64,000 nucleotides of DNA from positions 91,219 through 155,218 of the forward strand of contig CAZHYJ010000002.1 in assembly GCA_964536725.1 (NCBI GenBank), written 5' to 3'. Below are positions 1 to 64,000 of this stretch, one piece after another (position 1 is the first letter of the stretch; the number at the start of each line of letters is the position of its first letter). Position numbers and translations under genes: made by a program. The stretch comes from an uncultured Gammaproteobacteria bacterium (lineage in GTDB: Bacteria; Patescibacteriota; Patescibacteriia; Magasanikbacterales; GWA2-37-8). Under the pieces are notes generated by a model. That model did not search any database, was not told where the DNA came from, and saw only the letters and a program-made list of their open reading frames with translations.

Positions 1-1
1 T

Positions 2-868
2 TTGATTAATGACGGACATGCGTTAACAGAGGGTAAAAATACTGCGAAGAAAATTTCTCCCGTTAGTGCTGCCGTAGTGCTTTTGCTGGTTAATGTTTTG
101 TTTGCGATATTCGTTTTTATTCAGATAAAGTATCTGTTTGGTTCGCACGATTTTGTTATCAGCCAAAACATTACTTTTGCGGATTATGCGCGTAGTGGTT
201 TTTTTCAGTTAGTTTGGGTAATGGTATTCTCAGCGTTGTTAATTTTAGCTTTTTATCGCTCCGCTTGGCACCATGGTCAGAACATTTTGGTGAGTGTGTT
301 AAAGTTGGTTTTAATCGCTCAAATTTTTGTTATTGCCGTCTCTGCTTTAAAACGCATGAATTTGTATCAGACTGAATATGGTTTTACCACTCTGAGATTG
401 TATGTTGAGTGGTTCATATATTTTGTTGGTGTGATGTATATCTTACTGGCGGCTGCGATTGTTAAAAATTATTCCTTTAAGAAATTTTTCCATGGGGTGT
501 TGATTTGTGGAGTGGTTGCCTTTACAATTGTGGCTTCAGCCAATGTTGATGGAATTATTGCTAAGAAAAATATTGACCGCTATTTGGTTCGAGGTAACAA
601 TTTGGATTTGTTTTATTTAGTTCACGGACTATCGTTTGATGCCATACCAGAAATTGTGGTTTTGAACGACAAGCCAATTGACTTTAAAAAAATCGGTGTA
701 CGTGGTGATGGTTGGTATGAATCTAGTGATACTGCTGTGATGATTAAAAACTGGTACAACGAGGCTTTGCAATACAAGAAAGATGAAATTTTAAATCAAT
801 ACAACGCTTGGTATTCGTTTAATCTTGGGGCGCAGCGAGCGTTGAATAGTTTGAATAGTGTAAAATAA
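2..868 (+). CDS. integral membrane protein, N-terminally truncated by the window edge (multi-TM hypothetical)
   Basis: ORF open to the window start. Several long hydrophobic segments. No recognisable catalytic motifs. Confidence 0.45.
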   Translation: MINDGHALTEGKNTAKKISPVSAAVVLLLVNVLFAIFVFIQIKYLFGSHDFVISQNITFADYARSGFFQLVWVMVFSALLILAFYRSAWHHGQNILVSVLKLVLIAQIFVIAVSALKRMNLYQTEYGFTTLRLYVEWFIYFVGVMYILLAAAIVKNYSFKKFFHGVLICGVVAFTIVASANVDGIIAKKNIDRYLVRGNNLDLFYLVHGLSFDAIPEIVVLNDKPIDFKKIGVRGDGWYESSDTAVMIKNWYNEALQYKKDEILNQYNAWYSFNLGAQRALNSLNSVK

Positions 869-872
869 AATT

Positions 873-2726
873 ATGATCACTTCCATCCAACTCCGTGAAA
901 AGTATTTAGAATTTTTTAAAAGTAAAGGGCACAATATTATCCCTTCGGCTTCTTTAATTCCAGAGAATGATCCGACAGTATTGTTTACTACTGCGGGTAT
1001 GCATCCGCTGGTGCCATATCTGCTGGGTGCCAAGCATCCCGCTGGTGCACGTTTGGCTAGTATTCAAAAATGTGTACGTACTCAAGACATCGATGAAGTG
1101 GGGGATAATCGCCATGATACTTTCTTTGAAATGATGGGCAATTGGTCTTTGGGTGAATATTTTAAAAAAGAAGCAATCGAATGGAGTTTTGAATTTTTAA
1201 CTAATAAAGAAACTGGCTTGGGATTGGATATTCGCAAATTAGCTGTTTCAGTATTCGCTGGTGATAACGATGCACCGCGCGATGAAGAATCGGCGGGTAT
1301 TTGGAAATCACTTGGTATGCCGGAAGAGCGCATCGCCTATCTACCTAAAGGCAATAACTGGTGGGGGCCAGCGGGTCAGACTGGGCCGTGTGGACCAGAC
1401 ACGGAAATGTTTTTTTGGCGCGGAGAAGGTGAATTTCCACCCGCAGGAAGTAATCCCGGAACTGACGAAGATAACTGGTTGGAAATCTGGAACGACGTTT
1501 TCATGGAATACGAAAAAAACAAAGAAGGGAATTTTGTTCCGTTAAAACAAAAAAATGTTGATACCGGCATGGGATTGGAGCGTACGCTAGTAACCCTCAA
1601 TGGTTTTGTTGATGTTTTTCAAATCGATACCTTTTGGCCGTTGATCCAAAAGATTCAGGATATTTCCGGTCATGAATATATTGAAAATGTTGAGGTTACA
1701 AAATCCATGCGTATCATCGCCGATCATATTCGTACTGCGACGATGATTATGGGTGACGACCACAATATTTCGCCCAGCAATGTTGATCAGGGATATATTG
1801 TACGTCGCATGATTCGTCGGGCAGTACGTCATGGACGTGTGCTCGGTATTACGGAAAATTTTTGTTCACAAATTGCAGGAGAAGTGATTAAGATCTTTGC
1901 TGAGGTATATCCCGAGGTGGAGCGCAACAAAGAGTTTGTCCTGACAGAAATTGCTAAGGAAGAAAGTAAATTTAGAAATACCATTGAACAAGGTTTGAAA
2001 GAATTTGAAAAATTAATTAACGGTTTTCGTATTGCTTTTGAAAAAACCGGTCGACAGATGGAAGAAATTTCTGGTAAACAAGCTTTTAAACTTTTTGATA
2101 CCTATGGTTTTCCATTGGAAATGACGCAAGAGTTGGCCTTGGAAAACAATCTAAAAGTAAATGTCGCCGAATTTGAAGAGGCATTTAAAGCACACCAAGA
2201 GCTATCACGTGCTGGTGCGGAACAAAAGTTTAAAGGTGGTCTGGCTGACACGGGGGAGATGTCTACCAAATATCATACTGCCACCCATTTGTTGCAGGCG
2301 GCTTTGCGTACAGTGTTAGGTAATCATGTTGCACAGAAGGGGAGCAATATTACCGCCGAGCGATTACGTTTCGATTTTGCTCATCCCGAAAAAATGACGG
2401 AGGAACAAAAGAAACAGACGGAAGATCTGGTAAATTACGCCATTCAGCACAATTATGAAGTTACCTGTGAAGAAATGACTTTAGATGATGCGGAAAAACG
2501 TGGTGCCACGGGTTTGTTTGCTGATCGTTATGGAGCAAAGGTAAAAGTATATTCCGTCGGTGATCCGTTGACACTACCCGCCGCGCATGAAAACTCGCTC
2601 ACTTTCAGTAAAGAAGTTTGTGGTGGTCCACATGTGGAACATACGGGTGAGTTGGGAAAGTTTAAGATAACAAAAGAAGAGGCGGTATCATCTGGCGTAC
2701 GTCGGATTAAAGCAATATTAGAATAA
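873..2726 (+). CDS. alaS: alanine--tRNA ligase, short form (617 aa)
   Basis: Class II AlaRS catalytic-core motifs (FTTAGMHPLVPYLLG, DTFFEMMGNWSLG, CGPDTEMFFW). Editing-domain HxxxH (HTATHLLQAAL) and CGGPHV are present. It ends directly after the editing domain, so there is no C-Ala domain. Confidence 0.85.
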   Translation: MITSIQLREKYLEFFKSKGHNIIPSASLIPENDPTVLFTTAGMHPLVPYLLGAKHPAGARLASIQKCVRTQDIDEVGDNRHDTFFEMMGNWSLGEYFKKEAIEWSFEFLTNKETGLGLDIRKLAVSVFAGDNDAPRDEESAGIWKSLGMPEERIAYLPKGNNWWGPAGQTGPCGPDTEMFFWRGEGEFPPAGSNPGTDEDNWLEIWNDVFMEYEKNKEGNFVPLKQKNVDTGMGLERTLVTLNGFVDVFQIDTFWPLIQKIQDISGHEYIENVEVTKSMRIIADHIRTATMIMGDDHNISPSNVDQGYIVRRMIRRAVRHGRVLGITENFCSQIAGEVIKIFAEVYPEVERNKEFVLTEIAKEESKFRNTIEQGLKEFEKLINGFRIAFEKTGRQMEEISGKQAFKLFDTYGFPLEMTQELALENNLKVNVAEFEEAFKAHQELSRAGAEQKFKGGLADTGEMSTKYHTATHLLQAALRTVLGNHVAQKGSNITAERLRFDFAHPEKMTEEQKKQTEDLVNYAIQHNYEVTCEEMTLDDAEKRGATGLFADRYGAKVKVYSVGDPLTLPAAHENSLTFSKEVCGGPHVEHTGELGKFKITKEEAVSSGVRRIKAILE

Positions 2727-2732
2727 AAAACT

Positions 2733-3647
2733 ATGGGAGTAGACCAAGGTGTTGATCGGCGGTTGTGGAAGGTTAAAAAAGAAGCAGGCTTGTTGGGAGG
2801 TGAAAAAAATGAACAGTTAGACTTTAGTTCGCTTCAGTGGTCGGAAGATCATGTTGATTTTAGCGATGAAGAAATAAAAGAAACGGGGGTTAAGGGGATG
2901 GATATAAAACGCCTGAGCTGGGAGCAAGTATATTCTTTCATTTCAAAATTAGTTGGGGCGGAATTACCACATGATGAAGATAAAATACTAGACGCGCAAG
3001 AAGACCTTTTGCGCCGCTTTGTGGAATGGAAGAAAGAACATCGACATTTGGCGCAAAATTTTAAAGTGTCAGATGACAAAGATTTTGCCTTGATATTTGA
3101 AGTGGTAAAAGATTTTTTACCGGCAATTTTGCAGGCCGCCACCGACGGTGAGTTTCCAGACAAAACAGTAAATCATATTACGAACACTGGTTACGGAACG
3201 ATGAAAAATTTAGACAGTTTGTTGGAAAAAATTAATCCACAGTTGCTTATAGGTGGCGATTTGTCGGTTAGTCAACGTGGTGGTTTTTGGCAATCTACAT
3301 TCAGTGAATACAAAAGACGTCCGGACATTATTAAAAATTGGATTTTTGGTTTTGGTCCAAAGAACAAAGCTTTTGCGGAATATTTAAATAGGGTTAAAGA
3401 CGGTGTGATTAGTGGCACTCTTTTAACTGGGGAAGATTTCCCTGGTGAGGTCTTAAAAGATGTGGAATATATAATGGATCAAGATAAAAAGACTGGTAAT
3501 GTGTGGCACTCTCCCATATCGAACCATCCATATATCCCAGTTTTGAAAGATCCAGTGGAGGGTATAAAAGAACTACGCTGGTGTCATTCTGAGTATGCTT
3601 TTCAACTGGCAATTGATGGTCCAAAGTTAATTGAGTTTGTTACTTAA
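2733..3647 (+). CDS. hypothetical protein (304 aa)
   Basis: Intact ORF packed between alaS and the gtrA-like gene. No motif I can name. Confidence 0.4.
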   Translation: MGVDQGVDRRLWKVKKEAGLLGGEKNEQLDFSSLQWSEDHVDFSDEEIKETGVKGMDIKRLSWEQVYSFISKLVGAELPHDEDKILDAQEDLLRRFVEWKKEHRHLAQNFKVSDDKDFALIFEVVKDFLPAILQAATDGEFPDKTVNHITNTGYGTMKNLDSLLEKINPQLLIGGDLSVSQRGGFWQSTFSEYKRRPDIIKNWIFGFGPKNKAFAEYLNRVKDGVISGTLLTGEDFPGEVLKDVEYIMDQDKKTGNVWHSPISNHPYIPVLKDPVEGIKELRWCHSEYAFQLAIDGPKLIEFVT

Positions 3648-3659
3648 GATCTTAATAAA

Positions 3660-4139
3660 ATGGTAAAAAGATTTATCTGTTATCTTTGGGAAAAAAAATT
3701 TCTCCAGTATTCTATCGTGGGGAGCTCTTCTTTTGTTTTAGATTTTTCCACTTTGATTATCTTGAAAGAGATTTTTAATTTTAACCCAATTGTGGCGGTG
3801 GCACTTAATCAAATCTTAGCGATTAACTTCGTCTTCTTTTTAAATAAATACTGGTCGTTCAAATGTGAAGGTCAGACAGTAAAACAAATGACCAAGTTTT
3901 TAATCCTAATGCTTTGGAACTATATCTTCGCCATCGGTTGGATGTGGTTGTTCACACATGTAATCTCTTTTTCGGTAGAGGTATTTTTCTTAGGCAAGAC
4001 GCGTGATCTGTGGTATTTGGTAGTGCGTCTAGTAAATATTGTTTTAGCAGTTAGTTGGAACTTTTTGATTTATAAATACTGGGTATATAAGGAAGGCGAG
4101 AAAAAGGAGGGTGATTTAGCAGAAATTCCGCTAACCTAA
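3660..4139 (+). CDS. GtrA-family polysaccharide-synthesis membrane protein
   Basis: About 150 aa with 4 TM segments. Matches the GtrA pattern (FLQYSIVGSSSFVLDFSTLIILKE, NKYWSFK). Confidence 0.65.
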   Translation: MVKRFICYLWEKKFLQYSIVGSSSFVLDFSTLIILKEIFNFNPIVAVALNQILAINFVFFLNKYWSFKCEGQTVKQMTKFLILMLWNYIFAIGWMWLFTHVISFSVEVFFLGKTRDLWYLVVRLVNIVLAVSWNFLIYKYWVYKEGEKKEGDLAEIPLT

Positions 4140-4178
4140 GCCAAAAAACAGCAAAATCGGTCGAATTTTGCCTAACTA

Positions 4179-4207
4179 TTGACAAAAAACGTCGTTTAGA
4201 TTAAAAT
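4179..4207 (+). promoter_or_regulatory. sigma70-type promoter TTGACA-17-TAAAAT upstream of infA
   Basis: TTGACA at 4179-4184, a 17-nt spacer, TAAAAT at 4202-4207. It sits about 20 nt before the infA ATG. Confidence 0.5.
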
Positions 4208-4226
4208 AGCGACTGTAATTTTATAC

Positions 4227-4445
4227 ATGGTTGGAAAACAAGATACAATCGAAATCAAAGGTGTGATCGAAGAGCTTTTGCCAGCTGGTACTTTCCGAGT
4301 AAAATTGGAGAGCGGCCAGACTATCATTGCTCATCTTTCCGGCAAAATGCGGATGAACAAAATCCGTTTGAGCCTGGGAGACATGATAAAAGTGGAGATG
4401 ACACCTTACGATTTGACAAAAGGGAGAATCACATTTCGATTCTAA
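4227..4445 (+). CDS. infA: translation initiation factor IF-1
   Basis: 72 aa S1-like OB protein. The whole sequence is canonical IF-1 ([31 protein letters not shown]). Confidence 0.9.
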
Positions 4446-4648
4446 GGACAAATTAAAATTCAAAAAATTAATCAACCAGTGCGGTGTAGTTTGGCTCAGT
4501 ACTCTGACGCAAGTTAGACGAAAAGAGTCGGACGCGGATATCGCGGCAGTGGTTGGTGTTTTTGCATTACGCCCATTTTCGGGAATCCAATCAATTTACC
4601 AATTTAATTAATTTATTTATTTAATTTACACTTTAGTACTATAATACT

Positions 4649-4762
4649 ATGAAAGTGCAAGCGTCCGTAAAGAAAATTTGCATGAAGTGCAAAACCGTTC
4701 GTCGCAAAGGTCGGGTACATGTTATTTGTTCCAATCCTAAACACAAACAACGTCAGGGTTAA
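4649..4762 (+). CDS. rpmJ: 50S ribosomal protein L36 (37 aa; absent from the ORF track, found by hand)
   Basis: ATG at 4649 and TAA at 4760-4762. Translates to [37 protein letters not shown], the canonical zinc-ribbon L36. Sits in the conserved infA-rpmJ-rpsM position. Confidence 0.85.
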
Positions 4763-4774
4763 TTTCACATATTT

Positions 4775-5158
4775 ATGCGTATAGCTAGTACAAACATTCC
4801 AAACGAAAAAAAGATCCGCATTTCCTTGCCTTACATTTTTGGTATCGGCCCAACTTTGGCTAAAAGTATTTTAGCACAAGCAGGTATTGATCCAGAAAAG
4901 AGAACCAAGGATTTGTCTGAAGCTGAGCAGGATAAAATCCGTGCCATCGTCGAAAAAGGTCATAAAACCGAAGGTGACTTACGTCGCGAAATCATGTCCA
5001 ACATCAAACGCTTGAAAGATATCAAGTGTTATCGCGGTGTTCGCCATATGCGTCACTTACCGGTTCGTGGTCAACGTACCAAGACGAATTCTCGTACTGT
5101 ACGTGGCAACACCAGAAAGACCGCTGTTTCCGGAAAGAAACCGGTTTCTAAGACCTAA
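4775..5158 (+). CDS. rpsM: 30S ribosomal protein S13
   Basis: Starts [33 protein letters not shown] and ends in an [11 protein letters not shown] basic tail. Conserved alpha-operon position. Confidence 0.9.
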
Positions 5159-5169
5159 TATAATATATT

Positions 5170-5634
5170 ATGACTGAAGAAGTGCAAAAACCTACCGTCT
5201 CCTCCGCCGCTGAGGGATCAGCTAAGACTGAAGAGGGTAAAGGTAAGAAAATCTCCAAGGTGAAAAAGAAAAAAGCCGTTTCACGTCAAGTGCCACGCGC
5301 TAACGCTTACATCCAAGCGACTTACAACAACACTATCATTACCATGGCCGATTTAAACGGCAACGTTTTGGGTTGGTCATCTTCTGGTAAAGTAGGTTTT
5401 AAAGGTCCAAAGAAAGCTACTCCATATGCCGCTTCCTTGGTTGCCAAAGATTTGGCTGACAAGGTAGTTGACTACGGTATCAAAGAAGTGAGTGCTTTTG
5501 TTAAAGGTATTGGCGGTGGTCGCGAAGGCGCAATTCGCGCTTTGCATACCAATGGTTTCAATGTAGTGTCGATCAACGATGTTACACCGATCCCACACAA
5601 TGGTTGCCGTCCTCCGAAACGCCGTCGCGTTTAA
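5170..5634 (+). CDS. rpsK: 30S ribosomal protein S11 (with a Lys-rich N-terminal extension)
   Basis: AYIQATYNNTIITMADLNGNVLGWSSSG, GFKGPKKATPYAA and the PHNGCRPPKRRRV tail. Confidence 0.9.
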   Translation: MTEEVQKPTVSSAAEGSAKTEEGKGKKISKVKKKKAVSRQVPRANAYIQATYNNTIITMADLNGNVLGWSSSGKVGFKGPKKATPYAASLVAKDLADKVVDYGIKEVSAFVKGIGGGREGAIRALHTNGFNVVSINDVTPIPHNGCRPPKRRRV

Positions 5635-5655
5635 CCAGTAATTAATACTTGAAAT

Positions 5656-6285
5656 ATGCCTAATTTAGATCGACAATGTTCACAATGCCGCCGTGCCAAA
5701 GAAAAGCTTTTCTTAAAAGGGGACAAGTGTCTTGGACCAAAATGTCCAATGCTTAAACGCCCATATGCTCCAGGCCAACATGGCTCGAGCAAAAAAGGTG
5801 GTCCGAAAAAACTTTCTGACTACGGCAAACAGTTAAAAGAAAAACAGGAAGCTAAACGCTCATATGGTATGCGCGAACGTCAGTTTGCTAACTATGTAGC
5901 TGAAGCCTCTGCTAAAATCGGTGATTCTGGTAAAATTCTTTTACAATTTTTGGAATCACGTTTAGATAATGTGGTATACCGTATGGGTTTGGCCAAATCT
6001 CGTGCGCTCGCACGTCAATTGACTAACCACGGTCATATTACTGTCAACGGCAAAAAAGTTGATATTCCTTCATATCGTGTCCGCGTGGGTGAGGTTATCG
6101 CCTTATCACCAAAGGCCATGAAGAAGAAATCATTTGAAACTATCAGTGAAATCTTGGGCAAAGTTGAAGCGCCAATCTGGTTGGGTCTTGAACCTAAAAC
6201 CGCTAGCGCTAAGATTTTGAACACCCCAACAGTTGAGAGCACACCGTTCTCCACTAAAGCAATCATTGAGTTCTATTCTCGTTAA
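5656..6285 (+). CDS. rpsD: 30S ribosomal protein S4 (N-terminal Cys4 zinc ribbon)
   Basis: CSQCRR..CLGPKCP zinc ribbon followed by RPYAPGQHG and an S4 RNA-binding domain. Confidence 0.9.
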   Translation: MPNLDRQCSQCRRAKEKLFLKGDKCLGPKCPMLKRPYAPGQHGSSKKGGPKKLSDYGKQLKEKQEAKRSYGMRERQFANYVAEASAKIGDSGKILLQFLESRLDNVVYRMGLAKSRALARQLTNHGHITVNGKKVDIPSYRVRVGEVIALSPKAMKKKSFETISEILGKVEAPIWLGLEPKTASAKILNTPTVESTPFSTKAIIEFYSR

Positions 6286-6306
6286 TTAATTCTATTTACA
6301 AGAAGT

Positions 6307-7107
6307 ATGGAAAATTTTCTTTTACCTTCAAAAATAGAATTCCAGCCGGGCACCAATCCAATGACTGGATCTTTGGTAGTTACTCCATGTTATCATGGTT
6401 ATGGTACTACCTTGGGCAACGCTTTACGCCGGGTGCTTTTATCTTCTCTCCCAGGAGGGGCAGTGGAATCTTTTAAGGTTAAGGGGGCACAACACGAATT
6501 CTCCACCGTTGACGGTGTGCAAGAAGACGTGGTTGAGATCATTTTGAACTTAAAGCAATTGGCTGTGCGGGTTTTCTCAGAAGAGCCAGTTTTGTTAACA
6601 TTATCCAAAAAAGGACCAGGCCCAGTTACAGCCGGTGACATCTCCAAAGATGCGCGCGTAGAAATCGCAAACAAAGATTTGGTGATTGCCAACTTGACCA
6701 GTAACAAAAGCTTGGAAATGGAAATTATGGTAGCTAATGGTCGTGGCTACAAACCGGTGGAAGAAAAAGATCGCAAAAACTATGATCTCGGTACAATCGT
6801 AGTGGATTCGGTCTACAGCCCTGTAAAAGATGTTGGTTACAAAGTCGAATATACTCGTGTTGGTGATATCACTAACTACGAAAAATTGACTGTCAACATT
6901 GAAACTGATGGTACTGTTTCTCCGGAAGAAGCCGTTAATCAGGCTACCAGAATTTTGATGGATCACTTTGCAGTTATCGCAGAGAGTGTTGCACACTCTG
7001 CCAAAGCTGCACCAGTGTTGGAACCAGTCGCCGTAGAGGAAGTTGAGGCTGAAAAAGAAGTAAGCGAAGAAAAAGCTCCTAAGAAAAAAGCAACTAAGAA
7101 GAAATAA
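6307..7107 (+). CDS. rpoA: DNA-directed RNA polymerase alpha subunit, N-terminal domain only (266 aa; no alpha-CTD)
   Basis: The alpha-NTD dimerisation/assembly region is conserved (VVTPCYHGYGTTLGNALRRVLLSSLPGGAV). The protein ends in a low-complexity AKAAPV..EEKAPKKKATKKK tail where the ~80-aa CTD would be. Confidence 0.85.
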   Translation: MENFLLPSKIEFQPGTNPMTGSLVVTPCYHGYGTTLGNALRRVLLSSLPGGAVESFKVKGAQHEFSTVDGVQEDVVEIILNLKQLAVRVFSEEPVLLTLSKKGPGPVTAGDISKDARVEIANKDLVIANLTSNKSLEMEIMVANGRGYKPVEEKDRKNYDLGTIVVDSVYSPVKDVGYKVEYTRVGDITNYEKLTVNIETDGTVSPEEAVNQATRILMDHFAVIAESVAHSAKAAPVLEPVAVEEVEAEKEVSEEKAPKKKATKKK

Positions 7108-7111
7108 TTTT

Positions 7112-7462
7112 ATGCGTCACCAATCGAATAAAGTCACATTGGATCGCAAGACCGCGCCTCGTCGCGCCCTTTTAGCTAACTTGGTAGAGAGTTTGGTTTT
7201 ATACGAAAAAATCACTACTACCTTAGCTAAAGCCAAGGCCTTACGTCCAAGAGTGGAAAAATTAATTACCATATCGAAAGTCAATACTTTGGCTTCTCGT
7301 CGTCAGCTCATGAAGGTTCTATATACCAAGAATGCTATCAAGAAATTGATGGAAGTATTGGGTCCACGTTATCTAGAACGCAAAGGTGGTTATACCCGCA
7401 TCATCAAGCTTGGTGTCCGTAAGGGCGATGGCGCTGAAAAGGCGGTTATTGAATTAGTATAA
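7112..7462 (+). CDS. rplQ: 50S ribosomal protein L17
   Basis: MRHQSNKVTLDRKTAPRRALLANLVESL.. is canonical L17. Follows rpoA directly. Confidence 0.9.
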   Translation: MRHQSNKVTLDRKTAPRRALLANLVESLVLYEKITTTLAKAKALRPRVEKLITISKVNTLASRRQLMKVLYTKNAIKKLMEVLGPRYLERKGGYTRIIKLGVRKGDGAEKAVIELV

Positions 7463-7466
7463 TCCT

Positions 7467-7817
7467 ATGTCAAGACAAAAAATTACTATCGATGCTACCG
7501 GTTTGGCACCAGGAAGATTGGCCACCAAAGTCGCAATGATTTTGATGGGCAAGAACAAGCCAACTTACGCCCCATATTTAGATGAAGGCGACAAGGTGGA
7601 AATTGAGAATGTTTCCTTGATGCGCTTTACTGGCAAGAAGATTGATCAAAAACTTTATCGACATCACTCCAACCACCCAGGTGGTTTGAAAGAAATCCCA
7701 GCCAAGCAGATGTTGAAAGAGAAGCCAGAAGATGTTTTGAATTTGGCCGTGATCAAAATGTTGCCTAAGAACAAATTGCGTAACTTACGCATGAAAAGAT
7801 TGACTTTTAAAAAGTAA
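7467..7817 (+). CDS. rplM: 50S ribosomal protein L13
   Basis: IDATGLAPGRLATKVAMILMGK and HHSNHPGG motifs. Sits beside rpsI. Confidence 0.9.
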   Translation: MSRQKITIDATGLAPGRLATKVAMILMGKNKPTYAPYLDEGDKVEIENVSLMRFTGKKIDQKLYRHHSNHPGGLKEIPAKQMLKEKPEDVLNLAVIKMLPKNKLRNLRMKRLTFKK

Positions 7818-7820
7818 CCT

Positions 7821-8231
7821 ATGACTAAAGTTGCGAAAAAAACTGATGATACCAGTCGCGCTGTCGGTCGTCGCAAACGCGCTTCCGCTCGGGTACGCAT
7901 TTCCAAAGGTACCGGCAAGATTGTTATCAACGGAATCGATTCTAAAGTATATTTCCCTCATTTTTCTCAGCAAGATGCCATCATGGCACCTTTAATCGCT
8001 TTGGCGAAAGAGAAAGATTTGGATATTTCAGTCAAAGTGGTAGGTGGTGGCAAGAAGGGTCAGTCCGTGGCAGTTGGCCATGGTATTGCTCGCGCTTTGG
8101 TGGCTTGGAACGCAGAGTTCAAGAAGTCCCTAAAGACCCTCGGCCTACTCACTCGCGATTCACGTATCAAGGAAAGAAAGAAATTCGGTTTGAAGAAAGC
8201 TAGACGTGCACCGCAGTGGTCAAAACGTTAA
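7821..8231 (+). CDS. rpsI: 30S ribosomal protein S9
   Basis: GGGKKGQSVAVGHGIARAL core with the C-terminal KKARRAPQWSKR. Confidence 0.9.
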   Translation: MTKVAKKTDDTSRAVGRRKRASARVRISKGTGKIVINGIDSKVYFPHFSQQDAIMAPLIALAKEKDLDISVKVVGGGKKGQSVAVGHGIARALVAWNAEFKKSLKTLGLLTRDSRIKERKKFGLKKARRAPQWSKR

Positions 8232-8240
8232 ACCAACAAA

Positions 8241-8267
8241 ATCCTCCAGGAATGGGGGATTTTTTTG
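8241..8267 (+). terminator. rho-independent terminator closing the ribosomal-protein operon
   Basis: AUCCUCC-AGGAAU-GGGGGAU forms a 7-bp stem with one U-G wobble. A UUUUUUUG run follows at 8261-8267. Confidence 0.6.
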
Positions 8268-8271
8268 TGGC

Positions 8272-8300
8272 TTGTCAATTATATTATAAAGGCGTAAAAT
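8272..8300 (+). promoter_or_regulatory. sigma70-type promoter TTGTCA-17-TAAAAT driving the mod-old-res operon
   Basis: TTGTCA at 8272-8277, a 17-nt spacer, TAAAAT at 8295-8300. It lies about 25 nt upstream of the mod ATG. Confidence 0.5.
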
Positions 8301-8325
8301 ATAGCTATAATTACTATATAATTGT

Positions 8326-10155
8326 ATGGTTAATACAACTTTTGTTAGTGGTCAGTCGCTTGATATTCAAGCTGAAAAATTGGATGTTTTAAAAAATAAC
8401 TTTCCAGAAATATTTACGGAAGGTAAGATTGACTGTCTAAAATTGAAGCAAACACTTGGTGAGTCAGTTAGTACCGATAGTGAACGATATGGTTTGAGTT
8501 GGGCTGGTAAGAGCAACTGTTTTAATGACATTCAGACGCCTACTATGGCGACTTTGGTGCCAAACAGGGACGAATCAGTGGATTTTGATAAGACTAAGAA
8601 TTTGTTTATTGAGGGTGAAAATCTAGAGGTTCTGAAGGTGTTGCAAAAAAGTTATCACAGCAAAGTAAAAATGATATATATCGACCCTCCGTACAATACT
8701 GGCACTGATAGTTTTGTTTACCCAGATAACTTTAGTGAGTCAGAGCAAGAATATTTGAAAAAGGCGGGAGACGTGGCGGAGACAGGAGAGTTGCTTAGAG
8801 ATTTTCATAAGAATTCCAAAGATGGTGGTAGATATCATAGTAACTGGTTGAATATGATTTACCCGCGTTTATTTTTAGCGCGTAATTTACTGCGTGAGGA
8901 TGGAGTTATTTTTGTGTCTATTGACGATAATGAAGCGCATAATCTACGTATGGTGATGAACGAGGTCTTTGGCGAGGAAAATTTTATTGGATCAATGATT
9001 CGCAAATCCAAGATAGGCGGCGGTTCTGATAGCAAATTTATCGTTAAGGAGCATGAATATTTAATTGTTTTTGCAAAAGATGCTCAGGGTTTGCCAGAAA
9101 TGTTTACGCCACACAATATAGAATATTTAAAACGCTACAAAGAAGAAGACGAAAATGGAAAATATTTTTGGGATACGTTTTCGAGACCTGGTCTAAAAAA
9201 TCCAATAAATTATGATGTTAAATTGCCAGACGGAACATTTAAAAACGGTGATTGGATAAGGTCTAAAGATAGATTTGAAGATGATTTAGAAAACGAAGAA
9301 ATCAGGTTTGTAAAAAAAGAAGACGGGTCTTGGAGTGTGCAGTTTAAACAATATTTGAATGAAGATGGTAAAAAACCAAGGTCTTTTTCTTCTGACTTAG
9401 GTTCGACAATTGATGGGAAAAAAGACATAAAAAGAATATTTGAAAACTCTAAAATCTTTTCGTACCCAAAGCCGGTAAAATTAATTAAGTTTATCGTTGA
9501 TATAGTAACTGAACCCGGGGATATCGTCTTAGATTTTTTTGCTGGATCAGGGACAACAGCAGATGCGATAATGCAATTGAATTCAATGAATGATGGTGAT
9601 AGAAATTTTATTTTAGTACAGATACCAGAACAAACCGACATAAAGAGTGTGGCATATAAGGAGGGGTATAAGACGATATCTGCTATTTGTGTCGAAAGAA
9701 TATGTCGTGCAAGTAATAAGATTAAAAAAGATTTGGAAAGCAAGCATATCGCAGACGTCGGTTTTAAAGTTTTAAAGTTGGAACAGAGTAATTTTAAAAT
9801 TTGGCGCGCAAGTAGTAACGATAGTGCCACAACATTGCAAGCCAAACTCGAGGACGTGGTGGAGAATGTTAAGTCAAAAGCAAATAAGGAAAGTATTCTT
9901 TTGGAACTCTTGCTTAAGTCCGGTGTTGAGCCAACTGTTGAGGTGGAAGACAAGAAGGATTTTTATTTAGTCAAAGAACATCAACTAGCAATTTGCCTAG
10001 CTGATAAAATTACCGAAAAAATAGTAGCAGATATTGTTGCCGAAAAACCTAAAACTGTTTTGTGTTTGGATACTTCGTTTGTCGGCAACGACCAGTTAAA
10101 AACCAATATCGCGCTTCAGCTTAAAAGTGAGGGGGTTGAGTTTAAAGTGGTATGA
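8326..10155 (+). CDS. mod: Type III restriction-modification methyltransferase (Mod), beta-class N6-adenine/N4-cytosine MTase
   Basis: DPPYNTG (motif IV, about nt 8683) comes before FFAGSGTTADA (motif I, about nt 9535). That circular permutation is typical of Type III Mod. 609 aa. Its stop overlaps the next start as ATGA. Confidence 0.85.
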   Translation: MVNTTFVSGQSLDIQAEKLDVLKNNFPEIFTEGKIDCLKLKQTLGESVSTDSERYGLSWAGKSNCFNDIQTPTMATLVPNRDESVDFDKTKNLFIEGENLEVLKVLQKSYHSKVKMIYIDPPYNTGTDSFVYPDNFSESEQEYLKKAGDVAETGELLRDFHKNSKDGGRYHSNWLNMIYPRLFLARNLLREDGVIFVSIDDNEAHNLRMVMNEVFGEENFIGSMIRKSKIGGGSDSKFIVKEHEYLIVFAKDAQGLPEMFTPHNIEYLKRYKEEDENGKYFWDTFSRPGLKNPINYDVKLPDGTFKNGDWIRSKDRFEDDLENEEIRFVKKEDGSWSVQFKQYLNEDGKKPRSFSSDLGSTIDGKKDIKRIFENSKIFSYPKPVKLIKFIVDIVTEPGDIVLDFFAGSGTTADAIMQLNSMNDGDRNFILVQIPEQTDIKSVAYKEGYKTISAICVERICRASNKIKKDLESKHIADVGFKVLKLEQSNFKIWRASSNDSATTLQAKLEDVVENVKSKANKESILLELLLKSGVEPTVEVEDKKDFYLVKEHQLAICLADKITEKIVADIVAEKPKTVLCLDTSFVGNDQLKTNIALQLKSEGVEFKVV

Positions 10156-11915
10156 AGATAAAAAAAGTAATCCTAGAAAACTTTAGAGCATATAGAGAAA
10201 AAATTTGTATAGATTTTGACGACATGACAGTTTTGATTGGGCAGAATGATGTTGGCAAGTCATCTTGGCTGGAAGCTCTTGATATTTTTTTTGAGGCTGG
10301 TGTGGTTAAGGTAGAGCCAAAAGACAGTACCATTAAAGAGTCCGAAACATTTTTTGTAACAGTGGTTTTTGCCCCACCAGAAAAAATCGTTATTGATGCA
10401 CAAGCCACGACCGTGTTAAGTGATGAGTTTTTGCTTAATGCGGATGCGGATTTGGAAATAAAAAGATGTTTTAAAAATGGCAAGGCTGGGAAAACTTTCA
10501 TAGTTGCCAACCATCCAACAAACAAGGAGTTGAAGGGGTTAATATCCCAAAAAATAGACGAGCTGAAGGATCTTGCGAGTAAATTGGGTGTCAAAGATGA
10601 AGCTGTTGAAAATAAAACTAAATCAGCTTCTTGGCGCAAGGCGATTAGAGATGCTGTGGAATTAGAATTTGGTTACCAAGAGATCGATATCGAGGGGGCG
10701 AAGGATATTTGGGCGCAAATAGAAAAGCAATTTCCAGTGTATAGTTTGTTTCAGTCTGACAGAAAAAATATTGATACAGATAACGAAGTGCAGGATCCTT
10801 TAAAAGCGGCTACAAAAATAATTCTTGCCAGGGAAGAGATAAAAGCCCTGCTTGGAGATTTGGAGACAAAGGTCAAATTAGCAACTGAAGAAATATCTAA
10901 CAAGACATTGGAGAAATTAAACGAAATGAATCCTGAATTAGCAAAGCATTTGCATGCTGATTTTGACAAACCCAAGTGGGACTTAGTCTTTAAACCGTTT
11001 ATAGATACTGACGATGGTGTCCCTTTAAACAAAAGAGGTAGTGGTGTTCGAAGAATGATATTGTTAAATTTTCTTAGGGCTGAGGCAGAGCGCAAAGCAG
11101 AAGGTGAGAAAAAAGATTTAATCTATGCGATTGAGGAACCAGAAACTTCGCAGCATCCTTTCCACCAAAGAATGATGATTGAGGCTTTGTTAGAACTTTC
11201 AAAAAGACACAATATCCAAGTGATTATAACGACGCATAGTCCGCAACTTATTAAAGATGTTGGATACAAGAATATACGTTTTATAGCTAAAACCGAAGAT
11301 AAAGCTAGACAAATAATATCTGGTGAAAAAGCAATGCAAATGACAATTAATGAGTTGGGTGAGTTGCCAAGAATTGATGGGGGTTACCTGTTTTGTGTTG
11401 AAGGCCAAAATGATGTTTCGTTTTTTAGAAATGTAGCAGGGGTGGTTAACTTATTTGATCTTAACAACATTCCGATATTACCTTTAAATGGTGGTTTTAT
11501 TAAAAAGTGGGCTGAGGAACATTATTTGGAAAATACTGATGTAAAGGAGTTTCATCTTTATGATCGTGATAATAAGGACGAAAGATACAAAGCAACAGCC
11601 GAGAAAGTTAGTAGCTGGCCTAATGCGCAAGCTGTTATAACCAAGAAGAGGGAGATCGAAAATTATGTTCACCCCAGTTTGATTAATGATAAATTTGGTT
11701 TAGACTTGGTTTTTGACGGATCTTGGGACGACAAGAATATTCCCAAAATATGTGCAGATAGAACTGGGGAAAAGGAGGAAGTGATAAAAGAAATTATTTG
11801 CGGTGAGTTATCCGTTAAAATGACAAAAGATTTTTTTGAAGAAATAGAAGCGTGGGATGAGGTAAGGGGCTGGTTTGAGCAAATGAATAAATTAGCGTTA
11901 AGTGGTTCAAAATAA
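10152..11915 (+). CDS. OLD-family ABC ATPase + C-terminal TOPRIM nuclease (class-1 OLD-like, 587 aa)
   Basis: N-terminus has Walker A GQNDVGKSS, Walker B/D-loop DLIYAIEEPETSQHP and H-loop ITTHSPQLI. C-terminus has a Toprim glutamate (LFCVEGQNDVSFF) and a DxD motif (HLYDRDN). Length and architecture match P2 Old. Confidence 0.75.
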   Translation: MKIKKVILENFRAYREKICIDFDDMTVLIGQNDVGKSSWLEALDIFFEAGVVKVEPKDSTIKESETFFVTVVFAPPEKIVIDAQATTVLSDEFLLNADADLEIKRCFKNGKAGKTFIVANHPTNKELKGLISQKIDELKDLASKLGVKDEAVENKTKSASWRKAIRDAVELEFGYQEIDIEGAKDIWAQIEKQFPVYSLFQSDRKNIDTDNEVQDPLKAATKIILAREEIKALLGDLETKVKLATEEISNKTLEKLNEMNPELAKHLHADFDKPKWDLVFKPFIDTDDGVPLNKRGSGVRRMILLNFLRAEAERKAEGEKKDLIYAIEEPETSQHPFHQRMMIEALLELSKRHNIQVIITTHSPQLIKDVGYKNIRFIAKTEDKARQIISGEKAMQMTINELGELPRIDGGYLFCVEGQNDVSFFRNVAGVVNLFDLNNIPILPLNGGFIKKWAEEHYLENTDVKEFHLYDRDNKDERYKATAEKVSSWPNAQAVITKKREIENYVHPSLINDKFGLDLVFDGSWDDKNIPKICADRTGEKEEVIKEIICGELSVKMTKDFFEEIEAWDEVRGWFEQMNKLALSGSK

Positions 11916-11922
11916 ACTTATT

Positions 11923-14604
11923 ATGAAACTCCAATTCGACCCAAATCAACAGTATCAACTTGATGCCATCAAATCCACGGTGGACGTTTTTGAAGGTCAG
12001 CCATTATCTGGTGGCGATTTTGAATTTACGCTCCTTCACACACAAAGTGGTTTGCGGTTGCCTAGTACCGGAGTAGCCAATAATTTGTTAATTGATGCTC
12101 AGACGATGCTTAATAATGTTAATGTGGTTAAAGAGAGGAACGGAGTACCGCTAGAAAAGGATGGAACGTCATTGGGTGTAGTGGAAATTGGGGCTGGGGT
12201 CTTTCCCCAGTTTACAATCGAAATGGAAACTGCGACCGGTAAGACCTATGTCTACCTTCGTACCGTATATGAGTTAAACAAGCAGTATGGCTTTAAGAAG
12301 TTTATCATTGTGGTTCCGAGTATAGCTATCCGAGAAGGTGTACTAAAGAATTTGGAAATAACCAAAGACCATTTTGCCTCATTGTACAATAATGTTCCAG
12401 TGGATTATTTTGTCTATGACAGTCGGAAGCTTGGTAAACTTAGAGGCTTTGCCACTGGTAATACTTTACAAATAATGGTGATTAACATCGATGCCTTTAA
12501 CAAGGATATTAACATAATGCACCAAGATGTGGACCGGCTGCAAGGTAAGCCAATAGATTTTATACGACAAACTTCCCCGATAGTAGTGATGGACGAACCA
12601 CAAAACATGGAGTCGGACACAGCCAAAAAAGCCATTGCAAGTTTAAATCCTCTATGCACTTTTAGATACAGTGCTACTCACCGCAATTATTACAACTTGT
12701 TATACAAGTTAGATCCAGTGCAAGCATACGACCTTGGATTGGTAAAAAAAATAGAAGTAGATTCGGTGCTTTCTGACTCTGATGCAAACAACGCTTTTGT
12801 GCAGTTGGTTTCTATCGACAGCAAAAAGAAAGGTATAACCGCCAAAATCAAAATTCATGTAAATGAGAAAGACGGAGCATCTTCAAAGCAAGTAACAATA
12901 AAACCAGGGAGTGACTTGTTTGAGTTATCCAAGGAGCGGGAAGTTTATAAAAGTGGTTTTACCGTAGAAGGGATTGACGCAGAAAATGGCTATATCGAAT
13001 TTAGCAATGGTGTTGTCATTAAAAACGGTGAGACGCGTGGTGGTTTGTCCGATGAAATAATGAAGGAACAAATCCGTGAAACTATTCGCGAGCACTTTGA
13101 GAAAGAGTTGAAGTTGACTGCCAAGGGTATAAAAGTTTTGTCTTTGTTCTTTATAGACAGGGTGGCAAATTACCGCGCCTATAGTGGTAACGAACAACAG
13201 AAGGGTAAAATCGCCCAGTGGTTTGAAGAAATTTATAGTGAGATGGCGAAGTTGGAGAAGTACAAGGAGCTGAACTTGGCGGAGGCAGGATTGGTGCACA
13301 ATGGCTATTTTTCGATAGACAACAAAGGACATGTAAAAGACACTAATGGTCAGACACAGGCAGATGACGATACTTATGCTTTAATTATGAAGGACAAAGA
13401 GAGACTGCTGTCTTTTAGAGAACCGTTAAGATTTATTTTTTCTCACTCTGCCTTGCGTGAAGGTTGGGACAGTCCAAACGTTTTTCAAATTTGTACACTA
13501 AACGAAACGAAATCAGAATTAAAAAAACGACAAGAAATTGGTCGTGGTTTGAGATTGGCAGTCAACCAAGATGGCGAGCGTATTTTTGACACCACGATTA
13601 ATCGTTTGACTGTTATTGCTAATGAGAGTTATGAAGAGTTTGCTAATAAACTACAAACAGAGATACATGACGAGTGTGGGGTAGACTTTACTGGTAGAAT
13701 AAAAAATAAGAAAAAATCTAAAGTGGTGAAGGTGAAGAAAGGTTACCAGTTAGATGAAAACTTTAAAGCACTTTGGGATAAGATAAAGCAAAAGACCAAG
13801 TACCAGGTGGAATTTAAAACTGATGAATTGATTGCAAAATCTGCTAAGGCAGTAAAAGAAATGTCTCGAATAGAGTCAATTAAAATAAAAGTAAGCAAAG
13901 CCAGGATTGAAATGAAGCAGGAGGGAATTTTTGCTACTCCGCCATCGAGAGAGAAGGATATTGAGTTTGTAATTAACGACCTTTTTATTCCCGACGTTTT
14001 GCACTACATACAAACCAAAGTGGAGCTTACCAGAGATACTATCTACAAAATTATTTTGAAATCAGACAGGTTGGACGATATACTGGTTAACCCACAACAA
14101 TTTGTTGATCAAGTGTCAGAGATAATTAGATTTACCTTACAGCAGATGATGGTGGACGGAATTAAGTATGAGAAGATAGCTGGGCAGGAATATAAGATGA
14201 CATTGTTTGAGTCGGAGGAACTAATGGTATATTTGAGCGACAAAAATACTTACGAGGTCAAAGACAAAGCAAAGACTGTTTATGATTATTATGAACTAGA
14301 CTCAGAAGTTGAGTCAGATTTTATTAAAGCATTGGAAGAGCGTGAGGATATTTTGTTCTACGTTAAATTACCTCGGTGGTTTACCATTGGTACACCGATT
14401 GGTACATATAATCCAGATTGGGCGATTGTGTTTGAGGGTGATAAGAAGTTGTATTTTGTGGCTGAGACAAAGGGAACTAACAAGGTGGAACAATTGAAAT
14501 TGTCAGAGCAGTTAAAGATTAGGTGCGGTGAAAAACATTTTGCAGAATTTGAAGGTGTAGAATTTAAAGCGCCGGTGGTTGGATTGCAGGATGTGTTAAA
14601 ATAA
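11923..14604 (+). CDS. res: Type III restriction enzyme Res subunit (SF2 helicase + C-terminal PD-(D/E)XK endonuclease)
   Basis: MKLQFDPNQQYQLDAI start. Motif I METATGKTYVYL, motif II DEPQN, motif III SAT. C-terminal YNPDW..FEGD..FVAETKG nuclease motif. The ORF track starts at a GTG at 11902, but the ATG at 11923, 8 nt past the old stop, is preferred. Confidence 0.85.
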   Translation: MKLQFDPNQQYQLDAIKSTVDVFEGQPLSGGDFEFTLLHTQSGLRLPSTGVANNLLIDAQTMLNNVNVVKERNGVPLEKDGTSLGVVEIGAGVFPQFTIEMETATGKTYVYLRTVYELNKQYGFKKFIIVVPSIAIREGVLKNLEITKDHFASLYNNVPVDYFVYDSRKLGKLRGFATGNTLQIMVINIDAFNKDINIMHQDVDRLQGKPIDFIRQTSPIVVMDEPQNMESDTAKKAIASLNPLCTFRYSATHRNYYNLLYKLDPVQAYDLGLVKKIEVDSVLSDSDANNAFVQLVSIDSKKKGITAKIKIHVNEKDGASSKQVTIKPGSDLFELSKEREVYKSGFTVEGIDAENGYIEFSNGVVIKNGETRGGLSDEIMKEQIRETIREHFEKELKLTAKGIKVLSLFFIDRVANYRAYSGNEQQKGKIAQWFEEIYSEMAKLEKYKELNLAEAGLVHNGYFSIDNKGHVKDTNGQTQADDDTYALIMKDKERLLSFREPLRFIFSHSALREGWDSPNVFQICTLNETKSELKKRQEIGRGLRLAVNQDGERIFDTTINRLTVIANESYEEFANKLQTEIHDECGVDFTGRIKNKKKSKVVKVKKGYQLDENFKALWDKIKQKTKYQVEFKTDELIAKSAKAVKEMSRIESIKIKVSKARIEMKQEGIFATPPSREKDIEFVINDLFIPDVLHYIQTKVELTRDTIYKIILKSDRLDDILVNPQQFVDQVSEIIRFTLQQMMVDGIKYEKIAGQEYKMTLFESEELMVYLSDKNTYEVKDKAKTVYDYYELDSEVESDFIKALEEREDILFYVKLPRWFTIGTPIGTYNPDWAIVFEGDKKLYFVAETKGTNKVEQLKLSEQLKIRCGEKHFAEFEGVEFKAPVVGLQDVLK

Positions 14605-14609
14605 ATATT

Positions 14610-15053
14610 ATGACTGGAGTAAAAGTTGTCTCTGAAGAATTTGTGCAACGTACAATTATTTGTTGGTTATCAAGTCATGGTTGGGGAGCGAGTTTGCGGT
14701 TTGGCGCATTACATGATAAGGGTGTGGATATTAAAGTTAGACACAATAAATATTCTAGATATTTTTTGATTGAAACAAAAGGTGAGGGAAGTGCTACTTC
14801 TAAATCACGTAATTCCCAAAAAGAAACCCATTTTGTTTTTGGTTTAGGACAGATAGTGACGCGTATGAATTGTGGTGGTAGTACTAGAAATTATTATGGT
14901 TTAGGATTGCCTGAATCTAGTGCTAAAATTGCTCTGCGTCGTTTGCCTTGGCAGGTTGCTAAAAAATTATTACTGCATATATTTTCTGTTAACGGAAACG
15001 GCGAGGTAGTACAATTTAGTTGGAAGGAATTAAAAAAAATTCAAGAAAAATAG
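14610..15053 (+). CDS. small PD-(D/E)XK-fold protein (Hjc/Mrr-like), 147 aa, trailing the res gene
   Basis: Starts 5 nt after the res stop. GVDIKV...YFLIETKGEG fits a D..(D/E)xK nuclease core. Size and pattern resemble Hjc/Mrr-cat mini-nucleases. This is a motif-level call only. Confidence 0.35.
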   Translation: MTGVKVVSEEFVQRTIICWLSSHGWGASLRFGALHDKGVDIKVRHNKYSRYFLIETKGEGSATSKSRNSQKETHFVFGLGQIVTRMNCGGSTRNYYGLGLPESSAKIALRRLPWQVAKKLLLHIFSVNGNGEVVQFSWKELKKIQEK

Positions 15054-15078
15054 GTTAATTGTTATTAGTCAACTTCTT

Positions 15079-15834
15079 ATGTCCCAATACTACAACCCCC
15101 AACGCACCACCAAAATGTACACCGGCCTGTCTTCCGATAAACCGTTCGCATTGTCCCGTTCCAAAATTGACCTTTTCCTAGAGTGTCCGCGTTGTTTTTA
15201 TCTTGATCGCAAACTGGGTGTTGGACGCCCACCAGGATTTCCGTTTAATTTAAATACAGCGGTTGATCATCTTTTAAAATTAGAATTTGATATTCATCGG
15301 GTGAACGGGACCAAACATCCGTTGATTGAAAAATATGGCGTTGATGCTCAGCCGGTCGCGCATCGTGATTTGGATAAATGGCGTGCCAATTTTACCGGTG
15401 TGCGCTATTTGCATACTCCCACCAATTTGATGATCTTTGGCGCGATTGATGATCTGTGGATAAATTCTAAAGGTGAATATATTGTGGTGGATTACAAAGC
15501 CACATCAAAAGATGAGAAAATTACCAAATTAAACCAAGGTTGGCAGATTGGGTACAAACGACAGATGGAAGTATATCAGTGGCTTTTGCGTCAGAATGGT
15601 TTTAAGGTTTCTAATACTGGATATTTTGTCTATTGCAATGGTCAAAAAGATCGTAAAGCTTTTGATGGTAAATTGGAATTTGATGTGACTTTGATTGCGT
15701 ACAAGGGTGATGATTCGTGGGTGGAGAAAACTATTGTTAAAGCGCACAAGTGTTTGAACGGTGGTAAGATTCCGAAGGCGAGCGGGGAGTGTGATTATTG
15801 TAATTATATTAAGGCGGTGAATAGTAAATTATAA
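15079..15834 (+). CDS. Cas4/RecB-like PD-(D/E)XK nuclease-family protein with 4-Cys cluster
   Basis: N-terminal CPRC. GAIDDLW...IVVDYKATS gives the D..D-x-K nuclease motif. C-terminal C-x14-CDYC. About 250 aa, the usual size for standalone Cas4-like nucleases. Confidence 0.65.
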   Translation: MSQYYNPQRTTKMYTGLSSDKPFALSRSKIDLFLECPRCFYLDRKLGVGRPPGFPFNLNTAVDHLLKLEFDIHRVNGTKHPLIEKYGVDAQPVAHRDLDKWRANFTGVRYLHTPTNLMIFGAIDDLWINSKGEYIVVDYKATSKDEKITKLNQGWQIGYKRQMEVYQWLLRQNGFKVSNTGYFVYCNGQKDRKAFDGKLEFDVTLIAYKGDDSWVEKTIVKAHKCLNGGKIPKASGECDYCNYIKAVNSKL

Positions 15835-15840
15835 TATATT

Positions 15841-16122
15841 ATGTCTAAACGTAAATTTGAAATTATAATAGGTGTTGTTGGTTTATTAGTTGTGGTTGGT
15901 TGTTTTGCTGCGGCCGAACGGGGGACACATTATTTCAAAATACCAGTATTTAAAACACTATACGATATAGCCAAGGTCTCGGCTGTGGTATTTTATGGAA
16001 TTTGCAAATTGTTTATAGTCGGTATTTGGAATGCTGTAATGAGTAATTGGTTAACTGGATTGGTGTCATTTGGATTAGTCTTGTTGGTGGTGTTGTTATA
16101 CTACTACAGGAAAAATAATTAA
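15841..16122 (+). CDS. small membrane protein (2 TM), 93 aa
   Basis: Two hydrophobic helices. Starts 6 nt after the previous gene. Confidence 0.4.
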   Translation: MSKRKFEIIIGVVGLLVVVGCFAAAERGTHYFKIPVFKTLYDIAKVSAVVFYGICKLFIVGIWNAVMSNWLTGLVSFGLVLLVVLLYYYRKNN

Positions 16123-16205
16123 TAAATCTTCTTTAATATGGGGTCGTTTGAAATTAAGCTTGCGGCCAAAAAAGATCGTTGTAGTAACCCTGATAATTTT
16201 AAGAA

Positions 16206-17441
16206 ATGAACCAAGCTAAAGCTTTAAAAATCCTACAATCCGGGGAGAATGTTTTTTTGACTGGTTCTGCTGGTAGTGGAAAGACTTTTTTGTTAAACAA
16301 ATTTGTTGACTACTTAACATGTAAGAAGATAAAGGTGGGGATAACCGCTTCCACCGGTATTGCTGCGACCCATTTAAACGGACGGACTATTCACTCTTGG
16401 TGTGGAATGGGGATTGAAAAGAAGATGAGTGCTAAAAAAATTAAAAAGATGTTGAAGCGACCAGAGTTGTTTGAAAGGATTAAAACTGCTGCCGTTTTGA
16501 TTATCGATGAAATCTCCATGCTCGACGCCGATCGTTTGGATCTGGTTGATAAGATTTGCAAGGCGGTCAGAAATCCCTTTGCTCCGTTTGGTGGAATTCA
16601 AATTGTTTTGTGTGGCGATTTTTTCCAATTGCCCCCGGTCAACAAAGATTCAAAATTTGCTTTTCATTCTTTTGCATGGAAACATTCAAATATCAAAGTC
16701 TGTTATTTAGACGAACAATTTAGACAGGATGATAAGGAGTTTTTAAATGTTTTAAACAAAATACGCGCCAATGAAGTTGGGGAAAAAGAATTGGAGTTGT
16801 TAAAATCTAGATTGCACGAACCGGTTACGCACGCGCCCAAGTTGACCAAGCTCTATACCCACAACATCAATGTGGATGCGTATAATGATTTTGAATTGTC
16901 CAACATCCAAAAGGAAGAAAAAATATATCGTATAACTGAACACGGCCCCGAAGAGTTGGTGAATTTTTTGAAGAAAAGTTATCCTGCTGTGGAAGAATTA
17001 AAGTTGAAAGTTGGTGCGGTGGTGATGTTTATAAAAAACAATTTTGATAGTGGTTATGTCAATGGCACTTTGGGGGAGGTAGTTGATTTTGATGACGGCG
17101 GTTATCCGATTGTTAAAACTAGAAATAAAGAAAAAATTGTTGCTATGCCGTCTAGTTGGAATATTGAGGAAGACGAAGTGGTTTTGGCGAGTATTAGGCA
17201 GGTGCCATTGCGTTTGGCTTGGGCGATAACCGTACACAAAAGTCAGGGGATGAGTCTGGATGCAGCGGAGATAGACCTGTCCAAGTCATTTGAACGTGGT
17301 ATGGGCTATGTGGCTTTATCGCGTGTGCGATCTTTAAGTAGTATCCGTTTGATGGGGATAAATGAAATGGCTTTGCAGGTGAATGAACAGGTGGTTAAAA
17401 AGGATAAGGATTTTAAGGTTTTGTCGGAGCAGAATAAATAG
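16206..17441 (+). CDS. Pif1-family (RecD-like, SF1B) DNA helicase
   Basis: LTGSAGSGKTF (Walker A), TGIAATHLNGRTIHS, LIIDEISM (Walker B), CGDFFQLPPV and VHKSQGMSLD motifs. 411 aa. Confidence 0.8.
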   Translation: MNQAKALKILQSGENVFLTGSAGSGKTFLLNKFVDYLTCKKIKVGITASTGIAATHLNGRTIHSWCGMGIEKKMSAKKIKKMLKRPELFERIKTAAVLIIDEISMLDADRLDLVDKICKAVRNPFAPFGGIQIVLCGDFFQLPPVNKDSKFAFHSFAWKHSNIKVCYLDEQFRQDDKEFLNVLNKIRANEVGEKELELLKSRLHEPVTHAPKLTKLYTHNINVDAYNDFELSNIQKEEKIYRITEHGPEELVNFLKKSYPAVEELKLKVGAVVMFIKNNFDSGYVNGTLGEVVDFDDGGYPIVKTRNKEKIVAMPSSWNIEEDEVVLASIRQVPLRLAWAITVHKSQGMSLDAAEIDLSKSFERGMGYVALSRVRSLSSIRLMGINEMALQVNEQVVKKDKDFKVLSEQNK

Positions 17442-17575
17442 GGTAAAAAAATAACCCCGAAGGGCTATTTCCAACCATGTTTCCTACTGCTGGTTTCCCA
17501 GCCACGCCACCGTCCGGTGACAGTTCGGATAACAGGTTTTTGTAAAATTATTTTATCACAGTTATGATATTTTGC

Positions 17576-17630
17576 ATAGCGCCGACTTTTTGATTTTAGT
17601 TTTTTGTGATAAAATATACCAAAATTAATT
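17576..17630 (+). promoter_or_regulatory. conserved promoter cassette copy A (extended -10 TGaTAAAAT) upstream of the NYN gene
   Basis: ATAGCGCCGACTTTTTGATTTTAGTTTTTTGTGATAAAATATACC. About 85% identical to copy B at 19500-19558. TAAAAT at 17610-17615 is preceded by TGa. Confidence 0.4.
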
Positions 17631-17637
17631 ATTTTTT

Positions 17638-18390
17638 ATGTTCAAACCACAAACAACCAGGATAAATGAGGTAGCAAATAACTATCGTGTCAGAATTGCC
17701 GCTTTAGAGCAGTTGTTTTTTGGTACTGTGAATATTTACGTCGATTACGCCAATGTTAGACCGTGGGCAACTAAACTGGGTTGGAATATTGATCTAAGGA
17801 GGTTAAAACAGTTTTTGTATTCTTTCAATAATGTTGCGTCGGTAAAGTTTTATAGTGGACTACTGCTTGGGGATATTGATTCGGAAGATTTGGATGAAGA
17901 GTGTAAGAAGTTATTTAAAGATGATTATAAAACTAAGTCGGTAAAAATTTTAAAGAAGTCTATAGATTACAGCAGTATAAAATCAAATTCTTCAGACTTG
18001 CTGGAGCAGTTTGTACGCAAGTGTCTGCTTCGAGAATATACACTGGACACAATTGAATATTTGAACGAACGGTTTAGAGATTTAAATCAAATTGGTAAAT
18101 TATTCATAGAAGATAGAAAATGTAATTTTGATGTGGAAATTGGGACTGATATGGCTCTGGATTTAGAAAGAAAAGGTGTGGACACTTTTGTTTTATGGAG
18201 TGGCGACAGTGATTTTTATGATCCAGTATTAAAACTTCTAGAAAAAGGAAAAAGAGTAATATTGTTTGCGACGGCCAGAAAAGTATCGTCGGAGTTAAAT
18301 GATCTCGGCCAAAAAGGTTTGTGTATTTATGATATTCAAAAAATCAGGAATTTTATATGCTACAAGCGGCAGATTGATTTGAGTCTGTAA
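17638..18390 (+). CDS. NYN-domain (LabA-like, PIN-like) predicted RNase
   Basis: VNIYVDYANV at the N-terminus. DVEIGTDMALD...FVLWSGDSDFYDPV..GKRVILF are the characteristic NYN acidic motifs. Confidence 0.7.
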   Translation: MFKPQTTRINEVANNYRVRIAALEQLFFGTVNIYVDYANVRPWATKLGWNIDLRRLKQFLYSFNNVASVKFYSGLLLGDIDSEDLDEECKKLFKDDYKTKSVKILKKSIDYSSIKSNSSDLLEQFVRKCLLREYTLDTIEYLNERFRDLNQIGKLFIEDRKCNFDVEIGTDMALDLERKGVDTFVLWSGDSDFYDPVLKLLEKGKRVILFATARKVSSELNDLGQKGLCIYDIQKIRNFICYKRQIDLSL

Positions 18391-18584
18391 AAAAATGGAT
18401 GCAAAAAGGACTCCTTGCGGAGCCCCTAAGCTATAGAATTCTTGAGGTTATTACTAACCTACAATCACAGTATATCACGGAATTATGGTTTTTGTCAATG
18501 TCTACGGCAGTTATCCACAGGAGTACAATTTTTTGTGATAAGGTAGTAGGATAAAAATGTTAAATTAATGTAGGCATATATCAT

Positions 18585-18932
18585 ATGACTGATGTTAAAC
18601 AGTTAACTGAGAGGATGCTAAAATTTAGGGACGAGCGTGATTGGAAGCAGTTTCATAACCCGAAAGATTTGGCGATTTCTTTGTCGTTAGAGGCGTCGGA
18701 GGTTTTGGAACATTTTCAGTGGAAGACGAATGAGGAGGTTGCCAAATATGTTAAGACAGATCGGGAAGAAATTGGGGACGAGTTGGGTGATGTGATGAAC
18801 AACTTACTTTTGTTGGCTGAAGCGGTGGGGGTAGATATATTGGACGCAGCAGAGAAAAAGATTGAGAAGAACGAGAAAAAGTATCCGGTGGACAAGGTGA
18901 AGGGGTCCGCGAAGAAGTATGATCAGTATTAG
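18585..18932 (+). CDS. MazG-like nucleoside-triphosphate pyrophosphohydrolase (small all-alpha NTP-PPase)
   Basis: 115 aa. EASEVLEHF...REEIGDELGDVMNNLLLLA supplies the EExxE/D metal-binding helices of the MazG/HisE fold. Confidence 0.75.
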   Translation: MTDVKQLTERMLKFRDERDWKQFHNPKDLAISLSLEASEVLEHFQWKTNEEVAKYVKTDREEIGDELGDVMNNLLLLAEAVGVDILDAAEKKIEKNEKKYPVDKVKGSAKKYDQY

Positions 18933-18960
18933 TGAGTGAGATAAATTTTTTGAATGTGAA

Positions 18961-18990
18961 TACCCTTGACAAAACAAGGGTATTTTGATA
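18961..18990 (+). terminator. rho-independent terminator after the MazG-like gene
   Basis: TACCCTTG-ACAAAA-CAAGGGTA hairpin followed by TTTTGATATTATTTTTTG. Confidence 0.55.
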
Positions 18991-19077
18991 TTATTTTTTG
19001 TTGCAAAGGAAAGCGGTTAGGCTGTCTTTTTTAGGTAATTTAACCGGTTTCCTTGGGTAGTAAAGGAGGACGGGATT

Positions 19078-19338
19078 ATGAAGAAGTGCAACAGGGAACA
19101 CGTGGTCATTCTGGGGACGAATCCTGATGGCACCGTGGACATGATGTGCGACGATGGGTCGGTGGGCCAGGCCGTCCCGCGCAAAGGAGGCGAGTTCAGA
19201 CTCGAGCCCACGGAGGTCGACGGCCTCTACCACCGAGTCTCCACCCGTGGCAACAAGTCCAGGGTCGGCTACTCGAAGGCCTTCGCCGACAACTGGGATG
19301 GCATTTTCGGCGCCAAGCTGGATACCACCGTGAACTAA
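19078..19338 (+). CDS. hypothetical protein (86 aa) encoded on a ~60%-GC foreign islet, preceded by a strong AAAGGAGG SD
   Basis: GC content jumps from about 38% to about 60% between roughly 19040 and 19420. Perfect SD 8 nt before the ATG. High-GC codon usage. No similarity I can name. Confidence 0.45.
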   Translation: MKKCNREHVVILGTNPDGTVDMMCDDGSVGQAVPRKGGEFRLEPTEVDGLYHRVSTRGNKSRVGYSKAFADNWDGIFGAKLDTTVN

Positions 19339-19456
19339 GGAGGTCGTCATGAACCGTCCAACCGGACCGCCGCAAGGCAGGTGGTCCAAGCGGAACAAAA
19401 ATCCGCTCGCACCACCATGTATATTTCTAAATATTTGGGAATACACATGGAGGGTT

Positions 19457-19478
19457 ACCGCGAGCGGTTTTTTTGTTG
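19457..19478 (+). terminator. weak rho-independent terminator (ACCG-CGAG-CGGU + U7)
   Basis: Short 4-5-bp GC stem followed by TTTTTTTGTTGT. Lies at the 3' edge of the high-GC islet. Confidence 0.35.
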
Positions 19479-19499
19479 TACAATAAAAAACTAGTGTAA

Positions 19500-19558
19500 A
19501 TAGCGTCAGTTTTTTGATTTCAGATTTTTATGATAAAATATACAGTATAATTAATTTA
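19500..19558 (+). promoter_or_regulatory. conserved promoter cassette copy B upstream of the MazF/PemK-like gene
   Basis: ATAGCGTCAGTTTTTTGATTTCAGATTTTTATGATAAAATATACAG. TGaTAAAAT extended -10 at 19531-19539. Paralogous to copy A. Confidence 0.4.
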
Positions 19559-19574
19559 TAAATTATATTTAGTT

Positions 19575-19976
19575 ATGAATAATAAGGAGGGGGTTGAGAA
19601 GTTCATTGAGTGGACAAAATTAAAAATACGACTACACATTTCTTTACACGAAATCTATTTTCGAGAAGGGGAAATTTGGTGGGCGAGCTTGGGTGTAAAT
19701 GTTGGCCACGAACAAGATGGGAAAAATGAAAATTTCGAGAGACCGATCTTAATATTAAAAAAATTTAATCAGCATGTTCTTTGGGCGGTGCCACTCACTA
19801 GTCAGGTCAAAGAAGATAATCCGTATTATATAAAATATAAATTAGGTGATAATGTTTATGCTGCGGTTATTTCCCAGCTTAGGTTGGTAAGTTCAAAGAG
19901 GTTGCGTAGAAAGATTGGTATGTTTTTAGCAGAAGACTTCGAAAGGGTTAGACAAGAAATTAAAAAACTTATATAA
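19575..19976 (+). CDS. MazF/PemK/Kid-family endoribonuclease toxin-like protein (with ~30-aa N-terminal extension)
   Basis: REGEIWWASLGVNVGHEQDGKN..RPILIL...AVPLTSQ. This matches the G-D/E-I-W-W-x-x-L and E-Q-x-G-x-RP-x-L-I-L and P-L-T-S-Q signature blocks of PemK/MazF. Confidence 0.7.
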   Translation: MNNKEGVEKFIEWTKLKIRLHISLHEIYFREGEIWWASLGVNVGHEQDGKNENFERPILILKKFNQHVLWAVPLTSQVKEDNPYYIKYKLGDNVYAAVISQLRLVSSKRLRRKIGMFLAEDFERVRQEIKKLI

Positions 19977-20181
19977 AAAACGAAACCTACCGGTTAAGGT
20001 AGGAATCTCGGAGCTATCCCCGAAAGGATAACCATTTGTAAATACAGTATAGCATGTAGAGGGGTAAAAAGTCAAGTTATTGTGGATAACTTCTTTGTAG
20101 GCACGGTCTTCAACCAGTTAAACCACTGACTTTTTTCATCTTTGCCTTTTTTGCGTTTTTGCGCTAAAATACAGGAGAAAT

Positions 20182-21177
20182 ATGTTGATTCAAATTGCCG
20201 ACAATAAATCTGTTTGGGATGCTTTTTTGCTGAAAAATAAAGCGGTTTTTACACAGTCCTGGGATTGGGGTGGCGTTTTGGCGTCTGAAGGTAAAAAGAT
20301 TGAAAGATTGTTGGTGGTGGATGGTACGGAGATTGTGGCGGCGGTAATGGTGGTGTATAACTTTTTTCCGTTTGGTATTAAATACGCGGCAGCTTCTTGG
20401 GGGCCGGTGTTTGCTAAGGGAATGGAGAATAGGGGTGGGGAGTGTTTAGATTTACTTGGGAAATATTTTAAAGATAACGGTTGTGTATTTGCACGGATTG
20501 AACCATTGGTTTTGTTTGATACTAAAAGTGAATACAAATTAAAACAAATCAAAGATGTTAGTCCAAGTCATACACTCGTTTTGGATCTGACAATGGGTGA
20601 AGAAAAAACAATGTCTGGAATTGAAAAAAAGACCCGCTATGAAATTCGTCAGGCGCAAAAAAACAATTTGGAAGTGAAAGAACAAAAAGATCCGGATATT
20701 TTTTGGAGCTTAATGAAAAAGACGGCGAGTCACGATGGTTTTCGTACGCATCCAGAGGAGCATTACAAAAAGATATTAGCAAGTGACAGTAGTGTACAGT
20801 TAAATGCCTGCTATCATGGACAGCCAATTGCCACGGCGATTTTTTGGGAGTGGGATGGTATGTTCACATATATGTTCGCGGCCACCGATCGAAATTTTAG
20901 TAGTTTATCGGCGGCATATTTAATTCAGTGGGAAGCGATTAAGTTGGCCATGGGTCGGGGTTGCACGGCCTATGATTTTTTTGGTGTCGCGCCCAAGACT
21001 ATCGCACCGGACGCGCCGTATGATTATGATCGCAAACATCGCTACGCTGGTTTTACCAAATTCAAATTAGGTTTCGGTGGTCAACATAAAAATTTTCCGG
21101 GTACGTATGATTTGATTTTAGATCCCACTAAATATTATTTTTATTTACTCCTACGTTCAGTTAAACGTTTATTTTAG
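20182..21177 (+). CDS. FemAB/FemX-family aminoacyl-tRNA-dependent peptidoglycan peptidyltransferase (paralog 1)
   Basis: 331 aa. FemABX-like N- and C-lobes (WDWGGVL.., YDFFGVAP.., KHRYAGFTKFKLGFGG). Confidence 0.75.
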   Translation: MLIQIADNKSVWDAFLLKNKAVFTQSWDWGGVLASEGKKIERLLVVDGTEIVAAVMVVYNFFPFGIKYAAASWGPVFAKGMENRGGECLDLLGKYFKDNGCVFARIEPLVLFDTKSEYKLKQIKDVSPSHTLVLDLTMGEEKTMSGIEKKTRYEIRQAQKNNLEVKEQKDPDIFWSLMKKTASHDGFRTHPEEHYKKILASDSSVQLNACYHGQPIATAIFWEWDGMFTYMFAATDRNFSSLSAAYLIQWEAIKLAMGRGCTAYDFFGVAPKTIAPDAPYDYDRKHRYAGFTKFKLGFGGQHKNFPGTYDLILDPTKYYFYLLLRSVKRLF

Positions 21178-21180
21178 GAT

Positions 21181-22176
21181 ATGTTAAAAGTGATCAACAA
21201 CAAAATCGAGTGGGATGAATTGTTGGCACGTTTTGTGGCTTCTTTTTTACATTCTTCCGAATGGAACGAAGTTTTGCTTGAGAGCGGACAAACAGTGGAG
21301 CGCGTGTTGGTTGAAAATGGTAGCGCGAGTTTATTGGCACTGTTAGTTTTTAAATCTTTGCCGTTTGGGCGGAAGTTTGTTTTTTGTCCGACGGGTCCGT
21401 TGGTGAGTGGTGGGGGAGTTGATAACGAAAAGAATTGGCGAGAGTTAATTAAATATATCAAAGAAAAAGAGTGTATATTTTTTAAATTTGAACCGAGCAA
21501 TGTTGAACAGTTGCCCGATTTTGTTAAACGTTCAAAAAGAGTGGTGCGTGATGTTAATCCGATGGCGACGATGGTGCTGGATGTGTCTAAAATTGTTCGG
21601 GAGATTTTTCAGTCATTTCATCAGAAGACGCGGTATAATATTAATCTGGCGGAAAGAAAAGGGTTGAGTGTAAAATGGGAAAAGAATTTTCCAGTGTTTT
21701 GGGAGTTGATGAAAAAAACTGGGGCGCGCGATGGTTTTGGTTTGCATCCCGAAAAAAATTATGCGGCGGCGGTAAGCAGTCCAGCCACGCGTCAGGTGAC
21801 CATTTACTCAGGCAATACACCAGTGGCTGCCGGATGCTTTTGGATAACCAATGATATTTGTTATTATCTCTACGGTGCGTCGGATCATGACTTTCGTCAA
21901 TTAATGGCACCATATTTGGTACAGTGGGAAGCGATTAAAATGACTAAAAATGCTCGGTGTAAATATTACGATTTTTTTGGTGTGGCTCCGAGAATTAATG
22001 CTGCGGGCGAAGAGTATGAATATGACCCTAAACATCGCTACGCCGGTGTCACGCGTTTTAAATTAGGTTTTAATGGTCGGATAGTAGAAACGCCGGGAAC
22101 ATTTGATCTGCCGATAAACCGTTTTTGGTATGGGGTATATTATTTGTCCCGTCGTCTGCGTGGATTAAAAGTTTAG
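21181..22176 (+). CDS. FemAB/FemX-family peptidoglycan peptidyltransferase (paralog 2, tandem duplicate)
   Basis: Also 331 aa and collinear with the upstream paralog (YDFFGVAP.., KHRYAGVTRFKLGFNG). About 40% identical by eye. Confidence 0.75.
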   Translation: MLKVINNKIEWDELLARFVASFLHSSEWNEVLLESGQTVERVLVENGSASLLALLVFKSLPFGRKFVFCPTGPLVSGGGVDNEKNWRELIKYIKEKECIFFKFEPSNVEQLPDFVKRSKRVVRDVNPMATMVLDVSKIVREIFQSFHQKTRYNINLAERKGLSVKWEKNFPVFWELMKKTGARDGFGLHPEKNYAAAVSSPATRQVTIYSGNTPVAAGCFWITNDICYYLYGASDHDFRQLMAPYLVQWEAIKMTKNARCKYYDFFGVAPRINAAGEEYEYDPKHRYAGVTRFKLGFNGRIVETPGTFDLPINRFWYGVYYLSRRLRGLKV

Positions 22177-22177
22177 T

Positions 22178-23629
22178 ATGTCTTACAGTGTCGCCCAAAA
22201 TGCTACTTTTCTAACAGTCGCCTCAGTCTTTCAACGGATGATCTCTTTTGGATATTTTATCTTCATTGCGCGTGTGATCGGAGTAGAGAATACCGGGCAA
22301 TACTTTTTTGCTATTGCCTTTACGTCGGTGTTTACTGTGTTGGCAGACAGTGGTTTGAATTTGGTGTTAACGCGGGAAGCGGCACGTAATGACAAAGATT
22401 TTGAAACTTATGCTAGTACAGTTTTTTGGTCCAAAGTATTTTTTGGAATTGTGTCATATGGCTTGGTAGTTTTGTTCGCCAATTTACTTGGCTATGCGCT
22501 CGATTTGAAACACTTGATCTATCTGTCTGGTATCACGATGTTTTTTGATAATATTCATTCCATTTTTTACAGTCTGTTTCGGGCGCGCAAGAACTTGTTG
22601 TTTGAAGGCGCGGGGATTATCGGCTCACAGTTTTTAACCTTGGTGATTGGTAGTACAGCGTTGTTAATGCACTTGCCGTTGTATTGGTTGATCTTGGCCT
22701 ATGCCATCCCGTCCGCGTGTAACGTTTTGTATGTTTCCACTGCAGCGCGCTTGAAGTTGGGGATAAAAATTCATTGGCAGTGGAACAAGCAACTTGCACA
22801 TTCATTTTTCTTGATGGCGATACCGTTTGCCTTGGCGGGGATTATCAACCGCTTGTATTCGTACAGTGATTCGATTTTGATGTCGAAGTTGTTAACTCCC
22901 ACTGAACTTGGTTTATGGAGTTTGCCGTACAAGATTAATTTTGCTTTTCAGTTTATTCCAGCCGCACTAACTGCTAGTATTTATCCAGCCATGAGCACAT
23001 TGTTTGTAACGGACCGCGAACAGATTGGTGTATTGTTTGTGAAGGCCTGGCGATATTTATTATTAGTTGTTTTGCCGATTACTTTTGGCTTGTGGGCGGT
23101 GGGGGATCAGGTTATTGTGAAGATGGCGGGTAAAGCATATTTGTCGTCGGTGCCAGTGTTGAAAATTTTATTGGTAAGTTTGATTTTAAGTTTTTTAAGT
23201 TTTGTGACGGGGGCGACTTTGAATGCTATCAACAAACAAAAAGTGCAGACCATCTTGTTGGCGGCATCACTGGCGGTGAGTATATCAATGAATTTGATCT
23301 TGTTGCCAAGAATTGGTATTTGGGGCGCGGCGATTACTGCCAGTGTGAGTAATTTAATTTTAACCGGTGGGGGAATGATCATGGTGCGACGCAATGTGAC
23401 TATTCATTGGCGAACAATTTTAGATTATTTGTGGCGGATTTTGTTGTCGGCGGGTGTGATGGGGGCGGTGGCATATTTGTTGGGGCAGAAAATTAGTTTC
23501 ATTATCGTGATCCCGGTGGCCGGTGTGATGTATTGTGCTTTGCTGTTTTGGACCAAGGCGGTTACTAAAGAATTGTTGTTGTCGATAGTTAAAAAAACAA
23601 AAATTAAAGAATCTAATATTGCAGTATGA
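22178..23629 (+). CDS. MOP-superfamily flippase (MurJ/Wzx-like polysaccharide or lipid-II flippase)
   Basis: 483 aa with about 14 TM segments. Resembles the polysaccharide biosynthesis protein family. ATGA overlaps with its neighbours. Confidence 0.65.
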   Translation: MSYSVAQNATFLTVASVFQRMISFGYFIFIARVIGVENTGQYFFAIAFTSVFTVLADSGLNLVLTREAARNDKDFETYASTVFWSKVFFGIVSYGLVVLFANLLGYALDLKHLIYLSGITMFFDNIHSIFYSLFRARKNLLFEGAGIIGSQFLTLVIGSTALLMHLPLYWLILAYAIPSACNVLYVSTAARLKLGIKIHWQWNKQLAHSFFLMAIPFALAGIINRLYSYSDSILMSKLLTPTELGLWSLPYKINFAFQFIPAALTASIYPAMSTLFVTDREQIGVLFVKAWRYLLLVVLPITFGLWAVGDQVIVKMAGKAYLSSVPVLKILLVSLILSFLSFVTGATLNAINKQKVQTILLAASLAVSISMNLILLPRIGIWGAAITASVSNLILTGGGMIMVRRNVTIHWRTILDYLWRILLSAGVMGAVAYLLGQKISFIIVIPVAGVMYCALLFWTKAVTKELLLSIVKKTKIKESNIAV

Positions 23630-24741
23630 AAACCCTAATTGTTACCCTCGAATACCCACCGCAAATTGGCGGAATCGCTTCCTATATATATAACTTTGCT
23701 AAACACGACACTTTGGGTGAAGTTGTAGTATATGCGCCGGTAACGGCTGGTGGTTTGGAATATGACGCAAAAAATCCGTGGAAAACGATTCGGCGCAAAC
23801 CATTTTGGGCCTTGCGTCCACGTTGGTTTAAGATGTTGTTACAGCTTCGTAAGATTATTAAACAAGAAAAAATTACCGAGTTGTACATCCACCATGTTTT
23901 ACCAGTTGGCTATGTGGCATATTTGTTAAAAAAATCCTTGGGTGTTCCCTATACAATATTTTTGCATGGTACGGATTTGGAGATGGCGACAAAAACACGC
24001 GGTAAAACAAAAAAGTTTGCGCGCATTTGTTTGGGAGCAAGCAGGGTAGTGGTGAATAGTGAATTTTTGAAAAACAAATTGTCAATCAAGGTGGAAGGTT
24101 TAAAAAATGTCGTGGTGTTGTATCCGTGTCCGGGTGATCAATTTTTACAACCAGTTAATATCGAAGAGTTGGAGACACTGCGTTCCAAGTTGGCATTGAA
24201 CGGTAAAAAAGTTTTGTTGACAGTGGCGCGCATGGCAGAAGGTAAAGGTTTTCCACATTTGATTCGTCTGTTACCACAAATTTTACAGAAGGTGCCAAAC
24301 TTGGTGTGGCTCGTGATTGGTGATGGGCCAAAACGTCCGGCGTTGGTAGCTGCCGTGCAGAAAAACAATTTACATAATGTGACACGCTTTTTGGGTACAG
24401 TGCCATATGAAGAGCTGGCAAAATATTACCAACTAGCCGATCTGTTTGTTTTGTTAACTCACAAAGATGAAAGTTCAGAAGAAGGATGGGGGACAGTGTT
24501 TTTGGAAGCCGCTGCCAGTAGTTTGCCAGTAGTGGCAGGACGGGTGGGTGGAGTGGAAGAGGTGGTGGATAATTTACGCACGGGATTGTTAGTGGATGTA
24601 TATCAGGATCAAAGTGTAATTTCGGGTGTGGCCGATTTGTTGCGCGAAGAAAAGTATGCGAAAGAATTGGGCGTGGCTGGACACGAGCGCGTGTTGGGAG
24701 AATTTACTTGGGAAAAACAAATTGAGAAATTAAAAAATTAA
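23626..24741 (+). CDS. GT4-family glycosyltransferase
   Basis: EGKGFPHLI and EGWGTVFLEAAASSLPVVAG give the GT-B/GT4 E-x7-E motif. Confidence 0.8.
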   Translation: MKTLIVTLEYPPQIGGIASYIYNFAKHDTLGEVVVYAPVTAGGLEYDAKNPWKTIRRKPFWALRPRWFKMLLQLRKIIKQEKITELYIHHVLPVGYVAYLLKKSLGVPYTIFLHGTDLEMATKTRGKTKKFARICLGASRVVVNSEFLKNKLSIKVEGLKNVVVLYPCPGDQFLQPVNIEELETLRSKLALNGKKVLLTVARMAEGKGFPHLIRLLPQILQKVPNLVWLVIGDGPKRPALVAAVQKNNLHNVTRFLGTVPYEELAKYYQLADLFVLLTHKDESSEEGWGTVFLEAAASSLPVVAGRVGGVEEVVDNLRTGLLVDVYQDQSVISGVADLLREEKYAKELGVAGHERVLGEFTWEKQIEKLKN

Positions 24742-24742
24742 T

Positions 24743-25600
24743 ATGCCAGATAAATATACCGCCGTTTGGGTTTCGCATTCCTCCATTAGTGATTGGCTGC
24801 ATTGTCCGCAGGCATATTTTTTGCAAAATGTGTATCGTGATCCGAAAACTAATCACAAGATTCGTATCACGCGTCCGAGTCTAGCTTTGGGTAGTGCAGT
24901 GCATGAAGTGTTGGAGGGAATTTCACAGTTGCCAAAAGAAACACGTTTTAACGAATCGCTCATCGCGAAGTTTGAAAATGCCTGGCAAAAATTTAGTGGT
25001 AAAAAAGGTGGGTTTTTGGATGCGGATAGTGAATATCGTTACAAAATGCGTGGTCAGGAAATGTTGCGTCGGGTAATGGCGCACAAAGATATTTTGGCTG
25101 GGCCGGCGGTAAAGATAAAAGAAGATTTACCACATTTTTGGTTATCAGAAGAAGATAATATTATTCTCTGTGGCAAGATTGATTGGCTCGAATATTTGCC
25201 AGAAATTGACAGCGTGCATATTATCGATTTTAAAACGGGGAAAAGCGAAGAAGATCCTGATTCGTTGCAGTTACCCATATATCATCTACTAGTGCACAAC
25301 TGCCAAAAACGCAAAGCGGTTAAGGCGAGCTATTGGTATGTCGAATCAAATGATGGTCTAACGGAAAAGGTTTTACCAGATTTGGAATCATCCAAAGAAA
25401 AAGTTTTGGCTATTGCGCGTGATATTAAAATAGCGAGACAGTTGAAGCGTTTTAAATGCCCGGAAGGGGAGAGTTGTAAATTTTGTAAACCACTATTGGA
25501 TATTTCCAAAGGTTTGGGCGAACTTGTTGGTACCGACGCCTATGGTAGTGATATTTATATCTTGCCGGTAGCGGAAGAAAAGGAAAGTATTATTTTGTAA
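24743..25600 (+). CDS. Cas4/RecB-like PD-(D/E)XK nuclease-family protein (second paralog, 4 Cys)
   Basis: LHCPQAY at the N-terminus. CGKIDWLE...VHIIDFKTGK nuclease motif. C-terminal CPEGESCKFC. Confidence 0.6.
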   Translation: MPDKYTAVWVSHSSISDWLHCPQAYFLQNVYRDPKTNHKIRITRPSLALGSAVHEVLEGISQLPKETRFNESLIAKFENAWQKFSGKKGGFLDADSEYRYKMRGQEMLRRVMAHKDILAGPAVKIKEDLPHFWLSEEDNIILCGKIDWLEYLPEIDSVHIIDFKTGKSEEDPDSLQLPIYHLLVHNCQKRKAVKASYWYVESNDGLTEKVLPDLESSKEKVLAIARDIKIARQLKRFKCPEGESCKFCKPLLDISKGLGELVGTDAYGSDIYILPVAEEKESIIL

Positions 25601-25608
25601 GTTTTGTT

Positions 25609-26316
25609 ATGGAATTAATTTCTGTTATTATTCCAATCTACAACCAGGCCAATGTATTACGCCGATCGTTGTGTTCGCTTTTGCGTCAGTCATATCGACC
25701 GCTGGAAGTGATTGTAGTTAACGATGGTAGTACCGATAACTTTTCCGAGGTGATGGGTAATATTTTGGCAGAAGAAAAATTTAAAGAATTAAAGATCAAA
25801 GTAATTAATCAGGCAAATCAAGGTGGTTGCTCGGCACGCAATCATGGTTTTAGTGAATCCACCGGTCGTTTTGTTATCTTCTGGGACGCGGACACAATCG
25901 CTAAACCAAAGATGTTGATGACAATGTATCAAGCGTTGTTGAATAGCCCGGAGGCAAGTTGGGCATATTCGCAGTTTTGTTTTGGTTGGAAAAAAATGCG
26001 GGGGGCAGAGTTTGATGTGGAGTTGTTGGAAAAGAATAATTACATTGATGTCACCAGCTTGATTCGCCGTGATGCCGTTGTGCCATTCGATGAAAAATTA
26101 AAACGTTTTCAAGATTGGGATTTGTGGTTGACTTTGGCTAGTACTGGGAAGAGTGGTGTTTTTATCCCGAAAGTATTGTATAAAAAAATAACTAACCCGG
26201 TGGGGATTAGTTCGTGGTTGCCAAGCTTCTTTTTTAAGTTGCCGTGGAAAACAAGTAAAGTGGAAAAATATGAAGCGGCGGCGGAAATGGTTAGGCGGAA
26301 ACACGGTTTGTCCTAG
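25609..26316 (+). CDS. GT2-family glycosyltransferase
   Basis: ISVIIPIYNQANVLRRSL..LEVIVVNDGSTDN and the DAD motif in FWDADTI. Confidence 0.8.
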   Translation: MELISVIIPIYNQANVLRRSLCSLLRQSYRPLEVIVVNDGSTDNFSEVMGNILAEEKFKELKIKVINQANQGGCSARNHGFSESTGRFVIFWDADTIAKPKMLMTMYQALLNSPEASWAYSQFCFGWKKMRGAEFDVELLEKNNYIDVTSLIRRDAVVPFDEKLKRFQDWDLWLTLASTGKSGVFIPKVLYKKITNPVGISSWLPSFFFKLPWKTSKVEKYEAAAEMVRRKHGLS

Positions 26317-27676
26317 TAGTGGCGGCGATAACGACGAATAATAAAACACCGAAGACATGAAACAGCGCAGGCGATGTGATATTTATCACCATCAACGCAG
26401 CAATCATCACAAAAGGCAGAGTTTGATATTCTGCTTTTTTTAATACTTCTGAGATAAGCGTTAACCACAAAAGTAAACCGATCAAACCCATCTCCGCCCA
26501 GATTTCTAAATAGCCCCAATCAAAATGTGGGGTGGTGATTTTTTGTTGAAAGACGGGGCTGTAAACTGTGACGGTGTCACCCAATCCTTTGCCTAAAATC
26601 GGGGCGTTCATAATTTTATTTTTAATTTCTGGTAACAACAGCATCCGACTTAACGAGCTGTCTTCAATTGATGGAGAGGCGATACTTTGTAGACGTAAAC
26701 CAAATATTTCCCAGCCCAAACTTTCGCCGCGACTGGCCACGTAGTGAACGGCGGTGAAACCGACAAATAAAATAAGAACAAAAACTGCGCTGTATTTTAA
26801 CCAGTTCAGCCAGTATTCTTTCTTGAAAAGTAAGAGTGTACCGACGAATAGAGCGAGGTAGTATATGCGGGTTAAATTAATCGCTAATACCAAAACGATC
26901 AGTGCGCCTAAAATAAAATTACGGCGAGTGTTTTTGTTTTGGAAAAGTTCGTACATCAGCCAGAGTAAGATCGGCACAATTGCCAGGTGTTCATTTAGTA
27001 CTAGGCGAAAGAAATAAAAAGGTAGAGCGGTAATTTTGCCGGCGGCGACATCGCGATACCAGTGGTAATATTGGTCTTGTAAAGAAAATATACCAGTAGA
27101 AAATCCGCAAAAAGTACAAATGATAATAATAAAATTTCCAACTAGCGCGGCGTATAAAATATTTTTTGCCGTGTCGATAAATTTGGAATCGCGAGTAACC
27201 AGTTCTTTGAGTGGGAAATAATAGGCAAAAAAGAAATAGGGGATGACGTCGGCGGTGGCACTACTAATGGCATGACCATTTTTTATTCCTATCAGAGCCG
27301 AGACGGTCGTCCAGCCCACCAACGCGAGAATAATAAAAAACAATCTGTCGCTGGTGATGTCTTTAAATTTCTTTTCTTGGATTTTTTTAATTAAAAAAAT
27401 GGCAACGGAAAAAATGAGAAGTAATGTGCGTAAAGATATGCCGCCTACTCCGAGGTAACTACCTGATCCACCCAAAATCATTTCCGCGGCGACGATATAC
27501 CAGCCACGTGTGTCGTTGTTGATTAAAAAGTAAACAACTGTAATGGCGACAACAATCGAAACCAATACATTGAGAACACTTGCACTCCAAAGCGGGGTGT
27601 CAGGTGTGAAAACAAAAGAAAAGATTCTTAGCAAAAAGAAAATGGCAAGTGATAATCCAAAAATCTTTTTTTGCAT
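26291..27676 (-). CDS. O-antigen ligase / Wzy-like polytopic membrane protein
   Basis: About 460 aa with at least 10 TM segments and a large periplasmic loop. Sits beside the glycosyltransferases. The ORF-track start at 27694 overlaps fmt, so the internal Met at 27676 is preferred. Confidence 0.5.
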   Translation of the reverse strand: MQKKIFGLSLAIFFLLRIFSFVFTPDTPLWSASVLNVLVSIVVAITVVYFLINNDTRGWYIVAAEMILGGSGSYLGVGGISLRTLLLIFSVAIFLIKKIQEKKFKDITSDRLFFIILALVGWTTVSALIGIKNGHAISSATADVIPYFFFAYYFPLKELVTRDSKFIDTAKNILYAALVGNFIIIICTFCGFSTGIFSLQDQYYHWYRDVAAGKITALPFYFFRLVLNEHLAIVPILLWLMYELFQNKNTRRNFILGALIVLVLAINLTRIYYLALFVGTLLLFKKEYWLNWLKYSAVFVLILFVGFTAVHYVASRGESLGWEIFGLRLQSIASPSIEDSSLSRMLLLPEIKNKIMNAPILGKGLGDTVTVYSPVFQQKITTPHFDWGYLEIWAEMGLIGLLLWLTLISEVLKKAEYQTLPFVMIAALMVINITSPALFHVFGVLLFVVIAATTRTNRVSA

Positions 27677-27677
27677 A

Positions 27678-28589
27678 TTAAACCATTTTGGCATCGGTCA
27701 AATCACGGATACCATTAACCCAAGCTAAAGCGGACATGGGATTTTTTCCTTCGGGTTGGATGGTAACAATCTCCAGTGCGCTACCATTACATCCGACTAA
27801 TACCTTGTTGTTTTCTAAAACAATTTTCCCAACTGGCATTTCAATGGTCGTTGGTTGCACCGCTAAAAGTTTAATTCGTTTGTCTTGAAAAGTTGTCCAC
27901 AGCCCTGGCCAGATCTCTAAACCACGGCCCAGATTGTAGATTTCGGTGGCAGTTTTGTTCCAATCCACGTGGCCACTTTCTTTAGTAAACATGGTGCAAA
28001 GGGTCACCTTGGACTCATCCTGGATTTGGGGCTTAATTGTGCCTTCCAGGTAACCGGTGGTAGCCTCCAGAAGCCCTAAAATTGCCACTTTAAGCAGTTT
28101 TTCGGCTAAAGTAGTGTAAGTGTCAGTTGGGTCGATTTTTAGGGTGTCTTGGCGCAAAATTGGCCCGTGATCCATCTTTTCATCCATTAGCATTATGGAG
28201 ACGCCGGTTTCGGTTTCGCCGTTGATTAAAACCGACTGGATAGGGGAGGCACCACGATATTTTGGTAAAAGTGAAGGGTGGACGTTGATCGAACCAAACT
28301 TGGTCGCTTCCACAATTCGTTTGGGGATAATCAAGCCATATTCGCAGACAATACTTAAATCAACACCCTCTGGGAAAACGTATTCTTTTAATTTTTCTGG
28401 TTGGTCAATTTTCAAACCATATTTTTCCGCCACGAGTTTGACTGGTGTTTTTTGTAACTCTTGCTTGCGCCCCACTGGGCGATCGGGCTGGGTAATTACT
28501 AATTCAATATTAAATTTAGCACTAGTAACTAGCGCTTCTAAAATTCCGGCGGCAAATTTTTCTGTACCGAAGAATATTGTTTTTGTCAT
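27678..28589 (-). CDS. fmt: methionyl-tRNA formyltransferase
   Basis: IFFGTEKFAAGILEAL, HPSLLPKYRGASPIQ (the SLLP motif) and the conserved C-terminal domain. Lies downstream of def. Confidence 0.9.
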   Translation of the reverse strand: MTKTIFFGTEKFAAGILEALVTSAKFNIELVITQPDRPVGRKQELQKTPVKLVAEKYGLKIDQPEKLKEYVFPEGVDLSIVCEYGLIIPKRIVEATKFGSINVHPSLLPKYRGASPIQSVLINGETETGVSIMLMDEKMDHGPILRQDTLKIDPTDTYTTLAEKLLKVAILGLLEATTGYLEGTIKPQIQDESKVTLCTMFTKESGHVDWNKTATEIYNLGRGLEIWPGLWTTFQDKRIKLLAVQPTTIEMPVGKIVLENNKVLVGCNGSALEIVTIQPEGKNPMSALAWVNGIRDLTDAKMV

Positions 28590-28593
28590 GGGG

Positions 28594-29097
28594 TTAAATT
28601 TTACCTGGCTTTTCTTCTGGTTCGATCTTGTGCAAGTTTTTTGCTTTTTCGATAAACAGATGTCCGTTCAGGTGATCAACCTCATGTTGGATGACGCGAG
28701 CGAAAAAATGTTCGGCGATAAAATCCAAAGGCTTACCATTTTTATCTAATGCCCAGACACGAATTTTAGTATAGCGTTTGACGTCACCATATATTAATGG
28801 CACTGACAAACATCCTTCTGTGTCCCAGTTTTTTCGGATTGATTGTTTTTCCCAGCGCGGATTAATCAAGACTAGATCTTCTTTTTTGTCTAAGGTAAAT
28901 TGTTTAGCGATTACACAAACTTGCCAAGCGACACCAACTTGATTGGCAGCAATCCCGGCCCCATCATCTGTATACATCGTTTCTGTCATATCAGTAACCA
29001 ACTTTTTAAATTTTGCGGTTTGTAAATCAGCCGGCTGTAATTCCGGCATGACTTCATGCAAAAGTTTGTTTGGTTCGGTGGTGATAGGTAAAAGCAT
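28594..29097 (-). CDS. def: peptide deformylase
   Basis: GIAANQVG (motif 1), EGCLSVP (motif 2) and HEVDHLNG (motif 3). Confidence 0.9.
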   Translation of the reverse strand: MLLPITTEPNKLLHEVMPELQPADLQTAKFKKLVTDMTETMYTDDGAGIAANQVGVAWQVCVIAKQFTLDKKEDLVLINPRWEKQSIRKNWDTEGCLSVPLIYGDVKRYTKIRVWALDKNGKPLDFIAEHFFARVIQHEVDHLNGHLFIEKAKNLHKIEPEEKPGKI

Positions 29098-29102
29098 ATA
29101 TT

Positions 29103-30956
29103 TTAACTTAAAGACAGAATGTTCGATGGGTTAGGATCGAATTTCCACTCTGCCGGAGTTAACCCTCCAATTATTTTAGTATATTTTTTGTAAAATTCAT
29201 ATGGCAAGCGGATCAGGATGACTTGCCAGTACTGTTGTTGGTAGAAATATGGGGTCATTTCCAGCGGACCGGATATTATAGCCCCAGGAGCGGTTTTCGT
29301 CAAGATTTGGAGCTTTTTCACCATTTCTGCGGCTGAACGGATGGCAATTTCCGGAGTGGAGAAACCGCACCACAAACGCACTAGATAACTAAAAGGTGGA
29401 TACTTCAAAGCCTTGCGTTCGGCCAGTTCGGCTTCATAAAATTCCTCTGGACGGTTTAAGAAAGAAAAAATGCGGTGTTCGGGGTGTGAGGTTTGGACTA
29501 AAAGCTGCGCGTCTTTGTTTAGTCGTCCCGCCGCCGCGCGCAAACAGTGCCAGATGTTTTCCGTGGTGCGATAGTCGGACTGAAACAATTCGGTATCAAT
29601 ATCCAAAAACACCATTGTCTTAATCTTGCTCCAGTCAATTTTCTGCCAAGCCATCTGCGTGCCGATAATCAATTTGGGTAATGAGCTGTGATTTTCAGTA
29701 TGAACAAAATCTGTATCCACATCGATACGACTCACTTGATATTTATCTCCCCAGTTTTTGTTGGCCTCGTTTTCCACCAACTCGGTACCGGCGCCATACA
29801 TCACCATATTCATCCCTTGGCAATTGGGGCAATGGGGCATGAATTGCTGGTGGCCATGACAAAAATGGCAGACTAAATCGTTGGTGTTGGCATGATAGAC
29901 CAAAGTACGATCACAGTCGGGACATTTGGCGATGTAACCACAATCACGGCAGCCAACAAAGTGTGCACTGCCGCGACGGTTAAGGAAAAGAAAGACATCG
30001 CCCTGGCCACTGTTCAAAATATTTTTTAAATCTTCACTCCAAACACCGTAGTTGCCTTTACGTCGCTCGTCTTTTAGGTTTATTATTTCTGGAATAGTAA
30101 GCGTCGCCAGTTTTCCTTCCAAATTAAAAGCCTTGTGTTGAGCGAAATAGTAAGTATCAGCGGAAGGGGAAGTGGAGATTAAAAATAACTTGGCGTGATG
30201 TTGGGCGGACAAAATCATGCAGGCGTCACGGTTGTGAAAGCGTGGGGCCATATCCCAACTTTTGTGATTCTCGTCGCCGTCGTCTTCTAAGATAATATTA
30301 CCTAAATTAAACCAGGGTAAAAACAAAGCACGGCGAGTACCGATGATCACACCCTTTTCTTGATTACGTACTTTTTCCCACAAAGAAAACATCTCTTTTT
30401 CAGTGCGTTCGCCCGTGACGGTGGTGTGTTCAATACCGGCAGTAGTTAAATATTTGTTCCATGCGGCTACGCGGTCGATCGTTGGTACTAAAATTAAATT
30501 GTTTTTCTTTTTATCTAAATTATCTAAAGTTTTTTGCACTTTGTCTTCTTCGTCAGCCGATATTACTAGCGTTGGTTTGGAAAGAGTTTTGCTACTGCGA
30601 TCAGTAATATGCTCTAGTTTTAAACTACTAATTTTTCTTTTTTTCCAGGGTGGCAAATTTGATTTTAAAAGAAAGCCCAGGGGTGTTTGATACATCTCGG
30701 CGACTTCTTGGATAAACTGTAATTGTTGTACGGAAAGAAATGGTTCTGGGCTAACCACACTCTCCACGTTTTTTATTCTCCCCTCATTTAATGTGGTAGT
30801 TGGCATTACCGCTAACACTAGTGCGGGTATTGTTGAGTTGCGAAAAGGTACCATCACCATCTGTCCGGAAGAGACAACCAAACTATCCGGCAGACGATAG
30901 TCAAGCCGTTCTAAGCCCTTAGGCATGCGTCGCAGTATCGTAACCGACGCAAACAT
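29103..30956 (-). CDS. priA: primosomal protein N' (PriA helicase)
   Basis: Zinc-binding cysteine ladder CRDCGYIAKCPDCD..CHFCHG..CPNCQG. Helicase motifs present. priA-def-fmt is the conserved order. Confidence 0.85.
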   Translation of the reverse strand: MFASVTILRRMPKGLERLDYRLPDSLVVSSGQMVMVPFRNSTIPALVLAVMPTTTLNEGRIKNVESVVSPEPFLSVQQLQFIQEVAEMYQTPLGFLLKSNLPPWKKRKISSLKLEHITDRSSKTLSKPTLVISADEEDKVQKTLDNLDKKKNNLILVPTIDRVAAWNKYLTTAGIEHTTVTGERTEKEMFSLWEKVRNQEKGVIIGTRRALFLPWFNLGNIILEDDGDENHKSWDMAPRFHNRDACMILSAQHHAKLFLISTSPSADTYYFAQHKAFNLEGKLATLTIPEIINLKDERRKGNYGVWSEDLKNILNSGQGDVFLFLNRRGSAHFVGCRDCGYIAKCPDCDRTLVYHANTNDLVCHFCHGHQQFMPHCPNCQGMNMVMYGAGTELVENEANKNWGDKYQVSRIDVDTDFVHTENHSSLPKLIIGTQMAWQKIDWSKIKTMVFLDIDTELFQSDYRTTENIWHCLRAAAGRLNKDAQLLVQTSHPEHRIFSFLNRPEEFYEAELAERKALKYPPFSYLVRLWCGFSTPEIAIRSAAEMVKKLQILTKTAPGAIISGPLEMTPYFYQQQYWQVILIRLPYEFYKKYTKIIGGLTPAEWKFDPNPSNILSLS

Positions 30957-30959
30957 AGT

Positions 30960-31751
30960 TTAGAAGATAAATTGACTAGTTAAATAGCCAACACCAAATG
31001 GTTTTTCGTAAGCGTATTGACGATATTCATAGTTAACATCACGCAACACTCCCATTAGGATTAACAATGAGCGGAAACCACACTCAGCGGCATCACCAAC
31101 AAATTTCTTGTCTAGTCCGAGTAAGCCGGTAACATTGTGGCTGGATAACAGTTCTTGAATCTTGGCGTCAAATTGTTCACCGGCAGCGTTGTAGCCAGCG
31201 GGAGCGTCAGTGGTGAGAGCGTGTGATAAATCGCCTGAGGCAATCACAGCCACGCGTTTGTTGGTGTTCATTATTTGTTCTTTTAACAGATAGCCAAAAT
31301 CAAAATGCAACTTCCAATCTTGTTCACAAAAACCAATCGGTAAGAGTGAAGCGTTGGGTAGGTGAGGGGTTAAATAAAATAACGGAACCGCCACGCCATG
31401 ATCCAGCTTAGGTTCACTGATCATTGTTGTGGCAATTCCGCGTTCTTTTCCCGCTTCGCGCAGCCAGGAAGACAGGTTCATTTCGCCTTTGAATTTTAGT
31501 TTGGTAGTTAAATCGCCAAATTCCTTTAAGTCAGTCTCGTATTCTGGGCAAACGTTGATGGTAAACGCGTCGGCGAAACAACTGCCGTGAGGAGAAATGG
31601 TGATGATAAGGTCGGGACGAGTGAGGTACAGTTCTTCCTCCATTTTTTCTAATGCGACCTTGGTTTTGTTAATCTCCTTAGCCGCTTCTTTTCCGATGGT
31701 TGGAATAAGAAGAGGAGGGTGAGGAGTAAACCCGGCGAAGACGAGTGACAT
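30960..31751 (-). CDS. MEMO1-family protein (AmmeMemoRadiSam system protein B-like; LigB-type fold)
   Basis: ISPHGSCF, KLDHGVAVPL, SGDLSHA and AAECGF correspond to the conserved His/Asp/Cys positions of MEMO1. Confidence 0.6.
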   Translation of the reverse strand: MSLVFAGFTPHPPLLIPTIGKEAAKEINKTKVALEKMEEELYLTRPDLIITISPHGSCFADAFTINVCPEYETDLKEFGDLTTKLKFKGEMNLSSWLREAGKERGIATTMISEPKLDHGVAVPLFYLTPHLPNASLLPIGFCEQDWKLHFDFGYLLKEQIMNTNKRVAVIASGDLSHALTTDAPAGYNAAGEQFDAKIQELLSSHNVTGLLGLDKKFVGDAAECGFRSLLILMGVLRDVNYEYRQYAYEKPFGVGYLTSQFIF

Positions 31752-31755
31752 ATGG

Positions 31756-33975
31756 TTACTTTATATTAGCAATTTTAACATCGCCGCTAGTTACCCAATT
31801 AGCAATGCGATTTGGTTCTTCAAATCTTTTTGCATAATCCGGATTTCCGAGCGTGACGATTATATATTGTTTTTTAGTGGTTCTAGATTCAATCAACATT
31901 ACCATGGTGGCCTGAGCGGCGGTGGTATAGCCGGTTTTACTGGCAAGAACACGGTACTTGCGGTTTGGTATGGTGATTACTTTGTTGGTGGTTGCAATAT
32001 TGTGAGTGATGGTTTTGTTTTTACTGACTAATTCTTTAAAGGTATATTCAGTTGTTCCCAAGACTTTCTTCAAAGAGTCGTTGCTTAGCACCTTGGTAAA
32101 TATTTTTAATAAATCACGGGCAGTGGAAATGTTGCCTTTGTCTAAACCAGTAACATCAGTAATAGTGGTATTGTCGACTCCCAATTCGGCCAGGCGTTCG
32201 TTTGCACTTTTTATCAAAGAAGTTTCGGACAGGCCGCTGGCGGCAGCCACCATGCGTGCAGTGTTATTAGCAGAGAGAATTAACATGGAATTGAGCAAGT
32301 CGATGTTTTTTATCTTTTCTCCTTCAATCAAACCAAGAGGGTTGCCTTCGGAGGAATGTTTTTTGACGGAGTATGTCGTGGATTTTTTTGGATCAAAATT
32401 TTGGTTAACAGCTTCGTAGGCAACAATCAGTTTGGTAAGTGACGCGATTGGTCGTTGGTCATCGATGTTTTTCCCGGAGATAATACGGCCGCTCGGATAT
32501 TCAGCAACCAGGTAGCTAGGTAGTTTACTTTTGGCTTGGTCAACAATCTCTGCTAACGTGTCTCCCAAAAATTTGTTCTGTGAGGAAAGCAGGGAAGCGT
32601 TCAAGAAAAGTGCTTCACCGTTTGGAATATTGAAGGCGGTGGCTAATTTAATATTAATAATGTTTTCTTTTTTGTAACCGAGCGCGCCAAAAGTTTCAGC
32701 GTCGGCAATCTTTCTCTTTTTTCCATTTTCAATAACATAAATGGCATTGTTGTCCGTTACTTTTATCAGTGTACCGTCAGCAAAAACCACTGGTAAATCA
32801 GCGATAGGCAAGCCAGCGATATCTACCTTTTTCTTTTTGACAATATCTAGATTATTAAAATTAGCCTTAATAACACCCGGATCAATGATCGGATAAACAG
32901 TGCCATCTTTTACAAGATAGTGTGAATTGTTGAGGTCAGTCAACTGGTAAATGATTCCTTCTGGGTGGATGGTACCAGCGGTAATGGTTGAACCAATTTT
33001 GTAGTTACTAATATCAGCGGCGGTGATGTCGATAATTTCTTGTGGATTGTAACCCAACTTTCGAACCGTATCTTCGCTCGCGAATGGTCGGAGGGTGTCG
33101 TAATCGAGAAGATAGTAGTTGTTAGAAGGGGTTTTGAGAATGGAATAGTTGGCGAAGGAGATTATCGGTCCATCAGTGTAGTTGCTTAATTCTGATTCTG
33201 GAACTGTGACCACCATTTTAGGATCAGCGCGTGAGATGAGTGCGGACATGTTTTTAAAAAGTCTCTTTTGTCCATTTTGTACGAGCCACACGTCGGTTGA
33301 AGAGGCGGTTTTGAGTAGTGAGCCGTTCGGATATACCTGGCTAAACCATGTGCCCCAAATACGCCAGAAATTTTTGTTGGCGGAAATGTGTGGGGTGTAA
33401 GTGTAAAGGAAAGCAGTGGCCCAACTACCAGGGACGATTTCTTGTTTGTCGATTATCGTTGGTGTATCTTTTTTCTTAACATAACTAGCGCTGTTGTTAT
33501 TGTAATACCAGCGCATCAGACCAGCAGCAGCGGCTACCTGTTTACCAAATCCACTATTGCGTAAGTATGTCGGACATGTCCAACCGCAACTTTCGTTAAT
33601 ACCATAGCCGGTAGCGCCAGCAAGTTGTTTGGTGGTAGGGGAGTCGTCGGTGATCAAACTTTGTTCTTTTTGCAATGTTACCAAAATGTATTTAGGATTG
33701 ATTTGGTAATTTTTACCGGCATCATAGATAATCTCAGCGGCGGATTTGATTACGCCATTTTCGTCCTCAGCCTGATAATTGCGTAAATAACTACCACGAG
33801 CATCGAGAAACTTTTGGATATCAACAACAGACAAGCTGCTGCAGTCTTGCAATTCAGCGTCGGAAAGGATAAAAGCAGGATTAAACTCAGTCGCTGCCAA
33901 AGCCTGGAAAAACGGAAAAAATACCAAAGTTAAAATGGTAAGTAAAGAAAACAAACCTAGTTTTTGTCGTTGCAT
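31756..33975 (-). CDS. D-alanyl-D-alanine carboxypeptidase (S11, PBP5/6-like) with large N-terminal extracellular domain and signal peptide
   Basis: The C-terminal 260 aa carry SxxK (ASLTK), SxN (LSANN) and KTG (SKTGYT). A signal peptide is present (MQRQKLGLFSLLTILTLVFF). The start was moved to the internal Met at 33975. Confidence 0.75.
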   Translation of the reverse strand: MQRQKLGLFSLLTILTLVFFPFFQALAATEFNPAFILSDAELQDCSSLSVVDIQKFLDARGSYLRNYQAEDENGVIKSAAEIIYDAGKNYQINPKYILVTLQKEQSLITDDSPTTKQLAGATGYGINESCGWTCPTYLRNSGFGKQVAAAAGLMRWYYNNNSASYVKKKDTPTIIDKQEIVPGSWATAFLYTYTPHISANKNFWRIWGTWFSQVYPNGSLLKTASSTDVWLVQNGQKRLFKNMSALISRADPKMVVTVPESELSNYTDGPIISFANYSILKTPSNNYYLLDYDTLRPFASEDTVRKLGYNPQEIIDITAADISNYKIGSTITAGTIHPEGIIYQLTDLNNSHYLVKDGTVYPIIDPGVIKANFNNLDIVKKKKVDIAGLPIADLPVVFADGTLIKVTDNNAIYVIENGKKRKIADAETFGALGYKKENIINIKLATAFNIPNGEALFLNASLLSSQNKFLGDTLAEIVDQAKSKLPSYLVAEYPSGRIISGKNIDDQRPIASLTKLIVAYEAVNQNFDPKKSTTYSVKKHSSEGNPLGLIEGEKIKNIDLLNSMLILSANNTARMVAAASGLSETSLIKSANERLAELGVDNTTITDVTGLDKGNISTARDLLKIFTKVLSNDSLKKVLGTTEYTFKELVSKNKTITHNIATTNKVITIPNRKYRVLASKTGYTTAAQATMVMLIESRTTKKQYIIVTLGNPDYAKRFEEPNRIANWVTSGDVKIANIK

Positions 33976-34030
33976 AGTTTTTGTTAAGTTGTATAGATAA
34001 AGTATAGCATTATTCGGAAAGGCAAGCAAA

Positions 34031-34062
34031 TAAAAACCACCCCTTTCAATCATTGGGGGTGG
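34031..34062 (-). terminator. rho-independent terminator for clpB (minus strand)
   Basis: On the minus strand, CCACCCC-(11-nt loop)-GGGGUGG is followed by UUUUUAUUU. Confidence 0.55.
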
Positions 34063-34079
34063 TCTTTAAGAAAATTAAT

Positions 34080-36722
34080 TTACTTAATCACAATTTTACC
34101 TTTTTCCACGGCAATCTCCACCATCTGTCCTTCTTTTATCTTCCCCTCGATAATCATTAACGCCAGCTCATCCAAAATCTCGTTTTGGATCACACGCTTT
34201 AATGGTCGAGCGCCAAAGTCCGGGTTGTAGCCTTCTTTGGCAAGATACTTTTTCACTGACGCATCGAACTTTAGGGCGATCTTTTTCTCTTGCAAACGTT
34301 TTTCTACTTCTTTCAATTGTAGCTCGGCGATTAACTCAATCTGTTTCTCAGCAAGAGAATGGAAGATGATAGTTTCATCAACGCGATTCAAAAATTCTGG
34401 TTTAAAATGCGCATGTAGCATTTCTGTTATTTTCGTCCGCACAACTTTTTCCGCGTCGCTTTTTTTACGGCTGCGTTCTTCTTCGAAACCGAATTCACCA
34501 CGTTTGTTTAAATCCAAAATCGCTTGACTGCCCAAATTACTGGTCATGATAATGACGGTATTTTTGAAGTTTACCGTGCGGCCTTTGGCATCTGTCAAAC
34601 GTCCTTCGTCCAAAATTTGGAGTAAAATATTGAAGACATCAGGATGAGCCTTTTCAATTTCATCAAATAATATTACGACATGTGGTCGACGACGAATGAT
34701 CTCGGTTAATTGGCCACCTTCATCATAACCAACATACCCAGGAGGGGAGCCGACCATTTTGGCAGTGCTGTGGCCTTCCATGTATTCACTCATATCAATG
34801 CGCACGAGCGCGTCTTCGGTGTCGAACATAAACTCCGCCAAAGATTTGGCTAGTTCGGTTTTACCGACGCCGGTTGGGCCTAAGAAGATGAACGAACCAA
34901 TTGGACGACCCGGAGCAGAGATACCCGCACGAGAACGACGAATGGCGTTGGTGATGGCTTTAATGGCCTCGTCTTGGCCAACCACTCTTTCGCCTAAAGC
35001 GTTTTCCATATTGATCAAACGTCCGCTTTCACTTTGTAACATTTTAGTAACGGGGATGCCAGTCCAACGTGCGACCACGGACGCAATATCTTGTTCGGTA
35101 ACTTCTTCTTTCAAGATGCCGCGTTCTTTTTGTAATTCAGCCAATTTTTTCTCGCTGTTTCGGATCTCGCCTTCGAGTAATGGGATTTTACCATAACGTG
35201 CTTCAGCAACTTTTTGTAAGTCACCTTTGCGTTCCTCAATTTCCGCCTGTTGTTTTAAACGGTCAATTTCTTTTTTGTTGGCATGGATTTTCCCGATCAC
35301 TTCTTTTTCATTACTCCATTTTGCCTCCAACGCCGAACTCTTTTCTTTTAGGTCAGCGAGGTCTTTTTCTAACTGTGCCAAACGATCTTTGGAATCTTGA
35401 TCTTTCTCTTTTTTCAAAGCACGTTTTTCAATTTCATATTTAATCATCGTCCGTTTCATTTTATCCAACTCTTCCGGTAATGAGTCAATTTCCAAGCGCA
35501 GCGCGGAAGCGGCTTCGTCCATTAAATCAATCGCCTTGTCTGGTAAGAAACGATCGGAAATATATCGATCGGACAACTTTACAGCGGCGATAATAGCAGC
35601 GTCAGTGACACGAACACCATGATGCACCTCATATTTTTCTTTAATACCACGCAGGATTGCAACCGCATCATCGGGTGAGGGTTCGTTGACCATTACCGGT
35701 TGGAAACGACGTTCTAAGGCCGCATCTTTTTCGATATGTTTTTGATATTCTTTAATGGTGGTCGCACCGATAGTGTGTAGTTCGCCACGGGCCAACATTG
35801 GTTTTAACATGTTAGAGGCGTCCATTGAGCCTTCAGAGGCACCAGCACCAACGATAGTGTGTAGCTCGTCGATGAAAAGGATATATTTATCAGCGGCCGC
35901 ACTAATTTCTTTCAAAACAGCTTTTAACCGTTCTTCAAATTCGCCGCGGAATTTCGTACCAGCCAAAAGCGAACCGATATCAAGGGTGTAAATTTCTTTG
36001 TTACGCAAAGAATCAGGCACATCGCCATTAACAATACGTTGGGCAAGACCTTCAACAATGGCAGTTTTACCCGTGCCCGGTTCGCCAATGAGTACCGGGT
36101 TGTTTTTAGTACGGCGAGACAATATTTGCATCACGCGTCTAACTTCGTCATCACGACCGATCACGGGATCGATTTTCTCTTTACGTGCTAAATCAGTTAA
36201 ATTTTTTCCATATTTTTCCAAAGCGTTAAACTTGCCCTCGGGTTCGGGGGAGTCGACGCGTTGGTTGCCACGGATAGAGGCCAGGGCTTTTAAAACCGCC
36301 TCGTGGTTTACATTGATACGGGCGAAGATTTCACTGATGGGATTTTGTGAGGCGAGAAAGGCGAGGAATAAATGTTCGACGCTGATGAACTCGTCACCCA
36401 TTTTTTGTGCTTCAGCGGCGGCGGTTTGAAAGATATGTACCATCGCTTGACCCAACATTACTTGGCCCACACCACCAGGAATGGCCTGGTTTTCTGTTTT
36501 AGGGAGGTGATCGATGAGGGATTGGGCATCGGCACGTAAAGCAATCAGATTGATGTTTAATTTTTGTAAAGTAGAGACAACAATCCCTTCCTCGTCCTCT
36601 AAAAAGGCAAACAAAAGATGGGGCGGTTCTACCTGGGCTTGGCCGTTTTTTTGGCCAATGGCGGCCGCTTTTTGGATAGCTTCTTGAGATTTATTGGTAA
36701 AATTTTGTGGATTCATATTCAT
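34080..36722 (-). CDS. clpB: ATP-dependent chaperone ClpB
   Basis: Two AAA+ modules ([16 protein letters not shown]) separated by the long coiled-coil M-domain that distinguishes ClpB from ClpA/C. Clp N-domain present. The ORF-track GTG start overlaps the CIRCE box, so the real start is probably the Met at 36722 or 36716. Confidence 0.9.
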
Positions 36723-36730
36723 TAAACATA

Positions 36731-36757
36731 TTATCACTCTAAGATAGTGAGTGATAA
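36731..36757. promoter_or_regulatory. CIRCE-like inverted repeat (candidate HrcA operator) upstream of clpB
   Basis: TTATCACTC-N9-GAGTGATAA is a perfect 9-bp inverted repeat. It differs from the CIRCE consensus TTAGCACTC-N9-GAGTGCTAA at one position per arm. Confidence 0.5.
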
Positions 36758-36797
36758 TATATTAACATATTAGGAAAAGTTGTCAAGCAATCTTTTT

Positions 36798-37139
36798 TCA
36801 CTTTTTTAATTTAGAATATATTTTGTAGACAGACAAAAAAACTAACCCATAACAAATAATCATACTAGTATATACAAACAACCATTCAATCCATTCTAAC
36901 GGCCCACCGTCAAAACCTAAACCTCTACAGATATTAGTTTTGGAAAGTTTGCAGATTGGCCAAAGAACAATTTTAGAAATATACCACCCACCCAAAAAAG
37001 GCAAAAGTAATAATCTGTAAAGAAAACTGGGTAGTTTTTCAGATAGTGTCCAAAAATTTGTAAGGAAAAAACCAAACAACCCACCGGAGATAAAAATCTG
37101 TGAGCTCCTACTTTTTAGAAAATTCATATTGAGATTCAT
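36798..37139 (-). CDS. hypothetical membrane protein (113 aa)
   Basis: Three hydrophobic segments. No other signal. Confidence 0.3.
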   Translation of the reverse strand: MNLNMNFLKSRSSQIFISGGLFGFFLTNFWTLSEKLPSFLYRLLLLPFLGGWYISKIVLWPICKLSKTNICRGLGFDGGPLEWIEWLFVYTSMIICYGLVFLSVYKIYSKLKK

Positions 37140-37160
37140 TTAGAGTGGTGTGAAATATTT

Positions 37161-37610
37161 TTATTGGATCAGTTGTTTCCATGTTTGTTTAACTGTATTT
37201 GCAATGGATAAGAAAAATTCTTTGTCTTTACGATGAGTTAATAAATTGGCCACTTCATCTATTTTTACCCACCGAGCCTCTGGGTTTTCTGGATCTTTTG
37301 GTTTAAGCTCTGTTTGATTGGTTTTAAAAAGGAAGATGGTAATAGTCTTTTGTTCTGAGATGTTGTCGCCGCCGTCAAGAGAAATTTTGTATCTTTGGTA
37401 GCTTCCCAATTCAGAGATAAATTCCAATTGGTCTATTCCAGATTCTTCATATATTTCTCGTTTTGCAGTTTCTTTTTTGTTTTCTCCGTCTTCGATGTGT
37501 CCCTTGGGGAGCGACCAAGATAGTCCGTGTTGATTCACCACCAGGACTAGGCCGTCTTGGTTAAGGATGACCCCTCCCGCACTCTCAGTTATTTTTTGAT
37601 CGGTTGACAT
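37161..37610 (-). CDS. Nudix hydrolase
   Basis: Nudix box GHIEDGENKKETAKREIYEESGI. Confidence 0.8.
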   Translation of the reverse strand: MSTDQKITESAGGVILNQDGLVLVVNQHGLSWSLPKGHIEDGENKKETAKREIYEESGIDQLEFISELGSYQRYKISLDGGDNISEQKTITIFLFKTNQTELKPKDPENPEARWVKIDEVANLLTHRKDKEFFLSIANTVKQTWKQLIQ

Positions 37611-37626
37611 ATATTCTGCAATAATT

Positions 37627-38040
37627 TTATTGATGATTAATTGGCTTGTAGCCTGTTTTTAGCAGATTCTGAATGGGGACGAAAAGAGGTTGTGGTAATT
37701 GATCCCACTGAAACCACTCCCATTTTTCACATTTTTCTGGCTCCACTACTTTCGCTTCGCCAGCATCGTAATCAGCCAGCATAAATATAGTGATATAATG
37801 TTTTTCTTCTGCTTGAAAAATATCGTTGGTTGCAGTGCTGAAGCGAATATTTTTTATTGTGATACCCGTCTCTTCTTTTACCTCTCTCATAGCGCATTCT
37901 TCCCATGATTCTTTAAATTCCAAATGTCCGCCCGGAAAACTCCACGAACCTTCTCCGTGCGCATTTTTTCTTTTTCCAAAGAGAATCTTGTTGTTTTTAA
38001 CGATAATCACACCGACACCGACTTTTGGTCTTTCATTCAT
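37627..38040 (-). CDS. Nudix hydrolase (MutT-like)
   Basis: Nudix box GGHLEFKESWEECAMREVKEETGI. Confidence 0.8.
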   Translation of the reverse strand: MNERPKVGVGVIIVKNNKILFGKRKNAHGEGSWSFPGGHLEFKESWEECAMREVKEETGITIKNIRFSTATNDIFQAEEKHYITIFMLADYDAGEAKVVEPEKCEKWEWFQWDQLPQPLFVPIQNLLKTGYKPINHQ

Positions 38041-38123
38041 AAATGTAGTTTTTAAAATTATTTATTTAACCAACTACCTGTTAAACTCATATTCCCATCC
38101 TGGTTGCCAAGTTTTTCCTCTTG

Positions 38124-38582
38124 TTACAAATCAATTTTATACCGGCATTTTTGGCGCTCGCCCTTTTCGTACATTTCGTTATGTTCCGGCAAGTCAACTA
38201 TTTCGATTAATTTAAAACCGGCTAGCTCTGCACTTCGTCGAGAAGCGAAGTTGCCTACATTACAAGTAATCCACACTTCACTTAAACCATGTCTTCTGGC
38301 TAGATCAAAGAGTAGCTTGCAGCTGCGGGCAGCAAAGTGGTGTCCGCGATATTTTTCGTCGACACCATATCCGATATTACCTCCGTAAAAGATATTTTCA
38401 TTTTGCCCAATACGTAGATGAATGTAACCCATTTTTTCTTTTGTGGCTGTGTTGTACAGGTCAAATTTATAGGCCGGAACATATTTTTTCTCTACATTTT
38501 CTGGATTGGTTTCGGATAAAATTAACTCTAGCTCATGGTCAACAAGCTTTCCCGGGTCTAAAAATTTAAATTCATTGGCCAT
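38124..38582 (-). CDS. GNAT-family N-acetyltransferase
   Basis: GYGVDEKYRGHHFAARSCKLLFDLARRHG (acetyl-CoA motif A). The start was trimmed to MANEFKFL. The ORF-track N-terminal extension overlaps a neighbouring small ORF. Confidence 0.7.
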   Translation of the reverse strand: MANEFKFLDPGKLVDHELELILSETNPENVEKKYVPAYKFDLYNTATKEKMGYIHLRIGQNENIFYGGNIGYGVDEKYRGHHFAARSCKLLFDLARRHGLSEVWITCNVGNFASRRSAELAGFKLIEIVDLPEHNEMYEKGERQKCRYKIDL

Positions 38583-38596
38583 AATGGGATAATTAT

Positions 38597-38788
38597 TTAC
38601 TTTGGGCCGTTTTTTTTGAATAAAAATATACAACTTACTATAAAAATTATTGAGCAGATTATTAGTCCTAGGAGAGCATATCCTTCCCGCAAACCTCCAT
38701 AGTAGCCATAGCCCCAAAGAAATTTTCCAGTCCTGTATATTCCATATCCAGAAAAAATTAATAATAATGTTAGAGTAATTTTTTTCAT
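38597..38788 (-). CDS. small membrane protein (63 aa)
   Basis: Two TM helices. Gene status is uncertain. Confidence 0.25.
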   Translation of the reverse strand: MKKITLTLLLIFSGYGIYRTGKFLWGYGYYGGLREGYALLGLIICSIIFIVSCIFLFKKNGPK

Positions 38789-38819
38789 AAATTTAAAAAT
38801 ATAATGTGTTATTAAATTT

Positions 38820-39959
38820 TTATCTTCCTCTTATCGTTTCGTCTATATTTCTTTTCTGCAAAAAGTCCCAAACCTTTTCCGCGTAATCCTTTCTTTGTTC
38901 AGGAGTAGCATTTTTAATGTATAAAATTCTATTACCGAAATTCCCATTTAGTGCCATTGTAAAAAAAGCAACAAAATCATCGTGTGTTGGGTGAGTTGTT
39001 AAAAATTCACCGATTACTTTTTTATCATCTGCCGTTTGCACTTCCTCATCCCTAAGTAATCCTCCGATTATTTTGCCTTGCGGATCTTTAATTTCGAATC
39101 TTTTGTAAAAATTTTCACGCACTTCATTTTTTCCATATATTTCAGATTCAATTTGATGTGTAGATTCTGCCGCTTCTCTGTCTGTGGGTATATTACTTTT
39201 TTCAAACATGAATTCCTCTCCTTCTTTTGGTCCAAATAACGCAGAAGCCACATTTCCTAAGTATTGTCTACCAACCCCTTCTTGTGCCGGTACTACGATA
39301 AAATGAGAATAAGTGGTATTAACTCCGTCAACAAAATCTGCCTCTCTTGGAATATATTCCTTTAGTCTGCATTCGGCTGATGTTTCTGTATCCTTGTAAC
39401 CATCAAGCGCTGAACGTGGAAAGGTAAAAAAGAGATTATTGTTAGCGTCAAAATATGCCAGCGTGTCAGGTGACTGCTCTATAACCAAAAAAGCATGGCC
39501 TGGTGCAGTAACAGCAACATGATCAATTCCATGTTCTTGTAAACAAGTCGAGGCTATTAATGTTCTACCGGCACATTCCAGCTGTCCTTTTCTCATTGAG
39601 CTGATTAGAACCCCATCTCTTGGCGCGCTTGGATCAATCTGTTCTTGATCAGAATCTCTCTTTAAAACTTTGAATAGTTCATATGGTAAATTTTCCCGTT
39701 TGATTCCTTCGAGATTTTTTTCAATTTGTTGATATCTGGGCAATGATTTTGTCGCATTTTTTAATTTTTCATCAAAATTATCTAGTTTTTCGGTTGGTTT
39801 AATCTCAAGAGTGCTCAAGATTACTTCTTCAGCCTGCTTTTTTTTCTCTGGTGAGATTTCTTTTTGCACAACAGGTTGCTCAGCCTCTGGAATGGTGGCG
39901 ATAGGAATTTCCTGTTGAAGGTCTGTTGTATCGATTTTTATCGCAGCTTCTATGCTCAT
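38820..39959 (-). CDS. hypothetical protein with transglutaminase-like/papain-like Cys-His-Asp core
   Basis: LECAGRTLIASTCLQEHGI...GHAFLV...YFDANN follows the C..A....L...GI......HAW..V...D pattern of transglutaminase-like cysteine peptidases. Confidence 0.35.
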   Translation of the reverse strand: MSIEAAIKIDTTDLQQEIPIATIPEAEQPVVQKEISPEKKKQAEEVILSTLEIKPTEKLDNFDEKLKNATKSLPRYQQIEKNLEGIKRENLPYELFKVLKRDSDQEQIDPSAPRDGVLISSMRKGQLECAGRTLIASTCLQEHGIDHVAVTAPGHAFLVIEQSPDTLAYFDANNNLFFTFPRSALDGYKDTETSAECRLKEYIPREADFVDGVNTTYSHFIVVPAQEGVGRQYLGNVASALFGPKEGEEFMFEKSNIPTDREAAESTHQIESEIYGKNEVRENFYKRFEIKDPQGKIIGGLLRDEEVQTADDKKVIGEFLTTHPTHDDFVAFFTMALNGNFGNRILYIKNATPEQRKDYAEKVWDFLQKRNIDETIRGR

Positions 39960-40155
39960 AATAATTGATTAAATTTGATGACTATATTTAGTGTCTTACA
40001 CACCAACCATCTGTAAAATTGGCTAATTTAATATCTATTATATCAACCCATACGAAATCAGCAAGGGGATACGAATTTATCAAAAGGTAACAAAAACCCA
40101 TTTTCTCCGTCTTCTATAGTATACCGCCCTTAAAGCGGTGTTAAGTTGCGTTTAT

Positions 40156-41916
40156 ATGGCAAAAATCAATCAAAGGACTTTTAAGATATATTGGCAGCAT
40201 ATAAGACGCTATTCCGGGCTCGGAGTAGTGATGGTTTTGGCTACCATTTTTGCCTCTTTGGTCAATATTATAGTCCCACTCTATTTAAAGAAGTTTTTTG
40301 ATATTTTAGGTGTAGCTGGTTTGGATAAGTCGGCGGCGAGCGCCCTGGTCAGTATTTTGATAACGGTGGCAATATTTGAGATAGTAAGTTGGATATTTTG
40401 GCGTGTCTCTGCTTTTGCGGCTTCAGCGCTACAGGCCAAGGTGATGGCCGATTTGGGTAATACTTGTTTCCAATATATTCATCGCCATTCTTTTTCCTAT
40501 TTCAACAACAACTTTGTCGGTTCGTTGGTTAAAAAAGTAAATCGTTTTACGCATTCATTTGAAGGAATTGCTGATCGTGTGACTTTTGATGTGTTACAGT
40601 TGTTGGTGAAGATAACGGCAATTTTGACTGTATTGTTTATCACTAATTTTATCTTAGGTATCGGTTTGGCTGTTTGGATTGTCATATTCTTGCTAGTCAA
40701 CTGGTTTTTTATCCGTTACAAACTACGCTACGATTTGGAACGCAGTACGGCAGATAGTAAATTGACCAGTGTCTTGGCGGATACGATTACAAACAATTTA
40801 AATGTTAAATTGTTTAATGGTTACAAAAAAGAATGCAAGAACTACGGCGAGGCGAATGCAAAATTGGCAGGGTTGCGTCTGTTCACTTGGAATCTTGGTA
40901 ATTACTTTGACGGTGCCCAAGGGTTTCTGATGATTGTCTTGGAAATTGGTCTGTATTATGTCGGTATTAGATTGTGGCAAGTGGGAAAATTCACCGTGGG
41001 TGATTTCTTTTTGTTGCAATCATACGTTTTCTTGGTGATTATCAACATCTGGAACTTTGGTAGAGTATTACAACGTATCTATGAGGACCTTGCAGAAGCA
41101 GAAGAGATGACTGAAGTTTTGACTACGCCACATGAGATTGTGGATGCGCCGAAAGCGGTTCAGCTTGAAGTGACAAAAGGGGAGATTGAATTTTTCAAGG
41201 TTGGGTTTAATTACAATGAGACCCGAAAAATCTTAAAGGATTTTAATTTCCATGTTGCGCAGGGTGAGAAGGTGGCGTTGGTTGGTCCTTCAGGCGCGGG
41301 CAAGACTACAGTAATTAAGTTGCTCTTACGTTTATACGAATTGAGCAGCGGTCAGATCTTGATCGACAAACAAAGGATTGATCGCGTAACTTTGGAAAGT
41401 TTGTGGCAGAACATTAGCTTGGTGCCACAAGATCCAATTCTTTTTCACCGTACTTTAAAAGAGAATATCCGTTATGGTAAATTTGATGCCACCGACGAAG
41501 AAGTTATCGAGGCGGCCAAGATGGCATATTGTCATGATTTCATCACTGGTTTAAGTGAAGGTTACGAAACCTATGTCGGTGAACGCGGGATTAAGTTGTC
41601 TGGCGGAGAAAGACAGCGGGTGGCGATTGCGCGGGCGATTTTACGCAATGCACCAATCTTGGTGTTGGATGAAGCTACTTCTAGTTTGGATTCAGAATCA
41701 GAGCAAGAGATCCAGCGTGGTTTAGATAACTTGATGAAGAACAAGTCAGTAATCGTGATCGCTCACCGTTTGTCGACAATTATGAAGATGGACAGAATTG
41801 TAGTGATTGATCAGGGTAAGGTAGTTGAGGATGGTACCCACGATGAATTACTCAAGAAGCGTGGTGGGTTGTACAAAAAACTGTGGCAGTTGCAGGCCGG
41901 TGGGTTCATTAAGTAA
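40156..41916 (+). CDS. ABC exporter, fused permease-ATPase (MsbA/Mdl-like)
   Basis: Six-TM N-terminal half. NBD with GPSGAGKTT, LSGGERQRVAIARAIL and VLDEATSSLD. The ATG at 40156 is preferred over the GTG at 40138. Confidence 0.85.
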   Translation: MAKINQRTFKIYWQHIRRYSGLGVVMVLATIFASLVNIIVPLYLKKFFDILGVAGLDKSAASALVSILITVAIFEIVSWIFWRVSAFAASALQAKVMADLGNTCFQYIHRHSFSYFNNNFVGSLVKKVNRFTHSFEGIADRVTFDVLQLLVKITAILTVLFITNFILGIGLAVWIVIFLLVNWFFIRYKLRYDLERSTADSKLTSVLADTITNNLNVKLFNGYKKECKNYGEANAKLAGLRLFTWNLGNYFDGAQGFLMIVLEIGLYYVGIRLWQVGKFTVGDFFLLQSYVFLVIINIWNFGRVLQRIYEDLAEAEEMTEVLTTPHEIVDAPKAVQLEVTKGEIEFFKVGFNYNETRKILKDFNFHVAQGEKVALVGPSGAGKTTVIKLLLRLYELSSGQILIDKQRIDRVTLESLWQNISLVPQDPILFHRTLKENIRYGKFDATDEEVIEAAKMAYCHDFITGLSEGYETYVGERGIKLSGGERQRVAIARAILRNAPILVLDEATSSLDSESEQEIQRGLDNLMKNKSVIVIAHRLSTIMKMDRIVVIDQGKVVEDGTHDELLKKRGGLYKKLWQLQAGGFIK

Positions 41917-41986
41917 AAAACAAAAAGCAGTGGTTAAAAGCCATTGCTTTTTTGTTAGTTTGACGGTATAATTTTAGTATTAATTA

Positions 41987-42418
41987 TTGTTTAATATGTG
42001 GTTAGTTTTAGCTTTTCTCTCAGCGGCAACCGCTGCCTTGGTGGCAATATTTGGTAAATTGGGGCTTAAGAATGTTGACCCAACTTTTGCGACGACAGTG
42101 CGGTCTTTGATTATGGCTGTATTTTTGGTTGTGACCAGCTTGTTCTTGGGGAAATTTAATAATATAAACTTTGGTTCTTTAAGCAATCGTGATTGGCTGT
42201 TGATTGTGTTGGCTGGTGTTGCCGGTGCGCTTTCTTGGTTGTTTTATTTTGGAGCGTTAAAGGTTGGTTTGGCAACTAAGGTAGTGGTGATCGATCGGTT
42301 GAGTTTAGTTTTTGTTGTGATTTTGGCCGCGCTGTTTTTAGGTGAGGCATTAAGTTGGCGTGTTGCGTTAGGCTCCGTTTTAATGGTGGCGGGTGCGGTT
42401 ATTATTTCTTTGAAATAA
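41987..42418 (+). CDS. EamA/DMT-superfamily small membrane transporter (4 TM)
   Basis: 143 aa with four helices and an EamA-like GxxxG pattern. Confidence 0.55.
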   Translation: MFNMWLVLAFLSAATAALVAIFGKLGLKNVDPTFATTVRSLIMAVFLVVTSLFLGKFNNINFGSLSNRDWLLIVLAGVAGALSWLFYFGALKVGLATKVVVIDRLSLVFVVILAALFLGEALSWRVALGSVLMVAGAVIISLK

Positions 42419-42420
42419 AT

Positions 42421-43191
42421 ATGGCTGAAATTTTGGGAGTGAGAATTGATAGTGTTAGTTTGGTTGAAGTAAAGGAAAGGGTTGGGCTGTGGTTGAAGGG
42501 GTCGGAACAGAAAAAGATATTTACTCCCAACCCAGAAATGCTAGTGTTGGCACAAAAATTTCCACGTTTTAAGGAGGTCTTGAATGGGGGAGACCTGAAT
42601 TTGTGTGATGGGTTCGGAATCACGTTGGTGAGTGGGGGAAAAATTAAAAGAATACCCGGGTCAGACTTTGTTTGGGAGTTGTGTGAGATGGCGGAGAAGA
42701 ATGATAAAAAAGTTTTTTTGTTAGGCACTGGGAGTGACGAAGTGTTATTAAAAACAAAAGAAGTATTGAACACAAAATTTGTTCAGCTAAAGATTGTTGG
42801 AATGGACAAAGGGCCAAAGATTGAGGTTGTTGGGGGAGATGTTAAAGTAAATGGTGAGGAAAATAACGAGACATTAAGAAAGATAAACGAGAGTGGTGCT
42901 GAAGTTTTGATTGTTGCGTTTGGTCAGATGAAACAGGAGATGTGGATTGAAGAGTTTTTGCCAAAGTTACCAGGTGTGAAATTGGCAATCGGCGTAGGTG
43001 GGGCGTTGGATTATATCGGTGGCAAGGTCAAACGTGCACCACGTTGGGTGCGTAAGATTGGATTTGAGTGGTTGTATAGACTAATCAGGGAACCACGAAG
43101 AGTTAAGAGAATATTTACAGCAACATTTTTATTTATATATTATATTATTAAAAAATATGGCAGAGCAAAATCCTGCGGCAGAACATTTTAA
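42421..43191 (+). CDS. WecB/TagA/CpsF-family glycosyltransferase
   Basis: MAEILGVRIDSVSL...KIFTPNPEMLV...GDLNLCDGFGI matches the family N-terminus. The ATG at 42421 was chosen over the upstream non-ATG start. Confidence 0.8.
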   Translation: MAEILGVRIDSVSLVEVKERVGLWLKGSEQKKIFTPNPEMLVLAQKFPRFKEVLNGGDLNLCDGFGITLVSGGKIKRIPGSDFVWELCEMAEKNDKKVFLLGTGSDEVLLKTKEVLNTKFVQLKIVGMDKGPKIEVVGGDVKVNGEENNETLRKINESGAEVLIVAFGQMKQEMWIEEFLPKLPGVKLAIGVGGALDYIGGKVKRAPRWVRKIGFEWLYRLIREPRRVKRIFTATFLFIYYIIKKYGRAKSCGRTF

Positions 43192-43564
43192 AACAGATTC
43201 GCTAACAAATTTTGGTGGAATCTCCCGTATCCCTGTTGGTGGGCCGATTTTCGATGCGGCCACTCGCTGGCACAGGAAAATTGTGACGATCGGTCCGTCA
43301 GGTAATATAGGTGAGGTTGTTTTGCCAAATATCGATGGAATATCAGACGAGGTTATTGATGAAGTTTATTCTCAGTTTGTCCATGATTATTTATCAGATG
43401 TTGATGATGTGAGGTTAAAGGATTTGAGAGAAAGGTACTCAAAGGGGGAAGTGGATGAAGAGTTGGTTATAAATGAAAATGAAGAAGAAATATTGGGGGA
43501 GGAATATGAAAAATATTTACTTGAGAAAGGAATAATAAGTAAAAAAGATCTAAAAAATTCATAA
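43157..43564 (+). CDS. hypothetical acidic protein (135 aa)
   Basis: Intact ORF. Overlaps the previous gene out of frame. No motif I can name. Confidence 0.3.
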   Translation: MAEQNPAAEHFKTDSLTNFGGISRIPVGGPIFDAATRWHRKIVTIGPSGNIGEVVLPNIDGISDEVIDEVYSQFVHDYLSDVDDVRLKDLRERYSKGEVDEELVINENEEEILGEEYEKYLLEKGIISKKDLKNS

Positions 43565-43573
43565 GAATATTTT

Positions 43574-45046
43574 ATGATTCGAACACGTTTTGCACCCAGC
43601 CCAACCGGCTTTGTCCATGTTGGCAGTCTGTATATAGCTTTGTTTGCTTATCTAGTTGCTAAAAAGAATGATGGCCAATTTCTGCTTCGCATTGAAGACA
43701 CTGACCAGAAAAGACTAGTTGAAGGATCGGTTGAAGCAGTACTGCGAGCGTTAAATTGGGCAGGTATCAATCCTGATGAGGGAGTGGTGTTGGCCAGCGA
43801 TGGTAAGGGTGTTGCCCAAAAAGGTGACAAGGGGCCATATATCCAATCGGAGAGACTGGAAATTTATCGCAAGTATGTAGATCAATTACTAGAAAATGGT
43901 CAGGCATATTATTGTTTTTGTACACCAGAACGGCTGGAAGAGGTGCGTGACAATCAGCAGAAAAACAAGCTACCTACTGGTTATGATGGTCACTGTCGTA
44001 ATATTGACCCAGAAGAAGCTAAAAAAAGAGTGGCTAACGGAGAAAAATATACAATACGTCTCAAGATGCCCAAGACGGGTGAGACGACTTTTAACGATTT
44101 GATTAGAGGGGAAGTTTCTTTTAAAAACGAACTCGTTGATGATCAGGTATTATTAAAGGCCGATGGTTTTCCAACCTATCACCTGGCTGTTGTTGTCGAC
44201 GATCATTTAATGGAAATATCGCATGTGATTAGAGGCGAAGAATGGTTGTCTAGTACTCCCAAGCATGTACAGTTGTATAAATACTTCGGTTGGGAGGCGC
44301 CGCAGTTTGCGCACCTGTCACTTTTACTTAATGCGGACAAAACAAAATTAAGCAAACGTAAGGGTGATGTGGCGGTGGAAGACTATATCAAAAAAGGATA
44401 CCTGCCAGAGGCAATGATTAACTTTGTTGCTTTCTTGGGCTGGAATCCAGGAGGTGAGAGGGAGTTGTACGCACTGGAAGAATTGGTTAAGGAGTTTAGT
44501 TTTGAGAAGACTACCAAAGCAGGGGCGGTATTTAATTTAGAAAAATTAGATTGGTATAACCGGGAATATCTAAAGCGGATGACGAATGAAAAAATTGCCG
44601 AAGTTTCGGCAAAATATTTTTCAGCAACCGATTGGTGGCAAGATGGTTGGACACAGAAATTACCCATGGCGATTAGTTTAGAGAAAGAGCGGGTTACTAC
44701 TTTGACTGAGTTACCGGAAGCGATTAAGTTTGTTTTTGTTCGGCCAGAATACCAAAAAGATATTTTGATTTGGAAGAAAAGTAATTTGGAAGATGCAAAA
44801 AAAGTATTACAAGAACTCGGTTCTACATTGGATATTTTTAGTGTTCAAGATTGGGATAAGGACAATTTGCAGGTTAGGATAGGGGAGTGGGTGAAAGAAA
44901 AAGAGTACAACAACGGTATGGTCTTGTGGCCAATGCGTGTGGCACTGTCTGGTCAAGAAAATTCTCCTGGACCATTTGAGATTGCGGAAGTTTTGGGCAA
45001 GGAAGAAGCAATCGCACGTATAAAAATTGCGGCAGAAAAATTGTAG
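43574..45046 (+). CDS. gltX: glutamate--tRNA ligase
   Basis: HIGH-type PSPTGFVHVG and KMSKS-type KLSKRKG. Class I GluRS fold throughout. Confidence 0.9.
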   Translation: MIRTRFAPSPTGFVHVGSLYIALFAYLVAKKNDGQFLLRIEDTDQKRLVEGSVEAVLRALNWAGINPDEGVVLASDGKGVAQKGDKGPYIQSERLEIYRKYVDQLLENGQAYYCFCTPERLEEVRDNQQKNKLPTGYDGHCRNIDPEEAKKRVANGEKYTIRLKMPKTGETTFNDLIRGEVSFKNELVDDQVLLKADGFPTYHLAVVVDDHLMEISHVIRGEEWLSSTPKHVQLYKYFGWEAPQFAHLSLLLNADKTKLSKRKGDVAVEDYIKKGYLPEAMINFVAFLGWNPGGERELYALEELVKEFSFEKTTKAGAVFNLEKLDWYNREYLKRMTNEKIAEVSAKYFSATDWWQDGWTQKLPMAISLEKERVTTLTELPEAIKFVFVRPEYQKDILIWKKSNLEDAKKVLQELGSTLDIFSVQDWDKDNLQVRIGEWVKEKEYNNGMVLWPMRVALSGQENSPGPFEIAEVLGKEEAIARIKIAAEKL

Positions 45047-45079
45047 GCAGAAGTTATAATTTTGTGGTATAATACTACC

Positions 45080-46312
45080 ATGAAAAAAATTTGGTATTTA
45101 TCGTTCATCCTTTTGTTTTTAGGCGCTGGACTATTCTGGACGTCTAGTTTTGTTTTGAGCGTTGATGTTGGAGGTAATACTGAAGAAATTAGTGTATTAA
45201 ACAAAGAAATCGCTGCACGTAAGGATAAAATTAAAGAACTCGAAGAAACAATTAGTAAATACAATAAAAACATTGCCCAAAAACAATTAGAGGGCGTTTC
45301 TTTGCGCAATCAAATTGGAATTTTGGATAGTAGAATGGAAAAGATCAGTATTGATATTGAATTAACCAAAGAAAAGATAAAAGAAACTGAACTGGAGATT
45401 GAGGCGTTGGAGTTGTCGATAAAAGATAAAGAGACGGCGATTGCTAAGCAAAAGCTGATAATTACCGAAATTATACAAAGCTTACACGCGAATGATCAGA
45501 AGAACTATATTGAGATACTCTTAACTAATAACAGTTTTGCTGATTTTTATAACCAAGCAAAATATTTGGAGAATGTTTACGTAGATCTGGGACGTTCGGT
45601 GAAATCATTGCGGTTGGCACAAGAAGACTTGGTAAACAAACGTCAGCAAGCTGACACTCGTCGTTTGACTTTTGAAGATTTAAAAAAGCAGCTAGAGGAA
45701 AAGAAAGCGGATTTAAACGATCAGTCTGGGGTTAAACAAAATTTATTAGTACAGACAAAATCATCAGAATTACATTACGCAACACTGTTGGCTAGTTTGA
45801 AAAAGCAGTATCAAGTAATCGAGAGTGAAGTAAGAAGCTACGAAGACGAAGTGCGCAAAAAACTAGAGGCACAGGACAAAATACAGGAGACAGGTGATGT
45901 CTTGTTGGCTTGGCCAACACCAGGGCATTATATAACAGCATATTATCATGATCCAGAATATCCTTATCGCCGTGTCTTTGAGCACAATGCTATTGATATT
46001 CGCGCGGCACAAGGAACCCCACTTAGGGCGGCGGCTTCTGGGTATGTTGGGCGAGCAAAAACCTGTACCCTCGCGTCTTGTTATAGTTATGTGCTCTTAA
46101 TTCACACAGGCAATCTTTCTACAGTCTATGGTCATATGAGTCGCATTATCGTGTCAGAAGATAGTTTTGTTAATCGTGGTGATGTGATTGGGTATTCCGG
46201 TGGTACTCCGGGAACGGTTGGTGCGGGTGCTTTTGTAACTGGTCCACACCTCCACTTTGAAGTGCGTAAGAATGGTATTCCAGTCAATCCTTTAGGTTAT
46301 TTAGTGCAATAG
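45080..46312 (+). CDS. M23/LytM-family peptidoglycan endopeptidase with N-terminal coiled coil (EnvC-like)
   Basis: Signal/TM segment, a long coiled coil, then HNAIDI...GPHLHFEV (the M23 HxxxD and HxH motifs). Confidence 0.75.
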   Translation: MKKIWYLSFILLFLGAGLFWTSSFVLSVDVGGNTEEISVLNKEIAARKDKIKELEETISKYNKNIAQKQLEGVSLRNQIGILDSRMEKISIDIELTKEKIKETELEIEALELSIKDKETAIAKQKLIITEIIQSLHANDQKNYIEILLTNNSFADFYNQAKYLENVYVDLGRSVKSLRLAQEDLVNKRQQADTRRLTFEDLKKQLEEKKADLNDQSGVKQNLLVQTKSSELHYATLLASLKKQYQVIESEVRSYEDEVRKKLEAQDKIQETGDVLLAWPTPGHYITAYYHDPEYPYRRVFEHNAIDIRAAQGTPLRAAASGYVGRAKTCTLASCYSYVLLIHTGNLSTVYGHMSRIIVSEDSFVNRGDVIGYSGGTPGTVGAGAFVTGPHLHFEVRKNGIPVNPLGYLVQ

Positions 46313-46315
46313 ATT

Positions 46316-47374
46316 ATGAAAAAGAAAATTAAAGTTGGTGTAATTTTTGGTGGACCGTCAACAGAACGAGAAATTTCCTTGATTACCGGCAGAGCAATTT
46401 GCGATAATTTAGATACGAAAAAATATCTTGTTAGTCAGATAGAGATGGATAAACAAAGCCGGTTTTGGTTAAAAGAAAAAGGTGGAAAACGTTTAGTAGA
46501 TTTTATAAACAAAGATCGTAAGAAATTCGACATCATATTTATCGCATTACATGGTGCTCCTGGTGAAGATGGCGAGATCCAGGGCATGTTTGATGCTTTG
46601 GGGATAAAATATACCGGCTGCGGTGTATTGGCGAGTGCACTAGCGATGAATAAAGTATATGCTGCTCAGATATATCTGATAAATGGATTACCACACCCAG
46701 AGTTTATTCATTTCAAAAAAGATGGTTGGAAAGATTATAAAAAGGATGTTCTCAAAGATATTAATGAAAAAATTGGCTTTCCTGCGGTGATTAAGCCGGT
46801 GGACCAAGGTTCAGCCGTGGGTATTTCGATTGTTAAAAACGAAAAAGAATTGCTTTTGGCGATTGATAAATCTGTCAAACAATTTCCTTGGTTGTTGGTT
46901 CAGAAATTTATCAAAGGGCAAGAAGCTACATGTGGAGTTTTAGAGAAGAAAGGTCAAATATTTGCCTTACCACCGACACATATTATTGCTAACGCCGGTG
47001 AGTTTTATGATTACAAATCGAAATATTCCAAAGGTGGTTCAACCCATATCTGTCCAGCAGATTTTTCTCCAGAAACCAACGAGCAGCTCCAGCACTTGGC
47101 ACTTTTAGCGCATAAGGCATTACATTGCCGTGGAATGTCACGAACCGATATCTTTGTGGCGGATGAAGAAGAGGTTTGCGGTTGTGAGGAACACAAAGAT
47201 AATGCTTGTGGCCATAGAACATCAGCACCATTTCACAATCACAAAAAACTATATATTATTGAAACTAACACTATCCCAGGCATGACACCAACCAGTTTAT
47301 TCCCAGAAGCGGCAGGTAAAGCGGGGATTAAGTTTAGTGAGATGTTGGATTTGATTATAAAAGCCAGCTTGTAA
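46316..47374 (+). CDS. ddl: D-alanine--D-alanine ligase (with unusual Cys/His-rich insertion)
   Basis: GGPSTEREISL, IALHGAPGEDGEIQG and IETNTIPGMT motifs. A 26-aa CGCEEHKDNACGHRTSAPFHNH insertion precedes the last strand. Confidence 0.85.
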   Translation: MKKKIKVGVIFGGPSTEREISLITGRAICDNLDTKKYLVSQIEMDKQSRFWLKEKGGKRLVDFINKDRKKFDIIFIALHGAPGEDGEIQGMFDALGIKYTGCGVLASALAMNKVYAAQIYLINGLPHPEFIHFKKDGWKDYKKDVLKDINEKIGFPAVIKPVDQGSAVGISIVKNEKELLLAIDKSVKQFPWLLVQKFIKGQEATCGVLEKKGQIFALPPTHIIANAGEFYDYKSKYSKGGSTHICPADFSPETNEQLQHLALLAHKALHCRGMSRTDIFVADEEEVCGCEEHKDNACGHRTSAPFHNHKKLYIIETNTIPGMTPTSLFPEAAGKAGIKFSEMLDLIIKASL

Positions 47375-47385
47375 GCTGGCTTTTT
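47362..47385. terminator. bidirectional rho-independent terminator between ddl (+) and the recombinase (-)
   Basis: AGCCAGCTT-GT-AAGCTGGCT perfect inverted repeat overlapping the ddl stop codon. TTTTT follows on the plus strand and an A-tract precedes it. Confidence 0.55.
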
Positions 47386-47390
47386 GAAAT

Positions 47391-48341
47391 TTACTCTTTA
47401 AATAGCGGGTGAAATTCATGATGGCTTTTTTCAGCAAATTTATCTGAAGCGTGCACGTATCTAGTAGTGGTGTCTAGAGATTCGTGGCCTAATAGAATCT
47501 GTATAGCAGCCGGATTTGCCCCATTTTCAGCTAAATAAGTGGCAAAACCGTGTCTTAGGGTGTGGGCGCTAATTGGGATATTTATGTCTAATAATTCTCG
47601 ATAGCGTTTAATTTTGTACTGCAAGTAGTTCGTAGAAATTCTTTTGTTTTTTTCCTGACTGTTACTCCCGCGGTAGGGGACAAATAACATGTCAGACGCG
47701 CTGTCTCGCTTTAAAAGGTAATGTTTAATATGGACTAGTGCTCTTGGGGTTAGGTAAACAAAACGTTGTTTTTTTCCTTTACCCATAATGTAAATTCTAC
47801 CAGTCTGATCGACCTGGTTAACTTTTAGAGAAAGTAATTCGGAGATACGCATTCCAGTGGCAAAAAGCGTCTCTAACATTGCACGATTACGCAAAGTTAC
47901 CCGCTCATCATCCTCAAATTTATTTGGTGCTTCTAATATTTTAATAATTTCGGTAAATTCTGGCACGCGGGCATGTTTTTTTTCTGTTTTAAGCAGCTTA
48001 ACAGACACCGGGGAGATTGGTGGATGCCTATCCATATCTTCTAAAAATTTAAGATAAGAGCGTAAGGCCGACAACATTCGGTTGATTGAGTAACTACCCA
48101 GTTTTTTATCTGGTTTGTGTTCTTCGGCAGTTTTGCGATCAGAAGAGCTTAGATAGGCCTTATAACGCAATAAATCAGTCTTTTCTAACTTAGAAAAATC
48201 TTTTTTTATATCATTACTAATAAAAAATTCAAAAACACGTAAATCACGGTCATAATTATACGCAGTTTCTTCAGAGAAGTTACTAGCCTTGATATTCAAA
48301 ATAAAATCATCTAAATAGGGGAGTGGGTGTGATATTTTCAT
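47391..48341 (-). CDS. tyrosine site-specific recombinase (XerC/XerD-like)
   Basis: Catalytic box HTLRHGFATYL..GANPAAIQILLGHESLDTTTRYVH (R, HxxR, Y). N-terminal core-binding domain present. Confidence 0.8.
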   Translation of the reverse strand: MKISHPLPYLDDFILNIKASNFSEETAYNYDRDLRVFEFFISNDIKKDFSKLEKTDLLRYKAYLSSSDRKTAEEHKPDKKLGSYSINRMLSALRSYLKFLEDMDRHPPISPVSVKLLKTEKKHARVPEFTEIIKILEAPNKFEDDERVTLRNRAMLETLFATGMRISELLSLKVNQVDQTGRIYIMGKGKKQRFVYLTPRALVHIKHYLLKRDSASDMLFVPYRGSNSQEKNKRISTNYLQYKIKRYRELLDINIPISAHTLRHGFATYLAENGANPAAIQILLGHESLDTTTRYVHASDKFAEKSHHEFHPLFKE

Positions 48342-48578
48342 AGTCTTCGTTCTTCAAATAATGTTAGATTAAAAGCTTCACTGAGCGTCCTAACCAGTTT
48401 ATTTCTTTTTAGCTCACGCTGAATGGATCGAGCTGTAATTTGTATTCCAGTTGATTTAAATAACTTGTCAGATAATCACTTGGCTGGAAAATTTGTTCTT
48501 TAGATACATTTCTTTCAAAACATCCAGAAAGGGTAGTCCGAGCTTGTCGGAAATCGCTTTCATCTTGTTTCTGGGCAT
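48338..48578 (-). pseudogene. frameshifted remnant of an IS30-type transposase N-terminal HTH (no DDE domain)
   Basis: Minus-strand frames read MKAISDKLGLPFLDVLKEMYLKNKFSSQ, then after a +1 shift LSDKLFKSTGIQITARSIQRELKRNKLVRTLSEAFNL. TARSIQRELKRN matches the IS30 HTH signature ..TISRELKRN. The stop overlaps the recombinase ATG as ATGA. Confidence 0.3.
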
Positions 48579-48678
48579 ATTTGCATATTATAACTGAGTG
48601 TAAGAGTTATTATACTCAATTATATATTATCTAAATAAAACAGTCAAATAACGGCTGTGGATATTTTTCGCCCCTTCC

Positions 48679-49722
48679 CTACTTCCAATACACCCTTTCA
48701 CCATAACGCAAGTCAACATGCTCAACTGGATGGTTGTCTTTAATTATTGCTGTTAAATTGTTAAAAGCACTTTCACAGCTTCCATTAATGCTAATCAGTA
48801 TATCCCAAGATTCTGTAGTCTTAATTGTCAGGCCAGCCGCTAGGTTGTCCAAGACAAAGTACTGCAACTCCCCCACTAACCCCCCTTTTAGTATTTTTTG
48901 CCAGGCCAACACAGCAGTAACGACTTCTTTTTCTAAATTATTTTTATTTTCTCTCCCTATTCTTCGATCGTAAATTAACGGAAAAGAACCAGATTCTGTT
49001 TTGATTAATTTAAAATTTGGTTTGTGTACTTTGATGGACAGTGTTGTGGTAGCCATTGGTACGCTTTTAATTATGGTAGACGTCGTCGTAGTAGTGTTTT
49101 TTGTGCTAGAAGCAGCAGTTGTTTCATTCAAATCTTCTGCTTCAAACTCGTTTTCTGGTATTACTTTTAAAGTTTTTATAAAGTTACCATTTTCATCTAA
49201 AAGGATATAATCACGCCCATTATCATAAATAATACTAGTTGTTTTTTCTTTTATTGAAATTTTTATTATATCTGGAAAAACTTTGATTACAGCAACATCC
49301 TCTACCGCGAAATTATTGAGTATTTCTTTTTTTATCTTTTTAACACTTAATATAAAATAATTACTGTTTGGCCACCAACTTTTTTTAGAATTAAGAAATT
49401 TAGTATTAATAAAATTATTTAATTCTTCTTTTTTTGTAATGTTTAATCCGCTGAATTCAATTTTATTAATTTTAAAATATGGTAGATAAAACATTATTCC
49501 CAACCAAATAACAAACAATAAAACAACCAACACGATAGTTGTTTTTAATGATCGAGGTTTTTCTGGGGTATTTTTTTTGAAGGGGTTGCGTACCTCGACT
49601 AAATTGGCGTCTATTTTTTGCAGAGAACGTCTGCGCTCTCTTTTTTTACACCAACGACGCCACCAGGAATCGGGGGTGTGATTATTTTGTAGATTAGACG
49701 CGGAGTAGAAAAACCGCGGCAT
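48679..49722 (-). CDS. ftsQ: cell-division protein FtsQ/DivIB-like (bitopic, POTRA domain)
   Basis: Basic cytoplasmic N-terminus, a single TM (IVLVVLLFVIWLGIMF), then a POTRA-like YFKINKIEFSGLNITKKEEL. Confidence 0.55.
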   Translation of the reverse strand: MPRFFYSASNLQNNHTPDSWWRRWCKKRERRRSLQKIDANLVEVRNPFKKNTPEKPRSLKTTIVLVVLLFVIWLGIMFYLPYFKINKIEFSGLNITKKEELNNFINTKFLNSKKSWWPNSNYFILSVKKIKKEILNNFAVEDVAVIKVFPDIIKISIKEKTTSIIYDNGRDYILLDENGNFIKTLKVIPENEFEAEDLNETTAASSTKNTTTTTSTIIKSVPMATTTLSIKVHKPNFKLIKTESGSFPLIYDRRIGRENKNNLEKEVVTAVLAWQKILKGGLVGELQYFVLDNLAAGLTIKTTESWDILISINGSCESAFNNLTAIIKDNHPVEHVDLRYGERVYWK

Positions 49723-49723
49723 A

Positions 49724-50839
49724 TTACTTAGCTTTTATCCGAGGAATTAAGGGGTTAATTCTTGTTACCGCTTCGTAGTTGATTGTTTTGGACCATTCAG
49801 ATATATTTTCAGCACTGATAGTATTTTTCCCGTCTTTACCGATCAAAGTGACTAAATCTCCTGGTTTAACCCGCAAACCAAGTGGTACCTCTACCATCAT
49901 CAAATTCATACAGATGCGGCCGCGTATGGGGCAAATTTTGCCTTTAATTAGCACTTTGGCAGTATTGGAAAGCGTCCTAGTGTAACCATCCCAATAACCT
50001 ATAGGTAAGACAACGATTTTTGCTTCTTTGTCTAAAACATAGCCACTGCCATAGCCAATCCCCGCTCGGCGTGGTAAAGTTTTTACCTGGATGATTTTGG
50101 TTTTCCAACTTAGGACTGGTTTTAGCTTTATTTTGTTTGATAATTTTTTGTCCGGATACAAACCATACAACCCCAAACCTAATCTGCCTGCGTTGAGGTC
50201 AGAAAAGTCAAAACCAAGCGACGCAGCTGTACAAGACATGTGTTTTATCTTCGGATTAATTCCTTGGTTGTTTAATATTTTTAATGCTTCTGCAAAAGTC
50301 TCGTGTTGTTTTCTGGTAAAAAGGGCATTGTCTTCACTTGATGCAAAATGACTCCATATTCCCTCAGCACTCACCCACTTTGCTCGTTTGATTGTATTGG
50401 ATACTTTAAGCAGATCAGATAATAAAAAGCCAACTCGTGAGGTGCCTGTATCAATTTTAATATGCACCTTTACTTTTTTCTTTAGCGATTTTGCCACCGC
50501 GTTTAATATGCCAATTTGATCAAGACGATAAATGGGGAACACTACTCCCCTACTAACTAATTTTTTTAACTCATTTTTATCCTCTGAATAAAAACTTAAA
50601 ATTAAAATTGATTTTTTAATTTTTAACGCAATTAATTTTAAAGCTTCATCGCTATTCACTACACAGATTCGATCCACGTTTTTATCACTATTACAAATTT
50701 GAGCAATCAAATCAAACCCGTGACCATAGGCATTGGATTTGATAACCGGCATCAACAAATTATTCTTACCCACTACTTTTCTAAATTGTTGCAGGTTAAA
50801 TCGAACAGCTGCTTCACTAATTTCCACCCAAGAAAACAT
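49724..50839 (-). CDS. alr: alanine racemase
   Basis: PVIKSNAYGHG PLP-lysine motif and the C-terminal beta domain. Confidence 0.85.
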   Translation of the reverse strand: MFSWVEISEAAVRFNLQQFRKVVGKNNLLMPVIKSNAYGHGFDLIAQICNSDKNVDRICVVNSDEALKLIALKIKKSILILSFYSEDKNELKKLVSRGVVFPIYRLDQIGILNAVAKSLKKKVKVHIKIDTGTSRVGFLLSDLLKVSNTIKRAKWVSAEGIWSHFASSEDNALFTRKQHETFAEALKILNNQGINPKIKHMSCTAASLGFDFSDLNAGRLGLGLYGLYPDKKLSNKIKLKPVLSWKTKIIQVKTLPRRAGIGYGSGYVLDKEAKIVVLPIGYWDGYTRTLSNTAKVLIKGKICPIRGRICMNLMMVEVPLGLRVKPGDLVTLIGKDGKNTISAENISEWSKTINYEAVTRINPLIPRIKAK

Positions 50840-50841
50840 AA

Positions 50842-52095
50842 TTACATTTTTTCTACACCAAGATATTTTTGTAGTACCTTAGGTACTTTAATTGTTCCGT
50901 CCTCTTGCTGGTAGTTTTCTATTACTGCTACTGGAAAACGACTCAGCACTACAGCAGTGCCATTTAAGGTATGAACAAATTCGGTTTGTCCCTCAGCTTT
51001 ACGGTAACGGATATTTAAGCGTCGGGCTTGATAGTCTAAACAATTGCTGGTTGAAGTAATTTCGCCATAACCACCTTGTGTTCCCTCGCCTGCCTTCATT
51101 GTCATCCAAGCTTCAATATCAAATTTGCGATAAGCTGGTCCGCCTAAATCTCCTGAGGCGATATCAATAACCTGGTAGGGTATTTCTAAACCATCAACGA
51201 TTTCTTTTTCAATATCTAATATCTCTTGATGTAATTTTTCGCTGTCTTCTGGTTTGCAGAATACAAACATCTCTAGTTTAGTAAATTGATGTACGCGATA
51301 GAGGCCCTTACTGGTGCGACCATATGATCCGCCTTCGGTCCTAAAACAGTGCGACATTGCAACATATTTCTTTGGTCCGTTTTCTAAGTCCATAATTTCC
51401 TCTGAATGATATCCTCCTACAGTAATTTCGGCGGTACCAACCAAACTTAAATCTGAGTTTTCAATTGAGTACACCTGTGTTTCTGGTCCGCGCGGATTAA
51501 AGCCAACACCTGTCAGGATTTCATCTTTAGCCAAGTCTGGCGTTTCTAGAAGGGTATACCCATGTTTAGTAACGACTTCAATTCCATAGTTTAGTAGGGC
51601 TAAATTAAGACGCACTGCTGAATTTTTGGTAAAATAGAATTTTGCTCCGGCTACCTTGGCGCCGCGTTCAAAATCTATCAAATCATTTTTAACCATCAAC
51701 TCTTCATGGTCTCTGGGAGAAAAAGCGAATGGCTTTGGCTCAAAGTTTTTATAGACAACTTTAAAGTCTTCTTCACCGCCAATCGGAGTGTCTGGGTGGG
51801 TTAGGTTTGGAATTTGTAAAAGTAAATCTTTAAATTCACTTTCAATGGTTGTCTGTTTTTCTTCCAAAGATTTAATCTCATCCCCTACCTTGCGCATGTT
51901 AGCAATCTCTTCCTCGGTTGGTTTACCTTTTGATTTTTGATTACGTAATGCGCGTAAGTCTTCAATCTTTTTTAGATTTTCCCTCCGCTCTTCATCTACT
52001 CCTAGCAATCTATCGACATCAACTTTGACTCGCCTCTTTTCACAGTTGTCTTTAATTAGATCTTTGTTGTCACGAATAAATTTTATTTCTAACAT
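50842..52095 (-). CDS. serS: serine--tRNA ligase
   Basis: N-terminal coiled-coil arm plus class II motifs (FRTEGGSYG, GEITSTSNCLDYQARR). Confidence 0.9.
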   Translation of the reverse strand: MLEIKFIRDNKDLIKDNCEKRRVKVDVDRLLGVDEERRENLKKIEDLRALRNQKSKGKPTEEEIANMRKVGDEIKSLEEKQTTIESEFKDLLLQIPNLTHPDTPIGGEEDFKVVYKNFEPKPFAFSPRDHEELMVKNDLIDFERGAKVAGAKFYFTKNSAVRLNLALLNYGIEVVTKHGYTLLETPDLAKDEILTGVGFNPRGPETQVYSIENSDLSLVGTAEITVGGYHSEEIMDLENGPKKYVAMSHCFRTEGGSYGRTSKGLYRVHQFTKLEMFVFCKPEDSEKLHQEILDIEKEIVDGLEIPYQVIDIASGDLGGPAYRKFDIEAWMTMKAGEGTQGGYGEITSTSNCLDYQARRLNIRYRKAEGQTEFVHTLNGTAVVLSRFPVAVIENYQQEDGTIKVPKVLQKYLGVEKM

Positions 52096-52099
52096 ATTA

Positions 52100-53140
52100 T
52101 TAAAGTTTGTATTTTTTAATTATTTGTTTTAATTCTGGTAAAAATGCTTTAAACATTTCTTTGTTTTCTCCGACGAATGCCATTTTGTTTACATCCCCAA
52201 GGGAAATCCATTTTAAATCCAAAACCTCAGCATCATTAACTTTGCCAGCTCGGCCGATGACGGAGCAAACATACGGTATCAAATATACCTGATAACTCCA
52301 AGTTGGATATTCCTGACCCTTGATATATATCGGTCGTATCTGTTCTAATGGTTTTACGTTCATCCCTGTCTCCTCTCTAACTTCGCGCGCTAAATTTTCT
52401 TTTACAGTTTCACCAAATTCCATTGAGCCACCCGGAAATTCCCATCTCTCATGATATTCTGGACGATGTGGGTCATTTCTTTTTGTTACTAAAATTTTTC
52501 CGTCTTTAACTATCACAGCCACTGGTACGACAATATGGCGACTGCTATATTGATTGTGTAGATAATATTTCATTTGATTCAGCGCCTTTCCTCGGTGGCT
52601 GCAAGAATTTTTTTCTGTGGCGGACATCTCCGCATAAGTTTTTTGTTTTTCAGTAACAAAAAATATCGGATCATAGCCAAATCCATTAGTGGTGTTTTTG
52701 ATTTCTTTTTCCAATATTTCCCCTGTTGTTTCGCCAGTAGTTAAATAATTTGTTTTATTATTTGGATCATACAAAGCTAGTACATCACGAAAAGTCGCAC
52801 GCCGACATTTTGAATCTTTTAATTCTTTCAAAACTAATTTTCTACGCGATTGGTCTGTCTTGCTGATTCGAGCACTATGTACTCCGGGCCAATTATGTAG
52901 AGACTCAATAAACAATCCCGAATCATCAGCCAAAGAAATTAACCCCGTTTTCTCTCCATAATAACAAGCCTTTACCACTGCGTTACCCCAGATTGTTGGT
53001 TCGTTTTCCGGTGGAGCAGGTGGACATTTTTTAAGATCATTTAATGATAAAATTTGAAACGGCAAATCAGCCAAGAAATTTTTGATTTCTTTAAATTTCC
53101 CCATGTTAGTTGTCGCGATCAGAAGCTTCTTTTTCTTCAT
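52100..53140 (-). CDS. fusion of a Ham1/RdgB dITP-XTP pyrophosphatase with a Nudix hydrolase
   Basis: aa 1-190 carry TTNMGKFKE, ADDSGL, FGYDPIF and SHRGKAL (Ham1/RdgB). aa 200-346 carry the Nudix box GGSMEFGETVKENLAREVREETG. Confidence 0.75.
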   Translation of the reverse strand: MKKKKLLIATTNMGKFKEIKNFLADLPFQILSLNDLKKCPPAPPENEPTIWGNAVVKACYYGEKTGLISLADDSGLFIESLHNWPGVHSARISKTDQSRRKLVLKELKDSKCRRATFRDVLALYDPNNKTNYLTTGETTGEILEKEIKNTTNGFGYDPIFFVTEKQKTYAEMSATEKNSCSHRGKALNQMKYYLHNQYSSRHIVVPVAVIVKDGKILVTKRNDPHRPEYHERWEFPGGSMEFGETVKENLAREVREETGMNVKPLEQIRPIYIKGQEYPTWSYQVYLIPYVCSVIGRAGKVNDAEVLDLKWISLGDVNKMAFVGENKEMFKAFLPELKQIIKKYKL

Positions 53141-53143
53141 ATA

Positions 53144-53548
53144 TTATTCTGCACTTAATTTAGAGCTCTTATAAACTTCCGGCATATAAGGTGGAATGCG
53201 TACTATTTGAACATTATCATCGATCACGTCTACTAATTTATCAACAAACACTTTTTGATCATATCCCAACGCGATAATATTTGGTTTCTCATCAACAATC
53301 ACTTTGTATCGATCATTAGGATCAAGACAACCCAAGACAACCTTGTCAGCAATATTTAACTTGTTAATATTATCTTTACGCTCGTTTTCATCAAATTGTG
53401 GTGCCTTGCCTTTAACAGCGCACACAGTATTATCACGCGCTATTACCACAACTAAATAATCACCATATTCCTTTGCCTGTTTAAGAAAATATGCGTGTCC
53501 AGGGTGAATTAAATCGAATGTGCCAAATACAATCACCTTTTTACTCAT
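53144..53548 (-). CDS. cytidylyltransferase-like nucleotidyltransferase (TagD/RibL-type, HxGH)
   Basis: VIVFGTFDLIHPGHAYFL..GDYLVVVIARD. 134 aa. Confidence 0.65.
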   Translation of the reverse strand: MSKKVIVFGTFDLIHPGHAYFLKQAKEYGDYLVVVIARDNTVCAVKGKAPQFDENERKDNINKLNIADKVVLGCLDPNDRYKVIVDEKPNIIALGYDQKVFVDKLVDVIDDNVQIVRIPPYMPEVYKSSKLSAE

Positions 53549-53551
53549 AAC

Positions 53552-54550
53552 CTATTCTTTTTGTGGATAAAACGAAATCATCTTATTGATTATTTGGATA
53601 GCCTCAGCAATAAATTTTCTTTGGTGTATAAAAACATCTTTTTGTGCAGGGGAAATTGTTTGGTCAGTTAATTTTTCTTCTATTTCTCCCCTTTTTTCTT
53701 CGTATGTTTTTAACATTAACGGAAATATTTCTACTGGATCTTTCTGCTCCCCTCTGTTAGAGCGTGCTTCAAATACATCAGCTAACTCAATTAGCGTCGC
53801 CGCTTCGTTTAGCTCTGATTTTCTTTTCTTGTTTTTTCCAATAAGCAAATCCTCAATTTGCTGGTCCGTAATATGGTAGGGGTAGTTATGCAAACCACGG
53901 TGATGTGATGCTACCAAATAAATAATCTCTGGATTAAATTTGGGGATATTTTTCAAAATTGAATACGAATTGTCTAGATGCCCCGCAAAAATTTCCCCCA
54001 TTGTGGTTTGTTCTGTAATACCAATAGTTTGCAATGTTTCCCACATTTTTTCTTTTTCATCGGGTAAGGCATGTTTGTTGATAGCGGCAAGCACTGTTGT
54101 GTTGTGAAAATTTTTCCCCATTTCTTTGTCTGGTTCGTAAAATGAAAACAGTTTAGAGTATGCTGTTTGTGCTTCTAAATTGGCATCTGCCGGACCAGTC
54201 TTTCCGATATCGTGAATGGTAGCAGCGGCAATTATTTTCTTACGATATTTTTCCACCCAGGCTTCTGGAAAAAATTTTAACCATATATCTAAAACTTCTA
54301 TTAAATTTGTTGTATGTTCCAAGTGTGTGCCTATTTCTTTTTTTATCACCTCGCCGGAGGCATTCCTACCTTCTATATAATGTTTCCTTTCTCCAATAAC
54401 ACGCCGATCGGTATCGAGTAACATCAAACGTTCGCCTAATTCGACGGGCAGATTAATCCCCTCTTGTCTCAGCCAAAATTTTATTTTTTCTCTAGCATTA
54501 GAGGGGTCTTGTTTTTGAGCAAAGTCAAATCCCGTTCTTTCTGAATCCAT
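53552..54550 (-). CDS. HD-domain phosphohydrolase-family protein
   Basis: AATIHDIGK and ASHHRG give the H..HD..D metal ligands. Confidence 0.5.
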   Translation of the reverse strand: MDSERTGFDFAQKQDPSNAREKIKFWLRQEGINLPVELGERLMLLDTDRRVIGERKHYIEGRNASGEVIKKEIGTHLEHTTNLIEVLDIWLKFFPEAWVEKYRKKIIAAATIHDIGKTGPADANLEAQTAYSKLFSFYEPDKEMGKNFHNTTVLAAINKHALPDEKEKMWETLQTIGITEQTTMGEIFAGHLDNSYSILKNIPKFNPEIIYLVASHHRGLHNYPYHITDQQIEDLLIGKNKKRKSELNEAATLIELADVFEARSNRGEQKDPVEIFPLMLKTYEEKRGEIEEKLTDQTISPAQKDVFIHQRKFIAEAIQIINKMISFYPQKE

Positions 54551-54551
54551 A

Positions 54552-56021
54552 TTATTCTTTTGGCTTAAGTGTAGGGAATAAAATTACCTCTTTTAAATTA
54601 TCAGCGTTCATCAAAAGTTTTACTAATCGATCAATACCCATGCCTAATCCAGCAGTTGGTGGCATACCATGTTTTAAGGCGGTAATAAAGTCTTCGTCAA
54701 ATGGCATACTCTCATCATCCCCTTCTTCGCCTAAACGTGTCTGCTCGCGGAATCTTTCTTCTTGGTCAATTGGGTCATTTAACTCAGTAAAGGCGTTGCA
54801 GAGCTCATTTCCGCCCACACATAATAATTGAAAACGTTCAACATAGCGTGGGTCTTCGGTCTTCTTTTTTGCTAGCGGAGACAATTCAAGTGGGTGATCG
54901 GTTACAAACATCGGATTAACGATAAACGGCCGGGCAAATTTCTTGTAAATATCGTCGATAATTTTCCCGCGTCCAGCGTGTGGGTCAAGATCATCAACAC
55001 CCAACTCTTTTGCTTTTTTGTAAATTGATTCTTGGTCAGGAAAATCCTCAATATCCATCTTCGCATATTCCTGAATCAACGCACGCATTGTTTTACGTGG
55101 ATATGGTGGAGTAAAATCAACCTCTTTGTCTTCTACTGTAAACTTGAGTGATAAGCCGGCTTTTTTAATTAGAGTTGGTAGAAGATCCTCAATCAAATCC
55201 ATTAGTTTGTTGTAGTCAGCGTATGCCCAATAAAATTCGATCTGAGTAAATTCTGGATTATGGTTTTGGTCTATTCCTTCGTTTCTAAAACAACGTGCAA
55301 TTTCATACACTTTTTCAAAACCACCAACAATCAATCTTTTTAAATACAGCTCGGGGGCGATACGTAAATACAAAGGAATGTCTAGGGCATTATGGTGAGT
55401 GACAAAGGGTTTGGCCAATGCGCCACCGTACAGTGTTTGCAAAATAGGTGTTTCCACTTCATAAAATCCAAGCGTATCAAAATAATTACGTAACTCACGC
55501 ACTAAAACAGAGCGTACGCGCGCAACACGCATTGACTCTTCGTTGGCGATCAAATCTAAATAACGTTTGCGGTAACGAATCTCTGTGTCGCTTAAACCGT
55601 GAAATTTTTCTGGCATTGGCAATAGCGCCTTGGATAAAACGACAAAACTTTTAACTAACACCGATATCTCACCGGCGTGGGTAACAAAAATAACACCCTT
55701 GCAGGAAACAAAATCCCCCATCTCCAAATTTTTGGTAAAAAATTTATATTGTTCTTTGCCCATCTCTTTTTCCGATACCGCTATTTGCAAGCGCCCACTT
55801 TCATCTTTTAAATGGCAAAAACAAAGTTTCCCCATCTCTCTTTTTCCCATAATTCTTCCCAGTACTTCCACCTCAGCATCAACCGCCATAACTTTAGCCT
55901 CTGCCAAAGTATGTGAGCGGTTGCAACGTGCTGGATATGGTTCTAAACCTGCCTGTTTAATCGTTTCGAGGTGTTCTAGACGCACCGCTTCCTCGCTAAT
56001 ATCCTGAGTGTTTCCTAGCAT
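54552..56021 (-). CDS. lysS: lysine--tRNA ligase (class II)
   Basis: OB anticodon-binding N-domain. Motif 1/2/3 (FYEVETPIL, YEIARCFRNEG, GLGMGIDRLVKLL). Confidence 0.9.
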   Translation of the reverse strand: MLGNTQDISEEAVRLEHLETIKQAGLEPYPARCNRSHTLAEAKVMAVDAEVEVLGRIMGKREMGKLCFCHLKDESGRLQIAVSEKEMGKEQYKFFTKNLEMGDFVSCKGVIFVTHAGEISVLVKSFVVLSKALLPMPEKFHGLSDTEIRYRKRYLDLIANEESMRVARVRSVLVRELRNYFDTLGFYEVETPILQTLYGGALAKPFVTHHNALDIPLYLRIAPELYLKRLIVGGFEKVYEIARCFRNEGIDQNHNPEFTQIEFYWAYADYNKLMDLIEDLLPTLIKKAGLSLKFTVEDKEVDFTPPYPRKTMRALIQEYAKMDIEDFPDQESIYKKAKELGVDDLDPHAGRGKIIDDIYKKFARPFIVNPMFVTDHPLELSPLAKKKTEDPRYVERFQLLCVGGNELCNAFTELNDPIDQEERFREQTRLGEEGDDESMPFDEDFITALKHGMPPTAGLGMGIDRLVKLLMNADNLKEVILFPTLKPKE

Positions 56022-56073
56022 ATTAATATTTAATATTTACCCTAATATTATATCGAAAATGGCTGTTTTAGTC

Positions 56074-56096
56074 AAAAAACCTGCCGACTTGGCAGG
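56074..56096 (-). terminator. rho-independent terminator for greA (minus strand)
   Basis: CCTGCC-GACTT-GGCAGG hairpin with UUUUUU following on the minus strand. Confidence 0.55.
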
Positions 56097-56111
56097 TTTT
56101 GGAAAAATGAC

Positions 56112-56576
56112 TTATTTTATCTTAATAATTTCGTAGATTTGCTTCCCTGCCGGAGTGGCAACCTCTACCTTGTCTTTTAGCTTGGAGCCAAGCAAAGCAC
56201 TGCCCAACGGAGATTCGTTGGAGATATAGCCCTTGGTTACATCTACTTCTTGTGGGCCAACAATGGTGTATTCTTTTTCTTTTTCATTAACCCGAACAGT
56301 CGCAGTGCTACCCACCGAAACCGTCTTGTCATCTTCGCTTTTTACGATAATTTTGGCGTTCTGCAAAATCCGATCCAATTCTTGAACTTTACCTCTTGCC
56401 CAAGACATATCTTCTCTGGCTTGGTGATACTCTGCATTTTCTGATAAGTCACCTTGTTGTTTGGCCTCATCAATACGTTTGGCAATTTCTGGGATTGTTT
56501 TATTGTTTAGCTTGTCGTAATCAGCTTTGAGAGTAGCCAAACTTTCAACGGTAAGGTAATGAATTTCGTCGGTCAT
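56112..56576 (-). CDS. greA: transcription elongation factor GreA
   Basis: N-terminal coiled coil with the acidic tip (DLSENAEY) and a C-terminal FKBP-like domain. Confidence 0.9.
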   Translation of the reverse strand: MTDEIHYLTVESLATLKADYDKLNNKTIPEIAKRIDEAKQQGDLSENAEYHQAREDMSWARGKVQELDRILQNAKIIVKSEDDKTVSVGSTATVRVNEKEKEYTIVGPQEVDVTKGYISNESPLGSALLGSKLKDKVEVATPAGKQIYEIIKIK

Positions 56577-56603
56577 AGCAAAAATAATTAATTTAACTAA
56601 GTT

Positions 56604-56632
56604 AGTATAACACAGGAGCTTATAATGTCAAA
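56604..56632 (-). promoter_or_regulatory. sigma70-type promoter TTGACA-17-TATACT for greA (minus strand)
   Basis: The reverse complement shows TTGACA (56632..56627), a 17-nt spacer, and TATACT (56609..56604). It lies about 28 nt upstream of greA. Confidence 0.45.
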
Positions 56633-56645
56633 AACAGCTTGGGGA

Positions 56646-58622
56646 TTAGTTTTTTAGATACTTTTTCCCCCACCAAGACAAAAAATCTTTTGTAATCGGC
56701 ATGGCGACATAGGCCCCCTCCCCTCCTTCTTCCACCAAGACACTCACTACAATTTGTGGATTATCAAAAGGAGCAAAGGCAGTGAACCAACCATGAGTAT
56801 TTTTGGTACTATTCCACTGAGCTGTTCCAGTTTTTCCGCCAGATGCGAACGGTAAGTTGCGCAACAAATAACAACTACCGGTTGTCACACACTCGCGCGC
56901 CGCCTGCCTGGTCCAATAAGCACTTTCGGAAGAAATGATATTTTTTGCCTTTATCGGAGGTTTTAAAGAGACATTTTTTTCCGTAGCAGACTTCAGTTCT
57001 GCACCAATATAGGGCTGAACCAAATTTCCAGAATTAGCTACGGCTGCCGTCCAAACTGCTACCTGCAATGGAGTTACCAATAGATCACCTTGTCCAATAG
57101 AAAGATTATAGGTGTCACCAATATACCATGGCTCCCCTTTGACTTTTTGTTTCCACTCACGCGTTGGAATAAACCCGCTGCTTTCCCCGGGCAAATCAAT
57201 GCCTGTTGTGCTACCAATATTAAATTTAGAAAAATATTGCGCCATCCGATCTAGGCCCAAACCAACAAAATCACCATAGCCTCCGCCAATATAATAAAAG
57301 AAAGTATTAACCGACCAGGCAACGGCCTTTAATAAATTGGTTGATCCGTGTCCGCCCGCCTTCCAATCTTTAAAAAACCATCTCCCCACCCTAAAACCAC
57401 CAACACTTAAAATCGATGTATTTGCTGTTATTATTTTTTCTTCCAACGCAGCGGCGATCATTACTAATTTAACAGTTGAGCCGGAAGGGTACTCGCCGCT
57501 AATTGCACGGTTAAATAAGGGGTGGTCTTTATCGTTGATTAGTTTTGTATAATTATCTTGACTAATTCCGCCAATGAATAAATTTTCGTCAAATGCCGGC
57601 CAGCTCACCATCGCCAAAATTGCACCATCACGCGGATCCATAGCTATCGCCGAAATCCTTCTTTGTCCGATTTTTTCTGCCATCGCTTTTACTAGTTCGT
57701 CCATTTTTTTTTGCGCTTCCGCATCGATCGTCAACCATAAATTATAGCCTGGAGTTGGTGCTTCTTCAGCGACAACATTTGATTCCTTTCCCAAAGCGTT
57801 GACCTCCACTTTTTTCTTACCATAAATACCACGTAGATATTCTTCATACTGTTTTTCTAATCCGGTTTTTCCAATGTTGTCGGATAGTAAATATCCCCTA
57901 TCTTTAAATTTATCCAATTCTGCGTCGTTTAATTTTCCTGAATAACCTAAAATATGCGACCAACTCAAGACTGCATCGACATTTTCTTGATGACTAAAAA
58001 TATAATCCCGTTTCACTCCACTTTCAATCAAAACACCCGGTAAACTCGAATTTTTTACATACAATTGCAGTGCTGTTTCATAATCGAGATTTTCTTTCAG
58101 CACTAATGATTGGTAGCTATAACTACCATACTTTTTGATTTTCTCATTTATCTCATCTACTGTTAGTCCGCTAATTTCTGCTAAACGTTCAATAATAAAT
58201 TGTTTTTGTCCTAAATTACGGGGTAAGTCTTGGGGTACTATCGCCAAAGAAAAACTTGGAACATTTTGTACTAATTGTTTTCCAAAGCGATCAAAAATAA
58301 TTCCCCTTTCCGCAATTATTGGTTTAAGTCTTATACGGTTTCCTTCTGCTAATTGCAAATATTCATCACCTTTAACTAGCTGTAAGTAGAGCACCCTACT
58401 AGTTAAAATTAACACTCCCAGAAATATTATTATTTTAAAAATTTTAATTATTCTTAAAGAAATGCTTCTTCCCAAAAAAGCATTGGTACCAACAGTAGTA
58501 AGTTGTTTTTCACTACCCGATTCAATCGCGATTGATTCTTCAATCCAACTATTGCGATACTTGCCAGCAAGATCGCCGTTGGATAATGGTTGATCATTAG
58601 CGAAAATATCTCTTCGGCTCAT
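56646..58622 (-). CDS. mrdA: penicillin-binding protein 2 (class B transpeptidase, elongasome)
   Basis: N-terminal TM and dimerisation domain. SxxK (GSTVK), SxN and KTG(T) (GGKTGTAQ). Immediately downstream of mreBCD. Confidence 0.85.
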   Translation of the reverse strand: MSRRDIFANDQPLSNGDLAGKYRNSWIEESIAIESGSEKQLTTVGTNAFLGRSISLRIIKIFKIIIFLGVLILTSRVLYLQLVKGDEYLQLAEGNRIRLKPIIAERGIIFDRFGKQLVQNVPSFSLAIVPQDLPRNLGQKQFIIERLAEISGLTVDEINEKIKKYGSYSYQSLVLKENLDYETALQLYVKNSSLPGVLIESGVKRDYIFSHQENVDAVLSWSHILGYSGKLNDAELDKFKDRGYLLSDNIGKTGLEKQYEEYLRGIYGKKKVEVNALGKESNVVAEEAPTPGYNLWLTIDAEAQKKMDELVKAMAEKIGQRRISAIAMDPRDGAILAMVSWPAFDENLFIGGISQDNYTKLINDKDHPLFNRAISGEYPSGSTVKLVMIAAALEEKIITANTSILSVGGFRVGRWFFKDWKAGGHGSTNLLKAVAWSVNTFFYYIGGGYGDFVGLGLDRMAQYFSKFNIGSTTGIDLPGESSGFIPTREWKQKVKGEPWYIGDTYNLSIGQGDLLVTPLQVAVWTAAVANSGNLVQPYIGAELKSATEKNVSLKPPIKAKNIISSESAYWTRQAARECVTTGSCYLLRNLPFASGGKTGTAQWNSTKNTHGWFTAFAPFDNPQIVVSVLVEEGGEGAYVAMPITKDFLSWWGKKYLKN

Positions 58623-59169
58623 ATTCTTTTTGTAATGTTGTAATGTATTCTGGGCGCAATCTTTTGAGGAAAAATGATAAGAAAAAATATATTGTTACAG
58701 TAAATATTGTAGTGAGAAAAATCTCCCAACCTAGATTTTGCCACCACTCTAGGTCAATTGTGATTAAGCTTACCGACGTAAAAAAATTAACAGTTTTTAA
58801 GATTGTCCACAATAATATTCGATAAAAAAATACTAGTAAAATGGAGGATAAGATAATTGTTGGCAAGGAGCGGTTGGAAAAAATAGTGATGAGCGTCAGA
58901 TTAAAAACTAATAACACAATCAACAGTGCCGTGGCATTTATCCCAAAAGGAAGAGAGGAAAATAATTCAGAAAACCAGATAAAAGGTAAGAGTAACCAAA
59001 GCGTCTGCGGACGAGTAGTTATCGCCAGATATAAAATCAAAAAAACCAAAGACAGATTAAAGCGACTGTAAGGATGAGGTAAAAAACTAACAAAAACCAG
59101 GTGAACAAAAACTATGAGTAATTGCAAAATAAAAAAAATTAATAATTGGAAAAAATGTTTGTTCATCAT
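58597..59169 (-). CDS. mreD: rod shape-determining protein MreD-like polytopic membrane protein
   Basis: About 5 TM helices with no soluble domain. Conserved position between mreC and mrdA. Confidence 0.5.
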   Translation of the reverse strand: MMNKHFFQLLIFFILQLLIVFVHLVFVSFLPHPYSRFNLSLVFLILYLAITTRPQTLWLLLPFIWFSELFSSLPFGINATALLIVLLVFNLTLITIFSNRSLPTIILSSILLVFFYRILLWTILKTVNFFTSVSLITIDLEWWQNLGWEIFLTTIFTVTIYFFLSFFLKRLRPEYITTLQKEYEPKRYFR

Positions 59170-59978
59170 AGGTTGGTTTCGGCAATCACTCCAACCACTG
59201 TTATTTTTGACAGGTCGGTTGCTGGGTTTAATATTGCCTTTTGAAAAGGTTGATACGCTTCGTTGATGACTGCGGCCACAGTGCCGAGCAATAACCCTTT
59301 AGGAACGTCTGGATCTAATCCAGACGTGACCACGGTTTCGCTTGCCGTCACTTGTTCGTTGCGCGGTATAAAATTCATATTCACACTTAGCCCGTAACCA
59401 CCCTCAACCACACCCTGACTACTTTCTTTGTTTAAAATTACAGCGGCAATTTTACTATTACTGTCATTAATCAAACGTACCCAAGAAATATTTTGCTCAA
59501 CGCGAATAATTTTTCCGATAATAATTCCGTCCAACACAACCACGGGTTGGCCAACCTTTATTCCACTGTCTAATCCAGAAGAAATCGCAATCACCCGTTC
59601 TGTGTTTTCGGTATTTTTTCCCACCACGGTTGCGGTTAATACTTTGTAGCTTGGTTGTTTTTGGCTAAAATTTAAGACTTTCTTTAATTCATTATTTTCT
59701 TGTTCTAAAATTCTTAAATGCGCCACCGACATCTCGTTTTCTTTTTGCCAAAAAAGTATTTGCTCGTATTCGGTTTGACACTCTGGCTTTTTGTCTACCG
59801 CCGAATTATCTTTTTTAAGGGACACGCTAAAAACATTTATCTTTGACAAAGTGCCAGACATTATTTGGCGAGCTAATTTTTCTGGCAAATTAAACCAACC
59901 AAGATAATGAAAAAAAATTAGTAACAACAGGGTTACTAAAACATAAAAGTAAGTTTTTTTAGTTGAACGCTCCGCCAT
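59166..59978 (-). CDS. mreC: rod shape-determining protein MreC
   Basis: N-terminal TM, coiled coil, then beta-rich domains (GQPVVVLDGIIIGKIIRV, GLLLGTV). Confidence 0.75.
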   Translation of the reverse strand: MAERSTKKTYFYVLVTLLLLIFFHYLGWFNLPEKLARQIMSGTLSKINVFSVSLKKDNSAVDKKPECQTEYEQILFWQKENEMSVAHLRILEQENNELKKVLNFSQKQPSYKVLTATVVGKNTENTERVIAISSGLDSGIKVGQPVVVLDGIIIGKIIRVEQNISWVRLINDSNSKIAAVILNKESSQGVVEGGYGLSVNMNFIPRNEQVTASETVVTSGLDPDVPKGLLLGTVAAVINEAYQPFQKAILNPATDLSKITVVGVIAETNL

Positions 59979-59988
59979 ATTTTAAAAA

Positions 59989-61026
59989 TTATTTTCGGCT
60001 TAAAACCGCAATTTCGTTTAATAATTCTGGTTCATCCAATAACATTCCCATGCCACGTACGACACCAGTCAGCGGGTCATCCGCAATACGCACAGGGATT
60101 TCAGTAGCACGCAAAATCAATTGATCGATTCCGCGCAATAATGCTCCACCACCGGATATTAAAATACCACGCTCGTGAATATCAGCTACTAGTTCGGGAG
60201 GTGAAACTTCCAAAGTTGATTTGATATTTTCTACCATCACGCGCAATGATTTGGCAATTGCTTCGCGCACCTGCGAATCATTAATCATCACTTCACGCGG
60301 TAAGCCGCTAACCAAGTCACGTCCACGCATCGGAAATTCCAAAGGGGTAGACAGCTCCACCGCTGAACCGATTTTTATTTTTATATCCTCTGCCTGTCTT
60401 TCGCCTAATAATAAATTAAATTCATCACGTGCGTACTGAACGATGTTGCGATTTAATTCGTCGCCGGCAATTTTAATTGATTTCCATGTTACAACACCAC
60501 TGAGAGAAACCACCGCAATTTCAGTAGTGCCCCCACCAATTTCGACAATAAAATTTCCCATCGGTTCGCGTATTGGCATGCGCGCACCAATTGCCGCGGC
60601 CATCACCTCTTCTACGACCACCACTTCTTTGGCACCGGCGTTGATTACCGCATCGCCAATGGCTTTACGCTCTACTTCAGTAATTTCTAAAGGTGCACCA
60701 ATAATCACTCGCGGTCGAGATAAAAAGCCGCGTTCTTCTTCGTTGATCTTATCGATAAAGTAATGCAACAATTTTTCCGCTACTTCAAAATCAGAAATGA
60801 TTCCACCGGATAATGGTCGAGTAGTAGTGATATGTGGTGGAGTTTTGCCCAACATCTCACGGGCTTCACTGCCGACTGCCAAGATCTGTTCGGTGCGAGT
60901 GTTAATCGCCACCACACTCGGTTCACTAATTACCACGCCGCGATTTTTTACATATACCAAAGTATTGGCCGTACCCAGGTCAATAGCAATCTCTTTTCTA
61001 AATTTTTTTAATAAATCATCAAACAT
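59989..61026 (-). CDS. mreB: rod shape-determining protein MreB (actin homolog)
   Basis: IDLGTANTLVYV phosphate-1 loop. Actin/Hsp70 fold motifs throughout. The start was trimmed to MFDDLL. Confidence 0.9.
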   Translation of the reverse strand: MFDDLLKKFRKEIAIDLGTANTLVYVKNRGVVISEPSVVAINTRTEQILAVGSEAREMLGKTPPHITTTRPLSGGIISDFEVAEKLLHYFIDKINEEERGFLSRPRVIIGAPLEITEVERKAIGDAVINAGAKEVVVVEEVMAAAIGARMPIREPMGNFIVEIGGGTTEIAVVSLSGVVTWKSIKIAGDELNRNIVQYARDEFNLLLGERQAEDIKIKIGSAVELSTPLEFPMRGRDLVSGLPREVMINDSQVREAIAKSLRVMVENIKSTLEVSPPELVADIHERGILISGGGALLRGIDQLILRATEIPVRIADDPLTGVVRGMGMLLDEPELLNEIAVLSRK

Positions 61027-61417
61027 AATCACGATTGCTGAACTTGCGATTGGAAAAAATAATTGCTTCAATTAAAATACCTAGTACAATCAAAATTGTT
61101 AAATTCCACCAAGTTAAAAACTGATACTGTTGCAATAATAACAACAACACAACCAGAGCAGCACTTACGGCTCCTTGACGAAACGTTTTTTTTACATGAC
61201 GAAAAACAACCTCTTCTGATTTTAAAAATTTCACTTTAATCCACAAGCTAACCACCGAAATTATCCCGAGTATCGACAAAAATAGACTAGTGTAAAAAAA
61301 GATAAAACTTACTGTATCGGTATCGGTTGGGTCGATATTAAATACAACAAACAACCAGGCCACCGAACAGATTAGGGTGCCTAAAGACATCAAAAATAAA
61401 TACTGACGTAGAGTCAT
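61019..61417 (-). CDS. hypothetical membrane protein (132 aa, 3-4 TM)
   Basis: Hydrophobic ORF immediately upstream of mreB. Confidence 0.3.
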   Translation of the reverse strand: MTLRQYLFLMSLGTLICSVAWLFVVFNIDPTDTDTVSFIFFYTSLFLSILGIISVVSLWIKVKFLKSEEVVFRHVKKTFRQGAVSAALVVLLLLLQQYQFLTWWNLTILIVLGILIEAIIFSNRKFSNRDYV

Positions 61418-61474
61418 ATGTATGTATAATAGCGGATTTAAAGATAATTTACAAGGTGCTAAAAATGGCTAAAA

Positions 61475-61768
61475 CTACGATAAACAACGCACTTTTTCAA
61501 TAGTCCTTATCCCCTGCGACTGATTTAACCTGCCAATCAATTCCGTTTCGCGTAGCTTAATTTCTTGCGCCATAGATGAACTGAGGCAAGCAATCGTGAG
61601 AATTTTATTCTTAACATACAACGCTCGAGCATATTTTGTCCCGGCTTCACCCCAAAATTCACCAATCAGATTATTAGCCGCCTCGACGGCCATAGCGGCT
61701 TGGACACCCTTAACTAAAGGCGAGTGTGAGCGGTTGTTTTGTAAAATACTACCAAGTGATGATAACAT
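61475..61768 (-). CDS. DciA-like DUF721 protein (candidate replicative-helicase operation factor)
   Basis: FWGEAGTKYARALYVKNKILTIACLSSSMAQEIKLRETELIGRLNQSQGIRTIEKV follows the DUF721 pattern W.E.VGP..A.HT.P..L..G.L.V.V.SS.WA.EL...E..I..KLN..LG...V..I. Confidence 0.5.
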   Translation of the reverse strand: MLSSLGSILQNNRSHSPLVKGVQAAMAVEAANNLIGEFWGEAGTKYARALYVKNKILTIACLSSSMAQEIKLRETELIGRLNQSQGIRTIEKVRCLS

Positions 61769-61771
61769 AAA

Positions 61772-63970
61772 TTAAATACGAAAGTCACAAATTTCTTTAA
61801 AGTCGCAATGGGTGCAGTTTTCTGCATTAGGGTTCGGGGTGAAATCGGCGGAACGAATGGACTTAATAATTTCCAAAACCTCCTCTTCTACTTTCTCTAA
61901 ATCCTTTTCTTTGCCCAAGAAACTTTGTTCGGTGTTGTTGTCTAGGTAATAGTATACTAGTTCGATAATTTTCCCCCATTGCCATTCTTCTCCCAAACGA
62001 CTGGCGGCCCATTGATAAATTAGTAGTTGTAGCTTATCAGAAAAAGTTAATTTGGTTTTTGGTTTACCGGTTTTGTAATCAACTAAACGCACGCCTTCGC
62101 CCAGTGGATCAACCCGATCAATCTGACCTTTGAAAAAATAGTCGCCAATGCGAAAGCGGAAAGTTGATTCTAAACTAATCGGAATTACCCAACCAATCTT
62201 TTCGCTTTTTTTATAAAATTCTTTTAGAATCTGTTCGCCCTTCTCGCGATATTTACTTTTGTGATCAGCCGAATAGAACCAATCATCTTGCCAGTTGGTG
62301 TGATAGATTTCTAATAATGAACTGAGGGGCGGAATTTTGGGAGTGGTAGTCGCAGAATCATTCTCGGCGATAATTTGTTGGTAGAATTTCTGCAAGGTAG
62401 TATGCAATGTTTTACCAAAACTAAACACCCCTTTGCCCAAGGTCGGTACCTTTAAAACAAATTGATAACGATATTGCCACGGACATCTTTCATAGGCCGC
62501 GATCTGCGAAAAAGAAAATTGGTCGGGCGGATTTTCTACTACAGCTTCAGTGACCGTTTCAACGGGTGCAACATTAATTGTGGTGGTGGTAGTGGCCGGA
62601 ACTTTGTCCCACACATGGTTGTTGGCCTTCTCAATTTCTTCCACAAAGCGGGATAACTTCTTTTCTCGGAGTCCTCCGTAATCTTTGGCAGCAGATAAAA
62701 ACACCTGCTTCTTGGCGCGTGTGAGAGCGACATAAAACAAACGGCGTTCTTCTTCAAGGTGAGCATCGCCGCTCGGCAAAGATTTTTCTCGTACTAGTGC
62801 ATCCGGAATTTCTATCGAATCATGGCGACTAACTGTCGGGAAGCGTTGATCAACCAAATTCGGGATAAAAACATAATCAAACTCCAAACCTTTCGCCGCG
62901 TGAATAGTCAAAAGACGCACACCCGTGCCTGAACTAACCGATTTTTCCTCACCGTCCTCCCCTGCTTCACTCAGGTAATTAAAATATTTCAACCAACCTC
63001 GTACGGAATTATCGACATTTTCTTCGTGAAATTTTTCTAAATAATCAAACAAGGATTGCAAATACCCAATTTGATCTTGGTTGGCTTCTAAATTAACAGT
63101 TAACCAGTGTAAATACCCAGTTTTTTCGAAGAACTTATACAACACCTTAATCGCCGGTTCATGCGTCGATGACTCGGTAATTTTCTGAATATCTTCTAAA
63201 AACTTCAATATTTTTTCTTTCCCTTTTACACTCAGAACCAATTCATCGCTTGCCCCCGCTTTAACCGCTTCGTAAAGTGAATTGGAGGTACGTTGACACC
63301 AGTGGGTTAGTTTAGAAATATCTTCATAGGGCACGGCATATACTGGACAAGACAGCAAACGAAAAACCGCTGGTGATTCGTGATAGTTGTCAGCTAAGCG
63401 TAAGGCGGCCATTGCGTCCAATACAATCTTTTGACGGAATAGTCCAGACACAATCGAAGTGGAATATGGAATGCCATTGCGCAACAGGGCAGGAATAAAT
63501 TGTTCCGCCACACTATTGGCGCGAGTTAAAATGGCAAAGTTATTCCAATCTAATTCCGGTTCATTCTTTTTTAATTCGATAATTTTGTTTATCACTAAAT
63601 CAGCTTCGGCTGCCGCGGTGGTGGCGTAAATGAAATCGACCGCACCGGTAATCTTATTCTGCGCTAATAATTTTTTCTGTATTTTCAACTTTTCTTCCAA
63701 ACGATCCGGATTGTTTAGTTGGATAAAATTGTAGGCATAATCCAAAATCTTTTGTCCTGAGCGATAATTTTCAGTGAGTACAATTTGTTTGCTCTTAGGA
63801 AAGTCTTCGTTGAATTGCAAGATATTAGAAACGCTCGCTCCGCGGAACTTGTAGATACTTTGATCATCATCCCCTACCACAGTCAAATCAATCATATCTT
63901 CACGTCCGCGTGTCAGCAATTTTATCATCTCATATTGTGACCAGTTGGTATCTTGAAACTCATCTACCAA
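61772..63970 (-). CDS. UvrD/PcrA-family SF1 helicase with C-terminal RecB-type PD-(D/E)XK nuclease domain (AddA/RecB-like); N-terminus lies beyond the window
   Basis: MVDEFQDTN (helicase motif IV region), YRSG, and the C-terminal CPWQYRY...VDYKTGKP...CTHCDFKEIC nuclease with Cys cluster. The ORF is open to the window end. Confidence 0.75.
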   Translation of the reverse strand: MVDEFQDTNWSQYEMIKLLTRGREDMIDLTVVGDDDQSIYKFRGASVSNILQFNEDFPKSKQIVLTENYRSGQKILDYAYNFIQLNNPDRLEEKLKIQKKLLAQNKITGAVDFIYATTAAAEADLVINKIIELKKNEPELDWNNFAILTRANSVAEQFIPALLRNGIPYSTSIVSGLFRQKIVLDAMAALRLADNYHESPAVFRLLSCPVYAVPYEDISKLTHWCQRTSNSLYEAVKAGASDELVLSVKGKEKILKFLEDIQKITESSTHEPAIKVLYKFFEKTGYLHWLTVNLEANQDQIGYLQSLFDYLEKFHEENVDNSVRGWLKYFNYLSEAGEDGEEKSVSSGTGVRLLTIHAAKGLEFDYVFIPNLVDQRFPTVSRHDSIEIPDALVREKSLPSGDAHLEEERRLFYVALTRAKKQVFLSAAKDYGGLREKKLSRFVEEIEKANNHVWDKVPATTTTTINVAPVETVTEAVVENPPDQFSFSQIAAYERCPWQYRYQFVLKVPTLGKGVFSFGKTLHTTLQKFYQQIIAENDSATTTPKIPPLSSLLEIYHTNWQDDWFYSADHKSKYREKGEQILKEFYKKSEKIGWVIPISLESTFRFRIGDYFFKGQIDRVDPLGEGVRLVDYKTGKPKTKLTFSDKLQLLIYQWAASRLGEEWQWGKIIELVYYYLDNNTEQSFLGKEKDLEKVEEEVLEIIKSIRSADFTPNPNAENCTHCDFKEICDFRI

Positions 63971-64000
63971 AATATATTTCCAACGATTTTGATAATGACG

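Follow-up and report, generated by a model that had tools for sequence, protein, structure and literature searches.

A type III restriction-modification (R-M) operon in the 64,000-nucleotide stretch of DNA analyzed here (the window), which belongs to a Patescibacteria genome, likely of Magasanikbacteria, is followed by four genes that encode two nucleases, a small membrane protein, and a Pif1-family helicase. This raises the question of whether these genes form a single nuclease-helicase machine or are neighbors of separate ancestry. An earlier note on this DNA had considered them to be either accessory components of the same defense system as the R-M genes or an independent helicase-nuclease defense module.

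Organization of the locus

The R-M operon comprises a type III methyltransferase gene (mod; 8326–10155, + strand; PF01555, 7e-39; PADLOC MTase_III, 9e-188), an OLD/AAA_15-family ATPase gene (10152–11915, +; AAA_15, 1e-73; PADLOC AriA/Old/GajA models), and a type III restriction subunit gene (res; 11902–14604, +; PADLOC REase_III, 3e-298; ResIII and RE_endonuc PF19778). OLD sits between mod and res, overlapping the former by 4 nt and the latter by 14 nt, and Res carries a C-terminal endonuclease domain. Directly 3' of mod-OLD-res, and all on the + strand, are ORF147 (147 aa; 14610–15053), ORF251 (251 aa; 15079–15834), ORF93 (93 aa; 15841–16122), and the gene for an SF1B helicase of the Pif1 family (411 aa; 16206–17441; hereafter Pif1). 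The gaps from res through Pif1 are exactly 5, 25, 6, and 83 nt; on re-checking, the four ORFs, their coordinates, and these gaps all agreed with the earlier note, and the general protein types that it had proposed were also right. The co-directional gene string ends at a DUF3800-IX RNA motif (17469–17538, −; Rfam RF02968, 43.2 bits versus a gathering score of 36.8), which is encoded on the other strand 28 nt past the Pif1 stop codon. The region downstream of Pif1 holds further island-type features, namely this motif, NYN, MazG, and PemK.

Upstream of mod, a terminator-like hairpin after rpsI (8242–8258, +) and a promoter-like site (TTGTCA-17-TAAAAT; 8272–8300, +), each a consensus match only, probably mark the start of the R-M transcription unit (8242..8300). 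Between 14.6 and 17.4 kb, a consensus scan for promoters and terminators detected nothing in the intergenic gaps. This absence is weak evidence because the scan as a whole was at chance level, with 36 promoter-like sites versus 34.7 expected and 10 terminator-like sites versus 8.2 expected. The spacing is compatible with co-transcription of the four genes with mod-OLD-res; the transcription units of the locus are putative.

Protein families and folds

Residues E9, D40, and E55-x-K57 of ORF147 are invariant among 41 aligned sequences. Structure prediction, which the earlier note had called for, yielded an AF2 model (pLDDT 82) with the order alpha-beta-beta-beta-alpha-beta (H-E-E-E-H-E), and ORF147 thus has both the core fold and the catalytic D...(D/E)XK that define the PD-(D/E)XK superfamily. 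Its best fold match was XisH (2inb; E-value of 3.6e-3, probability 0.99), with further matches to PaqCI, the nuclease domains of DdmD and Shedu, and VRR-NUC. No match was found in Pfam (E-values up to 0.1), NCBIfam, PADLOC, or PHROG, and no credible match among PDB sequences, where only two galectin chains (E-value of ~0.1) appeared at E-values up to 1. Assignment to the Hjc or Mrr family was rejected, given that neither was among the 50 best fold matches and that Pfam gave no match; the earlier "Hjc/Mrr-like" description is right at the level of the superfamily and fails at the level of the family. ORF147 shares the alpha-beta-beta-beta-alpha-beta order and D...E-x-K with XisH and other small stand-alone PD-(D/E)XK endonucleases (VRR-NUC, MmcB-like, tRNA-splicing endonuclease fold), but TM-scores are ~0.48 and identities 12–14%. 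ORF147 is probably an active, small PD-(D/E)XK endonuclease. Its 457 homologs are 60–78% identical to it, and some are fused to HARE-HTH, a DNA-reader domain. The GC3 of ORF147 (0.218) is the lowest among the genes called in the window, versus 0.41 for ORF251 and 0.42 for Pif1.

ORF251 matched PDDEXK_1 (PF12705) with an E-value of 5.5e-15 (score of 56.4 versus a cut-off of 22), and its RecB-type motifs (D124/D125, D138-Y139-K140, Q162, and Y166) were invariant among 30 homologs. Six cysteines were also invariant in these 30 homologs: an N-terminal C36-X2-C39, a C-terminal C238-X2-C241, and C186 and C225. The canonical C...C-X2-C-X5-C of Cas4 is not present, there being no cysteine five residues past C241, and scores fell below the Cas4 cut-offs (PF01930, 20.1 versus 22.7; TIGR00372, 36.8 versus 65). 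ORF251 has no detectable sequence similarity to solved PDB chains; its fold matched EXO5 (7lwa, 2.3e-6), Cas4 (4ic1), and AdnAB (9np6, 8e-6), each with probability 1.0, as were the matches to the Cas4 structures 4ic1 and 8d3l (Foldseek E-values of 3e-6 to 2e-5). The protein had been called a "Cas4-like 4-Cys nuclease", which is apt for its motifs and fold, whereas its invariant cysteines number six and follow a non-canonical pattern. We rejected ORF251 as a CRISPR-associated Cas4 on the basis of the sub-threshold scores, the non-canonical cysteines, and the absence of cas context: the window contained no CRISPR array or tandem repeats and neither cas1 nor cas2, and no Cas family was among the commonest neighbor families listed for ORF251 loci.

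ORF251 shares with CRISPR-associated Cas4 (TIGR00372/PF01930) the fold, the catalytic motifs, and cysteines that bridge the N- and C-terminal helices, but is ~50 residues longer. EXO5 and the nuclease domains of AddB/AdnAB, Fe-S-cluster nucleases that attack DNA ends 5'-3' in partnership with helicases, are among its best or near-best fold matches, although ORF251 lacks a helicase fusion and TM-scores are only ~0.4–0.45. ORF251 belongs to the Cas4/EXO5/AddB clade as a metal-cluster nuclease that stands alone, and it would process DNA ends by 5'-3' exonuclease-type chemistry.

Solo Cas4-like genes are over-represented in the CPR, Cas4-like domains recur near type III R-M genes, and the commonest context of UvrD-Cas4-like fusions is type III mod/res (Hudaiberdiev et al., 2017; PMC5704561). 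Like the solo Cas4-like pfam12705 (PDDEXK_1) nucleases described there, ORF251 has a RecB-type core and a cysteine-rich metal site and is a solo protein, encoded away from CRISPR loci in a CPR genome; its position beside type III mod/res also has its counterpart in that study. It differs in that it is not fused to UvrD, that its neighbors are hypervariable, and that its family, with top matches of 75–84% identity, shows conservation far above the genomic median given for solo cas4 (PMC5704561). The family comprises at least 8000 clusters, with identities of 75–84% for the 120 best listed matches, and is very large, highly conserved, and patchily distributed. Purifying selection on ORF251 is strong, with pS saturated (at least 0.74) and dN of 0.12–0.31 (0.12–0.15 for the closest homologs). 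Because its identity is 78–79% at two loci (L021 and L023), versus 41–61% for the syntenic core genes there, ORF251 behaves like neither typical fast-evolving defense cargo nor an ordinary core gene.

The helicase matched PF05970 (5.7e-40; score of 137.7 versus 25.9) and the 2B domain PF21530 (36.9 versus 23.9). The Walker A and B motifs can be read from its sequence (GSAGSGKT and IIDEISM), as can the Pif1 signature-like stretch DKICKAVRNPFAPFGGIQ. It matched solved PIF1 chains over its full length (2e-75 to 3e-52), including bacterial Pif1 SF1B helicases (5fhd/5ftb, Bacteroides Pif1) and yeast/human PIF1 (5o6b, 6hph). The earlier assignment to the Pif1 family is thereby confirmed; the protein is an ordinary, compact 411-aa form in which nothing notable departs from known bacterial Pif1, and 5'-3' translocation is its predicted polarity.

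ORF93, described earlier as a two-TM protein, has three hydrophobic segments in its hydropathy profile, at about 8–24, 46–64, and 70–88. Only 11 homologs, with identities of 27–44%, were found among 1.84 billion representatives, and PADLOC gave no match. A profile (HMM) of the family detected no homolog at 98 loci. In one of the three contexts of its homologs, the gene is directly 3' of a 242-aa PDDEXK_1 gene. ORF93 is a rare small membrane protein.

Genomic context and independent assortment

Among 88 ORF147 loci, DNA methyltransferases dominated the two genes that precede ORF147; the upstream families included N6_N4 methylase (12), D12 methylase (11), HsdS (5), and HsdM (3). Downstream, ResIII was the commonest family (5), and GmrSD and DUF3800 were each found twice. 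ORF147 was located between mod and res at loci L091, L106, L116, L150, and L140. At the first of these, Shedu, ORF147, and DUF3800 are all found between mod and res. ORF251 was found at only 3 of the 88 loci. ORF147 is the sole gene of the four that is really tied to R-M, a context unlike that of XisH. It accompanies DNA methyltransferases and various types of R-M system, and it would serve R-M loci as an auxiliary nuclease or as one that senses modification. The suggestion that the four genes are accessory components of the same defense system thus holds for ORF147, whereas the four do not constitute one set.

The neighbors of ORF251 are hypervariable, with no fixed partner. Neither ORF147 nor ORF93 was a neighbor at any of 87 ORF251 loci; mod was nearby at seven and res at two. 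Pif1 was within 10 kb at 9 of the 87 loci and nearly adjacent at only one, a result of the co-occurrence check proposed earlier that, with the absence of ORF147 and ORF93, does not support an independent helicase-nuclease module. The gene immediately upstream of ORF251 (79 loci) represented 87 different Pfam families, the commonest of which (RT) occurred just five times, and included HerA, DUF3800, Bro-N, and dehydrogenases. This gene was co-directional at 71 of the 79 loci, in many cases with a gap of 15 nt or less. The two genes beyond it (−2/−3) were biased toward R-M families (ResIII, 13; HsdR, HsdM, HsdS, and Eco57I, 5 each; MmeI and DpnI, 3 each) and yielded 585 PADLOC model matches versus 91 for the +1/+2 genes. 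The 25 families listed for the +1/+2 genes included HTH_36, TPR, and TIR, and none was an R-M family. In many Patescibacteria, ORF251 repeatedly comes last in the co-directional string, behind whatever R-M or defense genes are present.

Pif1 is a vertically inherited backbone gene. Its identity drops smoothly from 81% (Magasanikbacteria) to 62% over the 120 best listed homologs, and in close relatives it lies beside housekeeping loci (tRNA-Trp, Pif1, an RF-1 domain gene, and SecA, whether or not an unrelated island is present on the upstream side). The earlier note had named such a setting of the Pif1/Cas4-like pair as arguing for a housekeeping role, and for Pif1 this largely applies. In L097 (Pif1 identity of 77%), DUF1189, tRNA-Trp, Pif1, and RF-1 follow one another without an island. 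In L096 (81%), a 9.5-kb island is found between DUF1189–tRNA-Trp and Pif1–RF-1–SecA, and this island encodes a MazG-like protein, RadC, and a different type III mod/res (mod 32% identical) without ORF251. L098 also has Pif1 in a housekeeping context, and none of these three closest orthologs (70–81% identity; L096–L098) has ORF251 nearby. Pif1 is a host housekeeping DNA helicase, of predicted 5'-3' polarity, whose upstream side, marked by tRNA-Trp in relatives, is an island insertion site.

Defense genes are known to lie within R-M operons, as PrrC does in type Ic hsd loci, and islands to have hotspots beside tRNA or core genes. The locus conforms to this pattern in that OLD is located between mod and res and in that the island of L096 lies between tRNA-Trp and Pif1 and is absent in L097; it departs from the pattern in that the recurring end gene, ORF251, is a nuclease under strong constraint and not a typical core flank. 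The four genes assort independently, and no system model in PADLOC-DB 2.0 fits them as a set; PADLOC matched ORF251 to weak Cas4 models and Pif1 to generic helicase cores (RecD-like, PDC-S68, PDC-M16A). We therefore lean, with a little better than even confidence, toward the four being a chance row of independently inherited genes in an ordinary mosaic defense island, and not one nuclease-helicase machine. A variable island of mod, inserted OLD, res, ORF147, ORF251, and ORF93 would sit upstream of a resident Pif1, with each of the four genes having its own evolutionary distribution.

Alternative readings and implications

Several observations run counter to a chance row. The tight same-strand packing (gaps of 5, 25, and 6 nt), with no convincing terminator between the genes, is operon-like, and ORF251 lies downstream of R-M genes far above chance, a placement that could reflect function instead of insertion bias. 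It is conceivable, if unlikely, that ORF251, possibly with ORF147, is a shared restriction accessory that is co-transcribed at the 3' end of the upstream R-M operon and degrades or resects DNA ends made by restriction, as a RecBCD-like clean-up that could serve CPR nucleotide salvage and may be driven by the resident Pif1. R-M genes of types I, IIG, IIM, and III are strongly enriched on the upstream side only, the upstream gene is commonly co-directional and close, unrelated R-M sets (the L001-type, the L016/L025-type, and the window) share the order of type III mod-res and then ORF251, the type III context of UvrD-Cas4-like fusions is similar (PMC5704561), and ORF147 is clearly R-M-linked. 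Such a role is at odds with the lack of a fixed partner and the varied families immediately upstream, with the Scalindua homologs that follow a spore-photoproduct-lyase (SPL)-like radical SAM gene and DUF3109 and not R-M genes, with the endonuclease domain already present in Res, and with the closest relative's type III island, which has no ORF251.

The same Scalindua context, being of a DNA-repair type, would suit a different account, in which ORF251 pairs with Pif1 as a split helicase-nuclease with a housekeeping role in AddAB/RecB-like end resection in a repair-reduced lineage and the R-M island merely inserted beside them. We consider this quite improbable: no Pif1 lies closer than 10 kb at 78 of the 87 ORF251 loci, the closest Pif1 orthologs have no ORF251 nearby, and the distance and intervening genes between the two vary. 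It draws on the constraint on ORF251, its resemblance to EXO5, AddB, and the AdnAB nuclease domain, and its co-directional position ahead of Pif1 in L011, L017, L018, L021, L023, and L051. An unannotated conserved gene of non-defense type intervenes in L017, L018, L021, and L023; L021 and L023 also have rhodanese-like, membrane-protein, and RF-1-domain genes in between (annotated from reading translations), and the window shares syntenic blocks with such loci. Pif1 is downstream of and co-directional with ORF251 at six of the seven loci with an ortholog of at least 46% identity, and its occurrence at 9 of 87 loci, which counts against a chance row, exceeds the ~2% that random placement in a ~1 Mb genome would give, although these loci are not phylogenetically independent. 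The order ORF251, small gene, Pif1, and NYN is found again in L011. That arrangement and the ORF93 homolog behind a PDDEXK_1 gene also speak against a chance row, and the latter would fit ORF251, ORF93, and Pif1 as a new self-contained helicase-nuclease anti-phage system, in keeping with the common defense theme of nuclease and helicase pairs, the defense-rich region, and partial Pif1 matches to the helicase parts of the PADLOC candidates PDC-S68 and PDC-M16A (E-values of about 1e-16 to 1e-20). Those matches cover only generic SF1 helicase cores, however, the ORF93 family has just 11 distant members, and Pif1 is vertically inherited in housekeeping contexts. Because ORF251, ORF93, and Pif1 never co-occur in the 87 ORF251 loci, and ORF93 homologs are at none of the 98 profiled, this system is highly improbable and close to refuted.

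If the four genes are a chance row, as we favor, there is no nuclease-helicase unit of the kind proposed and the locus is a typical mosaic defense island. ORF147 defines an unmodeled small PD-(D/E)XK nuclease family, often embedded inside type III R-M operons. It is a candidate auxiliary nuclease of R-M systems, or a type IV-like one, missed by current defense finders. The ORF251 family is among the most conserved proteins of these genomes, yet it borders, on their downstream side, R-M arrays whose content keeps changing. A rather unlikely, broader proposal is that it is a generic terminal companion of Patescibacteria restriction/defense arrays, an extremely constrained Cas4/EXO5-like end-processing nuclease on which numerous unrelated R-M systems (types I, IIG, IIM, and III) would draw in cis. 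In this proposal it could take the place of RecBCD in destroying DNA cut by restriction, possibly together with the resident Pif1, or could define the capture site of new defense cassettes. If the placement of ORF251 is functional, it would indicate that CPR bacteria share a step of DNA processing after restriction.

Gene order and transcription signals

The co-directional genes considered here form an unbroken run on the + strand, from mod through Pif1, that follows a ribosomal-protein operon (S13, S11, S4, RpoA, L17, L13, S9) ending at position 8231. The run begins with the type III R-M methyltransferase mod (8326-10155; PADLOC MTase_III, 9e-188), an OLD/AAA_15 ATPase (10152-11915; AAA_15, with the N-terminal 367 residues matching PADLOC AriA at 4e-64), and the restriction subunit res (11902-14604; PADLOC REase_III, 3e-298). 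It continues with the small nuclease ORF147 (14610-15053), the nuclease ORF251 (15079-15834; PDDEXK_1, 5.5e-15), the small membrane protein ORF93 (15841-16122; three hydrophobic segments), and the 411-aa helicase Pif1 (16206-17441; PIF1 plus Pif1 2B domain, 5.7e-40). Neither ORF147 nor ORF93 matched a family in Pfam, PADLOC, NCBIfam, or PHROGs. The start/stop overlaps of the OLD gene with mod (4 nt) and res (14 nt) suggest translational coupling within the R-M operon. A comparable insertion between mod and res, consisting of Shedu, an ORF147 homolog, and DUF3800, was observed in a homologous locus from another contig (L091).

The gaps of 5, 25, 6, and 83 nt that separate res, ORF147, ORF251, ORF93, and Pif1 were exact on re-check. 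The earlier note also held that no promoter or terminator intervenes; a consensus scan indeed returned nothing in the intergenic gaps from 14.6 to 17.4 kb, but this blank is weak evidence because the scan totals equaled those expected from shuffled sequence. The same limit applies to the terminator-like hairpin (8242-8258) and promoter-like site (8272-8300) detected between rpsI and mod. A single transcript covering mod-OLD-res and the four downstream genes is possible.

Homologs and neighborhoods of ORF147 and ORF251

We identified 457 homologs of ORF147 (60-78% identity), some with a fused N-terminal HARE-HTH domain. Residues E9, D40, E55, and K57 are invariant in the family and form the classical PD-(D/E)XK constellation, and the AF2 model (pLDDT 82) has an alpha-beta-beta-beta-alpha-beta core. 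A profile search of ORF147 against the PDB returned only noise. Its closest structural neighbors were XisH (2inb, probability 0.99), PaqCI, and tRNA-splicing endonucleases, together with the nuclease domains of DdmD and Shedu, phage MmcB-like proteins, and VRR-NUC proteins; the earlier designation "Hjc/Mrr-like" is therefore correct at the superfamily level only. The GC3 of ORF147 (0.218) is the lowest among genes called in the window.

In a sample of 88 loci, DNA methyltransferases predominated among the two genes upstream of ORF147 homologs (N6_N4, 12; D12-class, 11; HsdS, 5; HsdM, 3), together with EcoRI-, Eco57I-, TaqI-, and AlwI-type genes. Downstream, ResIII ranked first (5), ahead of GmrSD, DUF3800, and HNH. 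Several independent loci place ORF147 between a type III mod and res alongside other defense genes, as in the order mod - Shedu - ORF147 - DUF3800 - res of L091. ORF147 is the sole one of the four genes that is truly and recurrently linked to R-M systems.

The description of ORF251 as a Cas4-like nuclease was borne out in its fold, which resembles human EXO5, Cas4 SSO0001, the nuclease domains of AdnAB/AddB, RecE, and MGME1, but ORF251 scores under the curated Cas4 cut-offs (TIGR00372, 36.8 versus 65; PF01930, 20.1 versus 22.7). Moreover, its six invariant cysteines (C36-X2-C39, C238-X2-C241, plus C186 and C225) differ in arrangement from the canonical 1+3 pattern of Cas4. Also invariant in the family are D124/D125, D138-Y-K140, and Q162...Y166. 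A profile search of solved structures in the PDB returned no match to ORF251.

Neighborhoods were compared across 87 loci with relatives 62-84% identical to ORF251. Most of these loci belong to Patescibacteria; Scalindua, Nitrospirota, and Elusimicrobiota contribute others, and three are IMG/VR contigs. Clustering of neighboring ORFs showed that the surroundings are hypervariable, with no recurrent partner: the 79 genes at position -1 are spread over 87 Pfam families, the commonest of which, reverse transcriptase, occurs only 5 times. Upstream genes are co-directional with ORF251 in 71 of 79 cases, many with gaps of ≤15 nt, and positions -2/-3 are rich in R-M genes (ResIII, 13; SWI2_SNF2, 7; HsdR, HsdM, HsdS, and Eco57I, 5 each; MmeI, DpnI, and N6_N4, 3 each; C5 methylase, 2). 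PADLOC model matches numbered 585 at -2/-3 versus 91 at +1/+2, where HTH_36, TPR, and TIR domains occur and no R-M family is among the 25 listed. ORF251 thus tends to be the terminal gene of shifting R-M/defense arrays.

Synonymous sites in ORF251 are saturated (pS 0.74-0.91) and dN is low (0.12-0.31), which rules out recent horizontal transfer as the source of the high identity and therefore points to strong purifying selection; old horizontal spread possibly contributed. A phage or plasmid origin was likewise rejected: a search of 50,697 phage records found nothing, and 72,556 plasmid records yielded a single match (48.7% identity, context uninformative); the three IMG/VR contigs have host-like flanks common to genome contigs. 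Nor was a dedicated promoter supported as a general feature of the family: a -10 box lying 3-12 nt ahead of the start codon occurred in 19 of 76 loci versus 19% of control genes (p = 0.12). Six loci, mostly labeled Nitrospirota (L045, L046, L049, L052, L063, L067), have a perfect TATAAT at distance 5-6, and the window ORF251 has no -10 box in the 3-12 nt interval.

Other arrangements were observed around ORF251 homologs. The order type III mod - res - reverse transcriptase - ORF251 - TIR-domain protein recurs as a block in L001 (ORF251 at about 8001-8750), L002, L006, L007, and L008, with reverse transcriptases ~97% identical across contigs labeled as different candidate phyla, reflecting either one shared element or inconsistent MAG labels. 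The label "uncultured Gammaproteobacteria" is evidently mistaken in several cases, since L023 shows synteny to a contig from Magasanikbacteria. In eight loci (L012, L015, L016, L022, L024, L025, L027, L041), a conserved opposite-strand set downstream of ORF251 starts with a 96-aa protein, continues with an HTH_36/DnaD-like and a 92-aa protein, and, in sequences that extend far enough, goes on to a CI/LexA-like repressor with HTH and peptidase S24 domains. The set is reminiscent of a mobile element's regulatory end.

Pif1 and the adjoining island

Pif1 aligned along its entire length with PIF1 chains of known structure (2e-75), and among the 120 best homologs listed, identity declines gradually from 81% (Magasanikbacteria) to 62%. 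In one relative (L097, Pif1 77%), the order is DUF1189 - tRNA-Trp (9842-9913) - Pif1 - RF-1-domain gene, without an island. In another (L096, Pif1 81%), an island of 9.5 kb exactly fills the interval from that tRNA-Trp (335-408) to Pif1; it carries MazG-like, RadC, protease, and unknown genes, along with two small genes and a type III mod/res that differs from the one in the window, and lacks ORF251. This pair clearly illustrates an island hotspot beside a tRNA gene. In this lineage, islands therefore insert on the upstream side of Pif1, and Pif1, a backbone gene, is the conserved flank of the site. The context of Pif1 in a third relative (L098, 70%) is also housekeeping. Such contexts had been named beforehand as the outcome that would speak against a defense role for Pif1, and this is essentially what was found.

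No tRNA gene was detected within the 64-kb window, and the region upstream of Pif1 is similar, weakly, to that of L097 only. The island borders lack flanking direct or inverted repeats, and integron-like cassette capture was rejected, as gaps of 5-25 nt are too small for recombination sites.

The co-directional string ends at a DUF3800-IX RNA (RF02968; 17469-17538, - strand; 43.2 bits versus a gathering score of 36.8), 28 nt past the Pif1 stop, beyond which lie island-type genes (NYN, MazG-like, PemK). In L011, DUF3800-IX and DUF3800-V RNAs (7309-7406 and 7553-7620, - strand) lie between a DUF3800 gene and the ORF251 homolog, beyond which come GIY-YIG, Pif1, and NYN; no function is known for such RNAs (PMC5737381). 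The window RNA adjoins the NYN-domain gene (17638-18390). The L011 DUF3800 protein, the only one tested, had no match in the window, and the reading of the NYN gene as a disguised DUF3800 was rejected for lack of similarity to that protein. The NYN protein matches PADLOC NYN and HEC-09, and relatives at 25-30% identity lie near ORF147 homologs in three other loci (L106, 184-876; L113, 4400-5113 and 6943-7617; L114, 5851-6528); it appears to be another recurring island gene. The sole notable repeat is a promoter-like 44-nt direct repeat (84% identical; 17576-17619 and 19500-19543; TTGATTT...TGATAAAATATAC) just upstream of NYN (17638) and the PemK-like toxin gene (19575), suggestive of a promoter or cassette-leader element that both genes share. 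Between MazG-like and PemK lies a GC-rich patch (~19020-19470; GC 0.55 versus 0.32-0.47 for other genes called in the window) with two small ORFs (19078-19338, 86 aa; one from 19350), each behind a strong GGAGG Shine-Dalgarno sequence. The patch resembles foreign DNA gained recently.

Origin of the gene row

The earlier note had read the four genes as an accessory set of the R-M system or an independent helicase-nuclease defense module. A dedicated four-gene system is unsupported: tblastn of window proteins against the 87 ORF251 loci recovered neither ORF147 nor ORF93 (mod in 7, res in 2), and ORF251 occurs in just 3 of the 88 ORF147 loci. ORF93 has only 11 homologs (27-44% identity) among 1.84 billion representative proteins; its family HMM found no member in 98 loci, and a PDDEXK_1 gene lies upstream in 1 of 3 retrieved contexts. 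A Cas4-like/Pif1 defense module fares no better, given the housekeeping contexts of Pif1 and its presence ≤10 kb from ORF251 in 9 of 87 loci. We consider it somewhat probable that the locus is a mosaic, in which an R-M island (mod - OLD - res - ORF147), with patchily distributed ORF251 and ORF93, would have been packed against a resident Pif1.

Two alternatives are kept alive by the residual linkage of ORF251 and Pif1, by purifying selection on ORF251, and by its surroundings in Scalindua, a repair-type context in which the genes preceding the homolog are DUF3109 and a radical SAM gene of spore-photoproduct-lyase-like type. Pif1 is downstream and co-directional in six of the nine loci (L011, L017, L018, L021, L023, L051), with 0.3-5.5 kb of other genes between; L021 and L023 have several more genes in synteny with those of the window, 41-61% identical (ORF251, 78-79%), and L011 keeps the window order ORF251 - small gene - Pif1 - NYN. 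A role for ORF251 as a shared processor of DNA ends after restriction is unlikely, and a housekeeping partnership of ORF251 with Pif1 in resection is more doubtful still. CPR genomes carry an excess of solo Cas4-like genes, and type III mod/res is the commonest neighborhood of UvrD-fused Cas4-like domains, for which no function is known (PMC5704561); this literature agrees with the general picture here.

The locus provides two leads: the ORF147 family, which is unmodeled and associated with R-M systems, and the ORF251 family, which is unusual in where it sits and in how conserved it is.

What the first reader, a model, noticed from the sequence alone, without database searches (positions are those of the whole stretch)
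19040..19486. About 380-bp high-GC (~60%) foreign islet with strong Shine-Dalgarno sites inside an SD-less, 38%-GC genome
The 86-aa ORF at 19078-19338 and the first about 23 codons of a second ORF starting at 19349 are GC-rich. Each is preceded by a perfect SD (AAAGGAGG, TAAGGAGG). No native gene in this window has an SD.

The second ORF switches abruptly to AT-rich sequence after MNRPTGPPQGRWSKRNKNPLAPP and runs into the terminator. The insertion junction therefore truncated it.

The shadow ORFs 18991-19446 (-) and 19146-19352 (+) are artefacts of the high GC.

Inference: a recent horizontal fragment from a high-GC donor. For an episymbiotic, CPR-like organism, the donor could be its actinobacterial host or that host's phage.
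Basis: partly seen in the sequence, partly recalled or inferred. Interest (0 to 1): 0.55.

Follow-up and report, generated by a model that had tools for sequence, protein, structure and literature searches.

The report
GC-rich mini-gene cassette with conserved hairpin
The GC-rich patch is real: it is a small self-contained gene (own promoter, ribosome-binding site and terminator) inserted between two neighbouring genes of an uncultured ultra-small bacterium, and related genomes carry sister cassettes with the same unusual terminator hairpin but unrelated GC-rich contents, so it is not a one-off scrap of host DNA.

Summary
Positions 19060-19420 are the GC maximum of the window (62.7% against 39.6%). 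Only the two islet ORFs, out of about 62, have AGGAGG ribosome-binding sites. Six independent assemblies carry the identical sequence, so it is not a chimera.

The anatomy is one transcription unit: a near-consensus sigma-70 promoter, a leader hairpin, an SD, an 86-codon ORF with GC1/2/3 of 56/43/83 (p<0.0002), a small GNRA hairpin, and an 84-nt terminator hairpin. The "abrupt AT switch" at 19418 is the loop of that hairpin, not an insertion junction. ORF2 is therefore read-through of 3' structure, not a truncated gene.

ORF86 has no homolog in 1.8 billion representative proteins, in phages or in plasmids, so no actinobacterial donor was found.

The cassette lies at the right end of an 11.3-kb defence island and splits a MazG-like/MazF pair that is adjacent in relatives. 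It is not MazF's antitoxin.

Four related Magasanikbacteria-like genomes carry cassettes with the same architecture. All share a homologous, covarying hairpin, found only next to GC-rich bodies in 190 kb screened. The bodies themselves cannot be aligned, and the cassettes sit at other indel sites.

Verdict: a moron-like cassette family. The foreign-fragment reading is only partly supported.

The parts
8266..19533 (+). 11.27-kb variable defence island that contains the islet at its right end. It holds type III Mod, an AriA/OLD-like ATPase, type III Res, a Cas4-like PD-(D/E)XK protein, a RecD/Pif1-like helicase, an NYN nuclease and a MazG-like gene.
   Evidence: Relatives L047, L048 and L049 align to window ..8265 (L049 to 8232) and resume at 19534. 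L007 goes from rpsI straight to FemAB.
18585..18932 (+). MazG-like gene, the upstream neighbour. In relatives L054-L056 it lies 3 nt from MazF.
   Evidence: Pfam PF12643, E = 1.9e-18. MazG/MazF adjacency is shown.
18958..18985 (+). Terminator-like hairpin of the MazG-like gene. The -35 box of the cassette promoter sits in its loop.
   Evidence: 11 pairs followed by a T-run.
18966..18994 (+). Sigma-70-type promoter: TTGACA, a 17-nt spacer with an extended TG, then TATTAT. The predicted transcription start is near 19001.
   Evidence: 11 of 12 consensus matches with TG, the best on the + strand in this region. All four sister cassettes have TTGACN-17-(T/C)(A/T)(T/A)AAT at the equivalent place. 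The start site is inferred.
19001..19060 (+). 5' leader hairpin. Its core arms are 19006-19019 and 19041-19054.
   Evidence: -22 kcal/mol, z = -2.0; I4, 93% complementary. This feature is specific to the window cassette.
19062..19069 (+). Shine-Dalgarno site AAAGGAGG, 8 nt before the ATG.
   Evidence: -11.7 kcal/mol. Sister cassettes L049 and L038 have AAGGAGG 5-6 nt before their ATG.
19078..19338 (+). ORF86, the GC-rich coding body (an orphan 86-aa protein).
   Evidence: GC1/2/3 = 0.56/0.43/0.83; 0 of 5000 shuffles reach this periodicity. No Pfam, PHROG, NCBIfam or PADLOC hit. Only itself among public proteins.
19337..19486 (+). Second SD (AAGGAGG, 19337-19343) and ORF2 (19349-19486). ORF2 is probably not a gene, because it runs through both 3' hairpins and the terminator.
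   Evidence: No codon periodicity (0.56/0.65/0.61). It has no equivalent in the sister cassettes. It overlaps conserved structure.
19364..19387 (+). Small GC-rich stem-loop: GGACCGCC / GGTGGTCC around GCAAGGCA, which contains a GCAA tetraloop.
   Evidence: fold. Sister cassettes have a short GC stem with a UUCG-containing loop at the same place, with compensatory changes visible in the alignment.
19394..19477 (+). Conserved 84-nt long hairpin, the family hallmark. It acts as a bidirectional intrinsic terminator with an A-run and U-run at its base. The loop is TCTAAATATTTGG and GGAGG lies in the 3' arm.
   Evidence: -41.6 kcal/mol, z = -7.3. Covariance model R1 scores 83.8 bits here and 47-102 bits in L007, L037, L038 and L049. 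12 of 32 pairs have compensatory changes; 86% of cells are paired against 39-51% in slid controls; 0 of 500 shuffles reach this.
19575..19976 (+). MazF/PemK-family toxin gene, the downstream neighbour and not part of the cassette.
   Evidence: PF02452, E = 1e-12. Homologs at 74-80% identity sit directly after rpsI with no islet.

Best explanation
The islet is a self-contained, moron-like mini-gene cassette. It is not a raw DNA fragment.

Shown anatomy: a near-consensus extended -10 promoter (18966-18994), a hairpin leader, a perfect SD, and an 86-codon ORF whose codon-position GC is that of a gene from a genome of roughly 60-65% GC. This is followed by a short GNRA stem-loop and an 84-nt hairpin with flanking A and U runs.

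Inferred function of these parts: the unit is transcribed on its own, translated from the SD, and terminated and stabilised at the double hairpin, which insulates it from MazF downstream.

It is one member of a family of at least five such cassettes in Magasanikbacteria-like Patescibacteria. All share the same order of parts (TTGACN-17-TxxAAT promoter, an SD or SD-like G-rich element (AAGGAGG in three of five), a start codon followed by a Cys within the first ten codons, a 230-340-nt body of 56-67% GC, a small stable stem-loop, and a homologous long hairpin). They sit at sites that are empty in other relatives. The hairpin module is conserved and covaries, while the bodies are essentially unalignable.

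The window copy lies at the right edge of an 11.3-kb defence island and separates a MazG-like gene from MazF, which are adjacent in other Patescibacteria.

Most likely mechanism (inferred): the whole unit from promoter to hairpin is what is gained, lost and exchanged between genomes. The body is exchangeable or fast-evolving cargo that encodes a small accessory protein of unknown activity, and the strong promoter, SD and 3' hairpins drive its expression. The body's origin in a GC-rich, SD-using gene pool is plausible for this copy, given the GC3 of 83% and the stop-overlapping second ribosome-binding site, but it is not demonstrated.
For: - Promoter and terminator.
- SD uniqueness in the window.
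- Coding periodicity with p < 0.0002.
- The body has no excess RNA structure on either strand (z = +0.2 and +0.08).
- No Rfam, tRNA or tmRNA match.
- Six independent assemblies are identical across the boundaries.
- Filled versus empty sites: GtrA/infA; MazG/FemAB in L049 against L047; MazG|MazF 3 nt apart in L054-56 against 642 nt in the window.
- Hairpin homology and covariation.
- The hairpin is found only beside GC islets in about 190 kb of related loci.
- Shared promoter, SD and N-terminal layout.
- Bodies are unalignable, with only faint motifs shared.
Against: - The family rests on only five members.
- No transcript or protein data exist.
- ORF86 has no homolog, and its AlphaFold model is unusable (pLDDT 48.8), so its protein function is a guess.
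- Three sister bodies (L007, L038, L049) show no codon periodicity, so coding is not established for the whole family.
- No transposase, integrase, target-site duplication or other mobility signature was found. The only candidate is a 10-nt direct repeat, TTTTTTGTTG, at 18994 and 19469, which may simply reflect two U-tracts.
- If this lineage lacks the 16S anti-SD, as reported for about half of Parcubacteria (PMC9297842), the SD could not act as proposed.
Confidence: 0.55

Rival explanations
1. One reading: a recent, one-off horizontal fragment from a high-GC donor (for example an actinobacterial host or its phage). It carries one complete gene and the 5' end of a second gene that was truncated at the insertion junction.
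For: - GC3 of 83% and two perfect SDs, the second overlapping the ORF86 stop codon as at an operon junction.
- No SNPs in the islet among strains that differ by up to 2.4% downstream.
- The islet is absent from relatives.
Against: - No homolog was found in any collection searched.
- The supposed junction at 19418 is the loop of a hairpin, both of whose arms belong to a module conserved in four related low-GC genomes.
- The unit has a host-type promoter and terminator.
- Sister islets at one orthologous site in three species have stayed 62-67% GC.
- The taxon is Magasanikbacteria-like, with no known actinobacterial host.
Confidence: 0.15
2. A native, long-resident, fast-evolving small-protein gene family. 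Its GC-richness and SD are maintained by selection (for example for mRNA stability or resistance to AU-specific RNases such as MazF or NYN) or by GC-biased gene conversion at a recombination hot spot next to the palindrome. On this view no foreign DNA is involved.
For: - GC-rich bodies persist at the GtrA/infA site across three species.
- Faint colinear protein motifs are shared: CVRRxxGAC in L037 and L038; NGGGG and QRxxxVYxxGG in L037 and L049; M-x-x-C N-termini.
- Base composition of the sense strand is the same in all five bodies, with T at 15-22%.
Against: - ORF86 shows no significant similarity to the other bodies; the best Smith-Waterman z is 3.1 against L049.
- Its strong GC3 periodicity differs from the flat profiles of L007, L038 and L049.
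- There is no direct evidence for either selection or biased conversion.
Confidence: 0.2
3. The islet encodes the antitoxin for the adjacent MazF. This could be a protein antitoxin (ORF86 acting like MazE) or a type III-like RNA antitoxin separated from the toxin by a terminator.
For: The position immediately upstream of a PemK/MazF gene, in the order promoter, insert, terminator, toxin, resembles ToxIN.
Against: - MazF orthologs at 74-80% identity follow rpsI directly, with about 106 nt upstream and no islet. Others are preceded by other genes: a MazG-like gene at 3 nt, a PF1765-like gene, a sulfatase, a peptidase or, on a plasmid, a relaxase.
- There are no tandem repeats.
- There is no MazE or AbrB family match.
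- Sister cassettes sit at GtrA/infA with no toxin nearby.
Confidence: 0.03
4. The GC-rich stretch is a structured non-coding RNA, and the ORFs are incidental.
For: GC-rich intergenic islands in AT-rich genomes are often structured RNAs. The whole-transcript folding z-score is -4.7.
Against: - The excess structure is confined to the terminal hairpins. The body has z = +0.2 on the + strand and +0.08 on the - strand.
- The three-base periodicity is highly significant.
- There is no Rfam hit even at E <= 10, and none in the sister loci.
- The bodies are not conserved between relatives.
Confidence: 0.05

Closest known systems
Phage 'morons' (Hendrix / Juhala et al. 2000: autonomous promoter-gene-terminator units inserted between genes that are adjacent in related phages, often with deviant base composition). 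This comparison rests on my own knowledge.
   Same: The islet lies between genes that are adjacent in relatives. It has its own sigma-70 promoter and a factor-independent terminator. Its GC content is sharply different from its surroundings, and it carries a small accessory ORF of unknown function.
   Different: The host is a CPR bacterial chromosome or defence island, and no phage genes were seen. The members share a conserved, covarying 85-nt terminator hairpin plus a mini-hairpin, which is not a feature of morons. They also carry an SD in an otherwise SD-less genome.
Integron gene cassettes with attC sites, including solitary attC sites that lack an integrase. This comparison rests on my own knowledge.
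   Same: A small ORF is followed by a 60-140-nt imperfect palindrome that is conserved in structure more than in sequence. Cargo is unrelated between copies, and copies differ in presence or absence between relatives.
   Different: The cassette has its own promoter. No GTTRRRY / RYYYAAC core is present beyond a GTT that follows the U-run. No integron integrase is present; the only tyrosine recombinase in the window is 28 kb away. The cassettes are single, not arrayed.
Type III toxin-antitoxin loci (ToxIN). This comparison rests on my own knowledge.
   Same: The order of parts matches: a strong promoter, then a non-toxin insert, then a terminator, then an endoribonuclease toxin gene.
   Different: There are no tandem RNA repeats. 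The toxin is PemK/MazF, not ToxN or AbiQ. Orthologous MazF genes lack the insert.
Ordinary horizontally acquired ORFan genes in genomic islands
   Same: Atypical GC and codon usage, no homologs, and a location in a variable defence island.
   Different: The homologous hairpin module and identical architecture recur beside unrelated GC-rich bodies at other loci in related genomes. This points to a cassette family rather than a random acquisition.

Membership tests
Moron-like autonomous cassette | Inserted between genes that are adjacent in related genomes | tested here: met
   MazG-like and MazF are 3 nt apart in L054-56 against 642 nt in the window. GtrA/infA sites are empty in the window and L039 and filled in L007, L037 and L038. 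L049 is filled where L047 is empty.
Moron-like autonomous cassette | Own promoter and factor-independent terminator | tested here: met
   A consensus scan gives an 11/12 match with an extended TG. The hairpin plus U-run folds at -41.6 kcal/mol, z = -7.3. These are predictions only; there are no transcript data.
Moron-like autonomous cassette | Base composition different from flanking genes | tested here: met
   62.7% against 39.6% GC; GC3 of 83% against 33-57% in neighbouring genes.
Moron-like autonomous cassette | Resides in a phage or prophage genome | tested here: not met
   The neighbours are restriction-modification and defence genes and housekeeping genes. There was no match in the phage collection or viral contigs.
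Integron cassette / attC | attC with a conserved R' core GTTRRRY and its inverse core | tested here: not met
   Only GTT after the U-run is shared. The five 3' ends read GTTGTAC, GTTTTCC, GTTTTCT, GTTGTCT and GTTATAA.
Integron cassette / attC | Integron integrase and attI nearby, or an array of attC sites | tested here: not met
   Each locus has a single hairpin. The only tyrosine recombinase is XerC/D-like, at 47391-48341.
Integron cassette / attC | Promoterless ORF | tested here: not met
   All five cassettes have a promoter-like TTGACN-17-TxxAAT sequence.
Type II antitoxin (MazE-like) of the adjacent MazF | Conserved pairing with the toxin's orthologs and co-transcription with it | tested here: not met
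   Orthologs lack it. A terminator lies between the islet and MazF.
Type II antitoxin (MazE-like) of the adjacent MazF | Sequence or fold of a known antitoxin family | tested here: not met
   No Pfam, PHROG, NCBIfam or PADLOC hit. The fold could not be assessed because the model has pLDDT 48.8.
Type III TA antitoxin RNA | Tandem direct repeats processed by the toxin | tested here: not met
   Tandem Repeats Finder returned 0 rows at a minimum score of 30.
Known structured RNA family (Rfam) | Covariance-model match, or excess thermodynamic structure in the body | tested here: not met
   No credible hit at E <= 10; ARAGORN found none; the body z-score is +0.2.
DGR variable region | A template repeat copy and a reverse transcriptase nearby | tested here: not met
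   No second copy of the islet exists in the window. No RT was found among the 16 larger window proteins scanned against Pfam.
Horizontal transfer from an identifiable high-GC donor | A homolog in a high-GC organism or its phage | tested here: not met
   Only self-hits plus spurious matches to repeat proteins (hemopexin, Tudor-like, Ig). Nothing was found in phages or plasmids.

The most novel reading that the evidence does not exclude
Magasanikbacteria-like CPR genomes translate essentially without SDs and may lack the 16S anti-SD. They may nevertheless keep a dedicated 'hairpin-tagged' expression scaffold: a promoter, an SD, a mini-hairpin and an 85-nt covarying hairpin. The 230-340-nt body of this scaffold is hypervariable and is held at 56-67% GC across speciation.

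This would imply one of two things. Either a previously undescribed gene-capture or body-exchange mechanism is keyed to the hairpin, or there is a selected nucleic-acid-level property, for example transcripts that survive the lineage's ubiquitous MazF or NYN RNases, or that use a specialised mode of translation initiation.
Probability: 0.22. Interest if true: 0.8.

Novelty: new variant of a known kind. Interest (0 to 1): 0.58.

Why it matters
CPR/Patescibacteria genomes are tiny, AT-rich and largely lack SDs, and how they acquire and express new genes is poorly understood.

A recurrent, structurally conserved cassette places hypervariable, GC-rich, SD-led mini-genes under strong promoters at indel hot spots. 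That would give a concrete handle on three things: gene flux in this lineage, whether SD-dependent initiation still operates there, and a pool of orphan small proteins that may mediate defence or host interaction.

It also shows that a "foreign GC islet" can be the visible part of a lineage-specific element family. This changes how such islets should be read in metagenome-assembled genomes.

Tried and rejected
- tmRNA or tRNA-like reading of the ...GCACCACCA end: ARAGORN found nothing in the window.
- Known RNA families: Rfam at E <= 10 gave only microRNA and sRNA noise driven by the hairpins. Gathering-level scans of the window and L007, and an E-value scan of L037, L038 and L049, found nothing in the islets.
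- Donor search: a word-indexed search of 5.8 billion proteins and a full phmmer search of 1.8 billion representatives returned only the protein itself. The other 13 hits are multi-stretch matches to long repeat proteins or repeat-domain proteins; the seven I checked against Pfam are hemopexin, Tudor-like and Ig repeat proteins. tblastn and blastn against phages and plasmids gave nothing. L007's ORF and L043's GC-rich gene also gave nothing.
- Metagenome-wide scan with the loop+GGAGG pattern: 28 hits, all chance matches without the stem. The viral hit was likewise chance, and a generalised hairpin pattern gave 0 viral hits.
- Structure prediction of ORF86 without an alignment gave pLDDT 48.8, so I ran no fold search.
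- DGR idea: no template repeat and no RT.
- Type III TA idea: no tandem repeats.
- MazE idea: refuted by ortholog contexts.
- Hypermutation idea: zero SNPs in the islet across six strain contigs.
- Literature: nothing on such cassettes turned up. The only relevant paper was the report that many Parcubacteria lack the anti-SD motif.
Full report
**1.
Windows of 300 bp starting at 19031-19171 are the 15 most GC-rich of the 64-kb window. The maximum is 0.627 against a mean of 0.396 (sd 0.044). The fine profile rises at about 19050 and falls at about 19420.

I computed anti-SD duplex energies for about 62 long ORFs. Only 19078 (AAAGGAGG, -11.7 kcal/mol) and 19349 (TAAGGAGG, -11.8) have a canonical SD. 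Ribosomal-protein genes and almost all others have none.

Four of the ten AAGGAGG heptamers in the window fall within 19063-19590.

**2. Anatomy.**
The islet is a complete transcription unit.

- A promoter matching 11 of 12 consensus positions, with an extended TG (TTGACA-17-TATTAT, 18966-18994), sits in and just after the terminator hairpin of the upstream MazG-like gene.
- A 60-nt leader hairpin follows.
- Then come the SD and the 86-codon ORF.
- Downstream lie an 8-bp GC stem around GCAAGGCA (19364-19387) and an 84-nt hairpin (19394-19477; -41.6 kcal/mol, z = -7.3) based on an A-run and U-run.

The 3' arm, ACATGGAGGGTTACCGCGAGCGG, is complementary to the "GC-rich" 5' arm. ORF2 therefore runs through two structural elements and ends right after the U-tract, and it shows no codon periodicity (0.56/0.65/0.61).

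**3. Coding, not structural RNA.**
ORF86 has GC1/2/3 of 0.56/0.43/0.83, and 0 of 5000 shuffles reach that periodicity. Neighbouring native genes have GC3 of 0.33-0.38, and the MazG-like gene has 0.57.

The body folds no better than shuffles of the same composition on either strand (z = +0.20 and +0.08). The whole-transcript z of -4.7 therefore comes from the terminal hairpins.

Rfam gave nothing credible, and no tRNA or tmRNA was found.

**4. No donor.**
ORF86 has no Pfam, PHROG, NCBIfam or PADLOC match. Among 5.8 billion clustered proteins, and in a full phmmer pass over 1.84 billion representatives, it finds only itself. The remaining 13 weak hits match different halves of ORF86, mostly through several stretches; the seven I checked against Pfam are hemopexin, Tudor-like and Ig repeat proteins.

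tblastn and blastn against 50,697 phage and 72,556 plasmid records gave nothing. AlphaFold without an alignment gave pLDDT 48.8, so I attempted no fold comparison.

**5. Not a chimera, and the genomic context.**
Six Logan contigs from the SRR118456xx series, SRR27197516 and SRR16642447 carry the gene in the same context. Five are 100% identical to the window over 18400-20200, and the sixth has six differences, all outside the islet. No contig has a SNP in the islet, although L003 differs by 2.4% further downstream.

The names of the closest named homologs of the GtrA and MazF proteins place the organism in Candidatus Magasanikbacteria / Patescibacteria.

Relatives L047, L048 and L049 align up to window 8232-8265 (the rpsI gene, and in L047 and L048 its terminator) and resume at 19534. 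Window 8266-19533 is therefore an 11.27-kb insertion. It encodes a type III Mod, an AriA/OLD-like ATPase, a type III Res, a Cas4-like nuclease, a RecD/Pif1-like helicase, an NYN nuclease and a MazG-like protein. The islet is its last element, and the hairpin ends about 55 nt before the junction.

MazF orthologs at 74-80% identity follow rpsI directly, with a gap of about 106 nt. In L054-L056, a MazG-like gene and MazF are 3 nt apart. In the window the cassette separates them by 642 nt. These contexts, together with the intervening terminator, exclude the islet as MazF's antitoxin.

**6. The turning point: sister cassettes.**
The GTDB representative L007 (FemAB 80% identical) lacks the island. 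It does have its own 476-nt segment, L007:1349-1824, with GC up to 0.675, between the GtrA-like gene and infA. The window has only 41 nt there.

L037 and L038 have GC-rich segments at the same site, while L039, L040 and the window are empty. L049 has a further one between a MazG-like fragment and FemAB, where L047 is empty.

Oriented by their ORFs, all five share the following parts:

- TTGACN-17-(T/C)(A/T)(T/A)AAT.
- An SD (AAGGAGG in the window, L049 and L038; weaker in L007 and L037).
- A start codon followed by Cys within the first ten codons (MKKCNRE, MKICITC, MACKDQC, MPCNNPDC; L037 opens V-I-T-R-Q-G-L-D-C).
- A body of 230-340 nt at 56-67% GC that is T-poor on the sense strand.
- A short GC stem with a UUCG- or GNRA-type loop.
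- A homologous long hairpin.

A covariance model built from four of the hairpins scores 84-102 bits on them and 46.6 bits (E = 9e-11) on the independent L049 copy. It finds no other copy in about 190 kb of related loci.

In the five-way alignment:

- 12 of 32 pairs show compensatory changes.
- 86% of cells pair, against 39-51% when the partners are slid.
- No shuffle out of 500 reaches the observed values.

The hairpin's 5' arm supplies the C-terminal 'NKNPTA*' of GtrA in P0016, P0018 and P0022. The same arm reads 'NKNPLAPP' in the window's ORF2.

The bodies, by contrast, cannot be aligned. Only faint, frame-consistent motifs are shared: CVRRxxGAC in L037 and L038 (E = 5e-4 in a five-sequence comparison), and NGGGG with QRxxxVYxxGG in L037 and L049. 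ORF86 has no significant similarity to any of them.

Codon periodicity is strong only in ORF86, and in an unrelated GC-rich, SD-led gene in L043. It is marginal in L037 and absent in L007, L038 and L049.

**7.
The foreign look of the body is confirmed, and so is its absence from relatives. The "single recent fragment from an actinobacterial host" reading is not supported, for four reasons:

- No donor exists in the data searched.
- The "truncated second gene" is conserved 3' structure.
- The unit carries host-type transcription signals.
- Equally GC-rich sister cassettes with a homologous hairpin persist at one orthologous site in three species whose GtrA proteins are 63-80% identical to the window's.

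The stop-overlapping second ribosome-binding site (TAAGGAGGTCGTCATG) and the GC3 of 83% remain the best arguments that this particular body came from a GC-rich, SD-using gene pool.

**8. Mechanism.**
Shown: the order of parts, the conservation and covariation of the hairpin, the indel status, and the coding periodicity.

Inferred: strong autonomous transcription from about 19001; SD-led translation of ORF86; termination and 3' protection by the tandem hairpins, which also insulate MazF; and gain, loss or exchange of the whole promoter-to-hairpin unit as one piece.

An anti-SD motif was reported as undetectable in about half of Parcubacteria (PMC9297842). Whether the SD is functional here needs the 16S 3' end, which is not in the window.

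The protein's role is unknown. I commit, with low confidence, to an accessory small protein of the defence-island type.

A window-specific possibility is that ribosomes starting at the second SD translate through the terminator hairpin and modulate read-through into MazF. This is speculation.

**9. Comparison with known systems.**
The closest concept is the phage "moron". Three of its four defining features are met and the phage context is not.

Integron attC cassettes resemble it in having a small ORF followed by a structured palindrome with unrelated cargo. They fail on core sites, integrase, array organisation and promoterlessness.

ToxIN-like, MazE-like, DGR and Rfam memberships were each tested and not met.

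**10. Verdict.**
It is a new variant of a known kind: an autonomous accessory-gene cassette, distinguished by a conserved covarying hairpin module, by GC-richness that persists across species, and by SD use in SD-less CPR genomes. Interest is moderate to high. The family claim rests on five members and needs a systematic survey.

Noticed in passing
window 17469-17538 (-): A gathering-level Rfam hit to DUF3800-IX RNA (RF02968; 43.2 bits against a cutoff of 36.8, E = 8e-6). It lies in the spacer between the RecD/Pif1-like helicase gene and the NYN nuclease gene of the defence island.
   Followed up: no
window 8266-19533: An 11.27-kb defence island inserted between the rpsI terminator and the MazF promoter. 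An AriA/OLD-like ATPase (10152-11915) is embedded between the type III Mod (8326-10155) and Res (11902-14604) genes. These are followed by a Cas4-like PD-(D/E)XK protein, a RecD/Pif1-like helicase, NYN and a MazG-like gene. The rpsI-FemAB interval holds different variable genes in every relative examined.
   Followed up: partly
window 18585-18932 and 19575-19976; L054 340-1098: A MazG-like gene and a MazF/PemK toxin form a recurrent pair in Patescibacteria: 3 nt apart in L054-56, and in the order MazF...MazG in L047 and L049. This MazF clade (661 homologs at E <= 1e-10) showed no MazE-type antitoxin upstream in any context examined. The MazG-like protein may be its partner or antitoxin.
   Followed up: partly
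L043 1431-2230 (-): A further GC-rich (up to 61.5%) orphan gene of 212-239 aa in a Magasanikbacteria contig. It has GGAGG-5-ATG and strong codon periodicity (0.61/0.43/0.69), with no Pfam or plasmid homolog. It is followed by palindromes centred on AAATATTT but has no match to the R1 hairpin model.
   Followed up: partly
window 18994-19003 and 19469-19478: A 10-nt direct repeat, TTTTTTGTTG, brackets the leader-to-hairpin unit with a spacing of 475 nt. It could be a recombination or insertion scar, or simply two terminator U-tracts. All five cassettes end in TTTTTGTTNT.
   Followed up: no
window 18842-18902: Three of the six independent contigs carrying the islet end inside the 3' part of the MazG-like gene. 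This suggests co-occurring strains with MazG in another context, so that the assembly graph forks there.
   Followed up: no
window 2729-3653: An ORF of 304 aa (2733-3647, no Pfam match) between alaS and the GtrA-like gene is absent from L007, which joins the two genes directly. This is another strain-specific insertion.
   Followed up: no
window 4460-4580: A moderately GC-rich intergenic stretch between infA and rpmJ. It falls within an alignment block that is 86% identical to L007 over 4.1 kb. It could be a leader or regulatory RNA.
   Followed up: no
L007 record title: The GTDB representative carrying the sister cassette is titled 'uncultured Gammaproteobacteria bacterium'. Its gene content and closest named homologs are Magasanikbacteria / Patescibacteria, so this is probably a mislabel.
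   Followed up: no
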